Shown here in pieces: positions 1 to 43,764 of a stretch of DNA of 43,764 nt. Source of the stretch: Bacteroidales bacterium. GTDB taxonomy: Bacteria; Bacteroidota; Bacteroidia; Bacteroidales; JAAUTT01. A program made the translations under genes and the position numbers. The notes beneath the pieces were generated by a model. The model was not told the DNA's origin. It ran no database searches and saw only the letters and a list, made by a program, of their open reading frames with translations. Location of the stretch: assembly GCA_025350365.1 (NCBI GenBank), contig JANXXY010000224.1, forward strand, positions 1-43,764, in the 5' to 3' direction. Within the stretch, counting starts at the first letter, position 1; every line of letters begins with the position of its first letter.

Positions 1-11
1 TTATAAAAGTG

Positions 12-36
12 GTTATAGCCCCTTTTGGTTGAGGTT
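12..36. repeat. Partial copy of the GTTATAGCCCCTTTTTAAGGGGGTTGGGGTT palindromic repeat
   Basis: GTTATAGCCCCTTTTGGTTGAGGTT matches the copy at 2305-2335 with the palindrome centre deleted. Confidence 0.65.
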
Positions 37-118
37 GAAAAAAAAAGGTTACGATATGCTCGCAAACGGTTAAAATATTTACCTGGTACTTTTTACGCAG
101 TACTAAATACTAAAATTG

Positions 119-703
119 ATGTCACACGGAAGTATCATAGATCATAAACTTTATGTCAGAGAAGGCAGAGAAGTGCGTTTCCCGGATGAAACACTCAAAC
201 GGGTCAATCTCATTATTGAGCGCTATCCGAAAGGAAAGGAAAAATCAGCGGTGCTTCCTATTCTGCATATTGCCCAGGAAGAACTTGGAGGTTACCTTAG
301 CGTGGATGTGATGGATTATGTTGCATCCCTATTGAATATTCAACCAGTTGAAGTTTACGAAGTAGCTACTTTTTATACTCAGTATTACCTCGAAAAAGTC
401 GGTAAATATGTTGTAGAGGTATGTAGAACTGGCCCTTGTGCAATGTGTGGAGGCGAGGATATTGCCGATTATCTCGAGAAAAAGTTACAGATAAAAACGG
501 ATGAAACTACCCCTGACGGTTTATTTACTGTCCGCAGGGTTGATTGTCTCGGTGCCTGTGGTTATGCACCTGTGATGCAAATAAACACTGAATTTTACGA
601 ATTTCTTACCAAAGAAAAAATTGATCTGATAATTGACGATCTTCGAGCCAAAGCCAACGAAGACAAACCTAAGGAAGCGAAATGGGTAGAAAAATTCTTT
701 TAG
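119..703 (+). CDS. nuoE: NADH-quinone oxidoreductase subunit E
   Basis: EVATFYTQY motif and 2Fe-2S ligands CRTGPC...CLGAC; ATG at 119 preferred to TTG at 116; overlaps the nuoF start. Confidence 0.96.
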   Translation: MSHGSIIDHKLYVREGREVRFPDETLKRVNLIIERYPKGKEKSAVLPILHIAQEELGGYLSVDVMDYVASLLNIQPVEVYEVATFYTQYYLEKVGKYVVEVCRTGPCAMCGGEDIADYLEKKLQIKTDETTPDGLFTVRRVDCLGACGYAPVMQINTEFYEFLTKEKIDLIIDDLRAKANEDKPKEAKWVEKFF

Positions 704-2028
704 ATAAAGTCCATATTCCCGGAATAAAAACATTTAAAGTATATCGGGACAATGGTGGGTATGCATCTGTTGAGAAAGCCTTAAAGAAGATGACTCCCGC
801 AGAAATTATTGAGGAAGTTAAAAAATCGGGTCTGCGCGGACGCGGCGGCGCTGGTTTTCCGACGGGTATGAAATGGTCGTTTCTCGATACCAGGTCAAAC
901 AACCCTCGTTACTTGGTTTGTAATGCCGACGAAAGCGAACCCGGCACTTTTAAGGATCGGTACCTGATTGATTATATTCCGCATTTACTCATTGAAGGAT
1001 TGATAGTTTCGAGTTTTGCACTTGGAGCTAACACCACATTTATATATGTTCGAGGCGAATTCAAACAACAAATTGGAATATTAAACAAGGCGATTCGTGA
1101 AGCCCGCGATAATGGATTTCTTGGAAGTAACATTTTAGGAACATCATTTTCACTGGATATTCATGTACATTCTGGCGCCGGGGCTTATATTTGTGGCGAA
1201 GAAACGGCTTTGCTGGAATCGCTGGAAGGAAAGAGGGGAAATCCACGATTGAAACCGCCCTTTCCGGCAGTAAAAGGATTGTACGATTGTCCAACCGTGG
1301 TAAACAATGTAGAAACATTGGCCGCTATAGTTCCTATCATCAATTTTGGTGGTGACGAATATGCTAAAATCGGTATTGGACGCAGTACAGGTACAAAACT
1401 AATCTCGGCATGTGGACATATCAATAAACCTGGCGTTTATGAAATAGAAATGGGACTTTCGGTGGAAGAATTTCTCAATTCAGAAGAATATTGTGGAGGT
1501 GTCCGTAATGGGAAAAAGCTTAAAGCTATTATACCGGGTGGTTCATCAGTACCCATCCTGCCGGCTCATCTGGTTGCGGTTACTGCAGCAAACACTCCCC
1601 GGTTAATGAGTTATGAATCGCTATCGGATGGTGGTTTTGCTACCGGAAGCATGCTTGGTTCAGGCGGCTTTATTGTGTTCGACGAAGATGCTTGTATCGT
1701 GCGGAATACGTGGAACTTCACCCGGTTTTATTATCATGAATCGTGTGGACAATGTTCCCCCTGCCGCGAAGGAACCGGCTGGCTCGAAAAAATACTTTAC
1801 CGTATTGAGAATGGTCAGGGACGCGAAAGAGATATCGACGTACTGGATAGTGTAGCAAAAAAAATTGAAGGAAATACCATTTGTCCACTTGGCGATGCCG
1901 CAGCATGGCCCGTAAATAGTGCCATACGTCATTTCCGAAACGAATTTGAATTTCATATTGAACATCCTGACCTTATCAAAAATGTTCAACATGGTTCCAT
2001 TGAAAAATATATGAAAGTAATGGCGTAA
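682..2028 (+). CDS. nuoF: NADH-quinone oxidoreductase subunit F (FMN/NADH-binding)
   Basis: GLRGRGGAGFPTGMKW, CNADESEPGTFKD, YICGEETALLESLEG and the ESCGQCSPCREG 4Fe-4S motif. Confidence 0.98.
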   Translation: MGRKILLDKVHIPGIKTFKVYRDNGGYASVEKALKKMTPAEIIEEVKKSGLRGRGGAGFPTGMKWSFLDTRSNNPRYLVCNADESEPGTFKDRYLIDYIPHLLIEGLIVSSFALGANTTFIYVRGEFKQQIGILNKAIREARDNGFLGSNILGTSFSLDIHVHSGAGAYICGEETALLESLEGKRGNPRLKPPFPAVKGLYDCPTVVNNVETLAAIVPIINFGGDEYAKIGIGRSTGTKLISACGHINKPGVYEIEMGLSVEEFLNSEEYCGGVRNGKKLKAIIPGGSSVPILPAHLVAVTAANTPRLMSYESLSDGGFATGSMLGSGGFIVFDEDACIVRNTWNFTRFYYHESCGQCSPCREGTGWLEKILYRIENGQGRERDIDVLDSVAKKIEGNTICPLGDAAAWPVNSAIRHFRNEFEFHIEHPDLIKNVQHGSIEKYMKVMA

Positions 2029-2090
2029 TATGAATTAATTACCGAAAAAAGTTTAAACAGGGTAATAAACAAGTTATAGCCCCTTTTTAA

Positions 2091-2398
2091 GGAATAGCCG
2101 TCAAGCTAAAGTTTATAAGATGTTTATTTTAAAAAAAGTATTAAATAATTGGAATGGTTTTAAATTTGCAAAGTACAACCTCAACCCCTTAAAAAGTGGC
2201 AATAACAGTGCAATACATAATTAAGTTTCAAAATTAAAAACAATTTTTTTATTTTCTAAGTCAAGAAATGTAAGTAATTTAAAACTCCCAATTCATCGAG
2301 GACTGTTATAGCCCCTTTTTAAGGGGGTTGGGGTTACAAAAAACTTAATAAATATATGATATACAATTTTTTATGAATATTAACTTGACAGCCATACC
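2091..2398. mobile_element. MITE-like non-autonomous element inserted into a palindromic repeat
   Basis: Terminal inverted repeats 2091-2109 and 2380-2398 (15/19 match); candidate target duplication TTTTAA (2085-2090) / TTATAA (2399-2404); no ORF. Confidence 0.65.
2177..2335. repeat. Inverted pair of palindromic repeats (REPIN-like) inside the element
   Basis: 2177-2209 is the reverse complement of 2302-2335 with 3 mismatches and 1 indel. Confidence 0.8.
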
Positions 2399-2461
2399 TT
2401 ATAAAGGGGTTGAGGTTAAAACAAAAACAGATGCCGATCTGCAAGGGCAATTAATTTAAAA

Positions 2462-3439
2462 ATGATGCTAAAAGTAACAATAGACGGACATACTACCGAA
2501 GTGGAGGAAGGAACAACAATTCTTCAGGCTGCACGGAAAATTGGAGGCGAAATTGTTCCTCCGGCAATGTGCTATTATTCGAAGCTCAAAGGATCGGGTG
2601 GAAAATGCCGAACCTGTTTGGTTAAAGTATCCAAAGGGTCGGAGAAAGATCCGCGGCCGATGCCAAAACTCGTAGCCTCCTGTAGCACTCCCGTTCAGGA
2701 TGGTATGGAAGTTCAAAATATTACTTCTCCGGAAGTGCTCGAAACCCGTAAAGCCATCGTTGAGTTTTTGCTGATTAATCATCCTCTCGACTGTCCCATT
2801 TGTGACCAGGCTGGTGAATGTGACCTTCAGGACTTAAGTTTTGCGCACGGTGCGGATACATCGAGGTTCGAAGAACAAAAAAGAGAATTTGAACAGGTAG
2901 ATATTGGTCCCAATATCAAATTGCATATGAATCGGTGCATTCTATGTTACCGTTGTGTATACACTGTTAACCAGATTACTAACGGGCGTATTCATGGGGT
3001 GCTTTACCGTGGTGATGCATCCGAAATATCAACATTCATTAAAAATTCCATTGAAAACGATTTCTCGGGAAATGTTATCGACGTGTGTCCCGTTGGTGCG
3101 CTTACCGACAGTACATTCCGTTTCAAAAGCCGGGTTTGGTTTTTAAAATCGATGGATGTTCACCGCACTTGTCCTAAATGCTCCGGAAAGGCTGTGGCCT
3201 GGATGAGCGGGAACGAAATATACCGGGTAACAGCACGCAAAGATGAATTCAATGAAGTGGAAGAATTTATTTGTAACGAATGTCGTTTTGAAAAAAAGGA
3301 TGTCAATGACTGGGTTATTGAGGGTCCCAGAAAGATTAAGCGCACATCGATCATTTCGGTCAATCATTATTTAAATGAGAAACAAGGCGCAATTATTAAT
3401 CCTGTCGATAAAAAGATAGAGAAACCGAGTGAATTATGA
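2462..3439 (+). CDS. nuoG: NADH-quinone oxidoreductase subunit G, short form (Fe-S domains only)
   Basis: GKCRTCLV, NHPLDCPICDQAGECDLQ, RCILCYRC, DVCPVGAL, then CPKC...ICNEC; 325 aa; ATGA overlap with nuoH. Confidence 0.93.
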   Translation: MMLKVTIDGHTTEVEEGTTILQAARKIGGEIVPPAMCYYSKLKGSGGKCRTCLVKVSKGSEKDPRPMPKLVASCSTPVQDGMEVQNITSPEVLETRKAIVEFLLINHPLDCPICDQAGECDLQDLSFAHGADTSRFEEQKREFEQVDIGPNIKLHMNRCILCYRCVYTVNQITNGRIHGVLYRGDASEISTFIKNSIENDFSGNVIDVCPVGALTDSTFRFKSRVWFLKSMDVHRTCPKCSGKAVAWMSGNEIYRVTARKDEFNEVEEFICNECRFEKKDVNDWVIEGPRKIKRTSIISVNHYLNEKQGAIINPVDKKIEKPSEL

Positions 3440-4452
3440 TAGTCTATTTGATTTATAAAGTAGCATTAATTACTACCATTTTGTTATTGAGCCTTTTGAT
3501 AGCGATGTATGCAACATTGGTGGAACGTAAATTTGCCGGATTTATTCAGGACAGATATGGTCCCGACCGTGCAGGCCCATGGGGTATTTTACAGCCTGTT
3601 TGCGATGGTGTAAAACTCTTCTTTAAAGAGGAATACATGCCCAATACGGCCGATAAATTTTTATATATTTTAGGCCCATGTCTTACCATGATGGTGTCGT
3701 TGTTAACCAGTGCGGTTATTCCCTGGGGTGGCACAATTTCAATTGCCGGAAATAATTTTCCTCTACAGGTAGCAAGCAGTAGTGTAGATATTCTATATAT
3801 TTTTGCGGTTGTATCGATGGGCGTTTATGGCATTATGATTGGTGGCTGGGCATCAAACAATAAATTTGCTTTGTTAGGCGCTGTCCGGGCATCGTCGCAA
3901 ATGATCAGTTACGAATTGGCCATGGGTTTGGCGATAGCTTCAGTAATTTTGATGACGGGTACTCTTAGCCTTCAGCAAACAGTAGATCAGCAAACATCGA
4001 TGTGGAATGTGGTTTATCAGCCGTTGGCATTTCTCATATTTTTTATCTGTGCCCTGGCCGAAACAAACCGGGCTCCGTTTGATTTGCCCGAATGTGAAGG
4101 AGAATTAGTGGGCGGCTATCATACGGAATATAGCGCCATGAAACTGGGCTTCTATCTTTTTTCGGAATACATTAATATGTTTATATCATCGGCAATAATG
4201 GCTACCTTGTTTTTTGGAGGTTATCATATGCCGTTTATCGACAAGTTGGGTTTATCTCCTAACCTTTTAACTCTTCTTGGAACTGCATTTTTATTTGTTA
4301 AAATATTCCTCTTTCTCCTTTTGTTTATATGGGTGCGATGGACATTACCCCGTTTCCGCTATGACCAACTGATGAAATTAGGATGGAAAGTGCTATTTCC
4401 ATTGGCTTTGATTAATTTGATAATTACGGGCATTGTTATGCTTTTGAAATAA
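3436..4452 (+). CDS. nuoH: NADH-quinone oxidoreductase subunit H
   Basis: ERKFAGFIQDRYGP, AETNRAPFDLPECEGELVGGYHTEYS, PRFRYDQLM. Confidence 0.98.
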   Translation: MIVYLIYKVALITTILLLSLLIAMYATLVERKFAGFIQDRYGPDRAGPWGILQPVCDGVKLFFKEEYMPNTADKFLYILGPCLTMMVSLLTSAVIPWGGTISIAGNNFPLQVASSSVDILYIFAVVSMGVYGIMIGGWASNNKFALLGAVRASSQMISYELAMGLAIASVILMTGTLSLQQTVDQQTSMWNVVYQPLAFLIFFICALAETNRAPFDLPECEGELVGGYHTEYSAMKLGFYLFSEYINMFISSAIMATLFFGGYHMPFIDKLGLSPNLLTLLGTAFLFVKIFLFLLLFIWVRWTLPRFRYDQLMKLGWKVLFPLALINLIITGIVMLLK

Positions 4453-4462
4453 TAGCAACAAT

Positions 4463-5035
4463 ATGAATCTGACAAACAGAAGCAAAGTTGTAACTAATAA
4501 ACAGATGACTTTCGTGGAAAGCCTATACCTTCCTGCCATTTTTGCAGGAATGTGGATTACCATAAAGCATGTTTTCGGGAAGAAAGCTACCATAAAATAT
4601 CCCGAGAAAAAAAGGGAATTCTCGGAAATATATCGCGGGCAGCATGTTTTGAAACGCGATGACGAAGGTCGGGAACGGTGCACTGCATGTGGGCTTTGTG
4701 CACTGGCGTGTCCTGCTGAGGCTATCACCATGATTGCAGCTGAACGTCAACCGGGTGAGGAAAATCTCTACCGCGAAGAAAAATATGCCAAAGTATACGA
4801 AATCAACATGCTTCGATGCATCTATTGTGGTTTGTGCGAGAGTGCCTGCCCCAAGGAAGCTATCTTTCTTACAAAAAAAACTGTCGATTCTGAGTATTAT
4901 CGGCAGGCTTTCATTTATGGTAAGGACAAACTTGTTGAACCAGTTGAAAAAGATAAACGGATTGATGTCACAAAACGGCAAACGCCCGAAGTACTACAGT
5001 TTAAAAAATTGCCCAACGAGAGACATAATATTTGA
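4463..5035 (+). CDS. nuoI: NADH-quinone oxidoreductase subunit I
   Basis: Two CxxCxxCxxxCP motifs (CTACGLCALACP, CIYCGLCESACP) and operon position. Confidence 0.97.
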   Translation: MNLTNRSKVVTNKQMTFVESLYLPAIFAGMWITIKHVFGKKATIKYPEKKREFSEIYRGQHVLKRDDEGRERCTACGLCALACPAEAITMIAAERQPGEENLYREEKYAKVYEINMLRCIYCGLCESACPKEAIFLTKKTVDSEYYRQAFIYGKDKLVEPVEKDKRIDVTKRQTPEVLQFKKLPNERHNI

Positions 5036-5046
5036 AGCAAAACTTT

Positions 5047-5535
5047 ATGGAAAAATATATTTTCTTTACCTTATCGGGATTGGCAATTTTTTCGGCCATC
5101 ATGGTGCTGGTTTCTAAGAGACCGGTACATAGCGTATTATATTTGATTCTTTGCTTTTTTACCATTGCCGGCCATTATATTATGTTGAATGCGCAATTTC
5201 TGGCTGTGGTTCACATTATCGTTTATGCCGGAGCCATCATGGTTCTTTTTCTTTTTACCCTGATGCTGCTGAACCTGAATCTGGCAAACGAATTACGTAA
5301 ATCTATACTGGCAAGGGTTACAGCAGTAATTGCCGGTGGTCTTTTACTTGTTACATTGGTAGCCGTGTTGAAAGGGCTGGATGCAAGTGGTCCGATTATG
5401 GCAAATACACAAATTGGTATGACAACCAACATTGGCAAAGTATTATTTAACGAATATATGTTTCCTTTCGAAGCTGCCTCAGTTCTTTTTTTAGCAGCTA
5501 TGGTAGGAGCAGTAATGATGGTGAAAAAGGAATAG
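5047..5535 (+). CDS. nuoJ: NADH-quinone oxidoreductase subunit J
   Basis: IIVYAGAIMVLFLF and PFEAASVLFLAAMVGA; ATG at 5047 preferred to TTG at 5032. Confidence 0.95.
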   Translation: MEKYIFFTLSGLAIFSAIMVLVSKRPVHSVLYLILCFFTIAGHYIMLNAQFLAVVHIIVYAGAIMVLFLFTLMLLNLNLANELRKSILARVTAVIAGGLLLVTLVAVLKGLDASGPIMANTQIGMTTNIGKVLFNEYMFPFEAASVLFLAAMVGAVMMVKKE

Positions 5536-5547
5536 AAATAAAAGAAT

Positions 5548-5877
5548 ATGAATAACGTAGTACAAGGTTTACAGTTGATGCCAATTAGTTATTACATTTC
5601 ATTTTGTTCGATACTTTTTGTGATCGGAATGATTGGAGTGTTGATCAAACGTAATGCATTGGTTATTTTTATGTCCATTGAATTGATGCTTAATTCCATT
5701 AATCTGTTGCTGGCGGCATTTTCGGTTTATCATAACGATCCCGCCGGACAGATTCTGGTAATTTTCATTATGGTAGTAGCCGCAGCTGAGGTAGCTGTGG
5801 GGCTTTCCATTTTAGTGGTTACCTACCGGAAAAACAATTCCATTGATGTTAACCTTTTGAACCAGTTGAAAGGATAA
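5548..5877 (+). CDS. nuoK: NADH-quinone oxidoreductase subunit K
   Basis: FMSIELMLNS and VAAAEVAVGL motifs; three hydrophobic helices. Confidence 0.97.
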   Translation: MNNVVQGLQLMPISYYISFCSILFVIGMIGVLIKRNALVIFMSIELMLNSINLLLAAFSVYHNDPAGQILVIFIMVVAAAEVAVGLSILVVTYRKNNSIDVNLLNQLKG

Positions 5878-5994
5878 ATATGAGGAAAGTAGTATGTAAT
5901 TAGTTGTAAGTCGTAAGACTATTTTCTTGGTAATCAGTAGCAAGTACTTAGAAAAAGTTGAGAATTTACTTTTTATAGAATGAAATAAAGAAAC

Positions 5995-7887
5995 ATGAAT
6001 ACTTTAGCAGCTTTAGTGCCCATTTTACCTCTCCTTTCATTTCTTGTGATAGGTCTTAATTTTAGGCGGTTACCAAAACCTGTCACATCCATTTTGGCAT
6101 GTGGCTCAGTGCTGGTTTCATTCATATTTTCAGTAGTGTTGTTTTTTCATATAAAAGGTGGAAACCCGACTGTAAATGTCACCTTGTTTGAATGGATTCC
6201 CGCAGCAGCTACCTCTCTTGGTTTTTCGTTTGTTGTCGATCCCTTGTCATCACTAATGTTGCTGATAGTTACCGGTGTTGGATTTCTCATCCATGTTTAT
6301 TCCATTGGTTACATGCACGATGACGAAGGTTTCAACCGCTTCTTTTCATACATGAATCTGTTTGTGTTTTCGATGCTGGTGCTTGTGCTTGGCTCTAACT
6401 ATTTAATGATGTTTATTGGTTGGGAAGGCGTTGGGCTATGTTCTTATCTGCTCATTGGGTTTTGGTTTAAAAATCAAGCATATAATAACGCCGCCAAGAA
6501 AGCTTTTATCATGAACCGGATTGGCGACCTGGGTTTTCTTCTGGGGATGTTTATTTTATATGTTCAGTTCGGGTCGTTAGATTATCAGACGGTTTTTGCG
6601 AAAGCCAGTCTGCTGGAGTCTGGAAATCTTATTCTTACCATAGCCACCATGTTACTTTTTGTAGGAGCTATTGGAAAAAGCGCTCAAATACCTCTTTTCA
6701 CCTGGTTACCTGATGCTATGGCAGGACCAACGCCGGTTTCGGCTCTAATCCATGCTGCCACAATGGTTACAGCAGGCGTTTATATGGTTGCCCGGTCACA
6801 TGCCTTGTATATATTGGCTCCTGCAACTATGATGGTAATTGCAGTTATAGGTATTACCACTGCACTTTTTGCAGCTACCATCGCTATTTTTCAAAATGAT
6901 ATTAAAAAAGTGCTGGCATACTCAACAGTAAGTCAGCTGGGATATATGTTTGTTGGGTTGGGCATGGGAGCCTTTACCGGTGCGATGTTTCACCTAACCA
7001 CACATGCTTTTTTTAAAGCCTTGCTTTTTCTTGCTGCCGGAAGCGTAATTCATGCAATGGGTGGTGAACAGGATATTCGTAAAATGGGAGGTTTGAAAAA
7101 GGCTTTACCTATTACCTGGCTGGTATTTCTTGCCGGAACGATTGCCATATCGGGTATTCCTCCATTTTCAGGATTCTTTTCGAAAGACGAAATTCTTCTT
7201 CATGCATACGAGCAAAACAAAGTGATATGGGTGCTAGGTATATTAGGATCGTTAATGACAGCATTTTATATGTTCCGGTTATTCTACCTTACCTTTGCCG
7301 GGATGTTTCGCGGTACCGATAAACAAAAACAACATCTTCACGAATCACCAAAATCCATGACCATACCGTTAATCATTCTCGCGGTTCTCGCGGTAGCAGG
7401 TGGTTTGCTTAATATTCCGGCTGTCTTTGGCGGGTCATCGTCTCTTAACACATTTTTATCCCCGATTTTTGGTTCCGGTGTCGAACCGGTTGGCGAAGTA
7501 TCTTATGGTACAGAAATTCTTCTGATGTCAATTGCTGTAATTGGATCATTAGCAATGATTGGCTTTGCGTGGTTTCGTTTCGTTAAAACAGCTACCATTC
7601 CGGTTACCGATGGTATCAAACGACCGGCTCTTTCAAATTTACTATATCATAAATATTACATCGACGAAATATACCAATTTCTTATTGAGAAGCCAGTTCT
7701 ATGGTTGTCGGACATCATGCATCTTTTTGATGTATATGTAATTGATAAAACAGTCAATTTCGTTGGCAATGCCACTGTTTGGCTGGGTAAACAATCGGGA
7801 TTTCTGCAAACCGGAAATATTGGCTTTTATTTGATTGCCATGGTGCTTAGTATAGTTGCTTTTCTTGTATTTGGATTGATGATTTAA
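5995..7887 (+). CDS. nuoL: NADH-quinone oxidoreductase subunit L
   Basis: GWEGVGLCSYLLIGFW, KSAQIPLFTWLPDAMAGPTPVSALIHAATMV, HAFFKALLFL. Confidence 0.98.
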   Translation: MNTLAALVPILPLLSFLVIGLNFRRLPKPVTSILACGSVLVSFIFSVVLFFHIKGGNPTVNVTLFEWIPAAATSLGFSFVVDPLSSLMLLIVTGVGFLIHVYSIGYMHDDEGFNRFFSYMNLFVFSMLVLVLGSNYLMMFIGWEGVGLCSYLLIGFWFKNQAYNNAAKKAFIMNRIGDLGFLLGMFILYVQFGSLDYQTVFAKASLLESGNLILTIATMLLFVGAIGKSAQIPLFTWLPDAMAGPTPVSALIHAATMVTAGVYMVARSHALYILAPATMMVIAVIGITTALFAATIAIFQNDIKKVLAYSTVSQLGYMFVGLGMGAFTGAMFHLTTHAFFKALLFLAAGSVIHAMGGEQDIRKMGGLKKALPITWLVFLAGTIAISGIPPFSGFFSKDEILLHAYEQNKVIWVLGILGSLMTAFYMFRLFYLTFAGMFRGTDKQKQHLHESPKSMTIPLIILAVLAVAGGLLNIPAVFGGSSSLNTFLSPIFGSGVEPVGEVSYGTEILLMSIAVIGSLAMIGFAWFRFVKTATIPVTDGIKRPALSNLLYHKYYIDEIYQFLIEKPVLWLSDIMHLFDVYVIDKTVNFVGNATVWLGKQSGFLQTGNIGFYLIAMVLSIVAFLVFGLMI

Positions 7888-7897
7888 ATAATATCTG

Positions 7898-9376
7898 ATG
7901 TTGACGATATCGCTAATTTTATTGCCGCTTCTTGCTTCGCTTATTCTATTCTTACTGAAAGATAAGAAGGGTTTTCATATTCTGGCTTTGGTTGCCTCTC
8001 TCGCTGAGTTGGTGTTGGGAATTGTTGCACTTTTCGGTTTCGATAAAGGCGCTGCCAGAAATTTTCCTTTTGATGCCATGTGGATCAAATCCATGGGAAT
8101 CAGTTTCTCCTTCGGAATGAGTGGATTATCACTTTTATTAGTGCTTCTGACGGTGTTTTTGGTTCCAATGATTATTTTAACAACCTTCCATCGCGATAAT
8201 AAATATTCGTCGGCATTTTATGGATTAATATTACTGATGCAGTCAGCATTGGTAGGAGTTTTCACGAGCTCAGATGGTTTTCTTTTTTACATATTCTGGG
8301 AAATGGCTCTTATTCCGATTTATTTTATCTGCGGATTGTGGGGTGGTGAAAACAAAATTAAAATTACCCTTAAATTTTTTATCTATACCATGCTTGGGAG
8401 TTTGTTTATGCTTACAGCGCTTATCTGGCTATACATAAAAACTCCTGCCCCGCATACCTTTAATATCGACACCATGGTAATGGTAAAACTACCACTTGGT
8501 GAACAATTCTGGGTTTTTCTGGCTTTTTTCCTTGGTTTCGCGATTAAGATTCCAGTTTTTCCTTTTCATAGCTGGCAGCCTGATACATACACCGTGGCTC
8601 CTGCCGCCGGCAGCATGTTGCTTGCCGGAATTATGCTAAAGATGGGATTGTATGGAATTCTGAGATTTCTAATACCTTCCTGTAGTTTCACAGTAATTCA
8701 GTTTGCCCCGGTAGTGATGATTATGGCCATAACGGGTTTGTTGTATGGTTCCGTTATTGCTATAAAACAAAAGGAAATAAAGCGATTGATAGCCTATTCC
8801 TCTTTCGCACATGTGGGCTTGATGACTGCTGCCCTTTTTGCTTTAAATGTGGATGCATTGCAAGGAACTATCTATCAAATGATTTCTCATGGTTTTAATG
8901 TGGTGGCTTTGTTTTTTATTGCTGATATCATACAACGACGCACAAATACATTGCAAATTAATGAGTTGGGAGGAATTGCCAAAGTTGCACCGCGGTTTGC
9001 TGTTTTCTTTATGATAGTGATGCTTGGCTCAGTCGCATTGCCGCTTACCAACGGTTTTATCGGTGAGTTCCTGATGCTGGTTGGTATGGTTCAATATAGT
9101 TTTTATGTGGCTGCTATTGCTGGAATAAGTATTATTCTGGGAGCTGTGTATATGTTCTGGTTATATCAGCGAAGCATGTATGGCGAAACCAAACCGGTTA
9201 CCGCTGCATTTGCCGATCTTACTTCCACCGAAATGTGGGTGGCAGTTCCGCTTATTATTATTATTATAGCAATGGGTGTTTACCCAAAGCCAATCCTGGA
9301 GATCGCCAAACCGACGGTTGAAAGCATTTTATTTTCATTAAAACCTTTAAAGGAAGCTATCATCCCAGTTTTATAA
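7898..9376 (+). CDS. nuoM: NADH-quinone oxidoreductase subunit M
   Basis: FYIFWEMALIP, IKIPVFPFHSW, LLAGIMLKMG, IAYSSFAHVG. Confidence 0.97.
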   Translation: MLTISLILLPLLASLILFLLKDKKGFHILALVASLAELVLGIVALFGFDKGAARNFPFDAMWIKSMGISFSFGMSGLSLLLVLLTVFLVPMIILTTFHRDNKYSSAFYGLILLMQSALVGVFTSSDGFLFYIFWEMALIPIYFICGLWGGENKIKITLKFFIYTMLGSLFMLTALIWLYIKTPAPHTFNIDTMVMVKLPLGEQFWVFLAFFLGFAIKIPVFPFHSWQPDTYTVAPAAGSMLLAGIMLKMGLYGILRFLIPSCSFTVIQFAPVVMIMAITGLLYGSVIAIKQKEIKRLIAYSSFAHVGLMTAALFALNVDALQGTIYQMISHGFNVVALFFIADIIQRRTNTLQINELGGIAKVAPRFAVFFMIVMLGSVALPLTNGFIGEFLMLVGMVQYSFYVAAIAGISIILGAVYMFWLYQRSMYGETKPVTAAFADLTSTEMWVAVPLIIIIIAMGVYPKPILEIAKPTVESILFSLKPLKEAIIPVL

Positions 9377-9450
9377 TTAAAATCGCAAATAATAAACACA
9401 AAAATTAAATGCTTTACGAAAAATTTAAAACTTTAAATGTTTGGTGTTTG

Positions 9451-9480
9451 CTTACAACTTACGACTTGATACTTACGACT
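9451..9480. repeat. Heptamer tandem repeat (CTTACGA-like)
   Basis: CTTACAA CTTACGA CTTGATA CTTACGA CT; inverted copies at 5902-5917 and 41401-41411. Confidence 0.7.
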
Positions 9481-9512
9481 ATTATTATTTTTAAAACTTA
9501 CGATATAAAAGC

Positions 9513-10889
9513 ATGAATACAATTATTGCTATATCTCTTCTTGGTGTTATCACATTATTTCTGGGAATTTTTAATCTCAAGCGGTGGCTTCTACCAGTAA
9601 TAATAGCAGGCTTAGTCATTGCCCTTGGTTTGGATATAGCCGATTGGGGAACAACGACATATTACTTCAGTAACATGTTTTTTACTGATAAGTTTTATGT
9701 GTCGTTTGCTGGTTTGATGATTGTTGCAACCATTGTAACCTTTCTTATTTCGGCTCAGTATTATAAAGAAGAAACCCGAAGCCTCGAAGGTATTTTCGCT
9801 ATTATACTTTTCTCGCTGGTTGGCGGACTTATTATGATTTCGTCAGGTAATCTGGCTACTTTCTTTATCGGGTTGGAGATACTTTCTATCTCTTTATACT
9901 TACTTGCCGGAAGTCATAAAAATTCCAGTTTCTCCAACGAAGCTGCTATGAAATACTTTCTCATGGGATCGTTCGCCTCCGCATTTTTGTTGTTTGGTAT
10001 CGCGTTGGTTTATGGAGCAACGGGGTCGCTATACAATAAAGATATTGCGCTGTTCATTAACACCAATGCCTGGAATTTGAGTTCGTTGTTAAAGGCAGGA
10101 GTTTTTCTAATTTCCGTTGGCATGGCGTTTAAGGTTGCCGCTGTTCCATTTCATTTTTGGGCTCCCGATGTGTATCATGGATCGCCCACATTGATTACCT
10201 CTTATATGATTACGGTTGTAAAGGCTGCAGGTTTTGCTGCTTTTCTCCGGTTAACCACTACCTGCTTCGGGTTGGATACCGATTTATGGGCGCAAAACAT
10301 TGCTATTATTGCCGCATTATCTATTATTGTTGGCAATATAGGAGCACTATCTCAAACACGGACCAAACGGATGCTTGCCTATTCAAGTATCGCACATACC
10401 GGTTACATTCTAATTGTATTAGTGGCTGCTCAAAAATCAGCTTCAGCAGTGTTGTTTTATTATTCTATTGCCTATATACTTTCCAATCTTTCGGCATTTA
10501 TTGTAGTGATTATGGTTAAAAAATCGACAGGGAGCTCAGGCATCGATTCATTCAACGGATTGGCAAAGGTTAATCCTGTGGTTGCTTTGTGCGCGGCAAT
10601 TTCTTTTTTATCGCTTGCAGGTATTCCCCCATTGGCCGGGTTTATGGCAAAGTATATAGTTTTTACCTCGGCGCTTTTGCAAGGTTATATCTGGTTAGTG
10701 GTTATTGCCATTATAGGATCAATTATCAGTATTTTCTATTATTTCCGACCAATTATCAATATGTATATGAAAAAGCCTGATTACGAACAGATTGATACAC
10801 CAAAATTATCGATGGTTGTTCTGGTTATTCTCACCATTTTAACTGTTGTTATTGGCTTTGTGCCAGGGTTAATTTTGAGCTGGATGTAA
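9513..10889 (+). CDS. nuoN: NADH-quinone oxidoreductase subunit N
   Basis: EAAMKYF, FKVAAVPFHFWAPDVYHGSPT, KRMLAYSSIAH, SLAGIPPLAGFMAK. Confidence 0.98.
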   Translation: MNTIIAISLLGVITLFLGIFNLKRWLLPVIIAGLVIALGLDIADWGTTTYYFSNMFFTDKFYVSFAGLMIVATIVTFLISAQYYKEETRSLEGIFAIILFSLVGGLIMISSGNLATFFIGLEILSISLYLLAGSHKNSSFSNEAAMKYFLMGSFASAFLLFGIALVYGATGSLYNKDIALFINTNAWNLSSLLKAGVFLISVGMAFKVAAVPFHFWAPDVYHGSPTLITSYMITVVKAAGFAAFLRLTTTCFGLDTDLWAQNIAIIAALSIIVGNIGALSQTRTKRMLAYSSIAHTGYILIVLVAAQKSASAVLFYYSIAYILSNLSAFIVVIMVKKSTGSSGIDSFNGLAKVNPVVALCAAISFLSLAGIPPLAGFMAKYIVFTSALLQGYIWLVVIAIIGSIISIFYYFRPIINMYMKKPDYEQIDTPKLSMVVLVILTILTVVIGFVPGLILSWM

Positions 10890-10906
10890 ATCGTATTTGT
10901 ATCCTT

Positions 10907-11338
10907 TTATCCCATATTTCCGGTAAGCAGCATCTTGTAAAATATATACATCGTCTGAAAGATCAGATTTTTGAATGTGATCAGAAAAAGGAGTAACGAA
11001 AGTGTAATATCAACGTTTGTAATTAGTTTAAGTGTAATACTCGATTTACGAACCAGCATAATTGCAAACAAACGCATCAACAGTTGTAAAGCAAAGAATA
11101 AAAATACCGGAATACTGTTACGTTGAAATTCCATGGCATCGGTAAACCTTAATCTTACAATGGCAGAAAATCCGCGTGACATCCCACAGGTGGGACATTT
11201 CGACCCGAGCAATTCCTCGTGAATGCATTTCACAGGATGTTCATTTTTGTAAGGGTTGTATAGCCCGGAATAAATAAAAATTACCAGAATGATTCCCGCA
11301 AAAATAAAATTGATTAATAAGTAACTGCGTTTATCCAT
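10907..11338 (-). CDS. DUF2752-family membrane protein
   Basis: C..H..G.KCPTCGMSRGF motif flanked by hydrophobic helices. Confidence 0.8.
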   Translation of the reverse strand: MDKRSYLLINFIFAGIILVIFIYSGLYNPYKNEHPVKCIHEELLGSKCPTCGMSRGFSAIVRLRFTDAMEFQRNSIPVFLFFALQLLMRLFAIMLVRKSSITLKLITNVDITLSLLLFLITFKNLIFQTMYIFYKMLLTGNMG

Positions 11339-11360
11339 CCGGTTTTTCGATTAATGATAT

Positions 11361-12047
11361 TTATTTTTTAAGAGAGTCCAGGTCGTTTTCGTATTTTTTA
11401 TTCAGCTTGTTTAGTCGTTCCTGCTGATCTTCTGTAAAACTTGAAACTGTGGTTGCGAGTTTGGTGATGAGTTGCGTAAGTTTAAGAGACACCTCCGAAT
11501 AAGCCTGTATAGCTTTGGAATCGCCATTTTTTGATTTTTTCTGAAGATGAATCGTTTCTTTAATAAGTTTCTCATAACCTTCGAGGAATTTATTGAATTG
11601 CTCATCAGTCATAGGCTTGTTTATTTCAATTTTCAGCGCCCCACTATCGACTTTATTTTCGAGTTGTTCTAAAACTTTCTCCAGGTTGTTTCCGAATTCA
11701 GCCATATTTTCGTCAATCCCTTTGCCTGTTTCCTCTTCAATGGCATTTTCGATCTGGTTCTTGATCCAGGGAGCTTTATGCCCGATGGATGCAAAAACCA
11801 ATCCCCAAATAGCAGCAACTGAAGTACCTATAATAGAAATAACCAGTGCCGCGATAATTAAACCTTTGGCTCCGTTGCCCTTTGTTGCCTGATTGTAGGC
11901 AATAGCGCTAAATGTGATGGCAATTGCACCTGGTATCAGAGCTAATAAACCGATGCATGGAATAAAAGCAATAACCAGAGCAATAATTCCAAGGACAAGA
12001 CCAGCAATTCCTAATCCTTGACCGGCGTTTGATTTGTTGTTTTCCAT
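11361..12047 (-). CDS. DUF4190-like membrane protein with a C-terminal helical (DUF6591-like) domain
   Basis: LGIAGLVLGIIAL...GLIIAALVISIIG; start placed at ATG 12047, just downstream of a TACCTTTG box; the upstream extension in the ORF track reads through the promoter. Confidence 0.75.
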   Translation of the reverse strand: MENNKSNAGQGLGIAGLVLGIIALVIAFIPCIGLLALIPGAIAITFSAIAYNQATKGNGAKGLIIAALVISIIGTSVAAIWGLVFASIGHKAPWIKNQIENAIEEETGKGIDENMAEFGNNLEKVLEQLENKVDSGALKIEINKPMTDEQFNKFLEGYEKLIKETIHLQKKSKNGDSKAIQAYSEVSLKLTQLITKLATTVSSFTEDQQERLNKLNKKYENDLDSLKK

Positions 12048-12071
12048 AATAGATAATTGTTTAGCTGTTAA

Positions 12072-12110
12072 TATTATTCCAAAGGTAAGAAAAAGACAAT
12101 AGTAGTGTAT
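12072..12110. repeat. Left direct repeat of the decayed island; contains a minus-strand TACCTTTG -7 box (12080-12087)
   Basis: TATTATTCCAAAGGTAAGAAAAAGACAATAGTAGTGTAT matches 15632-15669 with one indel and one mismatch. Confidence 0.9.
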
Positions 12111-12346
12111 GGGTTCAGTCGGAAATGTTAGGGACTGCAAGACAAACAATTAAATCCGCAATGCATTAAACTGTAATTTCTAATGCTTTACAAAGTTAAT
12201 AATAAAATCCTCTACTGCCCCCTTGTTATAAGAACCTCAAATTCAATATTTATCTGTATTTTTTTAATGCTTCCCAAAAAAAATGTGCGATAAATTACCA
12301 ACCTTCTAACATTTTTGCCGTGTAAGTTTCCATAAATAAAAAGCTT

Positions 12347-12679
12347 ATGAAGGGGGAAAGTGTAATAAAAAAAATAGAAGAGAATTGGCTGTTTGCTTCG
12401 AGAAAATTAAATTTTGAAATAGTATGTCCATTTTTAATTAAGTCTGAGGGTATTGAAAAAAAGGTATTTGCTTTTCTACCAACCTATGGTTCAAAAAATG
12501 GAATGATTATTGATTTTATTTACCCCCCTGATTTTTATATTGATACTAAAATAATTAATTTGGCTAAAAAAAATGGATATTATTATAGTTTTATAAACCC
12601 AGATAAATTTTTAATCTATAATGAAGGAAATTTTATGGAAGCTTTAGAAGATTGGGGAAATTTTATGGAATTGAAATAA
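12347..12679 (+). CDS. Hypothetical protein, possible orphan immunity protein
   Basis: 110 aa AT-rich ORF with ATG after an A-rich leader; function inferred only from proximity to the RHS fragment. Confidence 0.6.
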   Translation: MKGESVIKKIEENWLFASRKLNFEIVCPFLIKSEGIEKKVFAFLPTYGSKNGMIIDFIYPPDFYIDTKIINLAKKNGYYYSFINPDKFLIYNEGNFMEALEDWGNFMELK

Positions 12680-12721
12680 TACTCTTCAGCTAGTAAAATG
12701 GGATTGTAAATTATAATTAAA

Positions 12722-13072
12722 ATGAACAGTTTAGAGATGGCGATGATCAAAAGTATTGCGAACAGCAATAAAGAGCAATACCCGTTTATTGAAAATCATT
12801 TACCTTACCTGAAAGTTAATCAGCGAAATCTGACAGGTGCTGGAATGTACGTTAATTTTGAATATTTACCCGAAGGAAAGTCTTTAATAAAATCTGAATA
12901 TGGTGATGGTATTCTTGGAAGCAATCAAATTGCTGAACTAAATACAATGAGCAACGGTTTGGGTTTTTCACTTGAATTAGAAAAAGGGGAAATAAAATAT
13001 TTGGAAATTTTTACTTATGGTGATGAGGCTTGGGATGGGACTTATAATTTGTTTACTTTAATTGATATTTAA
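12722..13072 (+). CDS. Hypothetical protein, possible orphan immunity protein
   Basis: 116 aa ORF with TGAGMYVNF and LEIFTYGDEAWDG segments; lies next to the RHS fragment. Confidence 0.65.
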   Translation: MNSLEMAMIKSIANSNKEQYPFIENHLPYLKVNQRNLTGAGMYVNFEYLPEGKSLIKSEYGDGILGSNQIAELNTMSNGLGFSLELEKGEIKYLEIFTYGDEAWDGTYNLFTLIDI

Positions 13073-13121
13073 AGGATTATACCCCCCGCTAACCGAAGTG
13101 TTCAGGAATAAATGAGCGGCT

Positions 13122-13172
13122 CGGCGAAGTTTCGTTAACTTCGCCGTATTAAATAGCGGTCTCCTGACCGCT
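13122..13172. repeat. Double-hairpin REP-like element
   Basis: CGGCGAAGTT-N5-AACTTCGCCG (13122-13146) and AGCGGTC-N4-GACCGCT (13155-13172), GC-rich in an AT-rich context. Confidence 0.75.
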
Positions 13173-13260
13173 GCAATAAAATACCGCTTAGTTTTGTAAA
13201 ATTGGTAAACTGTTATAGACCTGTTTTGTTCTGAAATCTCAGTATCATTTCTGGGGCGGA

Positions 13261-14199
13261 GTGGAAAAAACCATGCAGCGCCATCATTTTGATGCCTCCA
13301 ACTCCCTGGCTATCGAGCAGAATTTTCAATACGATCACTCAGGGCGGTTAAAATCAACTACCGAAAGTGTCAACGGGAAAACCCCTGTTACCACCTCACA
13401 AATGGTTTATAACGAACTGGGACAAGCGGCCGCCAAAAAACTAAATGATACTACGTCCGGTCAATGGCAAAAGGTCGATTATGCCTACAATATCCGCGGC
13501 TGGCTCACAGGTATAAATCCTCGTTTTAATCCTGTCGAAAACGACCTTTTTAGTCTGAAATTATACTATAACGATACGATAGGACCTTTACAGGGAGCGC
13601 CGCAGTTCAACGGCAACATCAGCGCCATGAAGTGGAAGAACAAGGCCGAAGTGGAAAGCGGCTACGAATATCAGGCTTATGGCTTCAATTACGACAAGCT
13701 CAATCGTCTCACATCCGGCAAACATGGCCTCTGCAATACCTCCGGCGTTTTTCCGGCTGAGTATATGGATCGCTATAACGAAGGGAACATTGATTACGAC
13801 AGTAATGGTAATATATTAAAATTAAACCGCACAGGCGGCTACAAAGATGTAAACGACATTCGGTTTGGGTTGTTGGATAGTTTGAAATACCAGTACCTGC
13901 CTAATAGCAACCAGTTAATGAATATTACCGACAATGCCAATGTGGACTCCTACGGCTACAATGACCGCAATAAAGACACCACTGACTTTGCATATGATGG
14001 CAATGGCAACCTTAGGCAATATAAGGACAAGAATATTAAAAGCATTGATTATAATTTCTTAAATTTACCAAAGAAAATTGTATTTGACAATGCCGATTCC
14101 ATCGTGTATATTTACGATGCCAATGGCAGTAAGCACATTAAAAAGTTCTTTGAAAAAGGCAAACAGATTGGAAACAATCTGGTTCACAACAAATGCTAA
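13261..14199 (+). pseudogene. Internal fragment of a Bacteroidota RHS/YD-repeat toxin
   Basis: YDHSGRL, YNELGQ, VDYAYNIRGWL, FNGNISAMKW, YDKLNRL, YDGNGNL, YNFLNLP; no N-terminal region, no PxxxxDPxG core end, no toxin tip. Confidence 0.85.
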
Positions 14200-14446
14200 A
14201 CATGAGGATATGCCTCAAAAATGGGCAAAGCGATAAATTACGAATTTTTATTGCAGATTATCAAAACGTTGCATAAAGAGAATATTGTCGTACACCCCCC
14301 TGGTAATAGCTTTTCCGTTGTTCTACAAACTTATTGTGATGCTCCTTTGCAAGCTGAAATTTAATTTGTATCTTTCTATTTATCCATAACCTTCAACAAG
14401 TTAGCCCTTATTTAATGAAAAATAAGCAGCATAAGATTTAAAATTA

Positions 14447-14454
14447 TATCTTTG
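14447..14454 (+). promoter_or_regulatory. Bacteroidota -7 promoter box of the TA operon
   Basis: TATCTTTG fits TAnnTTTG, about 20 nt upstream of the antitoxin ATG. Confidence 0.55.
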
Positions 14455-14475
14455 TTATCATTAAAGTTTTTTGAT

Positions 14476-14703
14476 ATGGAAAAAGATGTTTTAATAAAAA
14501 AGGCTATTAATAATATTCAACGGCTACCTGTCGCTAAAGTTAAGGAAGTTAATGATTTCGCTGAATTTTTATTAAATAAAATTGACGACCAGATGATAAC
14601 GGAAGGGTTTAAAAGGATTTCCTCTTCATCAAAGTCATTAGATTTTCTAAATAATGAACCTTATTTGTATACTGTAACAGATTTAAAAGTAAAATACAAG
14701 TGA
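14476..14703 (+). CDS. Putative type II antitoxin
   Basis: 75 aa; IQRLP..KVKEVNDFAEFLL and SLDFLNNEPYLYT..DLK; stop overlaps the toxin GTG. Confidence 0.75.
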   Translation: MEKDVLIKKAINNIQRLPVAKVKEVNDFAEFLLNKIDDQMITEGFKRISSSSKSLDFLNNEPYLYTVTDLKVKYK

Positions 14704-15026
14704 AAAAAGGTTCAATTGTATTGATTCCATTTCCTTTTACGGACTTAAAAGGCATTAAAAACAGACCAGCGGTAGTTTTATTTGCCAATGAATTGGATGT
14801 AACTATCTGTTTTATTACTTCAGAGCTTAAATGGCAAGAGGAATTTGATATTACTTAAACACCAACAGATACTAACGGATTAAAAACTACGTCTCTCATT
14901 AGGGTTTGCAAAATTGCGACTGTTGATACCGATTTGATACTTGGCGAGTTAGGTGAATTGACCCAAATTCAGATAAAAGAATTAAATAAAAACCTCATTA
15001 GTCTTCTGAAATTAAAAATCGGGTAG
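14700..15026 (+). pseudogene. mazF: PemK/MazF-family toxin with an in-frame stop (absent from the ORF track)
   Basis: MKKGSIVLIPFPFTDLKGIKNRPAVVL...FITS...DIT*TPTDTNGLKTTSLIRVCKIATV; TAA at 14856-14858, and the frame continues to TAG 15026. Confidence 0.88.
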
Positions 15027-15095
15027 GAGAAACGGGATTATTTCTCGTTTCGACCTCCCACACCACCATACGTGCCGTTCGGCATAAGGCAGTTT
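15018..15095 (-). mobile_element. Group II intron (class C-like) 3' remnant: domains V and VI
   Basis: Minus strand reads AAACTGCCTTATGCCGAACGGCACGTATGGTGGTGTGGGAGG...TTTCTCCTACCCGAT, the IIC domain V/VI and 3' end pattern; no RT gene. Confidence 0.85.
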
Positions 15096-15099
15096 ATCA

Positions 15100-15279
15100 G
15101 TTAAGATTTTACTTGACAAAATTCAGGCACAAGAAATAATTATTTCAAAGCTTGAGACAGAAAATGCCGAACTCCAATCTCGTTTAAATTTAAACAATCC
15201 CAATAGTAGCAAACCTCCTTCAACCGATGAATTGCACAAAAAAGCTATTGAACTTAATAAACTTACAGACTCTAATTAA
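15100..15279 (+). pseudogene. IS66-family transposase N-terminal fragment (DUF6444-like)
   Basis: Translates VKILLDKIQAQEIIISKLETENAELQSRLNLNNPNSSKPPSTD, a coiled coil plus NSSKPPSxD motif; no start codon, early stop. Confidence 0.75.
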
Positions 15280-15290
15280 TAAATTTGTAT

Positions 15291-15584
15291 ATGCGTATAA
15301 TCATTATACTTATTCTTTTTCTCTTTAGCTTCAAGTGTTATGCAAAGGAAACTCCTGATAGCCTAATAAGTAATTTATTTGATTTTTTAAATATGAAAGG
15401 GGAATTGCCCAAAGAGCTTAATCAAGATAAAAAAGGTGATTCCGATTTCTTTTATATACAAGATGTTCTTGGAGTAGGTAAAAATTATTCTCAAGAATAC
15501 GGAGTTTTTAAATTTCTTTGTAAATATAATGAAGAGTCTCATTATAATGTATTTATAAAAAAAGATAAAGCAATTGAGATTTAA
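15291..15584 (+). CDS. Hypothetical exported protein, possibly truncated
   Basis: Signal-peptide-like MRIIIILILFLFSFKCYA; ends 47 nt before the right direct repeat. Confidence 0.55.
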   Translation: MRIIIILILFLFSFKCYAKETPDSLISNLFDFLNMKGELPKELNQDKKGDSDFFYIQDVLGVGKNYSQEYGVFKFLCKYNEESHYNVFIKKDKAIEI

Positions 15585-15631
15585 TTACAAACATTCAAAT
15601 TCAAAAAAATAATGATCGGTTCAAAGTGTTG

Positions 15632-15669
15632 TATTATTCCAAAGGTAAGAAAAGACAATAGTCGTGTAT
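15632..15669. repeat. Right direct repeat of the decayed island
   Basis: TATTATTCCAAAGGTAAGAAAAGACAATAGTCGTGTAT, near-identical to 12072-12110. Confidence 0.9.
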
Positions 15670-15674
15670 CGGAT

Positions 15675-15709
15675 TTCATAATTCGTTGTTCGTAATTTGA
15701 TATTGGTAA
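15675..15709. repeat. Degenerate heptamer tandem repeat
   Basis: TTCATAA TTCGTTG TTCGTAA TTTGATA TTGGTAA. Confidence 0.55.
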
Positions 15710-15714
15710 AATAT

Positions 15715-16230
15715 TTACTTAAAGTTCCTCACAATCTCCAACATATCTTTTTCCAGAGTCGTTTTAGGAGTTTCGACAATTCTGTTTTCACGATTATTTG
15801 AATAAAAGATAAACGTTGGTACACGTTCAATTTTAAGATGAACCAGACTGAAGTGTGATGTCTTTTTCTGATGATCGACTGCAATAAACGTAACGTTTTT
15901 TTGATCGAAACCTACATTATCAAGAATCTTTAAAAAGTGTGGCACTTCTCGCTGACTGTCCGAGCACCACGAACCCATAATAACAAAAATCTTAAGATCG
16001 ACAGGTATTTTACGCTTTAACGATTTCATAGTTTTTTTATCTGGATTATAGTTGTCGTATCCCTCCTGGAACCAACTCTTGTATGGTGATGTGGTAAGAA
16101 TATCACGTGTGAAATATCCATATAAGATTTCAGACGAATCTTTTGGATCGATGATGGTTTGGTTAACGGGCTGGGCAAGAGCTGACGTTCCAAAAACAGT
16201 AACAAGCAATAAACCAATAAATATTTTCAT
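15715..16230 (-). CDS. Exported thioredoxin-family protein (CxxS type)
   Basis: Signal peptide ending SALA-Q, GSWCSDSQREVP active site, RVPTFIF cis-Pro motif; start placed at MKIF (16230). Confidence 0.85.
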   Translation of the reverse strand: MKIFIGLLLVTVFGTSALAQPVNQTIIDPKDSSEILYGYFTRDILTTSPYKSWFQEGYDNYNPDKKTMKSLKRKIPVDLKIFVIMGSWCSDSQREVPHFLKILDNVGFDQKNVTFIAVDHQKKTSHFSLVHLKIERVPTFIFYSNNRENRIVETPKTTLEKDMLEIVRNFK

Positions 16231-16313
16231 GTTGTTTTTATTGCGAAGATACAACACCTGAACTTAGATGCCAATTGTTCTATTTTGCCACTTTAAATTT
16301 CAAATAATTTAAT

Positions 16314-16647
16314 AGGTATAGGCGCTTAGACAACCTAAATTTAGTATGTATGCCTACTTTTAATAAATACGTCCTAAACCCAACGGGTTTAAATGTTTAT
16401 AGAAAATTTGCACAACAAGAAAATTTCGACTCCAACGGAGTCGTACATCAGAAGGGCTCGCTCATTTCTATAAACATATTAACCCTCCGGGTTAAAGAAC
16501 TAATTAACTTTTATAAATAAAGTTATTAACACAATCAATGTCCATCTATTGGGATGATGTTAGGTCACCATTAATAAACATGGATTTGGTTAAGTCTTTT
16601 CATTTATAGTCAATTAATTAAATTGAGCGGTCTAAACGCCTATACCT
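16314..16647. mobile_element. MITE-like element with 18 bp terminal inverted repeats
   Basis: AGGTATAGGCGCTTAGAC (16314-16331) and GTCTAAACGCCTATACCT (16630-16647), 17/18 match; no ORF; no clear target duplication. Confidence 0.7.
16375..16495. repeat. Three-hairpin REP/REPIN-like palindromic element
   Basis: 7 bp hairpins at 16375-16391, 16427-16443 and 16479-16495, plus a perfect 13 bp stem ATGTTTATAGAAA (16393-16405) / TTTCTATAAACAT (16465-16477). Confidence 0.85.
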
Positions 16648-16804
16648 GTAATTTAAAATTGTATATTCCAGACCATGAATGGTGAAGGCTGAAAAACAAC
16701 TGGTTCCATTTAGGGATTCAAGGTAAAATAGGCTTTTTTTCTAAAGTATTAAAGTAGAATTTGTTAATTTTTAGATTATTCAACGATATTTTTCATAATT
16801 AGTT

Positions 16805-16833
16805 TATATTTGCATAGTATATAAAGTACACTA
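16805..16833 (+). promoter_or_regulatory. -7 promoter box and adjacent candidate NrtR-family operator
   Basis: TATATTTG (16805-16812) followed by the imperfect palindrome TAGTATA-N5-TACACTA (16815-16833), one mismatch from AGTGT-N7-ACACT. Confidence 0.65.
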
Positions 16834-16863
16834 AGTAAATATAATTTGTTAACTAACTGATTA

Positions 16864-17613
16864 ATGACTATTTCACACAAGATTATTTCTAATATTTCAG
16901 TTGATTGTGTCATATTTGGTTTCGATTTTGAAAAGCTGAATGTATTATTGGTTGAAAGAGAACTTGTGGATGAAAAATCAGGTAGAATATTAATTAAAGA
17001 TTTTACATTAACCGGATATCATATTTTTGAAGACGAAGATCTGGATAAGGCTGCCTATCGCATATTAAAAGATCTTACAGGCTTTGAAAACATTTATCTT
17101 GAACAATTTACCGTTTTTGGCAAAACCGACAGGGTTTCGAATGAAAAGGATCAGATTTGGTTAACCTATTTAAATCAGGGGTTTTCTGAAAGAATCCTCA
17201 CTGTTGGTTACTTTTCTCTTATCGACAGTACTAAAGTTACCTTGTCACATAACGAACGAAAAATACACTGGTTTCCAATTGATGAGGCTCACAATCTCGA
17301 GTGGGCTTTCGATCATAAACAAATATTTATGAAAGCGTTGGAAGTATTGCGCAATAAAGTACGCACTGAACCTATTGCGTTCGAACTTTTACCGGAACGG
17401 TTTACTCTCACTCAGCTTCAGAAACTATATGAAGCAATTTACGGAACGCCAATCGATAAACGTAATTTCCGAAAAAAAATAGTACAGATGCCTTTCATTG
17501 TGGCGTTAAAAGTGAAACAAAAAGGTGTGCCGCATAAACCGGCGCAATTGTTTCTTTTTAGTCGCGAAGTATTTGAAAAAACAAAAAAGGAGCGTTTGGG
17601 ATTCTTGTTTTAA
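16864..17613 (+). CDS. NrtR-family transcriptional regulator (Nudix-like plus winged HTH)
   Basis: ISVDCVIFGF, IYLEQF..FG..DR, AFDH..I, FTLTQLQKLYEAI...DKRNFRKK, PAQLF. Confidence 0.93.
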   Translation: MTISHKIISNISVDCVIFGFDFEKLNVLLVERELVDEKSGRILIKDFTLTGYHIFEDEDLDKAAYRILKDLTGFENIYLEQFTVFGKTDRVSNEKDQIWLTYLNQGFSERILTVGYFSLIDSTKVTLSHNERKIHWFPIDEAHNLEWAFDHKQIFMKALEVLRNKVRTEPIAFELLPERFTLTQLQKLYEAIYGTPIDKRNFRKKIVQMPFIVALKVKQKGVPHKPAQLFLFSREVFEKTKKERLGFLF

Positions 17614-17668
17614 TTGCTAAATAAATAAAGTCTTTAATTATAATTTACTAACGATAAAACTATTTACT

Positions 17669-19270
17669 GTGGAAAAATTATCTCTAAAAGAAAAAATCGG
17701 TTACGCCCTCGGCGATGGGGCAGCAAATATAGCCTGGCGTGGGGTGGCTACTTTCTTATTTATTTTTTACACTGATGTTTTTGGAATAAATCCTGCGGTT
17801 GTAGGGGTGCTTATGCTAATTGCCCGATTCGGTGATGGAATTATCGATGTTTTAATGGGTGTTATCTGCGACCGAACAAATTCAAAATATGGTAAGTTTC
17901 GTCCTTGGATATTATGGACAGCCATACCTTTGGGGATAACATTATCGTTGTTGTTTACATCGCCTAATTTAGGTCCAACAGGGAAAATAGTTTATGCCTA
18001 TGCTACTTATCTGTTATTTTTTCTGATTTACACAGCCAATAATATCCCCTACGGTGCATTAATGGCTGTGATGACCAGCGACAACAAAGAACGCACAAGT
18101 TTGGGTTCGTATCGTATGGTTGGTGCATTTACCGGTGGAATGGTGGTTCAGGGAGCTTTGTTGTTTTTAGTTGTATATTTTGGCAATATAAATCCAACTA
18201 TTAATATCAATAAGCTTGATACAAAAAAATATGAAGTAATAGTATCAACCAATCAGGATGTTAAAAACGTAAACATCAAAACCAAAGATGGAATTGCCCT
18301 GTTTACCTGGGCTAATTCAGAAATGGCCAACAGCCTTAACATTCCTGCGCAGGGCAAAAGCTTTTCAATGGAAGCGCAAAAAAAATACTCATTTATTGTA
18401 TCCGGTGAAGAAAATCTTGAGGCCAAAAACATAACCATCATTGACCAGAAGAGGGGCTATAGCCATGCCATTTATCTTTTATCGGTTTTCTTAGCTCTAT
18501 TCCTGATGGTAACTTTCGCTACCACCAAGGAACGTGTGCAACCACCTAAAGAACAAAAAACAAATTTGGGCAAGGACCTTAAAGATCTTATCCGAAACAA
18601 GCCTTGGATTATCCTTCTTATCATCGGATTGCTATTTAATGTATACAACTCGATCAAACAAGGTATTGTGGTTATCTATTTTAGCCACTATTTGCACAAT
18701 CAGCTGTTGGCTGCCACTTTTATGGTTGGATTAATGCTGGCTTCAATAGCAGGCGCAATGATCACATCTCCGCTGGGCAAACGTTTTGGTAAACGCAACT
18801 TGTTCATTTATGCCCTTATTTTCTCTGGCGTTGTAAATGCATTACTTGTTTTTTGCAGTTCGGAAAATATAATAGGCATTTTTACAATCGGTATCATCTC
18901 GGAGTTTGGAGCTGCAATATTTCCAACGCTCTTTTTTGCAATGCTTGGTGATGCTGCCGATTACTCGGAATTCAAAAATGGACGAAGAGCGACCGGACTC
19001 GTTTATTCTGCTGGTTCTTTTGCAACCAAATTTGGAGGAGGTATAGCCGGTGCAATTATTGGATTTGTGTTAGCAGCATTTCATTACAATGGTCAGGATG
19101 CCATTGCCATTCAAGGCGCAGTTCCAGGTATCATTATGCTTATGAGTTGGATACCCGCAATTATTGCTCTTATAGCAGCAGGTGTGATGACTATCTATCC
19201 ATTAAACCAAGCGAAAATGGATGAAATAACCATTGAATTAAACAATAGAAGGGCTAACGAATTAGCTTAA
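17669..19270 (+). CDS. GPH-family (MelB-like) MFS sugar symporter with an inserted soluble domain
   Basis: EKIGYALGD, DRTNSKYGKFRPWIL, NIPYGAL, TKERV, DAADYSEFKNGRRATG; GTG start. Confidence 0.93.
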   Translation: MEKLSLKEKIGYALGDGAANIAWRGVATFLFIFYTDVFGINPAVVGVLMLIARFGDGIIDVLMGVICDRTNSKYGKFRPWILWTAIPLGITLSLLFTSPNLGPTGKIVYAYATYLLFFLIYTANNIPYGALMAVMTSDNKERTSLGSYRMVGAFTGGMVVQGALLFLVVYFGNINPTININKLDTKKYEVIVSTNQDVKNVNIKTKDGIALFTWANSEMANSLNIPAQGKSFSMEAQKKYSFIVSGEENLEAKNITIIDQKRGYSHAIYLLSVFLALFLMVTFATTKERVQPPKEQKTNLGKDLKDLIRNKPWIILLIIGLLFNVYNSIKQGIVVIYFSHYLHNQLLAATFMVGLMLASIAGAMITSPLGKRFGKRNLFIYALIFSGVVNALLVFCSSENIIGIFTIGIISEFGAAIFPTLFFAMLGDAADYSEFKNGRRATGLVYSAGSFATKFGGGIAGAIIGFVLAAFHYNGQDAIAIQGAVPGIIMLMSWIPAIIALIAAGVMTIYPLNQAKMDEITIELNNRRANELA

Positions 19271-19323
19271 CGATAGCAAAAATTAATATAGCAATATAAA
19301 ATTATACTATAAAAATAATCAAT

Positions 19324-21762
19324 ATGAAATTTGGCCACTTCGACGACAAAAACAGGGAATATGTGATTGATAATCCACGTACACCTTGGCCTTGGATCAA
19401 TTATCTTGGAAATGAAGATTTTTTCTCACTTATTTCAAATACTGCCGGTGGTTATACTTTTTATAAAGATGCCAAATTCCGACGTATTACCCGCTATCGA
19501 TACAACAACGTACCGATGGATAGCGGAGGAAAATACTTTTACATTAAAGACGGAGACAGCATATGGTCGCCGGGTTGGAAACCATGCAAAACAGAACTCG
19601 ACAGTTATGAATGTCGTCATGGGATGAGCTACACCAACATTAAAGGCGAGAAGAATGGTGTTACAGCCAATGTTCTCTATTTTGTACCACTAAAAACGTG
19701 GGCAGAAATACAAAAACTTACATTAACCAATAATTCAAATGAAGTTAAGAAATTAAAGATTTTTTCTTTTGTTGAATGGTGTTTGTGGAATGCAGCCGCC
19801 GATATGGAAAACTTTCAACGAAACTTCTCAACCGGTGAAGTGGAAATTCAGGATTCTGTTATCTACCACAAAACCGAATATAAAGAGCGACGAGATCATT
19901 ATGCGTATTATTCCGTAAATACTCCTATACATGGTTATGATACTGATCGTGAATCATTTTTTGGTTTATATAATGGTTTCGATGAACCACAAGTTGTTGC
20001 AGAAGGCAAGCCTCTTAATTCAGAGGCACATGGTTGGTCACCTATCGCATCCCATTACATCGAAGTAGAATTGAAACCAGGCGAATCGAAAGATTTTATC
20101 TATGTTTTGGGCTATGTCGAAAACAAAGAAGAGGAAAAATGGGAATCGAAGAATATTATCAATAAGAAAAAAGCGAAGGAAACCATAGCGAAGTTTAATA
20201 CTGTCGCAAAAGTAGATACCGCATTAGCAGAATTGCGTAAATACTGGGATAACTTATTAAGTATTTATTCGGTTAACTCAGGAGATGATAAACTCGACCG
20301 CATGGTAAATATTTGGAATCAATATCAATGCATGATTACCTTTAATTTTTCCCGTTCGGCATCCTTCTTCGAATCGGGTATTGGTCGTGGTATGGGTTTC
20401 CGTGATTCAAATCAGGATCTTATTGGTTTTGTTCACCAGATTCCGGAAAGGGCGCGGGAGCGAATTATCGATATTGCTTCCACCCAATTTCCCGACGGAG
20501 GTTGCTATCATCAATACCAGCCACTTACCAAGCGGGGTAACAATGATATTGGAGGAGGTTTTAACGATGATCCCATGTGGCTTATCCTTGGCACGGTCAG
20601 CTACATAAAAGAAACAGGGGATTATGGTATTCTGGATGAAAAAGTTCCTTTTGACAATGATATATCTATTTCACGTAGTTTATTTGACCACCTTACGGTA
20701 TCGTTCGACCATGTAGTAAAAAATCTTGGACCTCACGGATTACCGCTTATAGGTCGTGCCGACTGGAACGATTGCCTCAATCTGAATTGTTTTTCCAACG
20801 ATCCTAACGAGTCGTTCCAAACTACAGAAAATAAAACAGTAGGCACCAAAGCGGAATCGGTGATGATTGCAGGATTATTCGTATTATATGGTCGTGATTA
20901 TGTTGATCTTTGCAAAAAACTAGGTAAAAATGACGAAGTTGTTCGTGCTCAAAAGCATGTGGATACTATGGTGGATGTAATTAAAAAACATGGTTGGGAT
21001 GGTGAGTGGTTTATTCGTGCTTACGACTATTATGGTCGTAAAATCGGGAGTAACGAAAACGAAGAAGCTAAAATATTTATCGAATCGCAGGGATGGTGCA
21101 CAATGGCGGGCATTGGCAAAGATGAAGGCCTTTGCACCAAATCGCTTGATGCAGTAAAGGAACGGCTTGATAGTCAATATGGGATAGTATTAAATAACCC
21201 TGCATTTACTAAATACTACATCGAATACGGCGAAATATCTTCTTACCCAGCTGGTTATAAGGAAAATGCCGGTATTTTCTGCCATAATAATCCTTGGATT
21301 ATGATTGGCGAAACAGTGGTAGGAAATGGAAACCGTGCCTGGGATTATTATCGTAAAATCTGTCCTTCCTACCTTGAAGAAATCAGTGATCTGCATAAAA
21401 CCGAGCCTTATGTATACGCTCAAATGGTATCCGGAAAGGATGCTTTCAAACCTGGGGAAGCTAAAAACTCCTGGTTAACCGGTACTGCGTCCTGGAATTT
21501 CTTTGCTATTTCACAATATATCCTCGGTATACGTCCCGATTATGATGGATTGATAATTGATCCCTGTATCCCTGCTGATTGGAAAGGGTTTAAAGTTACC
21601 CGTAAATTTCGCGGCGCTACCTACCTGATTGAAATTACAAACCCCAATGGTAAAATGAAAGGTGTAAAAGAGGTTTTGATCGATTCCAAACCGCAGGCTT
21701 CCAATATTATCCCTATATTTGGGGATGGCAGGGAACATACGGTAAAGGTGATTTTGGGATAA
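19324..21762 (+). CDS. cbpA: GH94 cellobiose phosphorylase
   Basis: [39 protein letters not shown] (catalytic Asp), [22 protein letters not shown]; 812 aa. Confidence 0.92.
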
Positions 21763-21769
21763 TCGTTTT

Positions 21770-21796
21770 GTAGAGACAACGCATGCATTGTCTCTA
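21770..21796. repeat. GTAG-type REP palindrome, copy 1
   Basis: GTAGAGACAACGCATGCATTGTCTCTA immediately after the GH94 stop. Confidence 0.85.
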
Positions 21797-21840
21797 ATGT
21801 CTATAAATTATCATCGGATAATTTTAAAAATATAATCCAC

Positions 21841-21907
21841 ATTGCAGCAAATTTGCAAGCCAATACGAGCCAACGCTGAAACTAAAGGCTTGCAAAAGAG
21901 CTGCAAT
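21841..21907. other. Bulged stem-loop element upstream of the hsdM remnant
   Basis: ATTGCAGC/GCTGCAAT (8 bp) and TTTGCAAGCC/GGCTTGCAAA (10 bp) stems separated by a 3x3 internal loop. Confidence 0.6.
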
Positions 21908-21992
21908 TTTGCTTTCACAAATCGTGTCGATATTGACAATTAAAAACATAAAGTTGTTAACTATAAAACAGATAAAAAATTAAAAGTATATA

Positions 21993-22253
21993 ATGGCTAA
22001 AAAAGCAAAAACAAAACAGGAAGAACCATTGAAGATTTACCCGGCTTCTGCAAGTTATCAACTATAGAAGTTTTGGCAAAATCAAATTATGCCAACTGGC
22101 AGATATTTGGGCATATATGACGCAGAAGATGATTTCAATTTTGTGGAACGCTTTACTTCTTTAAAAACAGAACTGGAAAGTCAAATTGCCGAAGAAGCAG
22201 ACTTGAATAAAAAAATTGCTGAGAATTTATCTAAAATAAAATTACCTAAGTAA
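21993..22253 (+). pseudogene. hsdM: Type I restriction-modification HsdM remnant (N- and C-termini joined by a deletion)
   Basis: MAKKAKTKQEEPL joined out of frame to EDLPGFCK...NYA, then TGRYLG...EDDFNFVERFTSLKTELESQIAEEADLNKKIAENLSKIKLPK*. Confidence 0.75.
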
Positions 22254-22651
22254 TGGCAATGGAAATAGTAAAACAAGCAATGTCGGTGTTTGAACAGATA
22301 CGGCAAACCGATGAAAACGGAAATTAATTCTGGGTAGCACGTCAATTGACTAAGGTGCTCGAATATACCGATTTCAGAAATTTTCTTTCGGTAATTGAAA
22401 AAGCCAAAGAAGCTTGTAAAAATAGTGGACAGGAGGTCGAACATCACCTCGTTGAATTCAACGAGGTGATAACTCACGGGAAAGGTGCTGTACAAGTTTA
22501 CCAAAGTTATAAATTGAGTCGTTATGCCTGTTACTTAATTGTACAAAATGCCGACCCATCAAAAGAAATAGTTGCGTTGGGGCAGACCTATTTTGCCGTG
22601 CAAACACGTTTGCAGGAAATACGACAGATGGAAAACTGTAAAATTCCCTGA
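22253..22651 (+). pseudogene. dinD: DNA-damage-inducible protein D (BRO-N-like), nonsense-mutated and truncated
   Basis: FEQIRQTDENGN*FWVARQL..VLEY, LSRYACYLIVQNADPSKEIVALGQTYFAVQTR; TAA at 22325-22327. Confidence 0.88.
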
Positions 22652-22665
22652 TTTAACGGGTTTAA

Positions 22666-22697
22666 TTGTAGAGACAACGCATGTGTTGTCTCTACAA
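22666..22697. repeat. GTAG-type REP palindrome, copy 2
   Basis: TTGTAGAGACAAC-GCATGT-GTTGTCTCTACAA, perfect 13 bp stem; may also terminate the convergent GH1 transcript. Confidence 0.85.
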
Positions 22698-22700
22698 AAC

Positions 22701-24119
22701 CTATTTCAGAAAATTGCGAAACCATAACCCAGAATCTTTAATGGTACGTTTTTGAGTTTCAAAATCATTATAAACAATGCCAAAACGAGGTTTATAGCCG
22801 TAACTCCATTCAAAATTGTCCATAAAGGTCCACAAAAAATATCCTGTCACATTTATTCCCTCGCATTTTGCCTTTAATACACTTTTGAGGTAATCCTTAA
22901 AATAGTTACATCGCTGGGTATCATGAACGCTTTCACCTTGAAGCTCATCAGGAAAGGCGGCTCCGTTTTCGGTTATAATAATTTCTTTAATCGGATATTT
23001 GGCATATTGCTTAATACTCATGTAAATACCTTTTGGCCAAACTTCCCAGCCCATTTCGGTAAGTTCTGATTTTTCCTTATCGGGTTTTACCTTGGTTGCC
23101 CGGATATAGGGAATAATTCCAGGTCGGCTTATTACCCGGAAATAATTCTGCAAGCCAATAAAATCGAAGTCGAATTTAAGCCTTTCCTCATCACCGGGTT
23201 GAATAAACCTTTCCATTTTTTCCAGAAAGGGGAGATCTTTTTTGGGATAACCCATCCCAAGAGTAGGTTCAATATAAAGCCTGTTAAGAATTACATCAAT
23301 TCGTTTGGCGGCCCTTTCATGTCGTGGCAATTGCTTTTTAGGCTCTACATAGGAGCATGAGAGCGCTGTTCCGATATGGGCATCCGGCAGATGACTGCGA
23401 ATAATTCGACCTCCTTCGGCCTGACAAAGCATTGCATGATGTACAGAAGCAAGAAATTTATTTATTCCCCGATGCCCGGGGGCATGCATGCCAATAAGGT
23501 ATCCTAGTGTAGTAAAAGCCGCCGGTTCATTTAACACAATCCAATTTCGAACCCGGTCGCCGAATTTTTGAACGCAAAAATCAGTATATTCAGCAAACCA
23601 ACCAATAATGTCGCGGTTTGTCCATCCACCTTTATCTTCCAACAGTTGAGGTAAATCCCAATGGTAAAGAGTAATCCATGGTTCGATACCAATGCGGAGA
23701 CATTTGTCTATTACCCGGTTGTAAAAATCAACTCCCTTATCATTAATTCTTCCTGTTCCGTCGGGTAGCAAACGCGACCAGGAAAGTGAGAAGCGGAAAT
23801 CTTTAAAATTCAGACTTTTCAACAAGTCCAAATCGTTATCGAATTGGTGATAAAAGTCGCAGGCAATCTGGCCGGTGGAATGGTCTTTTATTTTCCCCTT
23901 CATCATTTCAAAACGATCCCATATATTTTCACCCTTTCCGTCAACATTCCATGCGCCCTCAATTTGATGAGATGCTGTTGAAACGCCCCAATGAAACGCG
24001 GAACCGAATAATTCTTTTGATAGTTCAGGGTCTGGTTGATTTGCTTTCGATAAGAGGGAGCCGGAATATAAAAAAGCAGTTCCTGCACTGGCTAATTTCA
24101 AAAATTCAGAACGTTTCAT
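22701..24119 (-). CDS. GH1 beta-glucosidase with a Tat-like signal peptide
   Basis: WGVSTASHQIEGA, RFSLSWSR, TLYHWDLP, catalytic NEP and ITENG, DNFEW..GY..RFG; TACCTTTG box at 24134-24141 on the minus strand. Confidence 0.95.
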   Translation of the reverse strand: MKRSEFLKLASAGTAFLYSGSLLSKANQPDPELSKELFGSAFHWGVSTASHQIEGAWNVDGKGENIWDRFEMMKGKIKDHSTGQIACDFYHQFDNDLDLLKSLNFKDFRFSLSWSRLLPDGTGRINDKGVDFYNRVIDKCLRIGIEPWITLYHWDLPQLLEDKGGWTNRDIIGWFAEYTDFCVQKFGDRVRNWIVLNEPAAFTTLGYLIGMHAPGHRGINKFLASVHHAMLCQAEGGRIIRSHLPDAHIGTALSCSYVEPKKQLPRHERAAKRIDVILNRLYIEPTLGMGYPKKDLPFLEKMERFIQPGDEERLKFDFDFIGLQNYFRVISRPGIIPYIRATKVKPDKEKSELTEMGWEVWPKGIYMSIKQYAKYPIKEIIITENGAAFPDELQGESVHDTQRCNYFKDYLKSVLKAKCEGINVTGYFLWTFMDNFEWSYGYKPRFGIVYNDFETQKRTIKDSGLWFRNFLK

Positions 24120-24223
24120 AAAAAAATAAATGCCAAAGGTATTAGGAAAACATTAATGTCATAAATTTACAAATATTTTTCTGCAAATTTGACTCGAACC
24201 AGACTTACATAAATGAATTTAAT

Positions 24224-25828
24224 ATGAAAAAAAGTTTAATTATCACAGGCATCATTTTATATCCGTTTTTAATTAGCGGTGCACAGGAAAAACCTGAACC
24301 AGTTATATCGAAGATTAAGGAGGTTACTGTTTTTGTAAACGGCGCCCAGATAACACGCATTGGGTCAGTAATATTAAAAGAAGGAAACCAGCAACTGGTA
24401 TTTGAAAATCTACCTCAGGCTATGAACGCTCAAAGTATTCAGTTATCCGGAACCGGGAATTTTACCATATTGGCGGTTAACAATCAGATTAATTACCTTA
24501 AACCCCAACAAAAATCAAAAGACATAATTGCATTGGAAGATTCTGTTGAAATACTTCAGTACAAACTAAGAACCAACAATGCTTCGTTGGAAGTATTGAA
24601 AGATGAAGAATCCCTTCTTAAAGTCAATCAGTCCTTGGGGGGTTCGCAAACAGGCGTAAAAGTGGATGAGCTTAAAGCAGCGTTGGAATTGTTTCGCTCC
24701 AGGTTGACGGATATAAAAACAAAAACGATAAAACTGGTAAATGACAGCAAAAAACTGAACGAACTATTAAAGAATTTGAACGATCAGTTAACACAAATTC
24801 GAAATAAAAGCAATACTCCGACAAGCGAGGTTGTAGTTACATTGCTTGCTCCGTCTCCTGCGAAAGCGCAATTATCGCTTTCGTATCTGGTGTCGGAGGC
24901 TGGTTGGATGGCTGCTTATGATGTTAGGGCAATTGATATAATGAAACCCATAAATCTTATTTATAAGGCTAAGGTATTCCAATCGACAGGGGAGAATTGG
25001 AACGATATAAAAATTACACTTTCAACGGGAAATCCGGCAGCCAGTGGAAATGCACCCATTGTTAATCCATGGTATCTGAATATTATTGAGCCTGTTTCCC
25101 GCCTTAAAAATGAACTAATGGAGGCAAAAAACGTGATGCTGGAAGAAGTAGCGGTAATTGGTTACGGTGCTCAAAAGAAAGTACAAACAACAGCCTCATT
25201 TACTCAAACAACAATAAATCAGACTACGGTTGAGTTTAAGATCGAACTCCCTTACAATATCCCATCCAACGGTCAACAATATACCGTTGAGGTAAAATCA
25301 TTTACGCTTCCGGCATCGTATGAGTATTATTGTGCGCCCAAGTTAGATACCGATGCCTTTTTACTTGCAAAAATCACGGGTTGGGAAGAATTGAACATGC
25401 TTTCGGGTGAATCCAGTTTGTTTTTCGAGGGAACATTTGTTGGAACAGCATTTATCGATACTCAAAACACAAAAGATACATTAATGGTTTCGCTGGGACG
25501 TGATAAAGGTATTGTTGTTACACGAATCAAACAGAAGGATTTTACTTCGAAAAAATTTATCGGTTCCACCAGAAAAGACTCCCGATCGTTTGAAATTGTT
25601 GCCAGAAATAAAAAGAAACAAACTATTAACCTGTTGATAAACGATCAGGTTCCCTTATCAACAACGAAAGAAATTGAAGTTGAGTCAACCAATATATCCG
25701 GAGGGATACTTGAGAAGGCCTCCGGAAAATTAACCTGGAAAATACAATTGCAACCTTCAGAAAGTAGGACGTTTACCAATGGGTATAATGTAACTTATCC
25801 TAAAGATAAAACGATTATACTTGAATAA
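24224..25828 (+). CDS. DUF4139/DUF4140 (MuiA-like) exported protein
   Basis: Signal peptide, IKEVTVFVNGAQITR, coiled coil, AGW.AAYDVRA, QSTGENW..I.ITLSTGNP, SLGRDKGI, DQVPLST, GKLTW. Confidence 0.88.
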   Translation: MKKSLIITGIILYPFLISGAQEKPEPVISKIKEVTVFVNGAQITRIGSVILKEGNQQLVFENLPQAMNAQSIQLSGTGNFTILAVNNQINYLKPQQKSKDIIALEDSVEILQYKLRTNNASLEVLKDEESLLKVNQSLGGSQTGVKVDELKAALELFRSRLTDIKTKTIKLVNDSKKLNELLKNLNDQLTQIRNKSNTPTSEVVVTLLAPSPAKAQLSLSYLVSEAGWMAAYDVRAIDIMKPINLIYKAKVFQSTGENWNDIKITLSTGNPAASGNAPIVNPWYLNIIEPVSRLKNELMEAKNVMLEEVAVIGYGAQKKVQTTASFTQTTINQTTVEFKIELPYNIPSNGQQYTVEVKSFTLPASYEYYCAPKLDTDAFLLAKITGWEELNMLSGESSLFFEGTFVGTAFIDTQNTKDTLMVSLGRDKGIVVTRIKQKDFTSKKFIGSTRKDSRSFEIVARNKKKQTINLLINDQVPLSTTKEIEVESTNISGGILEKASGKLTWKIQLQPSESRTFTNGYNVTYPKDKTIILE

Positions 25829-25926
25829 AATATAATAAATTTTACGTTTTAGTGACTAGAACTTTATATTGATTTTACAAAACAGAGCTTTGGAAATCTT
25901 ATCTTTGAATTTCGCAATTATAAACT

Positions 25927-27012
25927 ATGGCTGAAAAAGAACCAAATCCCTTTAAAAAAATTTCCGGAATACGGGTTATTTATCCGATAATCATTGGACT
26001 TGGCGTTGTTTTTTATTTCTTTTTTAAGGAATTTAATCATGAGGCTTTTTCGGTTATAACCTTTAGCTTTCGGATGGCTATATTTCTTTTTATTGCCGTT
26101 TTATTTATGGTATTGCGGGATGTGGGCTATATTATTCGGATACGTATTTTAAGTCATAATGAACTTTCGTGGAGACAAGCCTTACGAGTGATCATGCTGT
26201 GGGAATTTTCGTCGGCTGTAATGCCGTCTGCTGTAGGTGGAACCACTATTGCGATGATTTATATCAACAAGGAAGGCATCAATTTGGGTCGTAGCACGGC
26301 AGTGGTAATGGCCACATCGTTTCTCGACGAAGTGTATTTTATTCTAATGTTTCCGGTATTATTGCTTACAATTAAGGTGCATAAACTTTTTACGGTGGGA
26401 ATGGGTGTTTCCGGCACCGATTATATTTCGCTTGCCAACGAATTTTTATGGTTTGCAATTATTGGCTATTCCTTAAAACTCGTCTACACAATTGTTTTGA
26501 GCTATGGTCTTTTTGTAAACCCTCGTGGACTTAAGTGGTTGTTAATGATAGTATTTAAACTCCCATTCTTACGTAAGTTCAGGTATGCCGCACACATCAC
26601 CGGAACCGATATCATTACAAGTTCGAATGAACTTAAAAAACAAAAAATCGGTTTCTGGTTAAAGGCCTTTGGAGCTACTTTTTTTTCATGGACATCAAGG
26701 TATATGGTAGTTAACGCATTAATTCTTGCGTTTTTTGCGGTCTCTGATCATTTTTTACTTTTTGCAAGACAGTTGGTCATGTCGAATATGGTTTTGCTTA
26801 GCCCAACACCCGGCGGAAGTGGTTTTTCGGAATATATTTTTACACGATATCTCAGCGATTTTTTTCCTGTTGATGCCGCAATTGTCGGAAGTATTGGGAT
26901 TGTGCTGGCGTTGCTGTGGAGAATAATCAGTTATTACCCTTACTTATTAATTGGAGCAATAATTTTACCTAACTGGATTAAAAAAAGGTTCACAAACGAA
27001 AATAAATCTTAA
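25927..27012 (+). CDS. Lysylphosphatidylglycerol synthase TM-domain (UPF0104, flippase-like) protein
   Basis: Polytopic; EFSSAVMPSAVGG, SPTPGGSGFSE, LLWRIISYY; TATCTTTG box at 25900-25907. Confidence 0.88.
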   Translation: MAEKEPNPFKKISGIRVIYPIIIGLGVVFYFFFKEFNHEAFSVITFSFRMAIFLFIAVLFMVLRDVGYIIRIRILSHNELSWRQALRVIMLWEFSSAVMPSAVGGTTIAMIYINKEGINLGRSTAVVMATSFLDEVYFILMFPVLLLTIKVHKLFTVGMGVSGTDYISLANEFLWFAIIGYSLKLVYTIVLSYGLFVNPRGLKWLLMIVFKLPFLRKFRYAAHITGTDIITSSNELKKQKIGFWLKAFGATFFSWTSRYMVVNALILAFFAVSDHFLLFARQLVMSNMVLLSPTPGGSGFSEYIFTRYLSDFFPVDAAIVGSIGIVLALLWRIISYYPYLLIGAIILPNWIKKRFTNENKS

Positions 27013-27181
27013 CATTTTTACACACATTATTCTTTATTTAAATAACTCAAAATATAAAGAGTCGCATATTGATGAAATAAAATATGGGTTTTATAGAATT
27101 AGTCTTGGTTTATTACTAATTTAGAAATACAATTCGGTCGCTTTAAAATTTAAAGTTTCCGGCAAAGGTTAAAACATTTTA

Positions 27182-27189
27182 TAGCTTTG
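27182..27189 (+). promoter_or_regulatory. Candidate -7 promoter box of the signalling cluster
   Basis: TAGCTTTG fits TAnnTTTG; further boxes at 28161-28168 (TATATTTG) and 39913-39920 (TAAATTTG). The motif is short, so chance matches are possible. Confidence 0.5.
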
Positions 27190-27235
27190 TAATTTGGTAA
27201 AACATTGTGAAAAACTGTAGACTTTCGCTTACAAT

Positions 27236-28117
27236 ATGACGATAACCAGCCTTGATTTGCAACAGTTTATAACTGCTCTAAGAAATTTTTCAACTTATGA
27301 CTTCAGCGAATACTCTGACAAGTCTTTAAAGCGAAGACTAACTAAGGTATTGATTGACTACAAACTTGAATTGGGTGAGTTGATTTCTCAAATGCGAAAC
27401 AATACTCAATTGCTTGAACAAGTAGTTAAAGACATCACTGTAAATACTACCGAACTATTTCGCGACCCTCTGGTATGGCAGCATTTGCGTTATACAATAC
27501 TTCCGAAACTTAAAAATCAACAAACCATTAATATCTGGCATGCAGGATGTTCTACCGGGCAGGAAGTGTATTCCATGATGATGATTTTGAATGAACTTGA
27601 TCTTTTAGAACGCACAAGGATATATGCCAGTGATTTAAATACCGATGTTCTTCAAGCTGCAAAAAAAGGACTATATAAATACCGGTTTAATATCGCATAC
27701 CTAGATAATTTCGACAAAGCGATAAAAGAAAATCCTTTTAATTACGAGCAGTTTTTTGATATTCCTTATTCAAAGTATTTTGAAATAGACAAGGAGAAAG
27801 ATTTTATAAAAATGAATCACTTTCTCACTGAAAAACCAATTTTTAAAAAACTTGATTTAGTTAAGGATAGTAATATTTTTTATGTGAAATTCGATATTAT
27901 CATTTGTAGGAATGTAATTATCTATTTTAATTACGATCTGCAAAATAAAATATTTGAATTGTTTCATAACAATCTGTACAGTAATGGTTATTTATGGCTT
28001 GGCATGCATGAATCCATTCTGGGCCCTTTTGCATCAAAATTTGAAAAAATCGGGCATGTTTATCAAAAAAAGGAAAGTCTGTTTTCGAGTATCGATTATG
28101 GGAAATTGAATAAATAA
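27236..28117 (+). CDS. cheR: CheR-type protein-glutamate O-methyltransferase (motifs intact)
   Basis: YDFSEY...SLKRR, TVNTTELFRD, IWHAGCSTGQEVYS, ASDLN, FDIIICRNVIIYF, GYLWLGMHES. Confidence 0.95.
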   Translation: MTITSLDLQQFITALRNFSTYDFSEYSDKSLKRRLTKVLIDYKLELGELISQMRNNTQLLEQVVKDITVNTTELFRDPLVWQHLRYTILPKLKNQQTINIWHAGCSTGQEVYSMMMILNELDLLERTRIYASDLNTDVLQAAKKGLYKYRFNIAYLDNFDKAIKENPFNYEQFFDIPYSKYFEIDKEKDFIKMNHFLTEKPIFKKLDLVKDSNIFYVKFDIIICRNVIIYFNYDLQNKIFELFHNNLYSNGYLWLGMHESILGPFASKFEKIGHVYQKKESLFSSIDYGKLNK

Positions 28118-28221
28118 TAATATTTATGCTTCAGATATTTAAATATCAACCATAACAAACTATATTTGAAGAAAAGGCAACGAAAATAAATATCGAAACA
28201 TCGAAAATAGTTTAAAATCAA

Positions 28222-30909
28222 ATGATAAGAATTAATCAAAGTATAAAATCAAGACTTCTTCTCTTTACAGGAACTATTGTTTTCCTTTTTGGACTGTTCT
28301 TTATTTTTTTATACAATGATTTTTTCTTCGCTCGCAGAACTATTGAATTCTATAACCGGATAAATATTCTAAATTCTGCACCCGGTCAATTGACTTTGCT
28401 TCATAACTCATTTGTTACGAACGAAATTATAAATGAACGGTATTATTTAACGGGGAAAAGCAAATTACTTGATAGTATATTTAGTACTTCAGAACTATAT
28501 CAAAAGCAACTTGATAGTTTAAATTACCTTCCATATTTTTCACCTCAAGTCGTTACCAGAACTCAAATCAAAGGACTCATTACTCAATGCAAAAAACTTA
28601 GTGATATTTATATTATTCTTAACCAACAAATTATTGGGCGTGGGTATTTGAAAACCGGTGAGGCCGGGGAAGTTGATAGGTTTATAAACTTTTTTATAGA
28701 ATTTGCTGTTGCTGAGAACAATCCAATTCTTATGAAATCTATTGTTGAAATCAATAGAATTCAATCCGCTTATCAATTGGGAAAAACTAACGATCACATT
28801 CAACTTCTTTTCGATAGGGTAGATGCTCTCAAAGTTCTTCTTTCCATAAATGATGTCAAACTTTGCAATGGAATGACAGAGATAAACCGCATGAGGCTTA
28901 TCAAGGAGTTAGAATCATTTGCGGCTCTTATTGGAGAATTACAAAAAACTGACATTAAAATTGGATTTTCTGGTGGTCAGGGAACGATAGGTGATGCCCA
29001 ACTCAAACTCGAAATAATAGGCGATAAATCGCAAAACATTTATAAGGAAATAAAAAATGAGGTCGGTCAGCAAATATTCATTCAGTTTATAATTAAAACA
29101 TCATTGTTAATTATTCTGTTATTATTTTATTTGTGGTTTCTACTTCGATTTTCAAGGACTGTAACATTTGCAATACAACAAATTAAAAATTTTGCTTCGG
29201 AACTGGTTCTGGGAAAATTGCCGAATCCTTTGGAACTTAGTGCATGTGATGAATTAATCTCCATATCAGAACTATCAAATAATTTTGCGAGTAGTTTACG
29301 CGAAAAGATTCATTTTGCGACTAATCTTGGCTCGGGGAAAACGAATGTGACCATGTTACCTCTTAGTGAGGAAGATACAATGGCTAATGCATTGTTAAAC
29401 ATGGAGAAAAGTCTTAAAAAAGCCGTTGAGGAAGATCAGAAATATAAAATTGAAGAGCAAAAACGTGCCTGGACCAATGAAGGACTTGCAAAATTCGGTG
29501 AAATCCTCAGAATGCAAACAGACAATTTGGCGACTTTGTCAGATTCCGTCATTGCTAATCTTGTTAAATACCTTAATGCCAATCAGGGAGGTATTTTTCT
29601 TTACAACAACGATGATAAATCAGACATACATCTGCAACTTATATCGGCATTTGCTTTTGATCGCAAAAAATACCTTACAAAACGAATTGAACTTGGCGAA
29701 GGGTTGATAGGCACTTGTGCCCTCGAAAGGCAAACCATTATAATTACTGATGTCCCAGAAGGATATATGGAAATCACCTCGGGTTTGGGAGAAGCTCCTC
29801 CCCGAAGTATTTTAATTGTTCCATTGCGATCCGAAGAAGTGATTTTTGGTGTTCTGGAAATTGCATCACTTAACTTTTTTCAGCCTCATGAAATAGATTT
29901 TGTTGAAAAAATTGCTCAAAGTACCGCTTCAACTTTTGATACTGTAAAAATTAATATCAACACGTCACGATTATTGGAACAGTCCAAAAAACAAGCTGAA
30001 GAAATGGCGCAACAGGAAGAAGAAATGCGTCAAAACCTTGAAGAATTGCAAGCTACACAGGAAGAATCGGAACGCCGTGAAGCAGAAATCAACAGTTTGT
30101 TAGTGGCCGTGGATGCTTCAGCTTTGGTTATCCAAACTGATATGGAAGGCCGGATAATGGAGGTTAATAAAAAGTTCTCTTTTATCGTAAAAAAACATCG
30201 CGACGAGCTAATTGGAACGTATTTGAGAAATATCTTCACTTTCAATGTCGAGATTGACGAATATTACAATTTATTGCTCGATTTGAAACAGGGTAAATTA
30301 ATCAATCGTAACGAAATATTGGATTTTGAGGATGGAAGTAAAGTTTACCTGGTTTTAAATTATTCTCCAATTCTTGATCGAGACGGGAAACCATATAAAG
30401 TTTTAGGAATTGCTACCAACATTACCGATAAAATAGTACTCGAAAATTCAATCTCCAAAAAAGATATCGAGTTAGGTGAAATGGAATTTCATCTCACTCA
30501 TTTTGATCAACTTATTGATTCAGGATTTATTAGAAGCGAATTATCCGCCGAGTGTATTCTGATGAAGGCAAATGATAACTTTACAGAGGTAACCGGTTAT
30601 ACATCAAAAGAATCCATTGGTAAAGATTATCGAAAGTTTTTAAAACCCGATGAATTAAAGCAATTTGAATTGATTTGGAACGAAGTTCTGAAAGATAAAC
30701 CATACAAAGCAGTTGTTAAAAGGACAATGCCGGCAGGCGATGAGCACTGGTTAATGGCCAGTTTCATACCTTTTAAAAACAAATCAGGAAAAATTACTAA
30801 AGTTATTCTGGTTGCGCAAGATATTACGGAAAAGAAATTAAAATACCAGGTTTTAGAAGAGGCTAATAAAGAGATTGAGCGACTCAAAGGAATGCAAAAT
30901 CAAAGCTGA
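28222..30909 (+). CDS. Membrane sensor: TM, periplasmic region, TM, HAMP-like, GAF, coiled coil, two PAS/PAC; no enzymatic output domain
   Basis: Two TM helices; GAF motifs GEGLIGTCALE and ILIVPL; QQEEEMRQNLEELQATQEE; PAS/PAC motifs DMEGRIMEVN, YSPILDRDG, ANDNF..VTGY, QDITEKK. Confidence 0.88.
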   Translation: MIRINQSIKSRLLLFTGTIVFLFGLFFIFLYNDFFFARRTIEFYNRINILNSAPGQLTLLHNSFVTNEIINERYYLTGKSKLLDSIFSTSELYQKQLDSLNYLPYFSPQVVTRTQIKGLITQCKKLSDIYIILNQQIIGRGYLKTGEAGEVDRFINFFIEFAVAENNPILMKSIVEINRIQSAYQLGKTNDHIQLLFDRVDALKVLLSINDVKLCNGMTEINRMRLIKELESFAALIGELQKTDIKIGFSGGQGTIGDAQLKLEIIGDKSQNIYKEIKNEVGQQIFIQFIIKTSLLIILLLFYLWFLLRFSRTVTFAIQQIKNFASELVLGKLPNPLELSACDELISISELSNNFASSLREKIHFATNLGSGKTNVTMLPLSEEDTMANALLNMEKSLKKAVEEDQKYKIEEQKRAWTNEGLAKFGEILRMQTDNLATLSDSVIANLVKYLNANQGGIFLYNNDDKSDIHLQLISAFAFDRKKYLTKRIELGEGLIGTCALERQTIIITDVPEGYMEITSGLGEAPPRSILIVPLRSEEVIFGVLEIASLNFFQPHEIDFVEKIAQSTASTFDTVKININTSRLLEQSKKQAEEMAQQEEEMRQNLEELQATQEESERREAEINSLLVAVDASALVIQTDMEGRIMEVNKKFSFIVKKHRDELIGTYLRNIFTFNVEIDEYYNLLLDLKQGKLINRNEILDFEDGSKVYLVLNYSPILDRDGKPYKVLGIATNITDKIVLENSISKKDIELGEMEFHLTHFDQLIDSGFIRSELSAECILMKANDNFTEVTGYTSKESIGKDYRKFLKPDELKQFELIWNEVLKDKPYKAVVKRTMPAGDEHWLMASFIPFKNKSGKITKVILVAQDITEKKLKYQVLEEANKEIERLKGMQNQS

Positions 30910-30920
30910 ACAAAATTGAT

Positions 30921-31745
30921 ATGCTGGAATTAGGAATAGTTGAGACAAGGAATATTATTAAAACTATATTAGAAAAGTACAATTACGACTTTTCTGATTA
31001 TTCTTTGACGTCATTCAAACGCCGGCTTGAGAAGATAGTAGATCAGCAAAACCTGAAAAATGTCGATCAGCTGATAATAAAATTGCGAGACAATAATAGT
31101 TATTTTGAACAATTTCTTAATGAATTGGCAACACCATCAACAGAAATGTTTCGTGATCCTTCATTGTGGCGTATTTTAAGGGATGAACTATTGCCTTCAT
31201 TAATAAGCGATTTGGGGTCAAATCTAAAAATATGGCTTCCAAATTCAGTTTCTGGCGACGAACTTTTTTCACTGGTAATTACACTACATGAATTGAATCA
31301 GCTTAATAAAGTTCAAATATATGTTTCCTCTTTAAGTACCGTGTCTCTTGATACTATTAGATCAGGCTTGTTGCTTGCCAGTAAACTTGATTTAAGTGCT
31401 GATAATTATATTCGTGCCAATGGAACTGAGGTTTTCCCGAATTATTATAAAATGGAAAACAATGCCATATATAGAGATACTTCATTAATAAAGAACGTTA
31501 TTTTTTCACGGCAAAACTTGAGTTTGGACCCTCCGGTTCAAGGGATTAAACTTGTTTTGTTCCGAAATAAAATGGTATACTACAATCAAACTCTTCAAAG
31601 TAAGGTTTTAAGACAATTGTTTAGTTCTTTGGTACCAAATGGATACTTAATTGTAGGTGCCAAGGAATCGATAAATACCCTCTATGGGAACAACGAATTT
31701 TCATTAATCAATAATTCTGAAAGTATCTATAAGCGCAAACCATGA
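30921..31745 (+). CDS. cheR: CheR-like protein with degenerate SAM-binding motifs
   Basis: YDFSDYS..SFKRR and TEMFRDP retained; IWLPNSVSGDE, SSLS and LVLFRNKMVYY replace the canonical motifs. Confidence 0.85.
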   Translation: MLELGIVETRNIIKTILEKYNYDFSDYSLTSFKRRLEKIVDQQNLKNVDQLIIKLRDNNSYFEQFLNELATPSTEMFRDPSLWRILRDELLPSLISDLGSNLKIWLPNSVSGDELFSLVITLHELNQLNKVQIYVSSLSTVSLDTIRSGLLLASKLDLSADNYIRANGTEVFPNYYKMENNAIYRDTSLIKNVIFSRQNLSLDPPVQGIKLVLFRNKMVYYNQTLQSKVLRQLFSSLVPNGYLIVGAKESINTLYGNNEFSLINNSESIYKRKP

Positions 31746-32299
31746 TTTATAAAGCAATTATGATAGGCGGATCGGCCGGAAGTTTTCAGGTAGTAACGAA
31801 AATATTAAGTGCTTTGCCAAAGACACTGAATATGCCTCTGTTTTTATGTCTTCATCGGCTAAAGCATGTTCGGTCCGGTTTTCTTGAAGCTTTGTCACTG
31901 AAATCAAATCTTCCGGTTATAGAACCTGACGACAAAGAACAAATTAAACCTGGAAGGGCTTACCTTGCACCTGCAAACTATCATATGTATATTGAACTTG
32001 GAAATAGAATTGCATTGTCTACGGAGGAGCCTGTAAACCATTCGCGGCCATCCATCGATCTTTCGTTTGTTACTGCAGCGCATGCTTACCGCGAAAAACT
32101 CATTGGGATTATTCTGTCTGGCGCTAATAGCGACGGAGCTTACGGGCTAAAAAAAGTGAAAGACTTAAATGGCTTTACAATTGTTCAGGATCCTAATGAA
32201 TGCCAGGTTCGAACGATGACTGAAGCGGCCATGAAAAGCACAAACGTAGATCAGGTTTTATCGACTGACCAGATTATTAAATTTTTACTAAAATTATAA
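31742..32299 (+). CDS. cheB: CheB-type methylesterase, catalytic domain only
   Basis: GGSAG (Ser), CLHR (His), YLAPANYH, SRPSID, LSGANSDG (Asp); 185 aa, no receiver domain. Confidence 0.95.
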   Translation: MIYKAIMIGGSAGSFQVVTKILSALPKTLNMPLFLCLHRLKHVRSGFLEALSLKSNLPVIEPDDKEQIKPGRAYLAPANYHMYIELGNRIALSTEEPVNHSRPSIDLSFVTAAHAYREKLIGIILSGANSDGAYGLKKVKDLNGFTIVQDPNECQVRTMTEAAMKSTNVDQVLSTDQIIKFLLKL

Positions 32300-32312
32300 A
32301 AGAAATAGTTCT

Positions 32313-33077
32313 ATGAAAATGAACCTTTCTTATAAATATCTTAACCTGATTATTTTTCTGCTTATAGTGGCGGTAGTATTCGCTCTTTTTGGTGTGATTA
32401 ATAATATATCCAATGATAATTCAGATAAAATTACATTTGCGTACATTCTGCTTTTTGCAATTCTTTTTCTCATTGTTGTCTGGTTTTTAGTTACATTAAA
32501 AATAGGAAGAATATCCAATGACATTTCGTTGTCCGATAACGCTGATCATGAAATTTTAAATAACACGAGTAATTTCATGTCTAACGACAAAGAGGAAATT
32601 CGTGCAAATAAAAATGAAATTGATGTTTCCCGGATAATTCCAGATAATTGCAAGTCGGTCGAAGAGTTTTCAGAGCATATCCTTCAGAATTTAGCTCAGG
32701 AATTTAATATCGTTCAAGCTTTAATGTATTTGAAAACAGCCGATACCGACAATTACGAATCAATTGCTCAGTATGCTTATTTTTCTGAATCAAAGCCACA
32801 AGCCTTTAAGGCCGGCGAAACATTGCCCGGTCAGGCAATTAAAAACAGAACTATTGTTATGTTAACCGATGTACCTGAAAACTATTTGACCATTGCTTCA
32901 GGATTAGGAAAAAGTGGCATCAAATATTTGGTATTTGTGCCGCTGATTCACAATGATGATGTTGTTGGATTGATCGAATATGCAACTTTTACCCAGATAA
33001 ATGAAGATATAATCAAAATGCTGGGCAATATTGCAGATTTGGTTGCTGAAACTATTGTTAAACTCATAAAAAAGTAA
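32313..33077 (+). CDS. Two-TM membrane protein with a single GAF domain
   Basis: Two TM helices; GETLPGQA, VPENYLTIASGLG and LVFVPL...VVGLIE align with the neighbouring GAF domains. Confidence 0.85.
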   Translation: MKMNLSYKYLNLIIFLLIVAVVFALFGVINNISNDNSDKITFAYILLFAILFLIVVWFLVTLKIGRISNDISLSDNADHEILNNTSNFMSNDKEEIRANKNEIDVSRIIPDNCKSVEEFSEHILQNLAQEFNIVQALMYLKTADTDNYESIAQYAYFSESKPQAFKAGETLPGQAIKNRTIVMLTDVPENYLTIASGLGKSGIKYLVFVPLIHNDDVVGLIEYATFTQINEDIIKMLGNIADLVAETIVKLIKK

Positions 33078-33086
33078 AACAAACAT

Positions 33087-35702
33087 ATGCCGGTAAAGGT
33101 GAACTATATCCTTGATAACGCAAAAGCTCGGGCTGTAATAATCGGAGTGGCAGTGAGCATTGTTGTTCCTGTTATTGCATGGATGATGGATATCATTGTG
33201 GCCGGCCGGATGCTGAGCTTAACAACTCTATTGCAAATACATATCAATCATCCGAGTCTGTTTTTTGTTGATTTAATACCAATTGCTTCCGGAATAATTA
33301 TCTATTTTATAATAAGTATTCGGGAAAAGGATAAGGACTTCTACGAGGGAAAAATCATTAAAAGAGATCACCGCATTAATAAAAACGCCTCATTCGCAAA
33401 ACAAATAGGTGAAGGAGATTATACCAGCCCGTTTGAACCATCGGGTAGTGACGATGCATTAGGCGAATCGTTGCTTTTAATGCGCGATAACCTGATTTTA
33501 AATACCCGCAAAGAAGCTGAACAGAGCTGGATTGCTGCAGGAAAGGAACAAATTTCGAATGTGCTTCGAATTCATAACAAAATTGACGTTCTGGCAAATG
33601 AGACATTGGTTTCACTTACAAAATATATCAATGCCGTTCAGGGCGCATTCTATTTGTTTGAATCGGATAGACAGGTGCTTATAAATATTGCCACTTATGC
33701 TTTTAACCGTAAAAAATTTGTAAATCAGGAGTTTCAGGTAGGTGAGGGGCTGATAGGTGAGTGTGCCTATGAAATGGATCTTATTTATCGTACCGAAATA
33801 CCTGAAGATTATGTTACTATCACCTCGGGTATTTTAGGTGACAAGCGGCCAAAAACAATTCTAATTGTGCCCTTGGTATCAGACGAAAACCTGCAAGGTG
33901 TTATAGAATTTGCGTTTTTACTCGATGAGCTTCCTGCTCTAACGCTTCATTTTATGAAGGAGTTAGGAGAAATTATTGCTCGCACAATTTTTAACCTTCG
34001 TGTAAACGAAAAAACCGAACGTTTGCTTGAGGAGTCGCGCCAAATGACGGGTGAACTTATGGAGAACGAAGAACAACTGCGGCAAAGTGCGGAAGAAATG
34101 CGTGCTACTCAGGAAGAACTACAACGCTCCAACGAAAAACTCGAAGGCCAAATTAACGAAGTCGAAAATGCCCAAAAACGTCTTCATTCGCTTCTCCAAA
34201 ATGCATCCGAAATTATTTTTATTTACGATGAAAGTTTAAATCTGGCATATATTAGTCCTTCAGTTTCCGGCATTTTGGGATTTACACCCGATGAGATGAT
34301 GAAAGGTAAGGATTTTGACCGTCTTACCCGCAAGGGTGAAGTTGAACTCCGGTCCATGTTTAGCCGCTTGCTTGAAAGGCCGGCCGAACCTATTACAATC
34401 CAGTACACTTACATGAAAAAGGATGGACAAAAAATTTTCCTCGAAACTACGGGAAGAAACCTTTTGGCCGACCCTGCACTTCATGGAATCATCCTAAATT
34501 CGCAGGATATAACCGAACGAAAACGAGCAGAAAAAGAAGAGCGGATGAAAAGCAAAATGCAATCCCTCTCTGAGAACTCTCTCGATTTGATTATACGATT
34601 AAATATGCATGGTATGTTTTTCTATGCCAATCCGGTAGTTGAAGATTATATTGGCATAAAAAGTTCTGAAATTTTGAATAAAACTATTCAGGATACTGAG
34701 ATGCCGCCAAATTTGCTTTCCTATTTTCAAACAACCCTCATAGAAGTTAAAGCCTCCCCGCAAAAACGGAATAATCAGATTTCCATTTCAATTCAACTTG
34801 GCGAAAAGATGGCAGAAAGAATCATTAGTCTTGATGCCATACCGGAATTTAATGAAAATGAGCTGGAAACTATATTATTTGTTGGTCATGATATAACTGA
34901 GGCTAAACGTATTGAATTAGAAATTGCCGATAAAAATAGGAAGATCGAGGATAGCATCAACTATGCTCAGCGCATCCAGTCCGCCATTCTTCCCGATAAT
35001 GCATTTATTCGCGATTACCTGCCAAAATCGTTTATTTTTTACAAACCACGCGATGTTGTCAGCGGAGATTTTCCATGGTTCTTTAAACGCGATGATACTT
35101 TATATATTGCAGTAGTGGATTGCACAGGTCACGGTGTGCCCGGCGCGTTGCTTTCATTTGTTGGTTATTTTATTCTTAATAATGTAGTTGACCATGAACG
35201 GGATTATACCGCTGCCGAAGTTTGCGATCTGTTACATAATGGAGTACGTCAAACACTTAAGCAAAATCGCGAAGATGCTCAAGGTCGTGACGGCATGGAT
35301 ATCGCCCTGGTGAAATATAACCCGAAGAAAAACGAAATACATTATGCCGGCGCTCATCGCCCTCTATATTTCTTACGTAATGGTGAATTGACCGAATATA
35401 AGGGTGACAGAAAAGCTATCGGTGGTATCCCTTTGGGGAGTAAACCTGAAAAGAACTTCACTAATTATGTTATTCCCGTGGAAACTGGTGATAAAGTGTT
35501 TTTCTTCTCCGATGGTTTAACTGATCAACTGGGAGGTACCGAATTTAAAAAGTTTTCACCGGCACGCGTGCGGGATATGATCTCACAAAATTCAAATAAT
35601 ACAATGGAAGACTATCATCAATTATTTGATAAAGATTTTTTTGCATGGAAGGGTAACGAAAAGCAAATAGATGATGTTTTATTAATCGGAATAGAATTTT
35701 AA
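33087..35702 (+). CDS. Membrane GAF-coiled coil-PAS-PAS-PP2C (SpoIIE/RsbU-type) phosphatase, SiaA analogue
   Basis: SINYAQRIQSAILP, VSGDF, VVDCTGHGVPGA, FSDGLTDQ, QIDDVLLIG; GAF and PAS motifs upstream. Confidence 0.93.
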   Translation: MPVKVNYILDNAKARAVIIGVAVSIVVPVIAWMMDIIVAGRMLSLTTLLQIHINHPSLFFVDLIPIASGIIIYFIISIREKDKDFYEGKIIKRDHRINKNASFAKQIGEGDYTSPFEPSGSDDALGESLLLMRDNLILNTRKEAEQSWIAAGKEQISNVLRIHNKIDVLANETLVSLTKYINAVQGAFYLFESDRQVLINIATYAFNRKKFVNQEFQVGEGLIGECAYEMDLIYRTEIPEDYVTITSGILGDKRPKTILIVPLVSDENLQGVIEFAFLLDELPALTLHFMKELGEIIARTIFNLRVNEKTERLLEESRQMTGELMENEEQLRQSAEEMRATQEELQRSNEKLEGQINEVENAQKRLHSLLQNASEIIFIYDESLNLAYISPSVSGILGFTPDEMMKGKDFDRLTRKGEVELRSMFSRLLERPAEPITIQYTYMKKDGQKIFLETTGRNLLADPALHGIILNSQDITERKRAEKEERMKSKMQSLSENSLDLIIRLNMHGMFFYANPVVEDYIGIKSSEILNKTIQDTEMPPNLLSYFQTTLIEVKASPQKRNNQISISIQLGEKMAERIISLDAIPEFNENELETILFVGHDITEAKRIELEIADKNRKIEDSINYAQRIQSAILPDNAFIRDYLPKSFIFYKPRDVVSGDFPWFFKRDDTLYIAVVDCTGHGVPGALLSFVGYFILNNVVDHERDYTAAEVCDLLHNGVRQTLKQNREDAQGRDGMDIALVKYNPKKNEIHYAGAHRPLYFLRNGELTEYKGDRKAIGGIPLGSKPEKNFTNYVIPVETGDKVFFFSDGLTDQLGGTEFKKFSPARVRDMISQNSNNTMEDYHQLFDKDFFAWKGNEKQIDDVLLIGIEF

Positions 35703-35732
35703 TTTTACTCTTAAACTAATACTTTAACTGAT

Positions 35733-36317
35733 ATGGGCACAAATGAAAAGAAGGATGTAAGAGGATTCCTCGAATTTGTATATGAGTTTTATAAATCAAT
35801 GAAGGAACATGAGATTACGCTGGTATACGAGGGTGAAATAACACACCAAATAACAAAAGCCTTCACTTCTCTTACCGAATCTAATATGGCAAAAGAAGAA
35901 GAGTCTAATTTAGTTCAAAAAAAGGTTTTTCATGTGATGGTTGAATGTTTACAAAATATCAGCAAACACGCCGATGATTATGGCGCTAACGATTATTTGT
36001 TTTCCGGAAGAGGCATATTTTTAGTTTCGAAAGGGAAAGATGAGTATTCCGTTACTACAGGCAACGCAATTGACCACACCCGTATGCCGGAATTGAAACG
36101 TATGCTTGAACAAGTAAATAGTCTGGATAAAGAAGAACTTACCGAACTTTACAAGAAACAGATTAAGGAAGGCAGATTGTCCGATAAGGGAGGTGCCGGA
36201 TTAGGCTTTATTGATATTAAGCGGAAAACCGGGCGTAATCTTGAGTATCACTTTTTGCCTATAAACGATGTCTCATCGTTCTTTTTATTAACATCAACTA
36301 TTTCACGAAATGCTTAA
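35733..36317 (+). CDS. siaB: SiaB-family (DUF6272) GHKL protein kinase
   Basis: LVYEG, KKVFHVMVECLQNISKH, TGN, GGAGLGFIDI.RK; adjacent to a SiaC-like gene. Confidence 0.87.
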   Translation: MGTNEKKDVRGFLEFVYEFYKSMKEHEITLVYEGEITHQITKAFTSLTESNMAKEEESNLVQKKVFHVMVECLQNISKHADDYGANDYLFSGRGIFLVSKGKDEYSVTTGNAIDHTRMPELKRMLEQVNSLDKEELTELYKKQIKEGRLSDKGGAGLGFIDIKRKTGRNLEYHFLPINDVSSFFLLTSTISRNA

Positions 36318-36341
36318 TGCTTAAATAATAATATTGAAGCT

Positions 36342-36719
36342 ATGGAAGTTTTCAAAATTTTGGGTACTGACGATACCCCTGGTGTAACGCTGGATGCGGC
36401 TAACGACATATTTGAAATTTCAGGTCGGTCGCTACCGGAGGATGTAAATGCATTTTACAAACCTATTATTGATTGGATGGATAAGTACAACTTGGCTCCA
36501 AAAGCAAAAACCATCTTTTATTTCAGATTGGTTTATTTTAATACTGCTTCGTCAAAGATGTTACTCGATGTTCTTATGAAATTGGAGGAACTCTATAAAT
36601 CAGGGAATGATGTTGTTGTTCGGTGGCAATATCCTGATGATGACGAAGATATGAAAGAGGCTGGCGAGGAATATGCTGACATTGTTGACGTTCCATTCGA
36701 GCAAATTGAAATATCCTGA
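36342..36719 (+). CDS. siaC: SiaC-family (DUF1987) phosphoprotein
   Basis: TP.V, ISGRSLPED...FY.PI..W, YFNTASSK (Thr68), W.Y..DDEDM.EAGEEY. Confidence 0.9.
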   Translation: MEVFKILGTDDTPGVTLDAANDIFEISGRSLPEDVNAFYKPIIDWMDKYNLAPKAKTIFYFRLVYFNTASSKMLLDVLMKLEELYKSGNDVVVRWQYPDDDEDMKEAGEEYADIVDVPFEQIEIS

Positions 36720-36833
36720 TTTGTATCCTGTGGGCACTTCAATTGGCCTATACCAACGAAAACTGTATAATCATAATCAATCAAATGTGCCAGAGCCCCG
36801 ATATATATGGCTTTTCATCAGTAATATAATTTT

Positions 36834-39800
36834 ATGAGTGAAGAGATTTTAAAAGCGTTAATGCAACTGTTTGCGATTATTGCTAAACAGGACGAGGGTG
36901 TGGAACTTAGCGAGCGTGAGTACGTTAAAACCTTTTTGACCCTTCAACTGAGTGATGAAGCCGTAAACGAATATTTGATTCTGTTTGATAGTTTTGCAGG
37001 TCTTGATAAAACTGTTGACGAAAACGGTGTTGAGATTGCAAGGAAAAAACTGACTTCTGTTAAAGATTCGGTTCGTATTCTGGGTATTTGTAAAAAAATC
37101 AACAAAACACTTACTCAGGAACAAAAAGTAGTAGTCTTGGTTCGACTTTTTGAGTTGGTAAATGCGGACCGTAAATTTACCGATCAGCGAATGGCTATCA
37201 TCAATACGGTGGCCGAAGTTTTTAATCTTCCCAGAGAAGAATTTAAAAGCATTGAGACTTTTGTAGTTAAAAACCGACCTGAAGCGCTTGATCAACCTGA
37301 TGTTTTAGTTATTGCCGATAAGCCTGTTGTAAACCTGCAAAGTAAATTTATTCTCACTGAAAAACTTGACGGCAACCTCTATATTCTCAGGATTGCCAGT
37401 GTTGATCTGTATTTTCTGAAATATACAGGGCATGAAGATCTATTTTTGAATGGCCTCGGAATTACCAATAGACGCATCTATTTATACGCCAGCGGAAGTG
37501 CCGTAAAAATGCCTAAAGGAAAGCCGGTTTATTACAGTGATGTTGTAGCGCACTACCTTGCTGATATTACTTCGAACAAAATATCATTCGAAGTGAATAA
37601 CCTCGAATTTCGATTCCCTAATGGAAATATTGGACTGCGAAACGTTAGCTTTTCTGAAGGTCAGGGAAAACTGATTGGTATTATGGGAGCCAGTGGAGCA
37701 GGTAAAACTACGTTGTTGAATGTATTATGCGGAACGGAGTTACCTTACAAAGGAGAAGTGATTATTAACGGTCACAATCTTCATAAAGAGAAAGATAAAG
37801 TGGAGGGAGTTATTGGTCTTATTCCTCAGGACGACCTTTTAATCGAAGAATTAACCGTTTTTGAAAATCTATATTATAACGCAAAACTGTGTTTTAAGAA
37901 CCAAACTGAAGAACAGATTAACGAACGTGTCGTTCGAACACTTTCAAGTCTTGGACTTTTAGAACGTAAGGATCTCAAAGTCGGATCGCCACTGAACAAA
38001 ACCATTAGTGGTGGACAACGGAAACGCTTGAATATCGCGCTTGAATTAATTCGCGAACCGTCTATCTTGTTTGTTGATGAGCCTACCTCCGGACTTTCGT
38101 CGAGAGATTCCGAAAACGTGATGGACTTATTACGGGAACTTGCATTGAAAGGAAAACTTATTTTTGTAGTAATTCACCAGCCGTCGTCGGAAATTTATAA
38201 GATGTTCGACAAAATGATTATCCTGGATACGGGAGGATACCTAATATATTATGGCAACCCAGTTGAAGCTGTGATGTATTTTAAAAGAATTGACGCTCAA
38301 ATTAACAGCAATGTAGGAGAGTGTCCCGTTTGTGGAAATGTGAATCCCGAACTTATTTTTAACATTATTGAAGCCAAGGTTGTTGACGAGTTTGGCAGGT
38401 ATACTGATAAACGCAAAGTACAACCGCCGAAATGGGAGGGATTTTACTCTGAAAATTTTCATCCTGAAAAGATGCAGGTAATCAGCGAGGATCCGCCAAA
38501 ATCATTAAATATCCCAAACTGGATCAACCAGATTAAGATTTATACAGTTCGTGATTTTGTTTCTAAAATAAGCAATACCCAATATATATCGCTTAATCTT
38601 CTGGATGCTCCCCTGCTGGGATTAATTCTTGCATATGTTATCAGGTATATTTCCGACCCGGGTTCGGATGTGTATATTTTTAGAGAAAATGAAAATATTC
38701 CGGTTTATATTTTCATGAGTCTCATTGTGGCTTTGTTTCTGGGCTTAATCGTTAGTGCCGAAGAAATATTTCGCGATCGTAAAATACTCAAACGCGAAGG
38801 TTTTCTTAATTTGAGCCGTTCAAGCTATCTATTATCTAAAATATTTATATTATTAGTAATTAGCGCTATACAAAGTTTAACATTTGTACTTATTGCGAAC
38901 TCAATTCTGGGAATTAACGGAATGTATTTTACGTACTGGTTTGCCCTATTCACTACGGCTGCTTTTGCTAACATGTTAGGGTTAAATGTTTCAGCTTCAT
39001 TTAATTCAGCTGTAACTATATATATTCTTATTCCACTGCTTATGATCCCTATGATGATCCTAAGCGGGGCAATGTTTCGTTTTGATAAACTTAACCGTAA
39101 TGTTGGTAGTGTGGATAAGGTTCCTCTGTTGGCTGAAATAATGGTAACTCGTTGGGCTTATGAGGCCTTGGTGGTTCATCAATTTAAAGACAATCAATTT
39201 GAAAAAGCATTTTACGATATTGAGAAACGTGAAAGCAACGCTGATTTTAAACAGGTGCATCTTATACCCGAACTTCAAAAACGACTGGACGATTGCAACG
39301 CTGAATTCTCAAAGTTTGGAAAAATAGAGAAAACCAATGTTCAGCTTGATGTTCTAAAGAACGAAATATCCAAAGAATTGATGATTAATATGGATCTTCC
39401 ATTTAAAAATGCAGATGGAATAATAGCTGAAAAATATAGTGCCAGGATGGCTAAAGCATTACAATCTTTTATTGATAGAATGAAAGCTGATTATTCAGGG
39501 AAATTTATGCAAGCCAACAAAGAAAAGGAAGATAAAATAAATAGAGAACTTAAAAAGGATCCTGAAAGATATAAGCAGTATAAAAACGTGTACCATAACG
39601 AAAATTTGTCGGATTTGGTGCGGAAAGTGCTTGAAAAAAATAAAATATTAGAATATAATCACGAATTGGTTCAGCAGGTAGATCCAATTTATATGGATCC
39701 TACCATTCGGGGACCTTTAAGTTTGCGATCTCATTTTTTTGCCCCTCGCAAACCATTTTTTGGCGTTTATTATGATACATACTGGTACAATATGATTGTA

Positions 39801-39908
39801 GTATGGTTATTTACTGTCATTCTTTATCTGGCTCTCTATTACGAGTGGTTTTTAAGATTTATGAATATGTTCGGAAAACTTAAACTTAAAAAGGAAAGTT
39901 CAGAATAA
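36834..39908 (+). CDS. ABCG-type (NBD before TMD) ABC transporter with an N-terminal TerB-like domain
   Basis: Walker A GASGAGKTT, ISGGQRKR, Walker B ILFVDEPT, IHQP, ABC-2-type TMD; helical N-terminus resembling TerB; CPVC at 38322-38333. Confidence 0.9.
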   Translation: MSEEILKALMQLFAIIAKQDEGVELSEREYVKTFLTLQLSDEAVNEYLILFDSFAGLDKTVDENGVEIARKKLTSVKDSVRILGICKKINKTLTQEQKVVVLVRLFELVNADRKFTDQRMAIINTVAEVFNLPREEFKSIETFVVKNRPEALDQPDVLVIADKPVVNLQSKFILTEKLDGNLYILRIASVDLYFLKYTGHEDLFLNGLGITNRRIYLYASGSAVKMPKGKPVYYSDVVAHYLADITSNKISFEVNNLEFRFPNGNIGLRNVSFSEGQGKLIGIMGASGAGKTTLLNVLCGTELPYKGEVIINGHNLHKEKDKVEGVIGLIPQDDLLIEELTVFENLYYNAKLCFKNQTEEQINERVVRTLSSLGLLERKDLKVGSPLNKTISGGQRKRLNIALELIREPSILFVDEPTSGLSSRDSENVMDLLRELALKGKLIFVVIHQPSSEIYKMFDKMIILDTGGYLIYYGNPVEAVMYFKRIDAQINSNVGECPVCGNVNPELIFNIIEAKVVDEFGRYTDKRKVQPPKWEGFYSENFHPEKMQVISEDPPKSLNIPNWINQIKIYTVRDFVSKISNTQYISLNLLDAPLLGLILAYVIRYISDPGSDVYIFRENENIPVYIFMSLIVALFLGLIVSAEEIFRDRKILKREGFLNLSRSSYLLSKIFILLVISAIQSLTFVLIANSILGINGMYFTYWFALFTTAAFANMLGLNVSASFNSAVTIYILIPLLMIPMMILSGAMFRFDKLNRNVGSVDKVPLLAEIMVTRWAYEALVVHQFKDNQFEKAFYDIEKRESNADFKQVHLIPELQKRLDDCNAEFSKFGKIEKTNVQLDVLKNEISKELMINMDLPFKNADGIIAEKYSARMAKALQSFIDRMKADYSGKFMQANKEKEDKINRELKKDPERYKQYKNVYHNENLSDLVRKVLEKNKILEYNHELVQQVDPIYMDPTIRGPLSLRSHFFAPRKPFFGVYYDTYWYNMIVVWLFTVILYLALYYEWFLRFMNMFGKLKLKKESSE

Positions 39909-39962
39909 TTACTAAATTTGTATAAACAGCAATCAAACAAACAATAATCTAATTATGCTGCT

Positions 39963-40865
39963 ATGATTAAGAGACTGACTTATTTATTTTTATGTAGTGT
40001 ATTTGTGTTTTATTCATGCAAATCCGGAGTTAAGAAAAGCAAAGGAGAATTTGGAGAAAATGATAGTATAAAAGCAGATAGCGCCTTGCCGGTTTCAAAA
40101 GAAGCAATGGCTGATCTCGTACAAAATATTTCATCTCCCATTGAAATGGCAGCTTTAATTAAGAGTCTGGGCGTGCCCTTTTCACAAAAATATTTAGCCC
40201 CTACAAACCATCTTGATAACTTTAACACAAATACCTCAAAGGCTGTTAATTTAGGCATTTTTGGAGCCGACCTTGGATATATAAACATGTATAGTAAAAC
40301 GTCAACTGTTCTTTCGTATATCTCAGCAGTTAAAACATTGGCTGATGGGATTAACGTAGGTCAATTTTTTGATTTTACTACGCTAAAAAGGCTGGCCACA
40401 AATAACGAAAATATTGATTCGTTAATGTATATTTCCATACATAGTTTTAATGTAATGGATGAGTATTTGCGTAAAAACAACCGCAGTAACCTCAGCGCTC
40501 TTATGATTGCAGGCGTTTATATTGAGGGGTTGTATCTTATGACTCAGGTAGCAAAAGAAAAACCTAATAAAAAATTGGCAGAAAGCATTGGAGACCAAAA
40601 AATTATTTTTGAACAGATGTTACTGATTTTGAAAAACTATCAGAAGGATCCTTATTTTAAAGATTTTATTGCCAATATGGAAACGCTTAAAAAGGAGTTT
40701 TCGGAAATTAAAATAACCATCGAAATGGGTGAACCTAAATCAGTTGAAAAAAATGGAATGCTTACTATTATTCAAACATCAAAAAGTACTGTTCATATTA
40801 CGGATGAACAGTTAAAGAGAATTATATCTCAAACTGAAATAATTAGAAATAAGCTGATTAAGTAA
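39963..40865 (+). CDS. Hypothetical lipoprotein, probably alpha-helical
   Basis: Signal peptide II ending VFYSC (Cys19); internal motifs AVNLGIFGADLGY and AGVYIEGLY. Confidence 0.8.
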   Translation: MIKRLTYLFLCSVFVFYSCKSGVKKSKGEFGENDSIKADSALPVSKEAMADLVQNISSPIEMAALIKSLGVPFSQKYLAPTNHLDNFNTNTSKAVNLGIFGADLGYINMYSKTSTVLSYISAVKTLADGINVGQFFDFTTLKRLATNNENIDSLMYISIHSFNVMDEYLRKNNRSNLSALMIAGVYIEGLYLMTQVAKEKPNKKLAESIGDQKIIFEQMLLILKNYQKDPYFKDFIANMETLKKEFSEIKITIEMGEPKSVEKNGMLTIIQTSKSTVHITDEQLKRIISQTEIIRNKLIK

Positions 40866-40949
40866 TAAGTTGTAAATAAATCGCTCTGACATATTTTGTG
40901 GGTAAAGTGGTTTGAATATCTTTTATAAAATAATCAAAAAAAGTGTACA

Positions 40950-41393
40950 ATGAAGCATATAACATTCATCCTTGCGATTGTTTTCCTGTCAATAGGTTAT
41001 GCAGCAAACGCGCAAACTGAAGCGCAAAAAGTTGAAATTTGTTCAGGTACAGCCGGTCCTGATGCTTCTTATCTAAAAGATTTTGTTGTTGATTTACCTG
41101 CAGCTCAAGGAGATGAAAAAGCCCCTACTGCTAAATATTCTCTTATTCTTCAAAAGGATACTAAATATCGTATCACAATCTGCACTGATGACGATTCACC
41201 AGGGAAAGGATATGTACAACTTTTAGATACAAATTCGCTATTGGGAAGTTCCTTTAATCCACAGACTGGAAAGGAATACAAAGGATTTGACTTCGATTGT
41301 CAGAAAAGTAGTGTTTATCACATTTTTATCCAGTTTCAGGAAGGCAAGGCAGGTAAATCAATTGTAATTCTTTCGTTTATCAAAAAATTATAA
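40950..41393 (+). CDS. Hypothetical secreted beta-rich protein
   Basis: Signal peptide ending ANA-Q; three Cys; alternating beta-strand pattern. Confidence 0.8.
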   Translation: MKHITFILAIVFLSIGYAANAQTEAQKVEICSGTAGPDASYLKDFVVDLPAAQGDEKAPTAKYSLILQKDTKYRITICTDDDSPGKGYVQLLDTNSLLGSSFNPQTGKEYKGFDFDCQKSSVYHIFIQFQEGKAGKSIVILSFIKKL

Positions 41394-41446
41394 ATATTAA
41401 AAGTCGTAAGTAAACTGAAAACGGTAAAATTTTATTGAATAATTAC

Positions 41447-41478
41447 AAAAGGTTGGTTCGGAGAGTCAACCTTTTTTT
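41447..41478 (+). terminator. Rho-independent terminator closing the signalling cluster
   Basis: AAAAGGTTG...CAACCTTTT stem running into a T tract. Confidence 0.75.
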
Positions 41479-41659
41479 ATTGCTTTGTATTCAGAAGCTT
41501 GATAGAGATTAACTTTTTTAATAGCTAAATAAAAAACAGAATGTCAGAAGGGCATCATTTTTGATATACATTTTTGTTTTTTAAGTAATAAGGCGTTGAG
41601 CAGAACAAAGCATTTCGTTTAGGTTTTGCTATATAAACGAAAATTTATAGTTTCATTAT

Positions 41660-42355
41660 ATGAGATCACAAAAGAAAATTGATATTGCTTACCTTGAGAA
41701 ATATCGGGGGATATTTTTCCAGATAGGAATTATCATTGTTCTTTGCATCGTTTTTTTTGCCATTGAATGGAATACCCAGCCATCCAAAAAAGAAAATGTT
41801 ATACAGGCAATGGATGAACCTGTTAAACAAATAATATTTACAGGCGAACAAATAAAGGAAATAAATACTCTTCCACAACCTTTGCAATTAGTGCCTTATG
41901 AGATAAAGGTAGTTGACAGTAATGTGCAAATTGATGATGAAATAAAGATAAATCCTAATTTTTCACAGGATTTTGTTATACGTCCAATTGAATTTTCTCC
42001 CAAAACTCAAAATGAGGAGAAAGTAAAAGACGATAAGGTATTTGTGATAGTTGAAGAAATGCCTTTATTCAATGGAGGCAATTCAAATACATTTAGAGAT
42101 TGGATTCAAAAAAACATCAAATATCCTGACATAGCCAGTGAAAACGGGATTAAAGGGAATGTACTCATTTCGTTTAGCATAAACAGCATCGGAGAAGTTT
42201 GTGATGTAAAGGTTCTTCGGGGCATTGATCCTTCATTAGACAAAGAAGCAGTTAGGATAATTTCTTCATCACCAAAATGGACACCGGGAAAACACAACGG
42301 TAAAAATGTTAAAGTTATATTTAACTTTAATGTAAGGTTCGTTTTGCAAAATTGA
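41660..42355 (+). CDS. tonB: Energy transducer TonB
   Basis: N-terminal TM, VEEMPLF.GG, IKYPDIA.ENGIKG.V, LDKEAVRII, WTPGK.NG..V.V. Confidence 0.93.
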   Translation: MRSQKKIDIAYLEKYRGIFFQIGIIIVLCIVFFAIEWNTQPSKKENVIQAMDEPVKQIIFTGEQIKEINTLPQPLQLVPYEIKVVDSNVQIDDEIKINPNFSQDFVIRPIEFSPKTQNEEKVKDDKVFVIVEEMPLFNGGNSNTFRDWIQKNIKYPDIASENGIKGNVLISFSINSIGEVCDVKVLRGIDPSLDKEAVRIISSSPKWTPGKHNGKNVKVIFNFNVRFVLQN

Positions 42356-42410
42356 TTATTTTCGAATCTTTAACACTCATTAATTTGTTGATTGAATTTA
42401 ACAAAACTTT

Positions 42411-43604
42411 ATGCCAAATCTATATTCTACAGAAGTAATACCAGAAAAAGCCATATTGATTGGTGTAATAAATAAGTATCAGGATGAGTGTCAGGTAAAT
42501 GATTTTCTTCAGGAACTTGCCTTTTTAACTGAAACTGCCGGTGCTGTGCCCGTAAAAAAATTCATTCAACGACTTGAATCGCCACATCCGCGTACATTTG
42601 TGGGAACTGGTAAACTAGCTGAAATTCAGTCTTACATCAAGGAGAATAATATTGACTTGATTATTTTTGATGATGAACTTACTGCTACACAACTTCGAAA
42701 TCTTGACAAGGTGCTGGAGATTAAAATTCTTGACCGCACTAACCTCATTCTGGATATTTTTGCTAAACGAGCCAAAACATCTTATGCTAAAGCTCAAGTT
42801 GAACTGGCTCAATATCAATATTTGCTTCCCCGACTCACCCGTATGTGGACTCACCTTGAACGGCAGCAAGGAGGTATTGGCATGCGGGGGCCTGGCGAAT
42901 CAGAGTTGGAGACCGACCGCCGTATAATTCGCGACAAAATTGCGGACCTTAAAGAAGACCTCAAGAAAATTGACCGGCAAATGGCTACACAGCGGCAAGG
43001 TCGTGGAAATATTGTTCGGGTGGCTCTGGTGGGTTATACCAATGTTGGTAAATCCACATTGATGAATTTGCTGAGCAAATCGGAGGTATTTGCCGAAAAT
43101 AAATTGTTTGCCACACTCGACACTACTGTGAGAAAGGTAGTTATTAATAGTCTTGCTTTTTTATTAACAGATACTGTTGGGTTTATCCGTAAATTGCCTC
43201 ATCAATTGGTGGAATCGTTTAAATCGACATTAGATGAAGTTCGGGAGGCTGATATTCTGGTGCATGTAGCTGATATTTCTCACCCAGAATTTGAAGAGCA
43301 AATTAATGTTGTGAATCAGACTTTATCAGACCTAAATGCAGCCAGTAAAAAAATTATTATAGTTTTTAACAAGGTGGATGCATTTTCATATGTAGCCAAG
43401 GACGACGACGACCTAACTCCAAAAACCAGAGTGAATTATTCGTTGGACGAACTGAAAAATAGTTGGATGTCTAAACTTAGTCAACAGGCTCTTTTTATAT
43501 CTGCAACTGAAAAAACGAACATTGATGAGCTTAGGAATACCCTTTACGAGGAAACGAAAAAAATACATATCCTGCGTTATCCGGGAGACAGTTATTTGTT
43601 TTAG
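42411..43604 (+). CDS. hflX: GTPase HflX
   Basis: RGPGESELETDRR, G1 GYTNVGKST, LFATLD, DTVGFI, NKVD. Confidence 0.98.
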   Translation: MPNLYSTEVIPEKAILIGVINKYQDECQVNDFLQELAFLTETAGAVPVKKFIQRLESPHPRTFVGTGKLAEIQSYIKENNIDLIIFDDELTATQLRNLDKVLEIKILDRTNLILDIFAKRAKTSYAKAQVELAQYQYLLPRLTRMWTHLERQQGGIGMRGPGESELETDRRIIRDKIADLKEDLKKIDRQMATQRQGRGNIVRVALVGYTNVGKSTLMNLLSKSEVFAENKLFATLDTTVRKVVINSLAFLLTDTVGFIRKLPHQLVESFKSTLDEVREADILVHVADISHPEFEEQINVVNQTLSDLNAASKKIIIVFNKVDAFSYVAKDDDDLTPKTRVNYSLDELKNSWMSKLSQQALFISATEKTNIDELRNTLYEETKKIHILRYPGDSYLF

Positions 43605-43679
43605 TCTGATAATATTACGTAGGAAGGAATAAACTTGTGCAAAATAAAAAAGTTTCATTACTGACCGACTAAAATAATA

Positions 43680-43764
43680 AGATTCTTCGCTTCGCTCAGA
43701 ATGACAAACGTTTATGTTAGTTTTTAGTCGGAGGGGGTGGTTTGCGGTAAAGCCGCAAACCACC
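43680..43764. repeat. REP/REPIN-like element cut by the window end
   Basis: AGATTCTTCGCTTCGCTCAGAATGACA followed by the perfect 12 bp hairpin GGTGGTTTGCGG-TAAAG-CCGCAAACCACC (43736-43764). Confidence 0.8.

What the first reader, a model, noticed from the sequence alone, without database searches (positions are those of the whole stretch)
27236..41478. Candidate new signalling system: CheR/CheB methylation wired to a SiaABC phospho-switch and an ABC transporter, without CheA, CheW or MCP
Seen: 11 co-oriented, closely spaced genes ending at a terminator: CheR, GAF/PAS sensor, degenerate CheR, CheB, GAF protein, GAF/PAS-PP2C phosphatase, SiaB, SiaC, TerB-ABCG, lipoprotein, secreted protein. The window has no histidine kinase, CheW, CheY or MCP signalling domain. 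Known: CheR/CheB reversibly methylate chemoreceptor glutamates, and Pseudomonas aeruginosa SiaA (PP2C) and SiaB (kinase) set the phosphorylation of SiaC. Inference: an adaptation module has been repurposed to tune a Ser/Thr phosphatase pathway. I know of no characterised system with this layout but cannot exclude one.
Basis: partly seen in the sequence, partly recalled or inferred. Interest (0 to 1): 0.88.

Follow-up and report, generated by a model that had tools for sequence, protein, structure and literature searches.

The report
Methylation-tuned phosphatase switch beside ABC transporter
A conserved Bacteroidota operon joins chemotaxis-type methylation enzymes to a phosphatase/kinase/phosphoprotein switch and an ABC exporter, suggesting that the "memory" chemistry of chemotaxis is used here to tune a transporter rather than movement.

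Summary
The 11 genes are real and are as described. The two halves are linked far beyond chance. CheB lies directly upstream of the PP2C gene in 15 of 20 assessable loci from relatives. It does so in 62 of 65 loci from Bacteroidales and Cytophagales.

New evidence:
- The PP2C and the 895-aa sensor each carry a coiled coil after the GAF domain. It has heptad-spaced Glu-Glu pairs and matches the chemoreceptor methylation consensus EExxA(S/T).
- In this genome the strict motif occurs in only 4 ORFs, all fused to or beside CheB or CheR.
- One 99%-complete relative has the cluster and a single CheB, but no MCP and no CheW.
- A complex model docks the SiaC phospho-threonine face on the transporter's TerB domain: 0.64 against 0.00 in controls.

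Corrections:
- This genome does encode MCPs and a CheW elsewhere.

Verdict: a new variant. It is a MAC-type adaptation module wired to a SiaABC-like switch with a transporter output. Every mechanistic step is inferred.

The parts
27236..28117 (+). CheR1, a protein-glutamate methyltransferase of 293 aa with an intact SAM motif (IWHAGCSTGQEVY).
   Evidence: Pfam CheR 7.5e-38. Alignment to PDB 5ftw. Orthologues are 47-96% identical in relatives.
28222..30909 (+). Membrane sensor with no enzymatic output, 895 aa. Order: TM, about 250-aa outside domain, TM, HAMP-like segment, GAF, methylation-like coiled coil, PAS, PAS.
   Evidence: Pfam GAF 435-571 and two PAS domains, nothing for residues 1-430. 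Sequence. This gene is absent from some orthologous loci (L049, L051).
29983..30087 (+). Candidate methyl-accepting coil of the sensor, residues 588-622. It has four heptad-spaced EE pairs (E593/594, E600/601, E607/608, E614/615), with A-T after the third.
   Evidence: Heptad layout. Conserved in orthologues. The DNA pattern hits at 30040-30066.
30921..31745 (+). CheR2, a divergent CheR paralogue of 274 aa. Its stop overlaps the cheB start by 4 nt.
   Evidence: Pfam CheR 2.3e-20. Altered motif I. Kept as a separate lineage even in the five unlinked modules L060-L064.
31742..32299 (+). CheB methylesterase catalytic domain only (185 aa). It has no receiver domain.
   Evidence: Pfam CheB_methylest 4.5e-49. 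The Ser, His and Asp positions align with PDB 3sft. The closest paralogue (42%) is the CheB beside a hybrid HK on C304.
32313..33077 (+). Small protein with two TM helices and a GAF domain (254 aa). It always follows this CheB, even where the module is unlinked from the Sia genes.
   Evidence: Pfam GAF_2 2.2e-14. Sequence. Synteny. It is the fastest-evolving gene of the cluster.
33087..35702 (+). SiaA-like membrane phosphatase of 871 aa. Order: TM segments, GAF, methylation-like coiled coil, PAS, PAS, PP2C (SpoIIE type).
   Evidence: Pfam SpoIIE 2.1e-20 plus GAF and PAS. The metal-site motifs SGD, DCTGHG and SDG are invariant in 15 orthologues (A1).
34038..34142 (+). Candidate methyl-accepting coil of the phosphatase, residues 318-352. 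Heptad-spaced pairs are E329/Q330, E336/E337 and E343/E344, with A340-T341.
   Evidence: Conservation compared with CheB adjacency. The DNA pattern hits at 34092-34118.
35733..36317 (+). SiaB-family protein kinase (194 aa).
   Evidence: Pfam DUF6272 1.9e-40. NCBIfam SiaB_fam_kinase 167 bits against a cut-off of 85. Matches PDB 6kko chain A at 1.1e-11.
36342..36719 (+). SiaC-family phosphoprotein (125 aa). Thr68 lies in an invariant YFNTASSK loop.
   Evidence: Pfam SiaC 1.8e-39. Alignment to P. aeruginosa SiaC 6kko_C. Invariant columns in 51 sequences (A2).
36834..39908 (+). ABCG-type half transporter of 1024 aa. It has an N-terminal cytoplasmic TerB domain, a nucleotide-binding domain, an ABC-2 membrane domain and a C-terminal extension. 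I read it as the output of the switch.
   Evidence: Pfam TerB, ABC_tran and ABC2_membrane. It is adjacent to SiaC in every orthologous locus that reaches that far. SiaC docks on TerB residues 73-87 and 118-129 in the model.
39963..40865 (+). Lipoprotein of 300 aa, with a signal peptide and an invariant Cys19. The model is a helical bundle plus a four-strand sheet. No known family.
   Evidence: No informative structural match. Paralogues also pair with TerB-ABC paralogues on C364 and C65.
40950..41393 (+). Small secreted protein of 147 aa with a signal peptide. No known family.
   Evidence: Present in most orthologous loci.
41447..41485 (+). Intrinsic-terminator-like hairpin (13-bp stem) with a T run, closing the gene row.

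Best explanation
This is one signalling operon built from two conserved units.

Unit 1 is a MAC-type adaptation module (MAC = methyl-accepting coiled coil). It comprises CheR1, CheR2, a receiver-less CheB and a small TM-GAF protein.

Unit 2 is a SiaABC-like partner switch with its output. It comprises a membrane GAF-coil-PAS-PAS-PP2C phosphatase, a SiaB-family kinase, a SiaC-family phosphoprotein, a TerB-ABCG transporter, a lipoprotein and a secreted protein.

Proposed mechanism, every step inferred:
1. CheR methylates Glu pairs, and CheB demethylates or deamidates Glu/Gln pairs. These pairs sit at heptad spacing on the coiled coil between the GAF and PAS domains of the phosphatase, and on the equivalent coil of the output-less 895-aa co-sensor.
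2. The methylation level sets the gain or set-point with which GAF/PAS signals reach the PP2C domain.
3. PP2C and SiaB together set the phosphorylation of SiaC Thr68.
4. Unphosphorylated SiaC docks by its Thr68 face on the cytoplasmic TerB domain of the ABCG transporter and changes export. Phosphorylation would break this contact.
5. The lipoprotein and the secreted protein are envelope partners or cargo of the transporter.
For: Gene content is.

Linkage of the two units:
- CheB is upstream of the PP2C in 15 of 20 assessable loci from relatives: 22 orthologous loci, 2 cut by contig ends, 5 without CheB.
- It is upstream in 62 of 65 loci with a full-length PP2C and at least 3 kb of upstream sequence, among the best 80 of 594 hits in Bacteroidales and Cytophagales.
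- In the 5 unlinked genomes the CheR1-CheR2-CheB-TMGAF unit survives intact elsewhere.

The coil:
- The PP2C coil reads EQ/EE/EE and the sensor coil EE/EE/EE/EE at exact 7-residue spacing, followed by A-T.
[quoted passage not shown] It also fits the heptad-spaced sites 297/304/311 of Tsr (PMC1079850, passages).
- A strict motif scan of 4117 six-frame ORFs of the own genome finds 4 ORFs. They are these two, a CheB-CheR fusion, and a GAF-PAS gene beside a REC-CheB.

Order-wide association with CheB (121 genomes):
- The motif's DNA pattern occurs in 59 genomes, against 1 hit in total for the reversed-pattern control. CheB occurs in 77.
- My hand tally gives motif+CheB+ 56, motif+CheB- 3, motif-CheB+ 21 and motif-CheB- 41.
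- Of 129 merged motif loci among the listed rows, 41 lie within about 3.5 kb of a listed CheB.

Glu/Gln pairs in the PP2C coil compared with CheB adjacency:
- At least 2 of the 3 pairs are intact in 58 of 73 CheB-adjacent loci.
- They are intact in 2 of 8 loci that lack CheB.

Independence from MCPs: genome G037 (99% complete) has the cluster and exactly one CheB match. It has no MCPsignal match and no CheW match.

The switch: the SiaB NCBIfam subfamily model is passed. SiaC Thr68 and its loop are invariant in 51 sequences and align with the P. aeruginosa phospho-Thr68.

The output:
- SiaC is followed by the TerB-ABC gene in all loci that extend that far.
- The complex model of SiaC with TerB-ABC residues 1-500 scores ipSAE 0.64, against a best of 3 controls of 0.00.
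- That mark was reached by 58 of 80 solved complexes and 2 of 110 mismatched pairs.
- The runs share at least 98% of their contacts and the partner pLDDT is at least 90.
- The interface is SiaC 63-72 and 103-114 against TerB 73-87 and 118-129.
- TerB L73, S79, V80 and Q118 are invariant in 49 orthologues. They are not kept in the Sia-unlinked paralogue on C364.
Against: - No methylation, phosphorylation, binding or transport was measured.
- The pair-conservation link is imperfect. Fifteen of 73 CheB-adjacent loci have 1 or fewer intact pairs in the PP2C coil, mainly the Saccharicrinis/Marinilabiliaceae group and some Cytophagales. One unlinked locus (L054) keeps all three.
- Relatives are not independent, and the 80 loci were chosen by similarity to a profile built mostly from linked loci.
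- EE-rich heptad coils could be conserved for structural reasons.
- 88 of the 129 listed motif loci are not near a listed CheB.
- This genome and its genus have MCPs, CheW and CheA-like genes, so cross-talk is possible.
- The complex pass could partly reflect the solved SiaC-SiaD complex, which uses the same SiaC face. My own alignments were used, so the calibration counts hold only roughly.
- The MiST MAC profile HMMs could not be run, and the defining paper (Wuichet and Zhulin 2010) could not be read.
Confidence: 0.58

Rival explanations
1. CheR and CheB methylate only the output-less co-sensor, the TM-GAF protein, or both. The PP2C is then controlled indirectly, by hetero-oligomerisation, and its own coil is not a substrate.
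For: The sensor coil has four clean EE pairs, and it is conserved in orthologues and in GAF/PAS genes upstream of unlinked PP2Cs (L053, L056). In 15 of 73 CheB-adjacent loci the PP2C pairs are degenerate. TM-GAF is the one gene that always travels with CheB.
Against: Loci L049 and L051 have no sensor gene between CheR1 and CheR2, yet they keep a perfect PP2C motif. The PP2C pairs decay in 6 of 8 loci that lack an adjacent CheB. TM-GAF has no EE-pair coil.
Confidence: 0.2
2. The cluster's CheR and CheB are ordinary adaptation enzymes for canonical MCPs encoded elsewhere. On this view, adjacency to the Sia genes reflects co-expression only.
For: The own genome has 4 MCP genes with EE(I/V)SSSME sites and one CheW. 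Same-genus genomes have CheA-like/CheW sets. 52 of 121 genomes of the order have MCPs.
Against: G037 (99% complete) has the cluster with its only CheB, but no MCPsignal and no CheW match. Canonical operons in these genomes carry their own REC-CheB and CheR, for example G011:C2 and G034:C81. In the own genome no CheR or CheB lies beside an MCP or CheW on the contigs held. Synteny with the PP2C holds across two orders.
Confidence: 0.07
3. The two units are neighbours without any biochemical connection. The EE-rich coil is just a dimerisation or signalling helix, and SiaC acts on a target other than the transporter.
For: The units are separate in 5 of 20 relatives. Many motif loci are far from CheB. 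TerB-ABC plus lipoprotein pairs exist without Sia genes (C364, C65). The genome has 12 SiaC-family genes and only 2 SiaB-family genes.
Against: The motif's phyletic pattern tracks CheB: 56 of 59 motif genomes have CheB. The strict motif is found only in CheB- or CheR-associated ORFs of this genome. The SiaC-TerB model passes its controls, with Thr68 in the interface.
Confidence: 0.12

Closest known systems
MAC (methyl-accepting coiled-coil) systems, type MAC2. Defined by Wuichet and Zhulin in 2010 (paper not held, so known here from recall and from passages in PMC6943060 and bioRxiv 10.1101/2022.05.07.491037).
   Same: Separate CheR and CheB genes sit beside non-MCP sensor proteins that carry a coiled coil with methylation-like Glu pairs. 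No CheA or CheW is in the locus. The own genome also has a textbook MAC2-like locus (CheR, CheB and a CHASE3-GAF-coil-HisKA-HATPase-REC hybrid HK on C304). It also has a MAC1-like fusion on C323.
   Different: MAC proteins are described as containing kinase domains. Here the coil-bearing proteins have a PP2C phosphatase output or no output at all. The downstream pathway is a Ser/Thr partner switch and a transporter, not His-Asp phosphotransfer. There are two CheR paralogues and an obligatory TM-GAF partner.
SiaABCD of Pseudomonas aeruginosa (PMC8457831, passages).
   Same: It has a PP2C phosphatase, a SiaB-family kinase and a DUF1987/SiaC phosphoprotein with the same N-T-(S/A)-S loop and Thr68. 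Unphosphorylated SiaC binds a helical region of its target through that loop.
   Different: There is no SiaD diguanylate cyclase and no GGDEF domain in the cluster. The adjacent, modelled target is a TerB-ABCG transporter. The phosphatase has GAF-coil-PAS-PAS input, and CheR/CheB genes lie upstream. The NCBIfam equivalog models for SiaB and SiaC are not reached (74.9 against 225 bits; 81.9 against 150 bits).
Canonical chemotaxis adaptation: CheR and CheB acting on MCP methylation helices.
   Same: The enzyme families are the same, with the catalytic residues aligned. The substrate logic is also the same: heptad-spaced Glu/Gln pairs on a coiled coil within an EExxA(S/T)-like context.
   Different: The locus has no MCPsignal domain, CheA, CheW or CheY. 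CheB lacks the receiver domain, so it cannot be driven by CheA feedback.
RsbU/RsbV/RsbW-type partner-switching systems with sensor-fused PP2C phosphatases (from general knowledge).
   Same: A sensor-domain PP2C and an antagonistic kinase together set the phosphorylation of a small STAS-like protein, which then chooses its binding partner.
   Different: The output is neither a sigma factor nor a cyclase. An input layer of glutamate methylation has not been described for these systems in the literature I could search.

Membership tests
MAC2-type methyl-accepting coiled-coil system | Separate CheB- and CheR-related genes associated with the coil-bearing protein. | tested here: met
   CheR1, CheR2 and CheB are in the same gene row. 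The arrangement is conserved in 62 of 65 loci.
MAC2-type methyl-accepting coiled-coil system | A coiled coil with chemoreceptor-like methylation sites in a protein that is not an MCP. | tested here: met
   This is met by sequence only. Heptad-spaced EE/EQ pairs followed by A-T are present in the PP2C and the sensor. Neither has an MCPsignal domain. Methylation itself was not tested.
MAC2-type methyl-accepting coiled-coil system | A kinase domain in the MAC protein, as described in bioRxiv 10.1101/2022.05.07.491037. | tested here: not met
   Neither coil-bearing protein has HisKA or HATPase. One ends in SpoIIE/PP2C and the other has no output domain.
MAC2-type methyl-accepting coiled-coil system | A match to the MiST MAC1/MAC2 and class-specific CheB/CheR profile HMMs. 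| not testable with these tools
   These HMMs are not in Pfam or NCBIfam (PMC6943060) and are not available here.
SiaABCD pathway | A SiaB-family kinase. | tested here: met
   NCBIfam SiaB_fam_kinase scores 167.4 bits against a cut-off of 85. The SiaB equivalog model is not reached, at 74.9 against 225 bits.
SiaABCD pathway | A DUF1987/SiaC phosphoprotein with the phospho-acceptor Thr68. | tested here: met
   Pfam SiaC 1.8e-39. N67-T68 align with P. aeruginosa SiaC and are invariant in 51 sequences. The equivalog model is not reached, at 81.9 against 150 bits.
SiaABCD pathway | A PP2C phosphatase encoded upstream (SiaA). | tested here: met
   SpoIIE/PP2C domain at residues 669-870, with invariant metal-site motifs. 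The input domains differ from SiaA; that difference is stated from recall and was not tested.
SiaABCD pathway | A SiaD diguanylate cyclase as the SiaC target. | tested here: not met
   No GGDEF domain is found in any ORF of the cluster or the window.
Canonical chemosensory pathway | CheA, CheW and MCP together with CheR and CheB. | tested here: not met
   None are in the window. G037 has the cluster but no MCPsignal or CheW in a 99%-complete genome.
ABCG-type (ABC-2) exporter | A nucleotide-binding domain N-terminal to an ABC-2 membrane domain in a single polypeptide. | tested here: met
   ABC_tran at 268-419 and ABC2_membrane at 566-782. The best NCBIfam model, TIGR00955, scores 267 bits, below its cut-off of 736.

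The most novel reading that the evidence does not exclude
Reversible glutamate methylation by CheR and CheB acts directly on a Ser/Thr phosphatase. This would give sensory adaptation, or memory, to a partner-switching pathway. That pathway's phosphoprotein then gates an ABC exporter by docking on its TerB domain. It would be the first case of chemotaxis-style adaptation controlling a transporter through a phospho-switch. It would also be the first assigned role for a TerB domain as a SiaC receptor, and a tractable entry into the uncharacterised MAC class.
Probability: 0.4. Interest if true: 0.85.

Novelty: new variant of a known kind. Interest (0 to 1): 0.7.

Why it matters
MAC-type CheR/CheB systems are widespread. 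A 2022 preprint describes them as not experimentally characterised in any respect. SiaC/DUF1987 proteins are also widespread, but only one target, SiaD, is known.

This operon links the two. It offers concrete residues to test:
- PP2C E329-E344.
- Sensor E593-E615.
- SiaC T68.
- TerB residues 73-87 and 118-129.

Relatives with named strains carry it, among them Chryseolinea lacunae, Shiella aurantiaca and Saccharicrinis sp. (record titles). If it works as proposed, methylation-based adaptation is a general input layer for bacterial signalling and is not specific to motility. ABC exporters could then be gated post-translationally by a partner switch.

Tried and rejected
Searches and checks that gave nothing usable:
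- Literature searches found no paper that links these parts. The queries were CheR+CheB+SiaC, DUF1987+partner-switching+Bacteroidetes, non-MCP CheR/CheB, the CheB-CheR fusion and the peptide motif itself. The claim 'not in print' rests only on these searches of the held library.
- Only two held papers mention MAC proteins. Wuichet and Zhulin 2010 (PMC3401578) is not held, so it may already list phosphatase-type MAC outputs. Supplements were not opened and may bear on this.
- Lipoprotein fold: the model has pLDDT 86.8. Foldseek against the PDB gave no match at E of 0.001 or better. VIA-align wide gave a best Z of 7.2, with generic helical bundles only. The protein atlas returned only unnamed Bacteroidota clusters. 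Its function stays unknown.
- Expression: no RNA holder was listed for the stretch, and read laying was not used.
- H-kinase_dim was not found in the own genome. That genome is 85% complete and same-genus genomes have CheA-like ORFs, so I do not read this as absence.
- The sigma-70 promoter scan did not rise above the shuffles, at 64 sites against 56.2 +/- 7.3. A TAnnTTTG-like word about 45 nt upstream of cheR1 is a recalled Bacteroidota consensus and was not tested.
- I first took the PP2C motif to be strictly tied to CheB adjacency. The larger set showed 15 exceptions among 73 loci, so the claim was softened.
- The 2x2 table and the 41-of-129 proximity count are hand tallies. They use the listed rows only: 150 of 254 pattern rows and 150 of 170 CheB rows.
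- The neighbourhoods of the 10 other SiaC paralogues were listed but not annotated.

Full report
OBSERVATION. The window is contig C156 of a metagenome-assembled genome of 483 contigs, 85% complete. Eleven co-oriented ORFs run from 27236 to 41393. Spacing ranges from a 4-nt overlap (cheR2/cheB) to 114 nt. A hairpin with a 13-bp stem and a T run lies at 41447-41475.

Pfam and NCBIfam give, in order:
- CheR1.
- An 895-aa GAF-PAS-PAS protein. Its first 430 residues match no family.
- A weaker CheR (CheR2).
- A CheB catalytic domain without a receiver.
- A 254-aa TM+GAF protein.
- An 871-aa GAF-PAS-PAS-SpoIIE/PP2C protein.
- A SiaB-family kinase (167 bits, cut-off 85).
- A SiaC-family protein.
- A TerB-ABC_tran-ABC2_membrane protein of 1024 aa.
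- A 300-aa lipoprotein and a 147-aa secreted protein, neither with a family.

The other window ORFs of 110 aa or more are a nuo operon, sugar-utilisation genes and hypotheticals. None has an HK, CheW, CheY or MCP domain.

Catalytic residues:
- CheR1 has an intact SAM motif.
- CheR2 has an altered motif I but keeps other aligned key residues.
- CheB keeps the aligned Ser, His and Asp.

THE GENOME IS NOT CHE-FREE. The own genome has 4 MCPsignal genes and one CheW, which sits beside housekeeping genes. It has 5 CheR and 6 CheB matches. No H-kinase_dim match was found.

Same-genus genomes that are 98-100% complete have several CheW genes. Each is next to a roughly 690-aa ORF with a CheW-like domain, which I read as CheA. 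So 'no CheA, CheW or MCP' describes the locus, not the organism.

ARE THE HALVES LINKED? A SiaB orthologue (59-100% identity) was found in 23 of 40 relatives. I fetched the 22 orthologous loci and mapped the window's proteins onto them. PP2C, SiaB and SiaC are in all 22, followed by TerB-ABC, the lipoprotein and the secreted protein wherever the fetched stretch or contig reaches that far. CheR2-CheB-TMGAF lies directly upstream in 15 loci, 2 loci are cut by contig ends, and 5 lack it.

In those 5 genomes an intact CheR1-CheR2-CheB-TMGAF four-gene unit sits elsewhere. The cluster is therefore two conserved units that are usually fused.

A profile of 15 PP2C orthologues (A1) was scanned against one genome per GTDB species. 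It returned 594 confirmed hits, of which the best 80 were kept. They come from:
- Bacteroidales MAGs: Tenuifilaceae, Salinivirgaceae, Marinilabiliaceae, Saccharicrinis, Draconibacterium.
- Cytophagales: Chryseolinea, Shiella, Marivirga, Ohtaekwangia, Cyclobacteriaceae.

Of 65 loci with a full-length orthologue and at least 3 kb of upstream sequence, 62 have CheB upstream. The exceptions are L094, L104 and L140.

A CANDIDATE METHYLATION SITE. Directly after the GAF domain, the sensor and the PP2C each have a coiled coil. Written in heptads, the PP2C reads ..EQL / RQSAEEM / RATQEEL and the sensor reads ..AEE / MAQQEEE / MRQNLEE / LQATQEE. These are Glu-Glu or Glu-Gln pairs at exact 7-residue spacing, with Ala-Thr four residues after a pair.

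In a six-frame scan of the own genome (4117 ORFs of 100 aa or more), a strict version of the motif occurs in 4 ORFs:
- The two in this cluster.
- A CheB-CheR-PAS_10-PAS fusion on C323, with a run of EELQSTN heptads.
- A GAF-PAS gene next to a REC-CheB on C379.

A looser motif adds a paralogue on C16 with no Che gene nearby. It also adds the four true MCPs, with EE(I/V)SSSME.

Across 121 genomes of the order, a DNA pattern for the motif occurs in 59 genomes, against a single hit in total for the reversed-pattern control. CheB occurs in 77. By my hand tally 56 of the 59 motif genomes have CheB, against 21 of the 62 without the motif. Of 129 merged motif loci among the listed rows, 41 lie within about 3.5 kb of a listed CheB. 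By my own arithmetic, well under 1% would do so by chance.

DO THE PP2C SITES TRACK CheB? I counted how many of the three pair positions hold only E or Q. The count covers combined, with two duplicate records dropped.
- 73 CheB-adjacent loci: 39 have three intact pairs, 19 have two, 10 have one and 5 have none.
- 8 loci lacking CheB: 1 has three, 1 has two, 4 have one and 2 have none.

The trend supports the PP2C coil being a substrate, but it is not clean. A Saccharicrinis/Marinilabiliaceae group and some Cytophagales have CheB adjacent and degenerate pairs, and L054 keeps all pairs without an adjacent CheB. Kin are not independent. In some lineages only the co-sensor may be methylated; this is rival 1.

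NOT SIMPLY MCP ADAPTATION. Genome G037 (99% complete, 50 contigs) carries the row sensor, CheR2, CheB, TMGAF, PP2C, SiaB, SiaC, TerB-ABC, lipoprotein, secreted protein (L058). It has exactly one CheB match, no MCPsignal match and no CheW match. Its CheR1-like gene is on another contig.

Elsewhere, canonical operons carry their own REC-CheB and CheR, for example G011:C2 and G034:C81.

THE SWITCH AND ITS OUTPUT. The SiaC loop Y65-F-N-T68-A-S-S-K72 is invariant in 51 sequences (A2). It aligns with the P. aeruginosa N67-T68-S69 loop. There, Thr68 is phosphorylated by SiaB, and the loop inserts between the stalk helices of SiaD (PMC8457831, passages).

No GGDEF protein is present here. The gene after siaC is always the TerB-ABC gene.

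I modelled SiaC with residues 1-500 of the transporter, using my own alignments (A2, A3):
- The median ipSAE was 0.64, against a best of three controls of 0.00.
- That mark was reached by 58 of 80 solved complexes and 2 of 110 mismatched pairs.
- The runs shared at least 98% of their contacts, and the partner pLDDT was at least 90.
- The interface is SiaC 63-72 (including T68) and 103-114 against TerB 73-87 and 118-129.

TerB L73, S79, V80 and Q118 are invariant in 49 orthologues. They differ in the Sia-unlinked paralogue on C364 and partly in the one on C65.

The pass may owe something to the solved SiaC-SiaD complex, which uses the same SiaC face. It shows support, not binding.

WHAT IS KNOWN. 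[quoted passage not shown] In MAC1 the CheB and CheR domains are fused in, and in MAC2 they are separate. The class is attributed to Wuichet and Zhulin 2010 in PMC6943060 (passages).

The preprint 10.1101/2022.05.07.491037 (passages) describes MAC proteins as including apparent chemoreceptor and kinase domains. It says they are not experimentally characterised in any respect. I could not read the 2010 paper.

The own genome has a MAC1-like fusion on C323. It also has a MAC2-like CheR, CheB and CHASE3-GAF-coil-hybrid HK locus on C304, whose coil reads EELQTQQEELKHMNEELEEQ. The cluster's CheB is closest (42%) to that MAC2-like CheB.

The present cluster fails one stated MAC feature, the kinase domain. 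It also fails one Sia feature, the SiaD cyclase. I therefore file it as a new variant that joins the two, not as a member of either. No held paper links CheR/CheB with SiaC, DUF1987 or PP2C.

MECHANISM (inferred).
1. CheR1 and CheR2 add methyl groups to the coil Glu pairs of the PP2C and the co-sensor. CheB removes them, and may deamidate Q330.
2. CheB has no receiver domain. Feedback, if any, may come through the TM-GAF protein that always accompanies it.
3. The methylation level biases signal transmission from GAF/PAS to the PP2C.
4. The balance between PP2C and SiaB sets SiaC-T68 phosphorylation.
5. Unphosphorylated SiaC docks on the TerB domain and alters export.

The transporter's substrate is unknown. 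The lipoprotein has a confident model (pLDDT 86.8) but no informative structural relative.

VERDICT. The novelty is a new variant of known kinds. Interest is 0.7.

Noticed in passing
Own genome, contigs C203, C164, C2, C342, C126, C146, C207, C88, C107, C106, C93: The genome has 12 SiaC-family (PF09345) genes but only 2 SiaB-family (DUF6272) genes. Ten SiaC paralogues therefore have no cognate SiaB-type kinase nearby. Relatives have up to 16 SiaB-like matches, some as tandem double-domain ORFs.
   Followed up: partly
G000:C323:395-3325 (L032): A MAC1-like fusion protein: CheB, CheR, a run of EELQSTN heptads, PAS_10, PAS. The same architecture recurs in many genomes of the order, with the motif 1.5-2 kb downstream of the CheB domain in the same ORF.
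   Followed up: partly
G000:C304:645-5819 (L026): CheR and a REC-less CheB lie directly upstream of a CHASE3-GAF-coiled-coil-HisKA-HATPase hybrid kinase with three receiver domains. This is a MAC2-like locus, and its CheB is the closest paralogue of the cluster's CheB.
   Followed up: partly
G000:C379:2036-6882 (L027): A REC-CheB at a contig end is followed by a GAF-PASx3 protein with the EELQATQEE coil, and then by an HK-REC protein. In same-genus G011 the equivalent CheB sits in a CheA-like/CheW/CheR operon. Canonical Che operons here may therefore also feed a MAC-type protein.
   Followed up: partly
G000:C407:1-1738 (L033): A stand-alone CheB catalytic-domain gene lies immediately downstream of a KaiC-family ATPase gene.
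   Followed up: no
G000:C364:3965-10237 (L030) and C65:4228-7275 (L031): Paralogous pairs of the lipoprotein and a TerB-ABC gene occur without Sia genes. On C364 they are next to LptC-related and weak FadL-like genes. This hints at an envelope or lipid export role for the transporter family.
   Followed up: partly
window 27183-27190: A TAGCTTTG word lies about 45 nt upstream of the cheR1 start. It fits the Bacteroidota -7 promoter consensus TAnnTTTG as I recall it. It was not tested.
   Followed up: no
window 11361-14199: Four ORFs of 110-312 aa have no Pfam match. They lie between the nuo operon and a thioredoxin-like gene, in the lowest-GC part of the window, 0.31-0.36.
   Followed up: no

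Follow-up and report, generated by a model that had tools for sequence, protein, structure and literature searches.

A candidate methyl-accepting coiled-coil module in kinase-free sensors of a Bacteroidales operon with CheR, CheB and a phosphatase switch

Introduction

In textbook accounts, chemotaxis keeps its memory through reversible methylation of glutamate: in methyl-accepting chemotaxis proteins (MCPs), the methylation sites read Glx-Glx-x-x-Ala-Ser/Thr and lie in heptad register. Outside MCPs, we know of only one case in which glutamate methylation was shown experimentally, that of the sensor RsbK by RsbM, which we take to be a CheR-type enzyme. A class of proteins named 'methyl-accepting coiled-coil' (MAC) was reportedly proposed from genomes by Wuichet and Zhulin in 2010. 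According to a 2022 preprint, MAC proteins are predicted from genomes, combine receptor and kinase, and are uncharacterised experimentally. RsbK of Bacillus cereus has the domain order CHASE3-HAMP-GAF-S-helix-HK-CA-REC, and its S-helix is methylated in vitro, as followed with 14C-SAM, by RsbM, the product of an adjacent gene; RsbM is an orphan methyltransferase without a paired esterase, and deletion of CheB is reported to have had no effect (PMC4574943). The abstracts of two papers on the Sia system of Pseudomonas aeruginosa mention no CheR, CheB or Glu-pair coil (PMC7647112, PMC8457831), and in a search of mainly open-access literature we found no paper that connects CheR/CheB with either a switch of the SiaABC type or GAF-coil-PAS sensors lacking a kinase.

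Here, we compare with these systems an operon on a 43,764-nucleotide contig from a Bacteroidales bacterium (JANXXY010000224.1 of assembly GCA_025350365.1; hereafter the window), in which all genes given below lie on the + strand. A preliminary description had singled out a chemoreceptor-like methylation motif in a sensor encoded between two cheR genes and proposed this sensor as the likely substrate of both.

Results

The sensor gene (28222-30909) is a single open reading frame of 895 aa, whose product contains a GAF domain (residues 435-571) and two PAS domains (633-736 and 777-870) according to Pfam. The protein is built in the order TM, an outer region of ~250 aa without a Pfam match, TM, HAMP-like, GAF, coil, PAS, PAS, with the TM and HAMP-like parts assigned by eye from the sequence and not by a Pfam call. 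No kinase (HisKA, HATPase), phosphatase, cyclase or MCPsignal domain was found in it by a Pfam scan; it is an output-less membrane sensor and, as described before, not an MCP. Its gene does lie between two others, at 27236-28117 and 30921-31745, that are both CheR by Pfam. Since the GAF domain ends at 571 and the first PAS begins at 633, the stretch with EELQAT (E607-T612, 30040-30057) is the GAF-PAS linker, where it had been placed and where the translation of the open reading frame puts it. Residues 586-620 read EQSKKQAEEMAQQEEEMRQNLEELQATQEESERRE, starting with base 29977; the span of 29977-30090 given for this string earlier begins at the right base and runs three codons past its end.

The linker carries a 47-aa coiled-coil module of the methyl-accepting type (T581-L627, 29962-30102; module profile match of 71.6 bits) with [EQ][EQ] pairs at residues 586/587, 593/594, 600/601, 607/608 and 614/615; the tryptic peptide of the coil region is QNLEELQATQEESER. 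With the GAF-coil-PAS region as query, 5439 proteins were retrieved at E <= 0.001, and module-bearing genomes found by way of the motif number roughly 590. The motif EE[LMIV]x[AS]TxEE is kept exactly in 101 of 121 homologous proteins, with near variants in the other 20, and the module consensus after the GAF domain is QEEEMRQNxEELQATQEE, the A and S/T positions varying among modules (AT, ST, TT, AV, AI, DA). Judged by sequence, the flagged stretch is the centre of a module that varies hardly at all across an extensive sensor family of the Bacteroidota and presumably forms, between GAF and PAS, a coiled coil of two parallel helices. A co-fold of CheR1 with two copies of sensor residues 568-642 scored 0.01 against a mark of 0.32, in a run without controls, a result neutral as to binding.

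But how informative is the motif by itself? The bare 6-mer [EQ][EQ]xxA[ST] has 58 matches in the 4117 ORFs of at least 100 aa in the bacterium's own genome, and 7.4% of shuffled 47-aa linkers contain it; taken alone, it is no more than expected by chance and constitutes weak evidence. The heptad phasing of the Glu pairs does exceed chance: five successive [EQ][EQ] pairs at 7-residue spacing are matched by 67 of 100,000 linker shuffles. The motif is in phase with MCP methylation sites, those of the genome's own MCPs included, which bears out the register described as chemoreceptor-like. Both helices run hydrophobic, E, E, hydrophobic, x, small, S/T, x, E, E with pairs 7 apart, the own-genome MCPs reading EEISSSMEE, EEVSSSMEQ and EEVSSSMEE and the modules EELQATQEE and EEMRATQEE. 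The pattern E[EQ][ILVM]x[AS][ST]xE[EQ], written post hoc after both MCP and module sequences had been seen, matches the same 4117 ORFs 12 times against 0.11 times expected from composition, and all 12 matches fall within four MCPs, four GAF-coil proteins or a CheB-CheR fusion. The likeness is not complete. In the T. maritima-type MCP consensus, small residues precede the Glu pair by four and three positions; the module lacks these residues, and, unlike MCPs, the window sensors have no MCPsignal hairpin, four-helix bundle or CheA/CheW coupling. PF00015 is absent from the products of both 28222-30909 and 33087-35702 by Pfam, and the four MCPs that a whole-genome family search identified are all encoded on contigs other than that of the window.

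The two genes flanking the sensor differ in what they are likely to do. cheR1 (27236-28117) encodes a CheR-type methyltransferase with a Pfam CheR match of 130.4 bits and a CheR_N match below threshold (21.4 bits, cut-off 27), whereas its divergent paralogue cheR2 (30921-31745) reaches only 73.3 bits with Pfam CheR. The motifs compared here are those with which CheR enzymes contact SAM. Aligned with Bacillus subtilis CheR (5FTW), CheR1 keeps IWHAGCSTGQEVYS, ASDLN and CRNVIIYF; CheR2 carries IWLPNSVSGDELFS, SSLS and FRNKMVYY in place of the three SAM-binding motifs, with PNSVSG replacing AGCSTG and both the Asp of A[ST]D and the Cys of CRN gone. This loss is common to 19 of 19 members of the CheR2 clade, while CheR1 falls in a CheR1-type clade with 99 SH-aLRT support in a quick tree. 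From these motifs, CheR2 is probably a pseudo-enzyme and CheR1 probably an active enzyme; as the whole CheR2 clade is without SAM-binding motifs, only CheR1 appears a credible methyltransferase. The next gene, cheB (31742-32299), encodes a methylesterase/deamidase domain (Pfam CheB_methylest, 167 bits, residues 6-181 of 185). The catalytic triad of CheB, formed by the Ser of GxSxG with a His and an Asp, is retained in full in an alignment with 3SFT and 6YMZ. Pfam shows no receiver domain in this protein, so the usual phospho-feedback is missing.

Downstream, the operon continues with a small membrane GAF protein of 254 aa that lacks the coil (32313-33077), a conserved cassette member found in the same place in the genomes G111 (253 aa) and G243 (256 aa), in both of which the cassette is conserved. 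It is followed by a SiaA-like sensor phosphatase (33087-35702) with TM, GAF, coil, PAS, PAS and PP2C (SpoIIE) parts. Pfam scores its SpoIIE/PP2C domain at 73.9 bits and finds no HisKA or HATPase_c, and its 260 C-terminal residues match the NCBIfam SiaA model with 170 bits, under the equivalog cut-off. A SiaB-family protein kinase (35733-36317; Pfam DUF6272, 138 bits) scores 167.4 bits with NCBIfam SiaB_fam_kinase (cut-off 85) and matches PDB 6KKO chain A (E 1.1e-11), and a SiaC-family phosphoprotein (36342-36719; Pfam SiaC, 134.6 bits, cut-off 24.5), the partner-switch protein, matches chain C of the same entry (E 4.3e-15). A TerB-ABCG-type transporter with TerB, ABC_tran and ABC2_membrane matches in Pfam comes next (36834-39908) and is a possible output of the pathway, linked by its position alone. 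The PP2C sensor contains a second copy of the module at residues 310-356 (34014-34154; profile scores of 41 and 53 bits), which holds EEMRATQEE and reads EEQ where the output-less sensor has EEE.

The most general alternative is that the coil is an ordinary S-helix from GAF to PAS, with Glu pairs serving helix dynamics or salt bridges, and that CheR1 and CheB act on MCPs or on another operon protein. We consider this unlikely, even if the gene neighbourhoods of the module lend it some weight. CheR/CheB were found inside the fetched flanks at 20 of 77 related module loci and at none of the other 57; gene adjacency is therefore not the rule. The core motif is equally conserved in 87 distinct modules without adjacent CheR/CheB and in 28 with them, and conservation thus does not follow adjacency, which we rejected as its predictor; since the related loci were retrieved via the motif itself, they cannot show its loss. 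The four MCPs of the bacterium's own genome could also accept the methyl groups, and true MCPs occur, besides, in 45 of 50 module-bearing genomes tested, so that part of the co-occurrence with CheR could stem from ordinary chemosensory systems and shared ancestry.

Against an ordinary S-helix stands the distribution of the module across whole genomes. Of 401 sampled genomes of the phylum, six match the module strongly (E <= 1e-7), and all six have CheR and CheB, against a base rate of 210/401 in a sample of interrelated genomes uncorrected for kinship. Three of them (G111, G311 and G359, listed as 100% complete) have no MCPsignal and no CheW match. Each encodes one CheR that is full-length, in the sense of passing the Pfam cut-off by its own score, and one CheB, adjoining a module-bearing open frame of 1126-1131 aa (in G111, 1119 aa counted from the first ATG); G311 has an extra short CheR-like fragment elsewhere, which scores 25.3 bits alone and 30.7 bits with neighbouring frame matches. 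CheR is also present in all 50 genomes tested whose sampled locus was without it (the locus L109 has CheB), leaving no module-bearing genome without CheR among 56 tested. In the same 50, CheR2 finds a match at E <= 1e-25; in 49 of them a CheR2-type gene of full length matches best (E 3e-35 or better), and in the remaining one, G412, the sole match is partial and of CheR1 type. Many of these genomes have CheR2-type and CheR1-type matches on one contig, ~0.1 kb or ~2.5 kb apart, the latter in at least 11 further genomes and equal to the spacing in the window, as seen from match positions alone. Neither the CheR1 nor the CheR2 clade includes the CheR of che clusters, and members of both are invariably found in the cassette; the 9-mer is shared by the module with MCP sites only.

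We rejected CheR1-type enzymes as a marker of module genomes: ~30 of the 401 genomes encode a CheR that stands alone and is 34-45% identical to CheR1, and among these a strong module was found only in G243, G111, G311 and G359. As most CheR1-type genomes are without a strong module, CheR1-type enzymes also serve other partners, which are probably kinase-type MAC2 proteins like that of contig C304 in the bacterium's own genome. There, a sixth CheR-CheB pair adjoins a CHASE3-GAF-coil-HK gene, a kinase-type MAC2-like gene whose coil consists of xEELxxx heptads. Five ORFs of the genome have the coil type of the window, namely four GAF-coil proteins, of which three adjoin CheR and/or CheB, and one CheB-CheR fusion; the module on contig C16 was overlooked by the first regex and picked up by the profile search. 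Contig C323 holds a textbook MAC1 fusion.

A narrower alternative, in which the PP2C sensor is the only substrate of CheR/CheB and the flagged sensor holds its module by descent, unmethylated, or as a decoy or dimerisation partner, draws on the minimal cassette of the MCP-less G111 (CheR, CheB, TM-GAF, the GAF-coil-PAS-PAS-PP2C sensor, SiaB-like and SiaC-like, in the order of the right half of the window operon), which has no second sensor, and on the third residue of the EEE triplet (column -6), which is Gln in 21% of the 28 CheR/CheB-adjacent modules, whereas Gln is missing from the top four residues there in the 87 non-adjacent ones, but we regard it as quite improbable, given that an output-less sensor lies between CheR1-type and CheR2-type genes in the window and at four other loci (L052, L054, L113 and L123) and that the flagged module outscores the PP2C copy against the family profile (71.6 vs 53 bits). 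At two more loci (L053 and L055), an output-less sensor has one flanking CheR inside the fetched contig.

Discussion

The reading that we favour, and hold to be reasonably likely, is that the coil is a methyl-accepting-type helix that joins GAF to the next domain, is modified by CheR1 and CheB, and belongs to a pathway with a phosphatase-switch output. The comparative link to CheR and CheB supports the sensor as a likely CheR substrate, as was proposed before; as a substrate of both CheR proteins it is unlikely, with the SAM motifs of CheR2 lost. Nor does it stand as the sole substrate: the PP2C sensor carries the same module and stays beside CheR-CheB in MCP-less genomes, making the flagged sensor, by its sequence, one of at least two candidates. 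Because the conserved Glu-pair helix matches the methylation sites of the genome's own MCPs and occurs in two proteins of a CheR/CheB operon, the module probably equips a pathway outside chemotaxis with a memory of the chemotaxis type.

From the anatomy and the associations returned by the tools, we infer the enzyme-substrate relation and every step of the following mechanism. CheR1 would use SAM to methylate surface Glu at heptad positions b/c, the candidates being E600/E601, E607/E608 and E614/E615 in the output-less sensor and, in the PP2C sensor, their counterparts. The receiver-less CheB would strip the methyl groups again and deamidate encoded Gln. As in chemoreceptors, the methylation level may then shift the packing or dynamics of the helix, resetting the membrane, HAMP and GAF input that reaches the PAS domains. 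The output would be kinase-free at the sensor, with the SiaA-like PP2C phosphatase opposing the SiaB-family kinase on the SiaC-family phosphoprotein. The output-less sensor and its many paralogues in related genomes could act as receptors that feed this partner switch, and the probable role of CheR2 is to bind the coil, as adaptor or reader, without methylating it.

How does this compare with what has been described? The general idea is not new and agrees both with the MAC proposal from 2010 and with the way in which RsbM methylates the S-helix of RsbK. Like MAC proteins, in which CheB/CheR are either fused (MAC1) or co-encoded (MAC2), the window sensors are non-MCPs whose coil has MCP-like Glu-pair heptads; as in MAC2, the CheR and CheB genes are separate (cheR, sensor, cheR, cheB). 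The kinase of MAC2 is found by Pfam in neither window sensor, one of which is output-less and the other a PP2C protein, unlike the receptor-kinase combination described for MAC proteins in the preprint. The window coil also comes after a GAF domain and shows a strict consensus particular to it instead of EELQSTN repeats, in a comparison made by description only.

With RsbK and RsbM, the operon shares a GAF domain followed by a signalling helix, compared here by description only, and an adjacent methyltransferase gene, which in the window is CheR-type. Both pathways lead to a PP2C phosphatase and a partner switch, in the case of RsbK via RsbY and RsbV/RsbW/sigma-B, and the C304 gene has nearly the same architecture as RsbK. 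However, RsbK is a hybrid kinase, and its PP2C, RsbY, is a separate response regulator; Pfam finds no HK, CA or REC output domain of this type in the window sensors. The window further differs in having CheB in the operon, the coil on a PP2C protein and on output-less receptors, and a second, degenerate CheR. SiaABCD of P. aeruginosa resembles it in the PP2C sensor phosphatase, the SiaB-family kinase and the SiaC-family phosphoprotein, but neither a SiaD diguanylate cyclase nor any GGDEF family turned up in the ORFs scanned from 22701 to 43604. What is new, as far as these sequences can tell, is the putative placing of such a coil on kinase-free proteins with a SiaA/SiaB/SiaC-type partner-switch output, and a CheR2 that belongs to a clade without SAM motifs.

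Taken further, the whole operon could be a kinase-free counterpart of a chemosensory system, in which many transmitter-less receptors and one PP2C 'hub' share a common coil that CheR1 would write, CheB would erase and the dead CheR2 would read or tether, with the exit through SiaB/SiaC, possibly to the TerB-ABCG exporter, and not through CheA/CheY. We offer this larger picture tentatively and consider it rather unlikely. In it, a receptor would comprise a sensor part, Cache or another, followed by HAMP, GAF, coil and PAS.

If methylation by CheR1 is true, it would be the second case outside MCPs, reversible because CheB is present, and placed on kinase-less sensors that are very numerous in the phylum. 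The MAC hypothesis of 2010 would gain a concrete and cheap test case, with a defined substrate of 47 aa, a single methyltransferase that is credible and a single esterase. The module points to a way in which receptors without an output could signal, and to a possible role for a conserved pseudo-CheR.

Results

The sensor gene (28222-30909, + strand) lies between cheR1 (27236-28117, +) and cheR2 (30921-31745, +), in a fragmented Bacteroidales-type genome (3.53 Mb in 483 contigs, the window being C156; 36.5% G+C, 85% complete). Pfam places a GAF domain at residues 435-571 and PAS domains at 633-736 and 777-870 of the 895-aa product, and detects neither an output domain nor an MCPsignal domain in it. 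The linker between GAF and first PAS reads LLEQSKKQAEEMAQQEEEMRQNLEELQATQEESERREAEI and holds EELQAT at 30040-30057; the preliminary description, which had reported this motif in the GAF-PAS linker of a non-MCP sensor encoded between two cheR genes, is thus borne out on each of these points. Further genes follow on the same strand: cheB (31742-32299), a small membrane GAF protein (32313-33077), a GAF-coil-PAS-PAS-PP2C sensor (33087-35702), a SiaB-family kinase (35733-36317), a SiaC-family phosphoprotein (36342-36719) and a TerB-ABCG transporter (36834-39908). The 1024-aa product of the last gene, directly 3' of the SiaC-like gene, fuses an N-terminal TerB to an ABCG-type transporter (ABC_tran plus ABC2_membrane) and could be a target of the partner switch; in G111, one of the sampled genomes, no TerB-ABCG-type gene of at least 110 aa was found on the same strand in the 3 kb after the SiaC-like gene. 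Elsewhere in the window, a sugar-use cluster (16864-24119: NUDIX/NrtR-like regulator, MFS_2 transporter, 812-aa GH94 phosphorylase, opposite-strand GH1 glycosidase) appears unconnected with the coil.

By itself the 6-mer is weak evidence, because the 4117 ORFs of 100 aa or longer contain 58 matches to [EQ][EQ]xxA[ST], which also turns up in 7.4% of shuffles of the 47-aa linker. Its heptad phasing, conservation and second copy are not explained by chance. In the sensor, [EQ][EQ] pairs occupy 586/587, 593/594, 600/601, 607/608 and 614/615, an exact seven-residue spacing, and five successive heptad-spaced pairs arose in 67 of 100,000 shuffles. The second copy of the module (residues 310-356, EEMRATQEE) is in the operon's PP2C sensor. 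With the GAF-coil-PAS region as query, 5439 proteins were retrieved (E <= 0.001); EE[LMIV]x[AS]TxEE is exact in 101 of 121 sequences (the best 120 of the 5439 plus the query), the other 20 having near variants such as EELQATQDE, EELRTTQED or QELQDAQEE. The flagged stretch is the core of the module consensus, T..LLEQS..QAEEM..QEEEMRQN.EELQATQEE..R.E.E., and many homologues hold two to four module copies with a PAS domain after each. A 552-aa HAMP-GAF-coil protein of the same genome (C16:5162-6820, L131) ends about 30 residues past the Glu-pair core; it has GAF and coil and no PAS, and therefore the module travels with GAF rather than with PAS.

The genome encodes four true MCPs, all on contigs other than that of the window, with predicted methylation regions AASTEEISSSMEEM, AATAEEVSSSMEQI, ASSTEEVSSSMEEM and AAAAEEMSSSAEEL. 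Module and MCP sites share a nine-residue register (E, E, hydrophobic, x, A/S, S/T, x, E, E/Q), so the motif does follow the register of chemoreceptor methylation sites, as had been proposed. Written as E[EQ][ILVM]x[AS][ST]xE[EQ], a post hoc pattern drawn up with both sequence sets known, this register is matched 12 times among the 4117 ORFs, where composition predicts 0.11. All 12 fall within the four MCPs, four GAF-coil proteins (two in the window, one each on contigs C379 and C16) and a CheB-CheR-coil-PAS fusion on contig C323. The Glu pairs of the module occupy heptad positions b and c, with hydrophobic a and d to either side; the pairs of the E. coli Tar methylation sites have the same b/c arrangement.

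The two CheR proteins were compared at three places which, from CheR structure work, we take to be SAM-contacting. Aligned to B. subtilis CheR (5FTW), CheR1 retains IWHAGCSTGQEVYS, ASDLN and CRNVIIYF, where CheR2 has IWLPNSVSGDELFS, SSLS and FRNKMVYY. Three clades are seen in a quick tree, with SH-aLRT support only, built on 54 CheR proteins of the loci: CheR of che clusters (12 sequences, support 100) and a CheR1 type (19 sequences, support 88, or 99 with L098), both with SAM motifs intact, the latter in 19/19, and a CheR2 type (19 sequences, support 98; window 30921-31745, L052-L123 and L130), degenerate in all 19 examined, where the AGCSTG loop is missing, as are the aspartate of A[ST]D and the cysteine of CRN. 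In the cassette, a CheR2-type gene always immediately precedes cheB. Judged by these motifs, the clade appears to consist of pseudo-methyltransferases that perhaps serve as adaptors or readers of the coil. The single CheR of G111, with motifs intact, is sister to the CheR2 clade (support 95), which suggests that CheR2 was the cassette's original methyltransferase and decayed once CheR1 had been added. When aligned to 3SFT and 6YMZ, CheB has all three residues conserved, Ser of GxSxG, His and Asp, and Pfam finds no receiver domain in it.

CheR and/or CheB adjoins three of the genome's four GAF-coil proteins: the C379 gene follows a REC-CheB gene at a contig end, and the C16 gene has neither enzyme as neighbour. 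Two further coils accompany CheR and CheB. At C304:648-5861 (L018), the genome's other CheR-CheB pair precedes a 1198-aa CHASE3-GAF-coil-HisKA-HATPase-REC-REC-REC kinase of nearly the same architecture as B. cereus RsbK; the coil of this kinase has xEELxxx heptads after ELAxQNxEKxxRAxEL repeats. The fusion at C323:353-3322 (L019), of 990 aa and with the order CheB-CheR-(EELQSTN repeats)-PAS_10-PAS, is a classic MAC1-type protein. CheB domains outnumber CheR in this genome, six to only four or five. Two CheB genes stand in other settings: at C407:1-1735 (L020) a KaiC-type ATPase gene, truncated by the contig start, precedes a stand-alone CheB methylesterase, an unusual pairing in which the ATPase gene and the stop-to-stop CheB frame overlap by 20 bases, and at C28:2060-5158 (L021) a stand-alone CheB follows a HisKA-HATPase kinase, and the opposite strand carries a Macro-domain gene.

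Across 401 genomes of the phylum sample, CheR exceeds the Pfam cut-off in 210, and strong module matches (profile, E <= 1e-7) occur in six (G000, the genome of the window, and G243, G111, G311, G359 and G077), all six with both CheR and CheB. Neither MCPsignal nor CheW is matched in three of these (G111, G311 and G359), whose listed completeness is 100%; each of the three has a single full-length CheR and a single CheB, both directly adjoining a module-bearing open frame of 1126-1131 aa. Elsewhere, G311 has an additional short fragment resembling CheR, which scores 25.3 bits by itself and 30.7 once neighbouring matches in the frame are included. The G111 order, CheR, CheB, TM-GAF, HAMP-GAF-coil-PAS-PAS-PP2C, SiaB-like, SiaC-like, is that of the right half of the window operon. 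In G243 the same cassette directly follows a canonical che cluster; to that upstream cluster belongs the gene, between cheR and cheD, for a 299-aa HATPase_c-only protein without HisKA (L130, G243:C1:2368000-2387500, 11345-12726, - strand).

Adjacency of CheR/CheB to module genes is not general. When the flanks of the best 77 of 587 relatives from a scan of species genomes were searched with profiles for CheR and CheB derived from the window's own genome, either or both enzymes were found within the fetched flanks at 20 loci (about 2% expected by chance, a rough estimate) and in those of 57 they were absent. The core motif is equally conserved in 87 distinct non-adjacent and 28 adjacent modules, in a set that was selected via the motif and cannot reveal its loss. 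Non-adjacent module proteins are mostly dCache-HAMP-GAF-coil-PAS, of 770-1100 aa, lack an output domain and often form tandem arrays. Six such arrays (L064, L066, L068, L076, L080, L100) each comprise three or four module paralogues, about 770-880 aa long; Pfam shows the two that were scanned, one from L064 and one from L100, to be dCache-HAMP-GAF-coil(-PAS) without output domain.

At genome level, 50 genomes were tested, 49 with neither enzyme at the sampled locus plus that of L109 (CheB only), leaving out L125-L128 and also L085, L100, L105 and L120, whose assemblies were already counted. CheR exceeded the cut-off in all 50, and the CheR2 query matched in all 50 (E <= 1e-25). In 49 it matched a full-length CheR2-type gene best (E 3e-35 or better); G412 has a single, partial match, which is of CheR1 type. 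Many of these genomes have CheR2-type and CheR1-type matches on one contig, about 0.1 kb or about 2.5 kb apart, the latter being the spacing in the window, where the sensor separates them. The proposed tie between motif and cheR thus stood up at genome level, because no module-bearing genome without CheR was found among those tested, which are mutually related, mostly have ordinary chemosensory systems too and in 45/50 cases contain MCPs.

Discussion

The coil is a good candidate methyl-acceptor. The sensor had been put forward as a likely substrate of both CheR proteins, but only CheR1 is, from its retained motifs, a credible methyltransferase, the motifs of CheR2 being degenerate. Going beyond anatomy and associations, we consider it somewhat probable that the coil is a substrate of CheR1 and CheB. 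The PP2C sensor, with the same module, is the partner kept next to CheR-CheB, and in their arrangement the module genes resemble MCP genes, dispersed through a genome with a single set of adaptation enzymes.

The concept of a methyl-accepting coil is already published as a prediction: CheB and CheR domains are part of the MAC1 proteins themselves, and MAC2 proteins occur in association with CheB/CheR. For B. cereus, one paper describes RsbK as CHASE3-HAMP-GAF-S-helix-HK-CA-REC, with an S-helix methylated by RsbM in vitro with 14C-SAM, and gives RsbM no paired esterase (PMC4574943). A literature search with subscription journals mostly outside it returned no paper in which CheR/CheB is connected with a SiaABC-type switch or with kinase-less GAF-coil-PAS sensors. 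What is new here would be a MAC-like or RsbK-like candidate methylatable helix on kinase-free sensors that may feed a SiaA/SiaB/SiaC partner switch, accompanied by a conserved putative pseudo-CheR.
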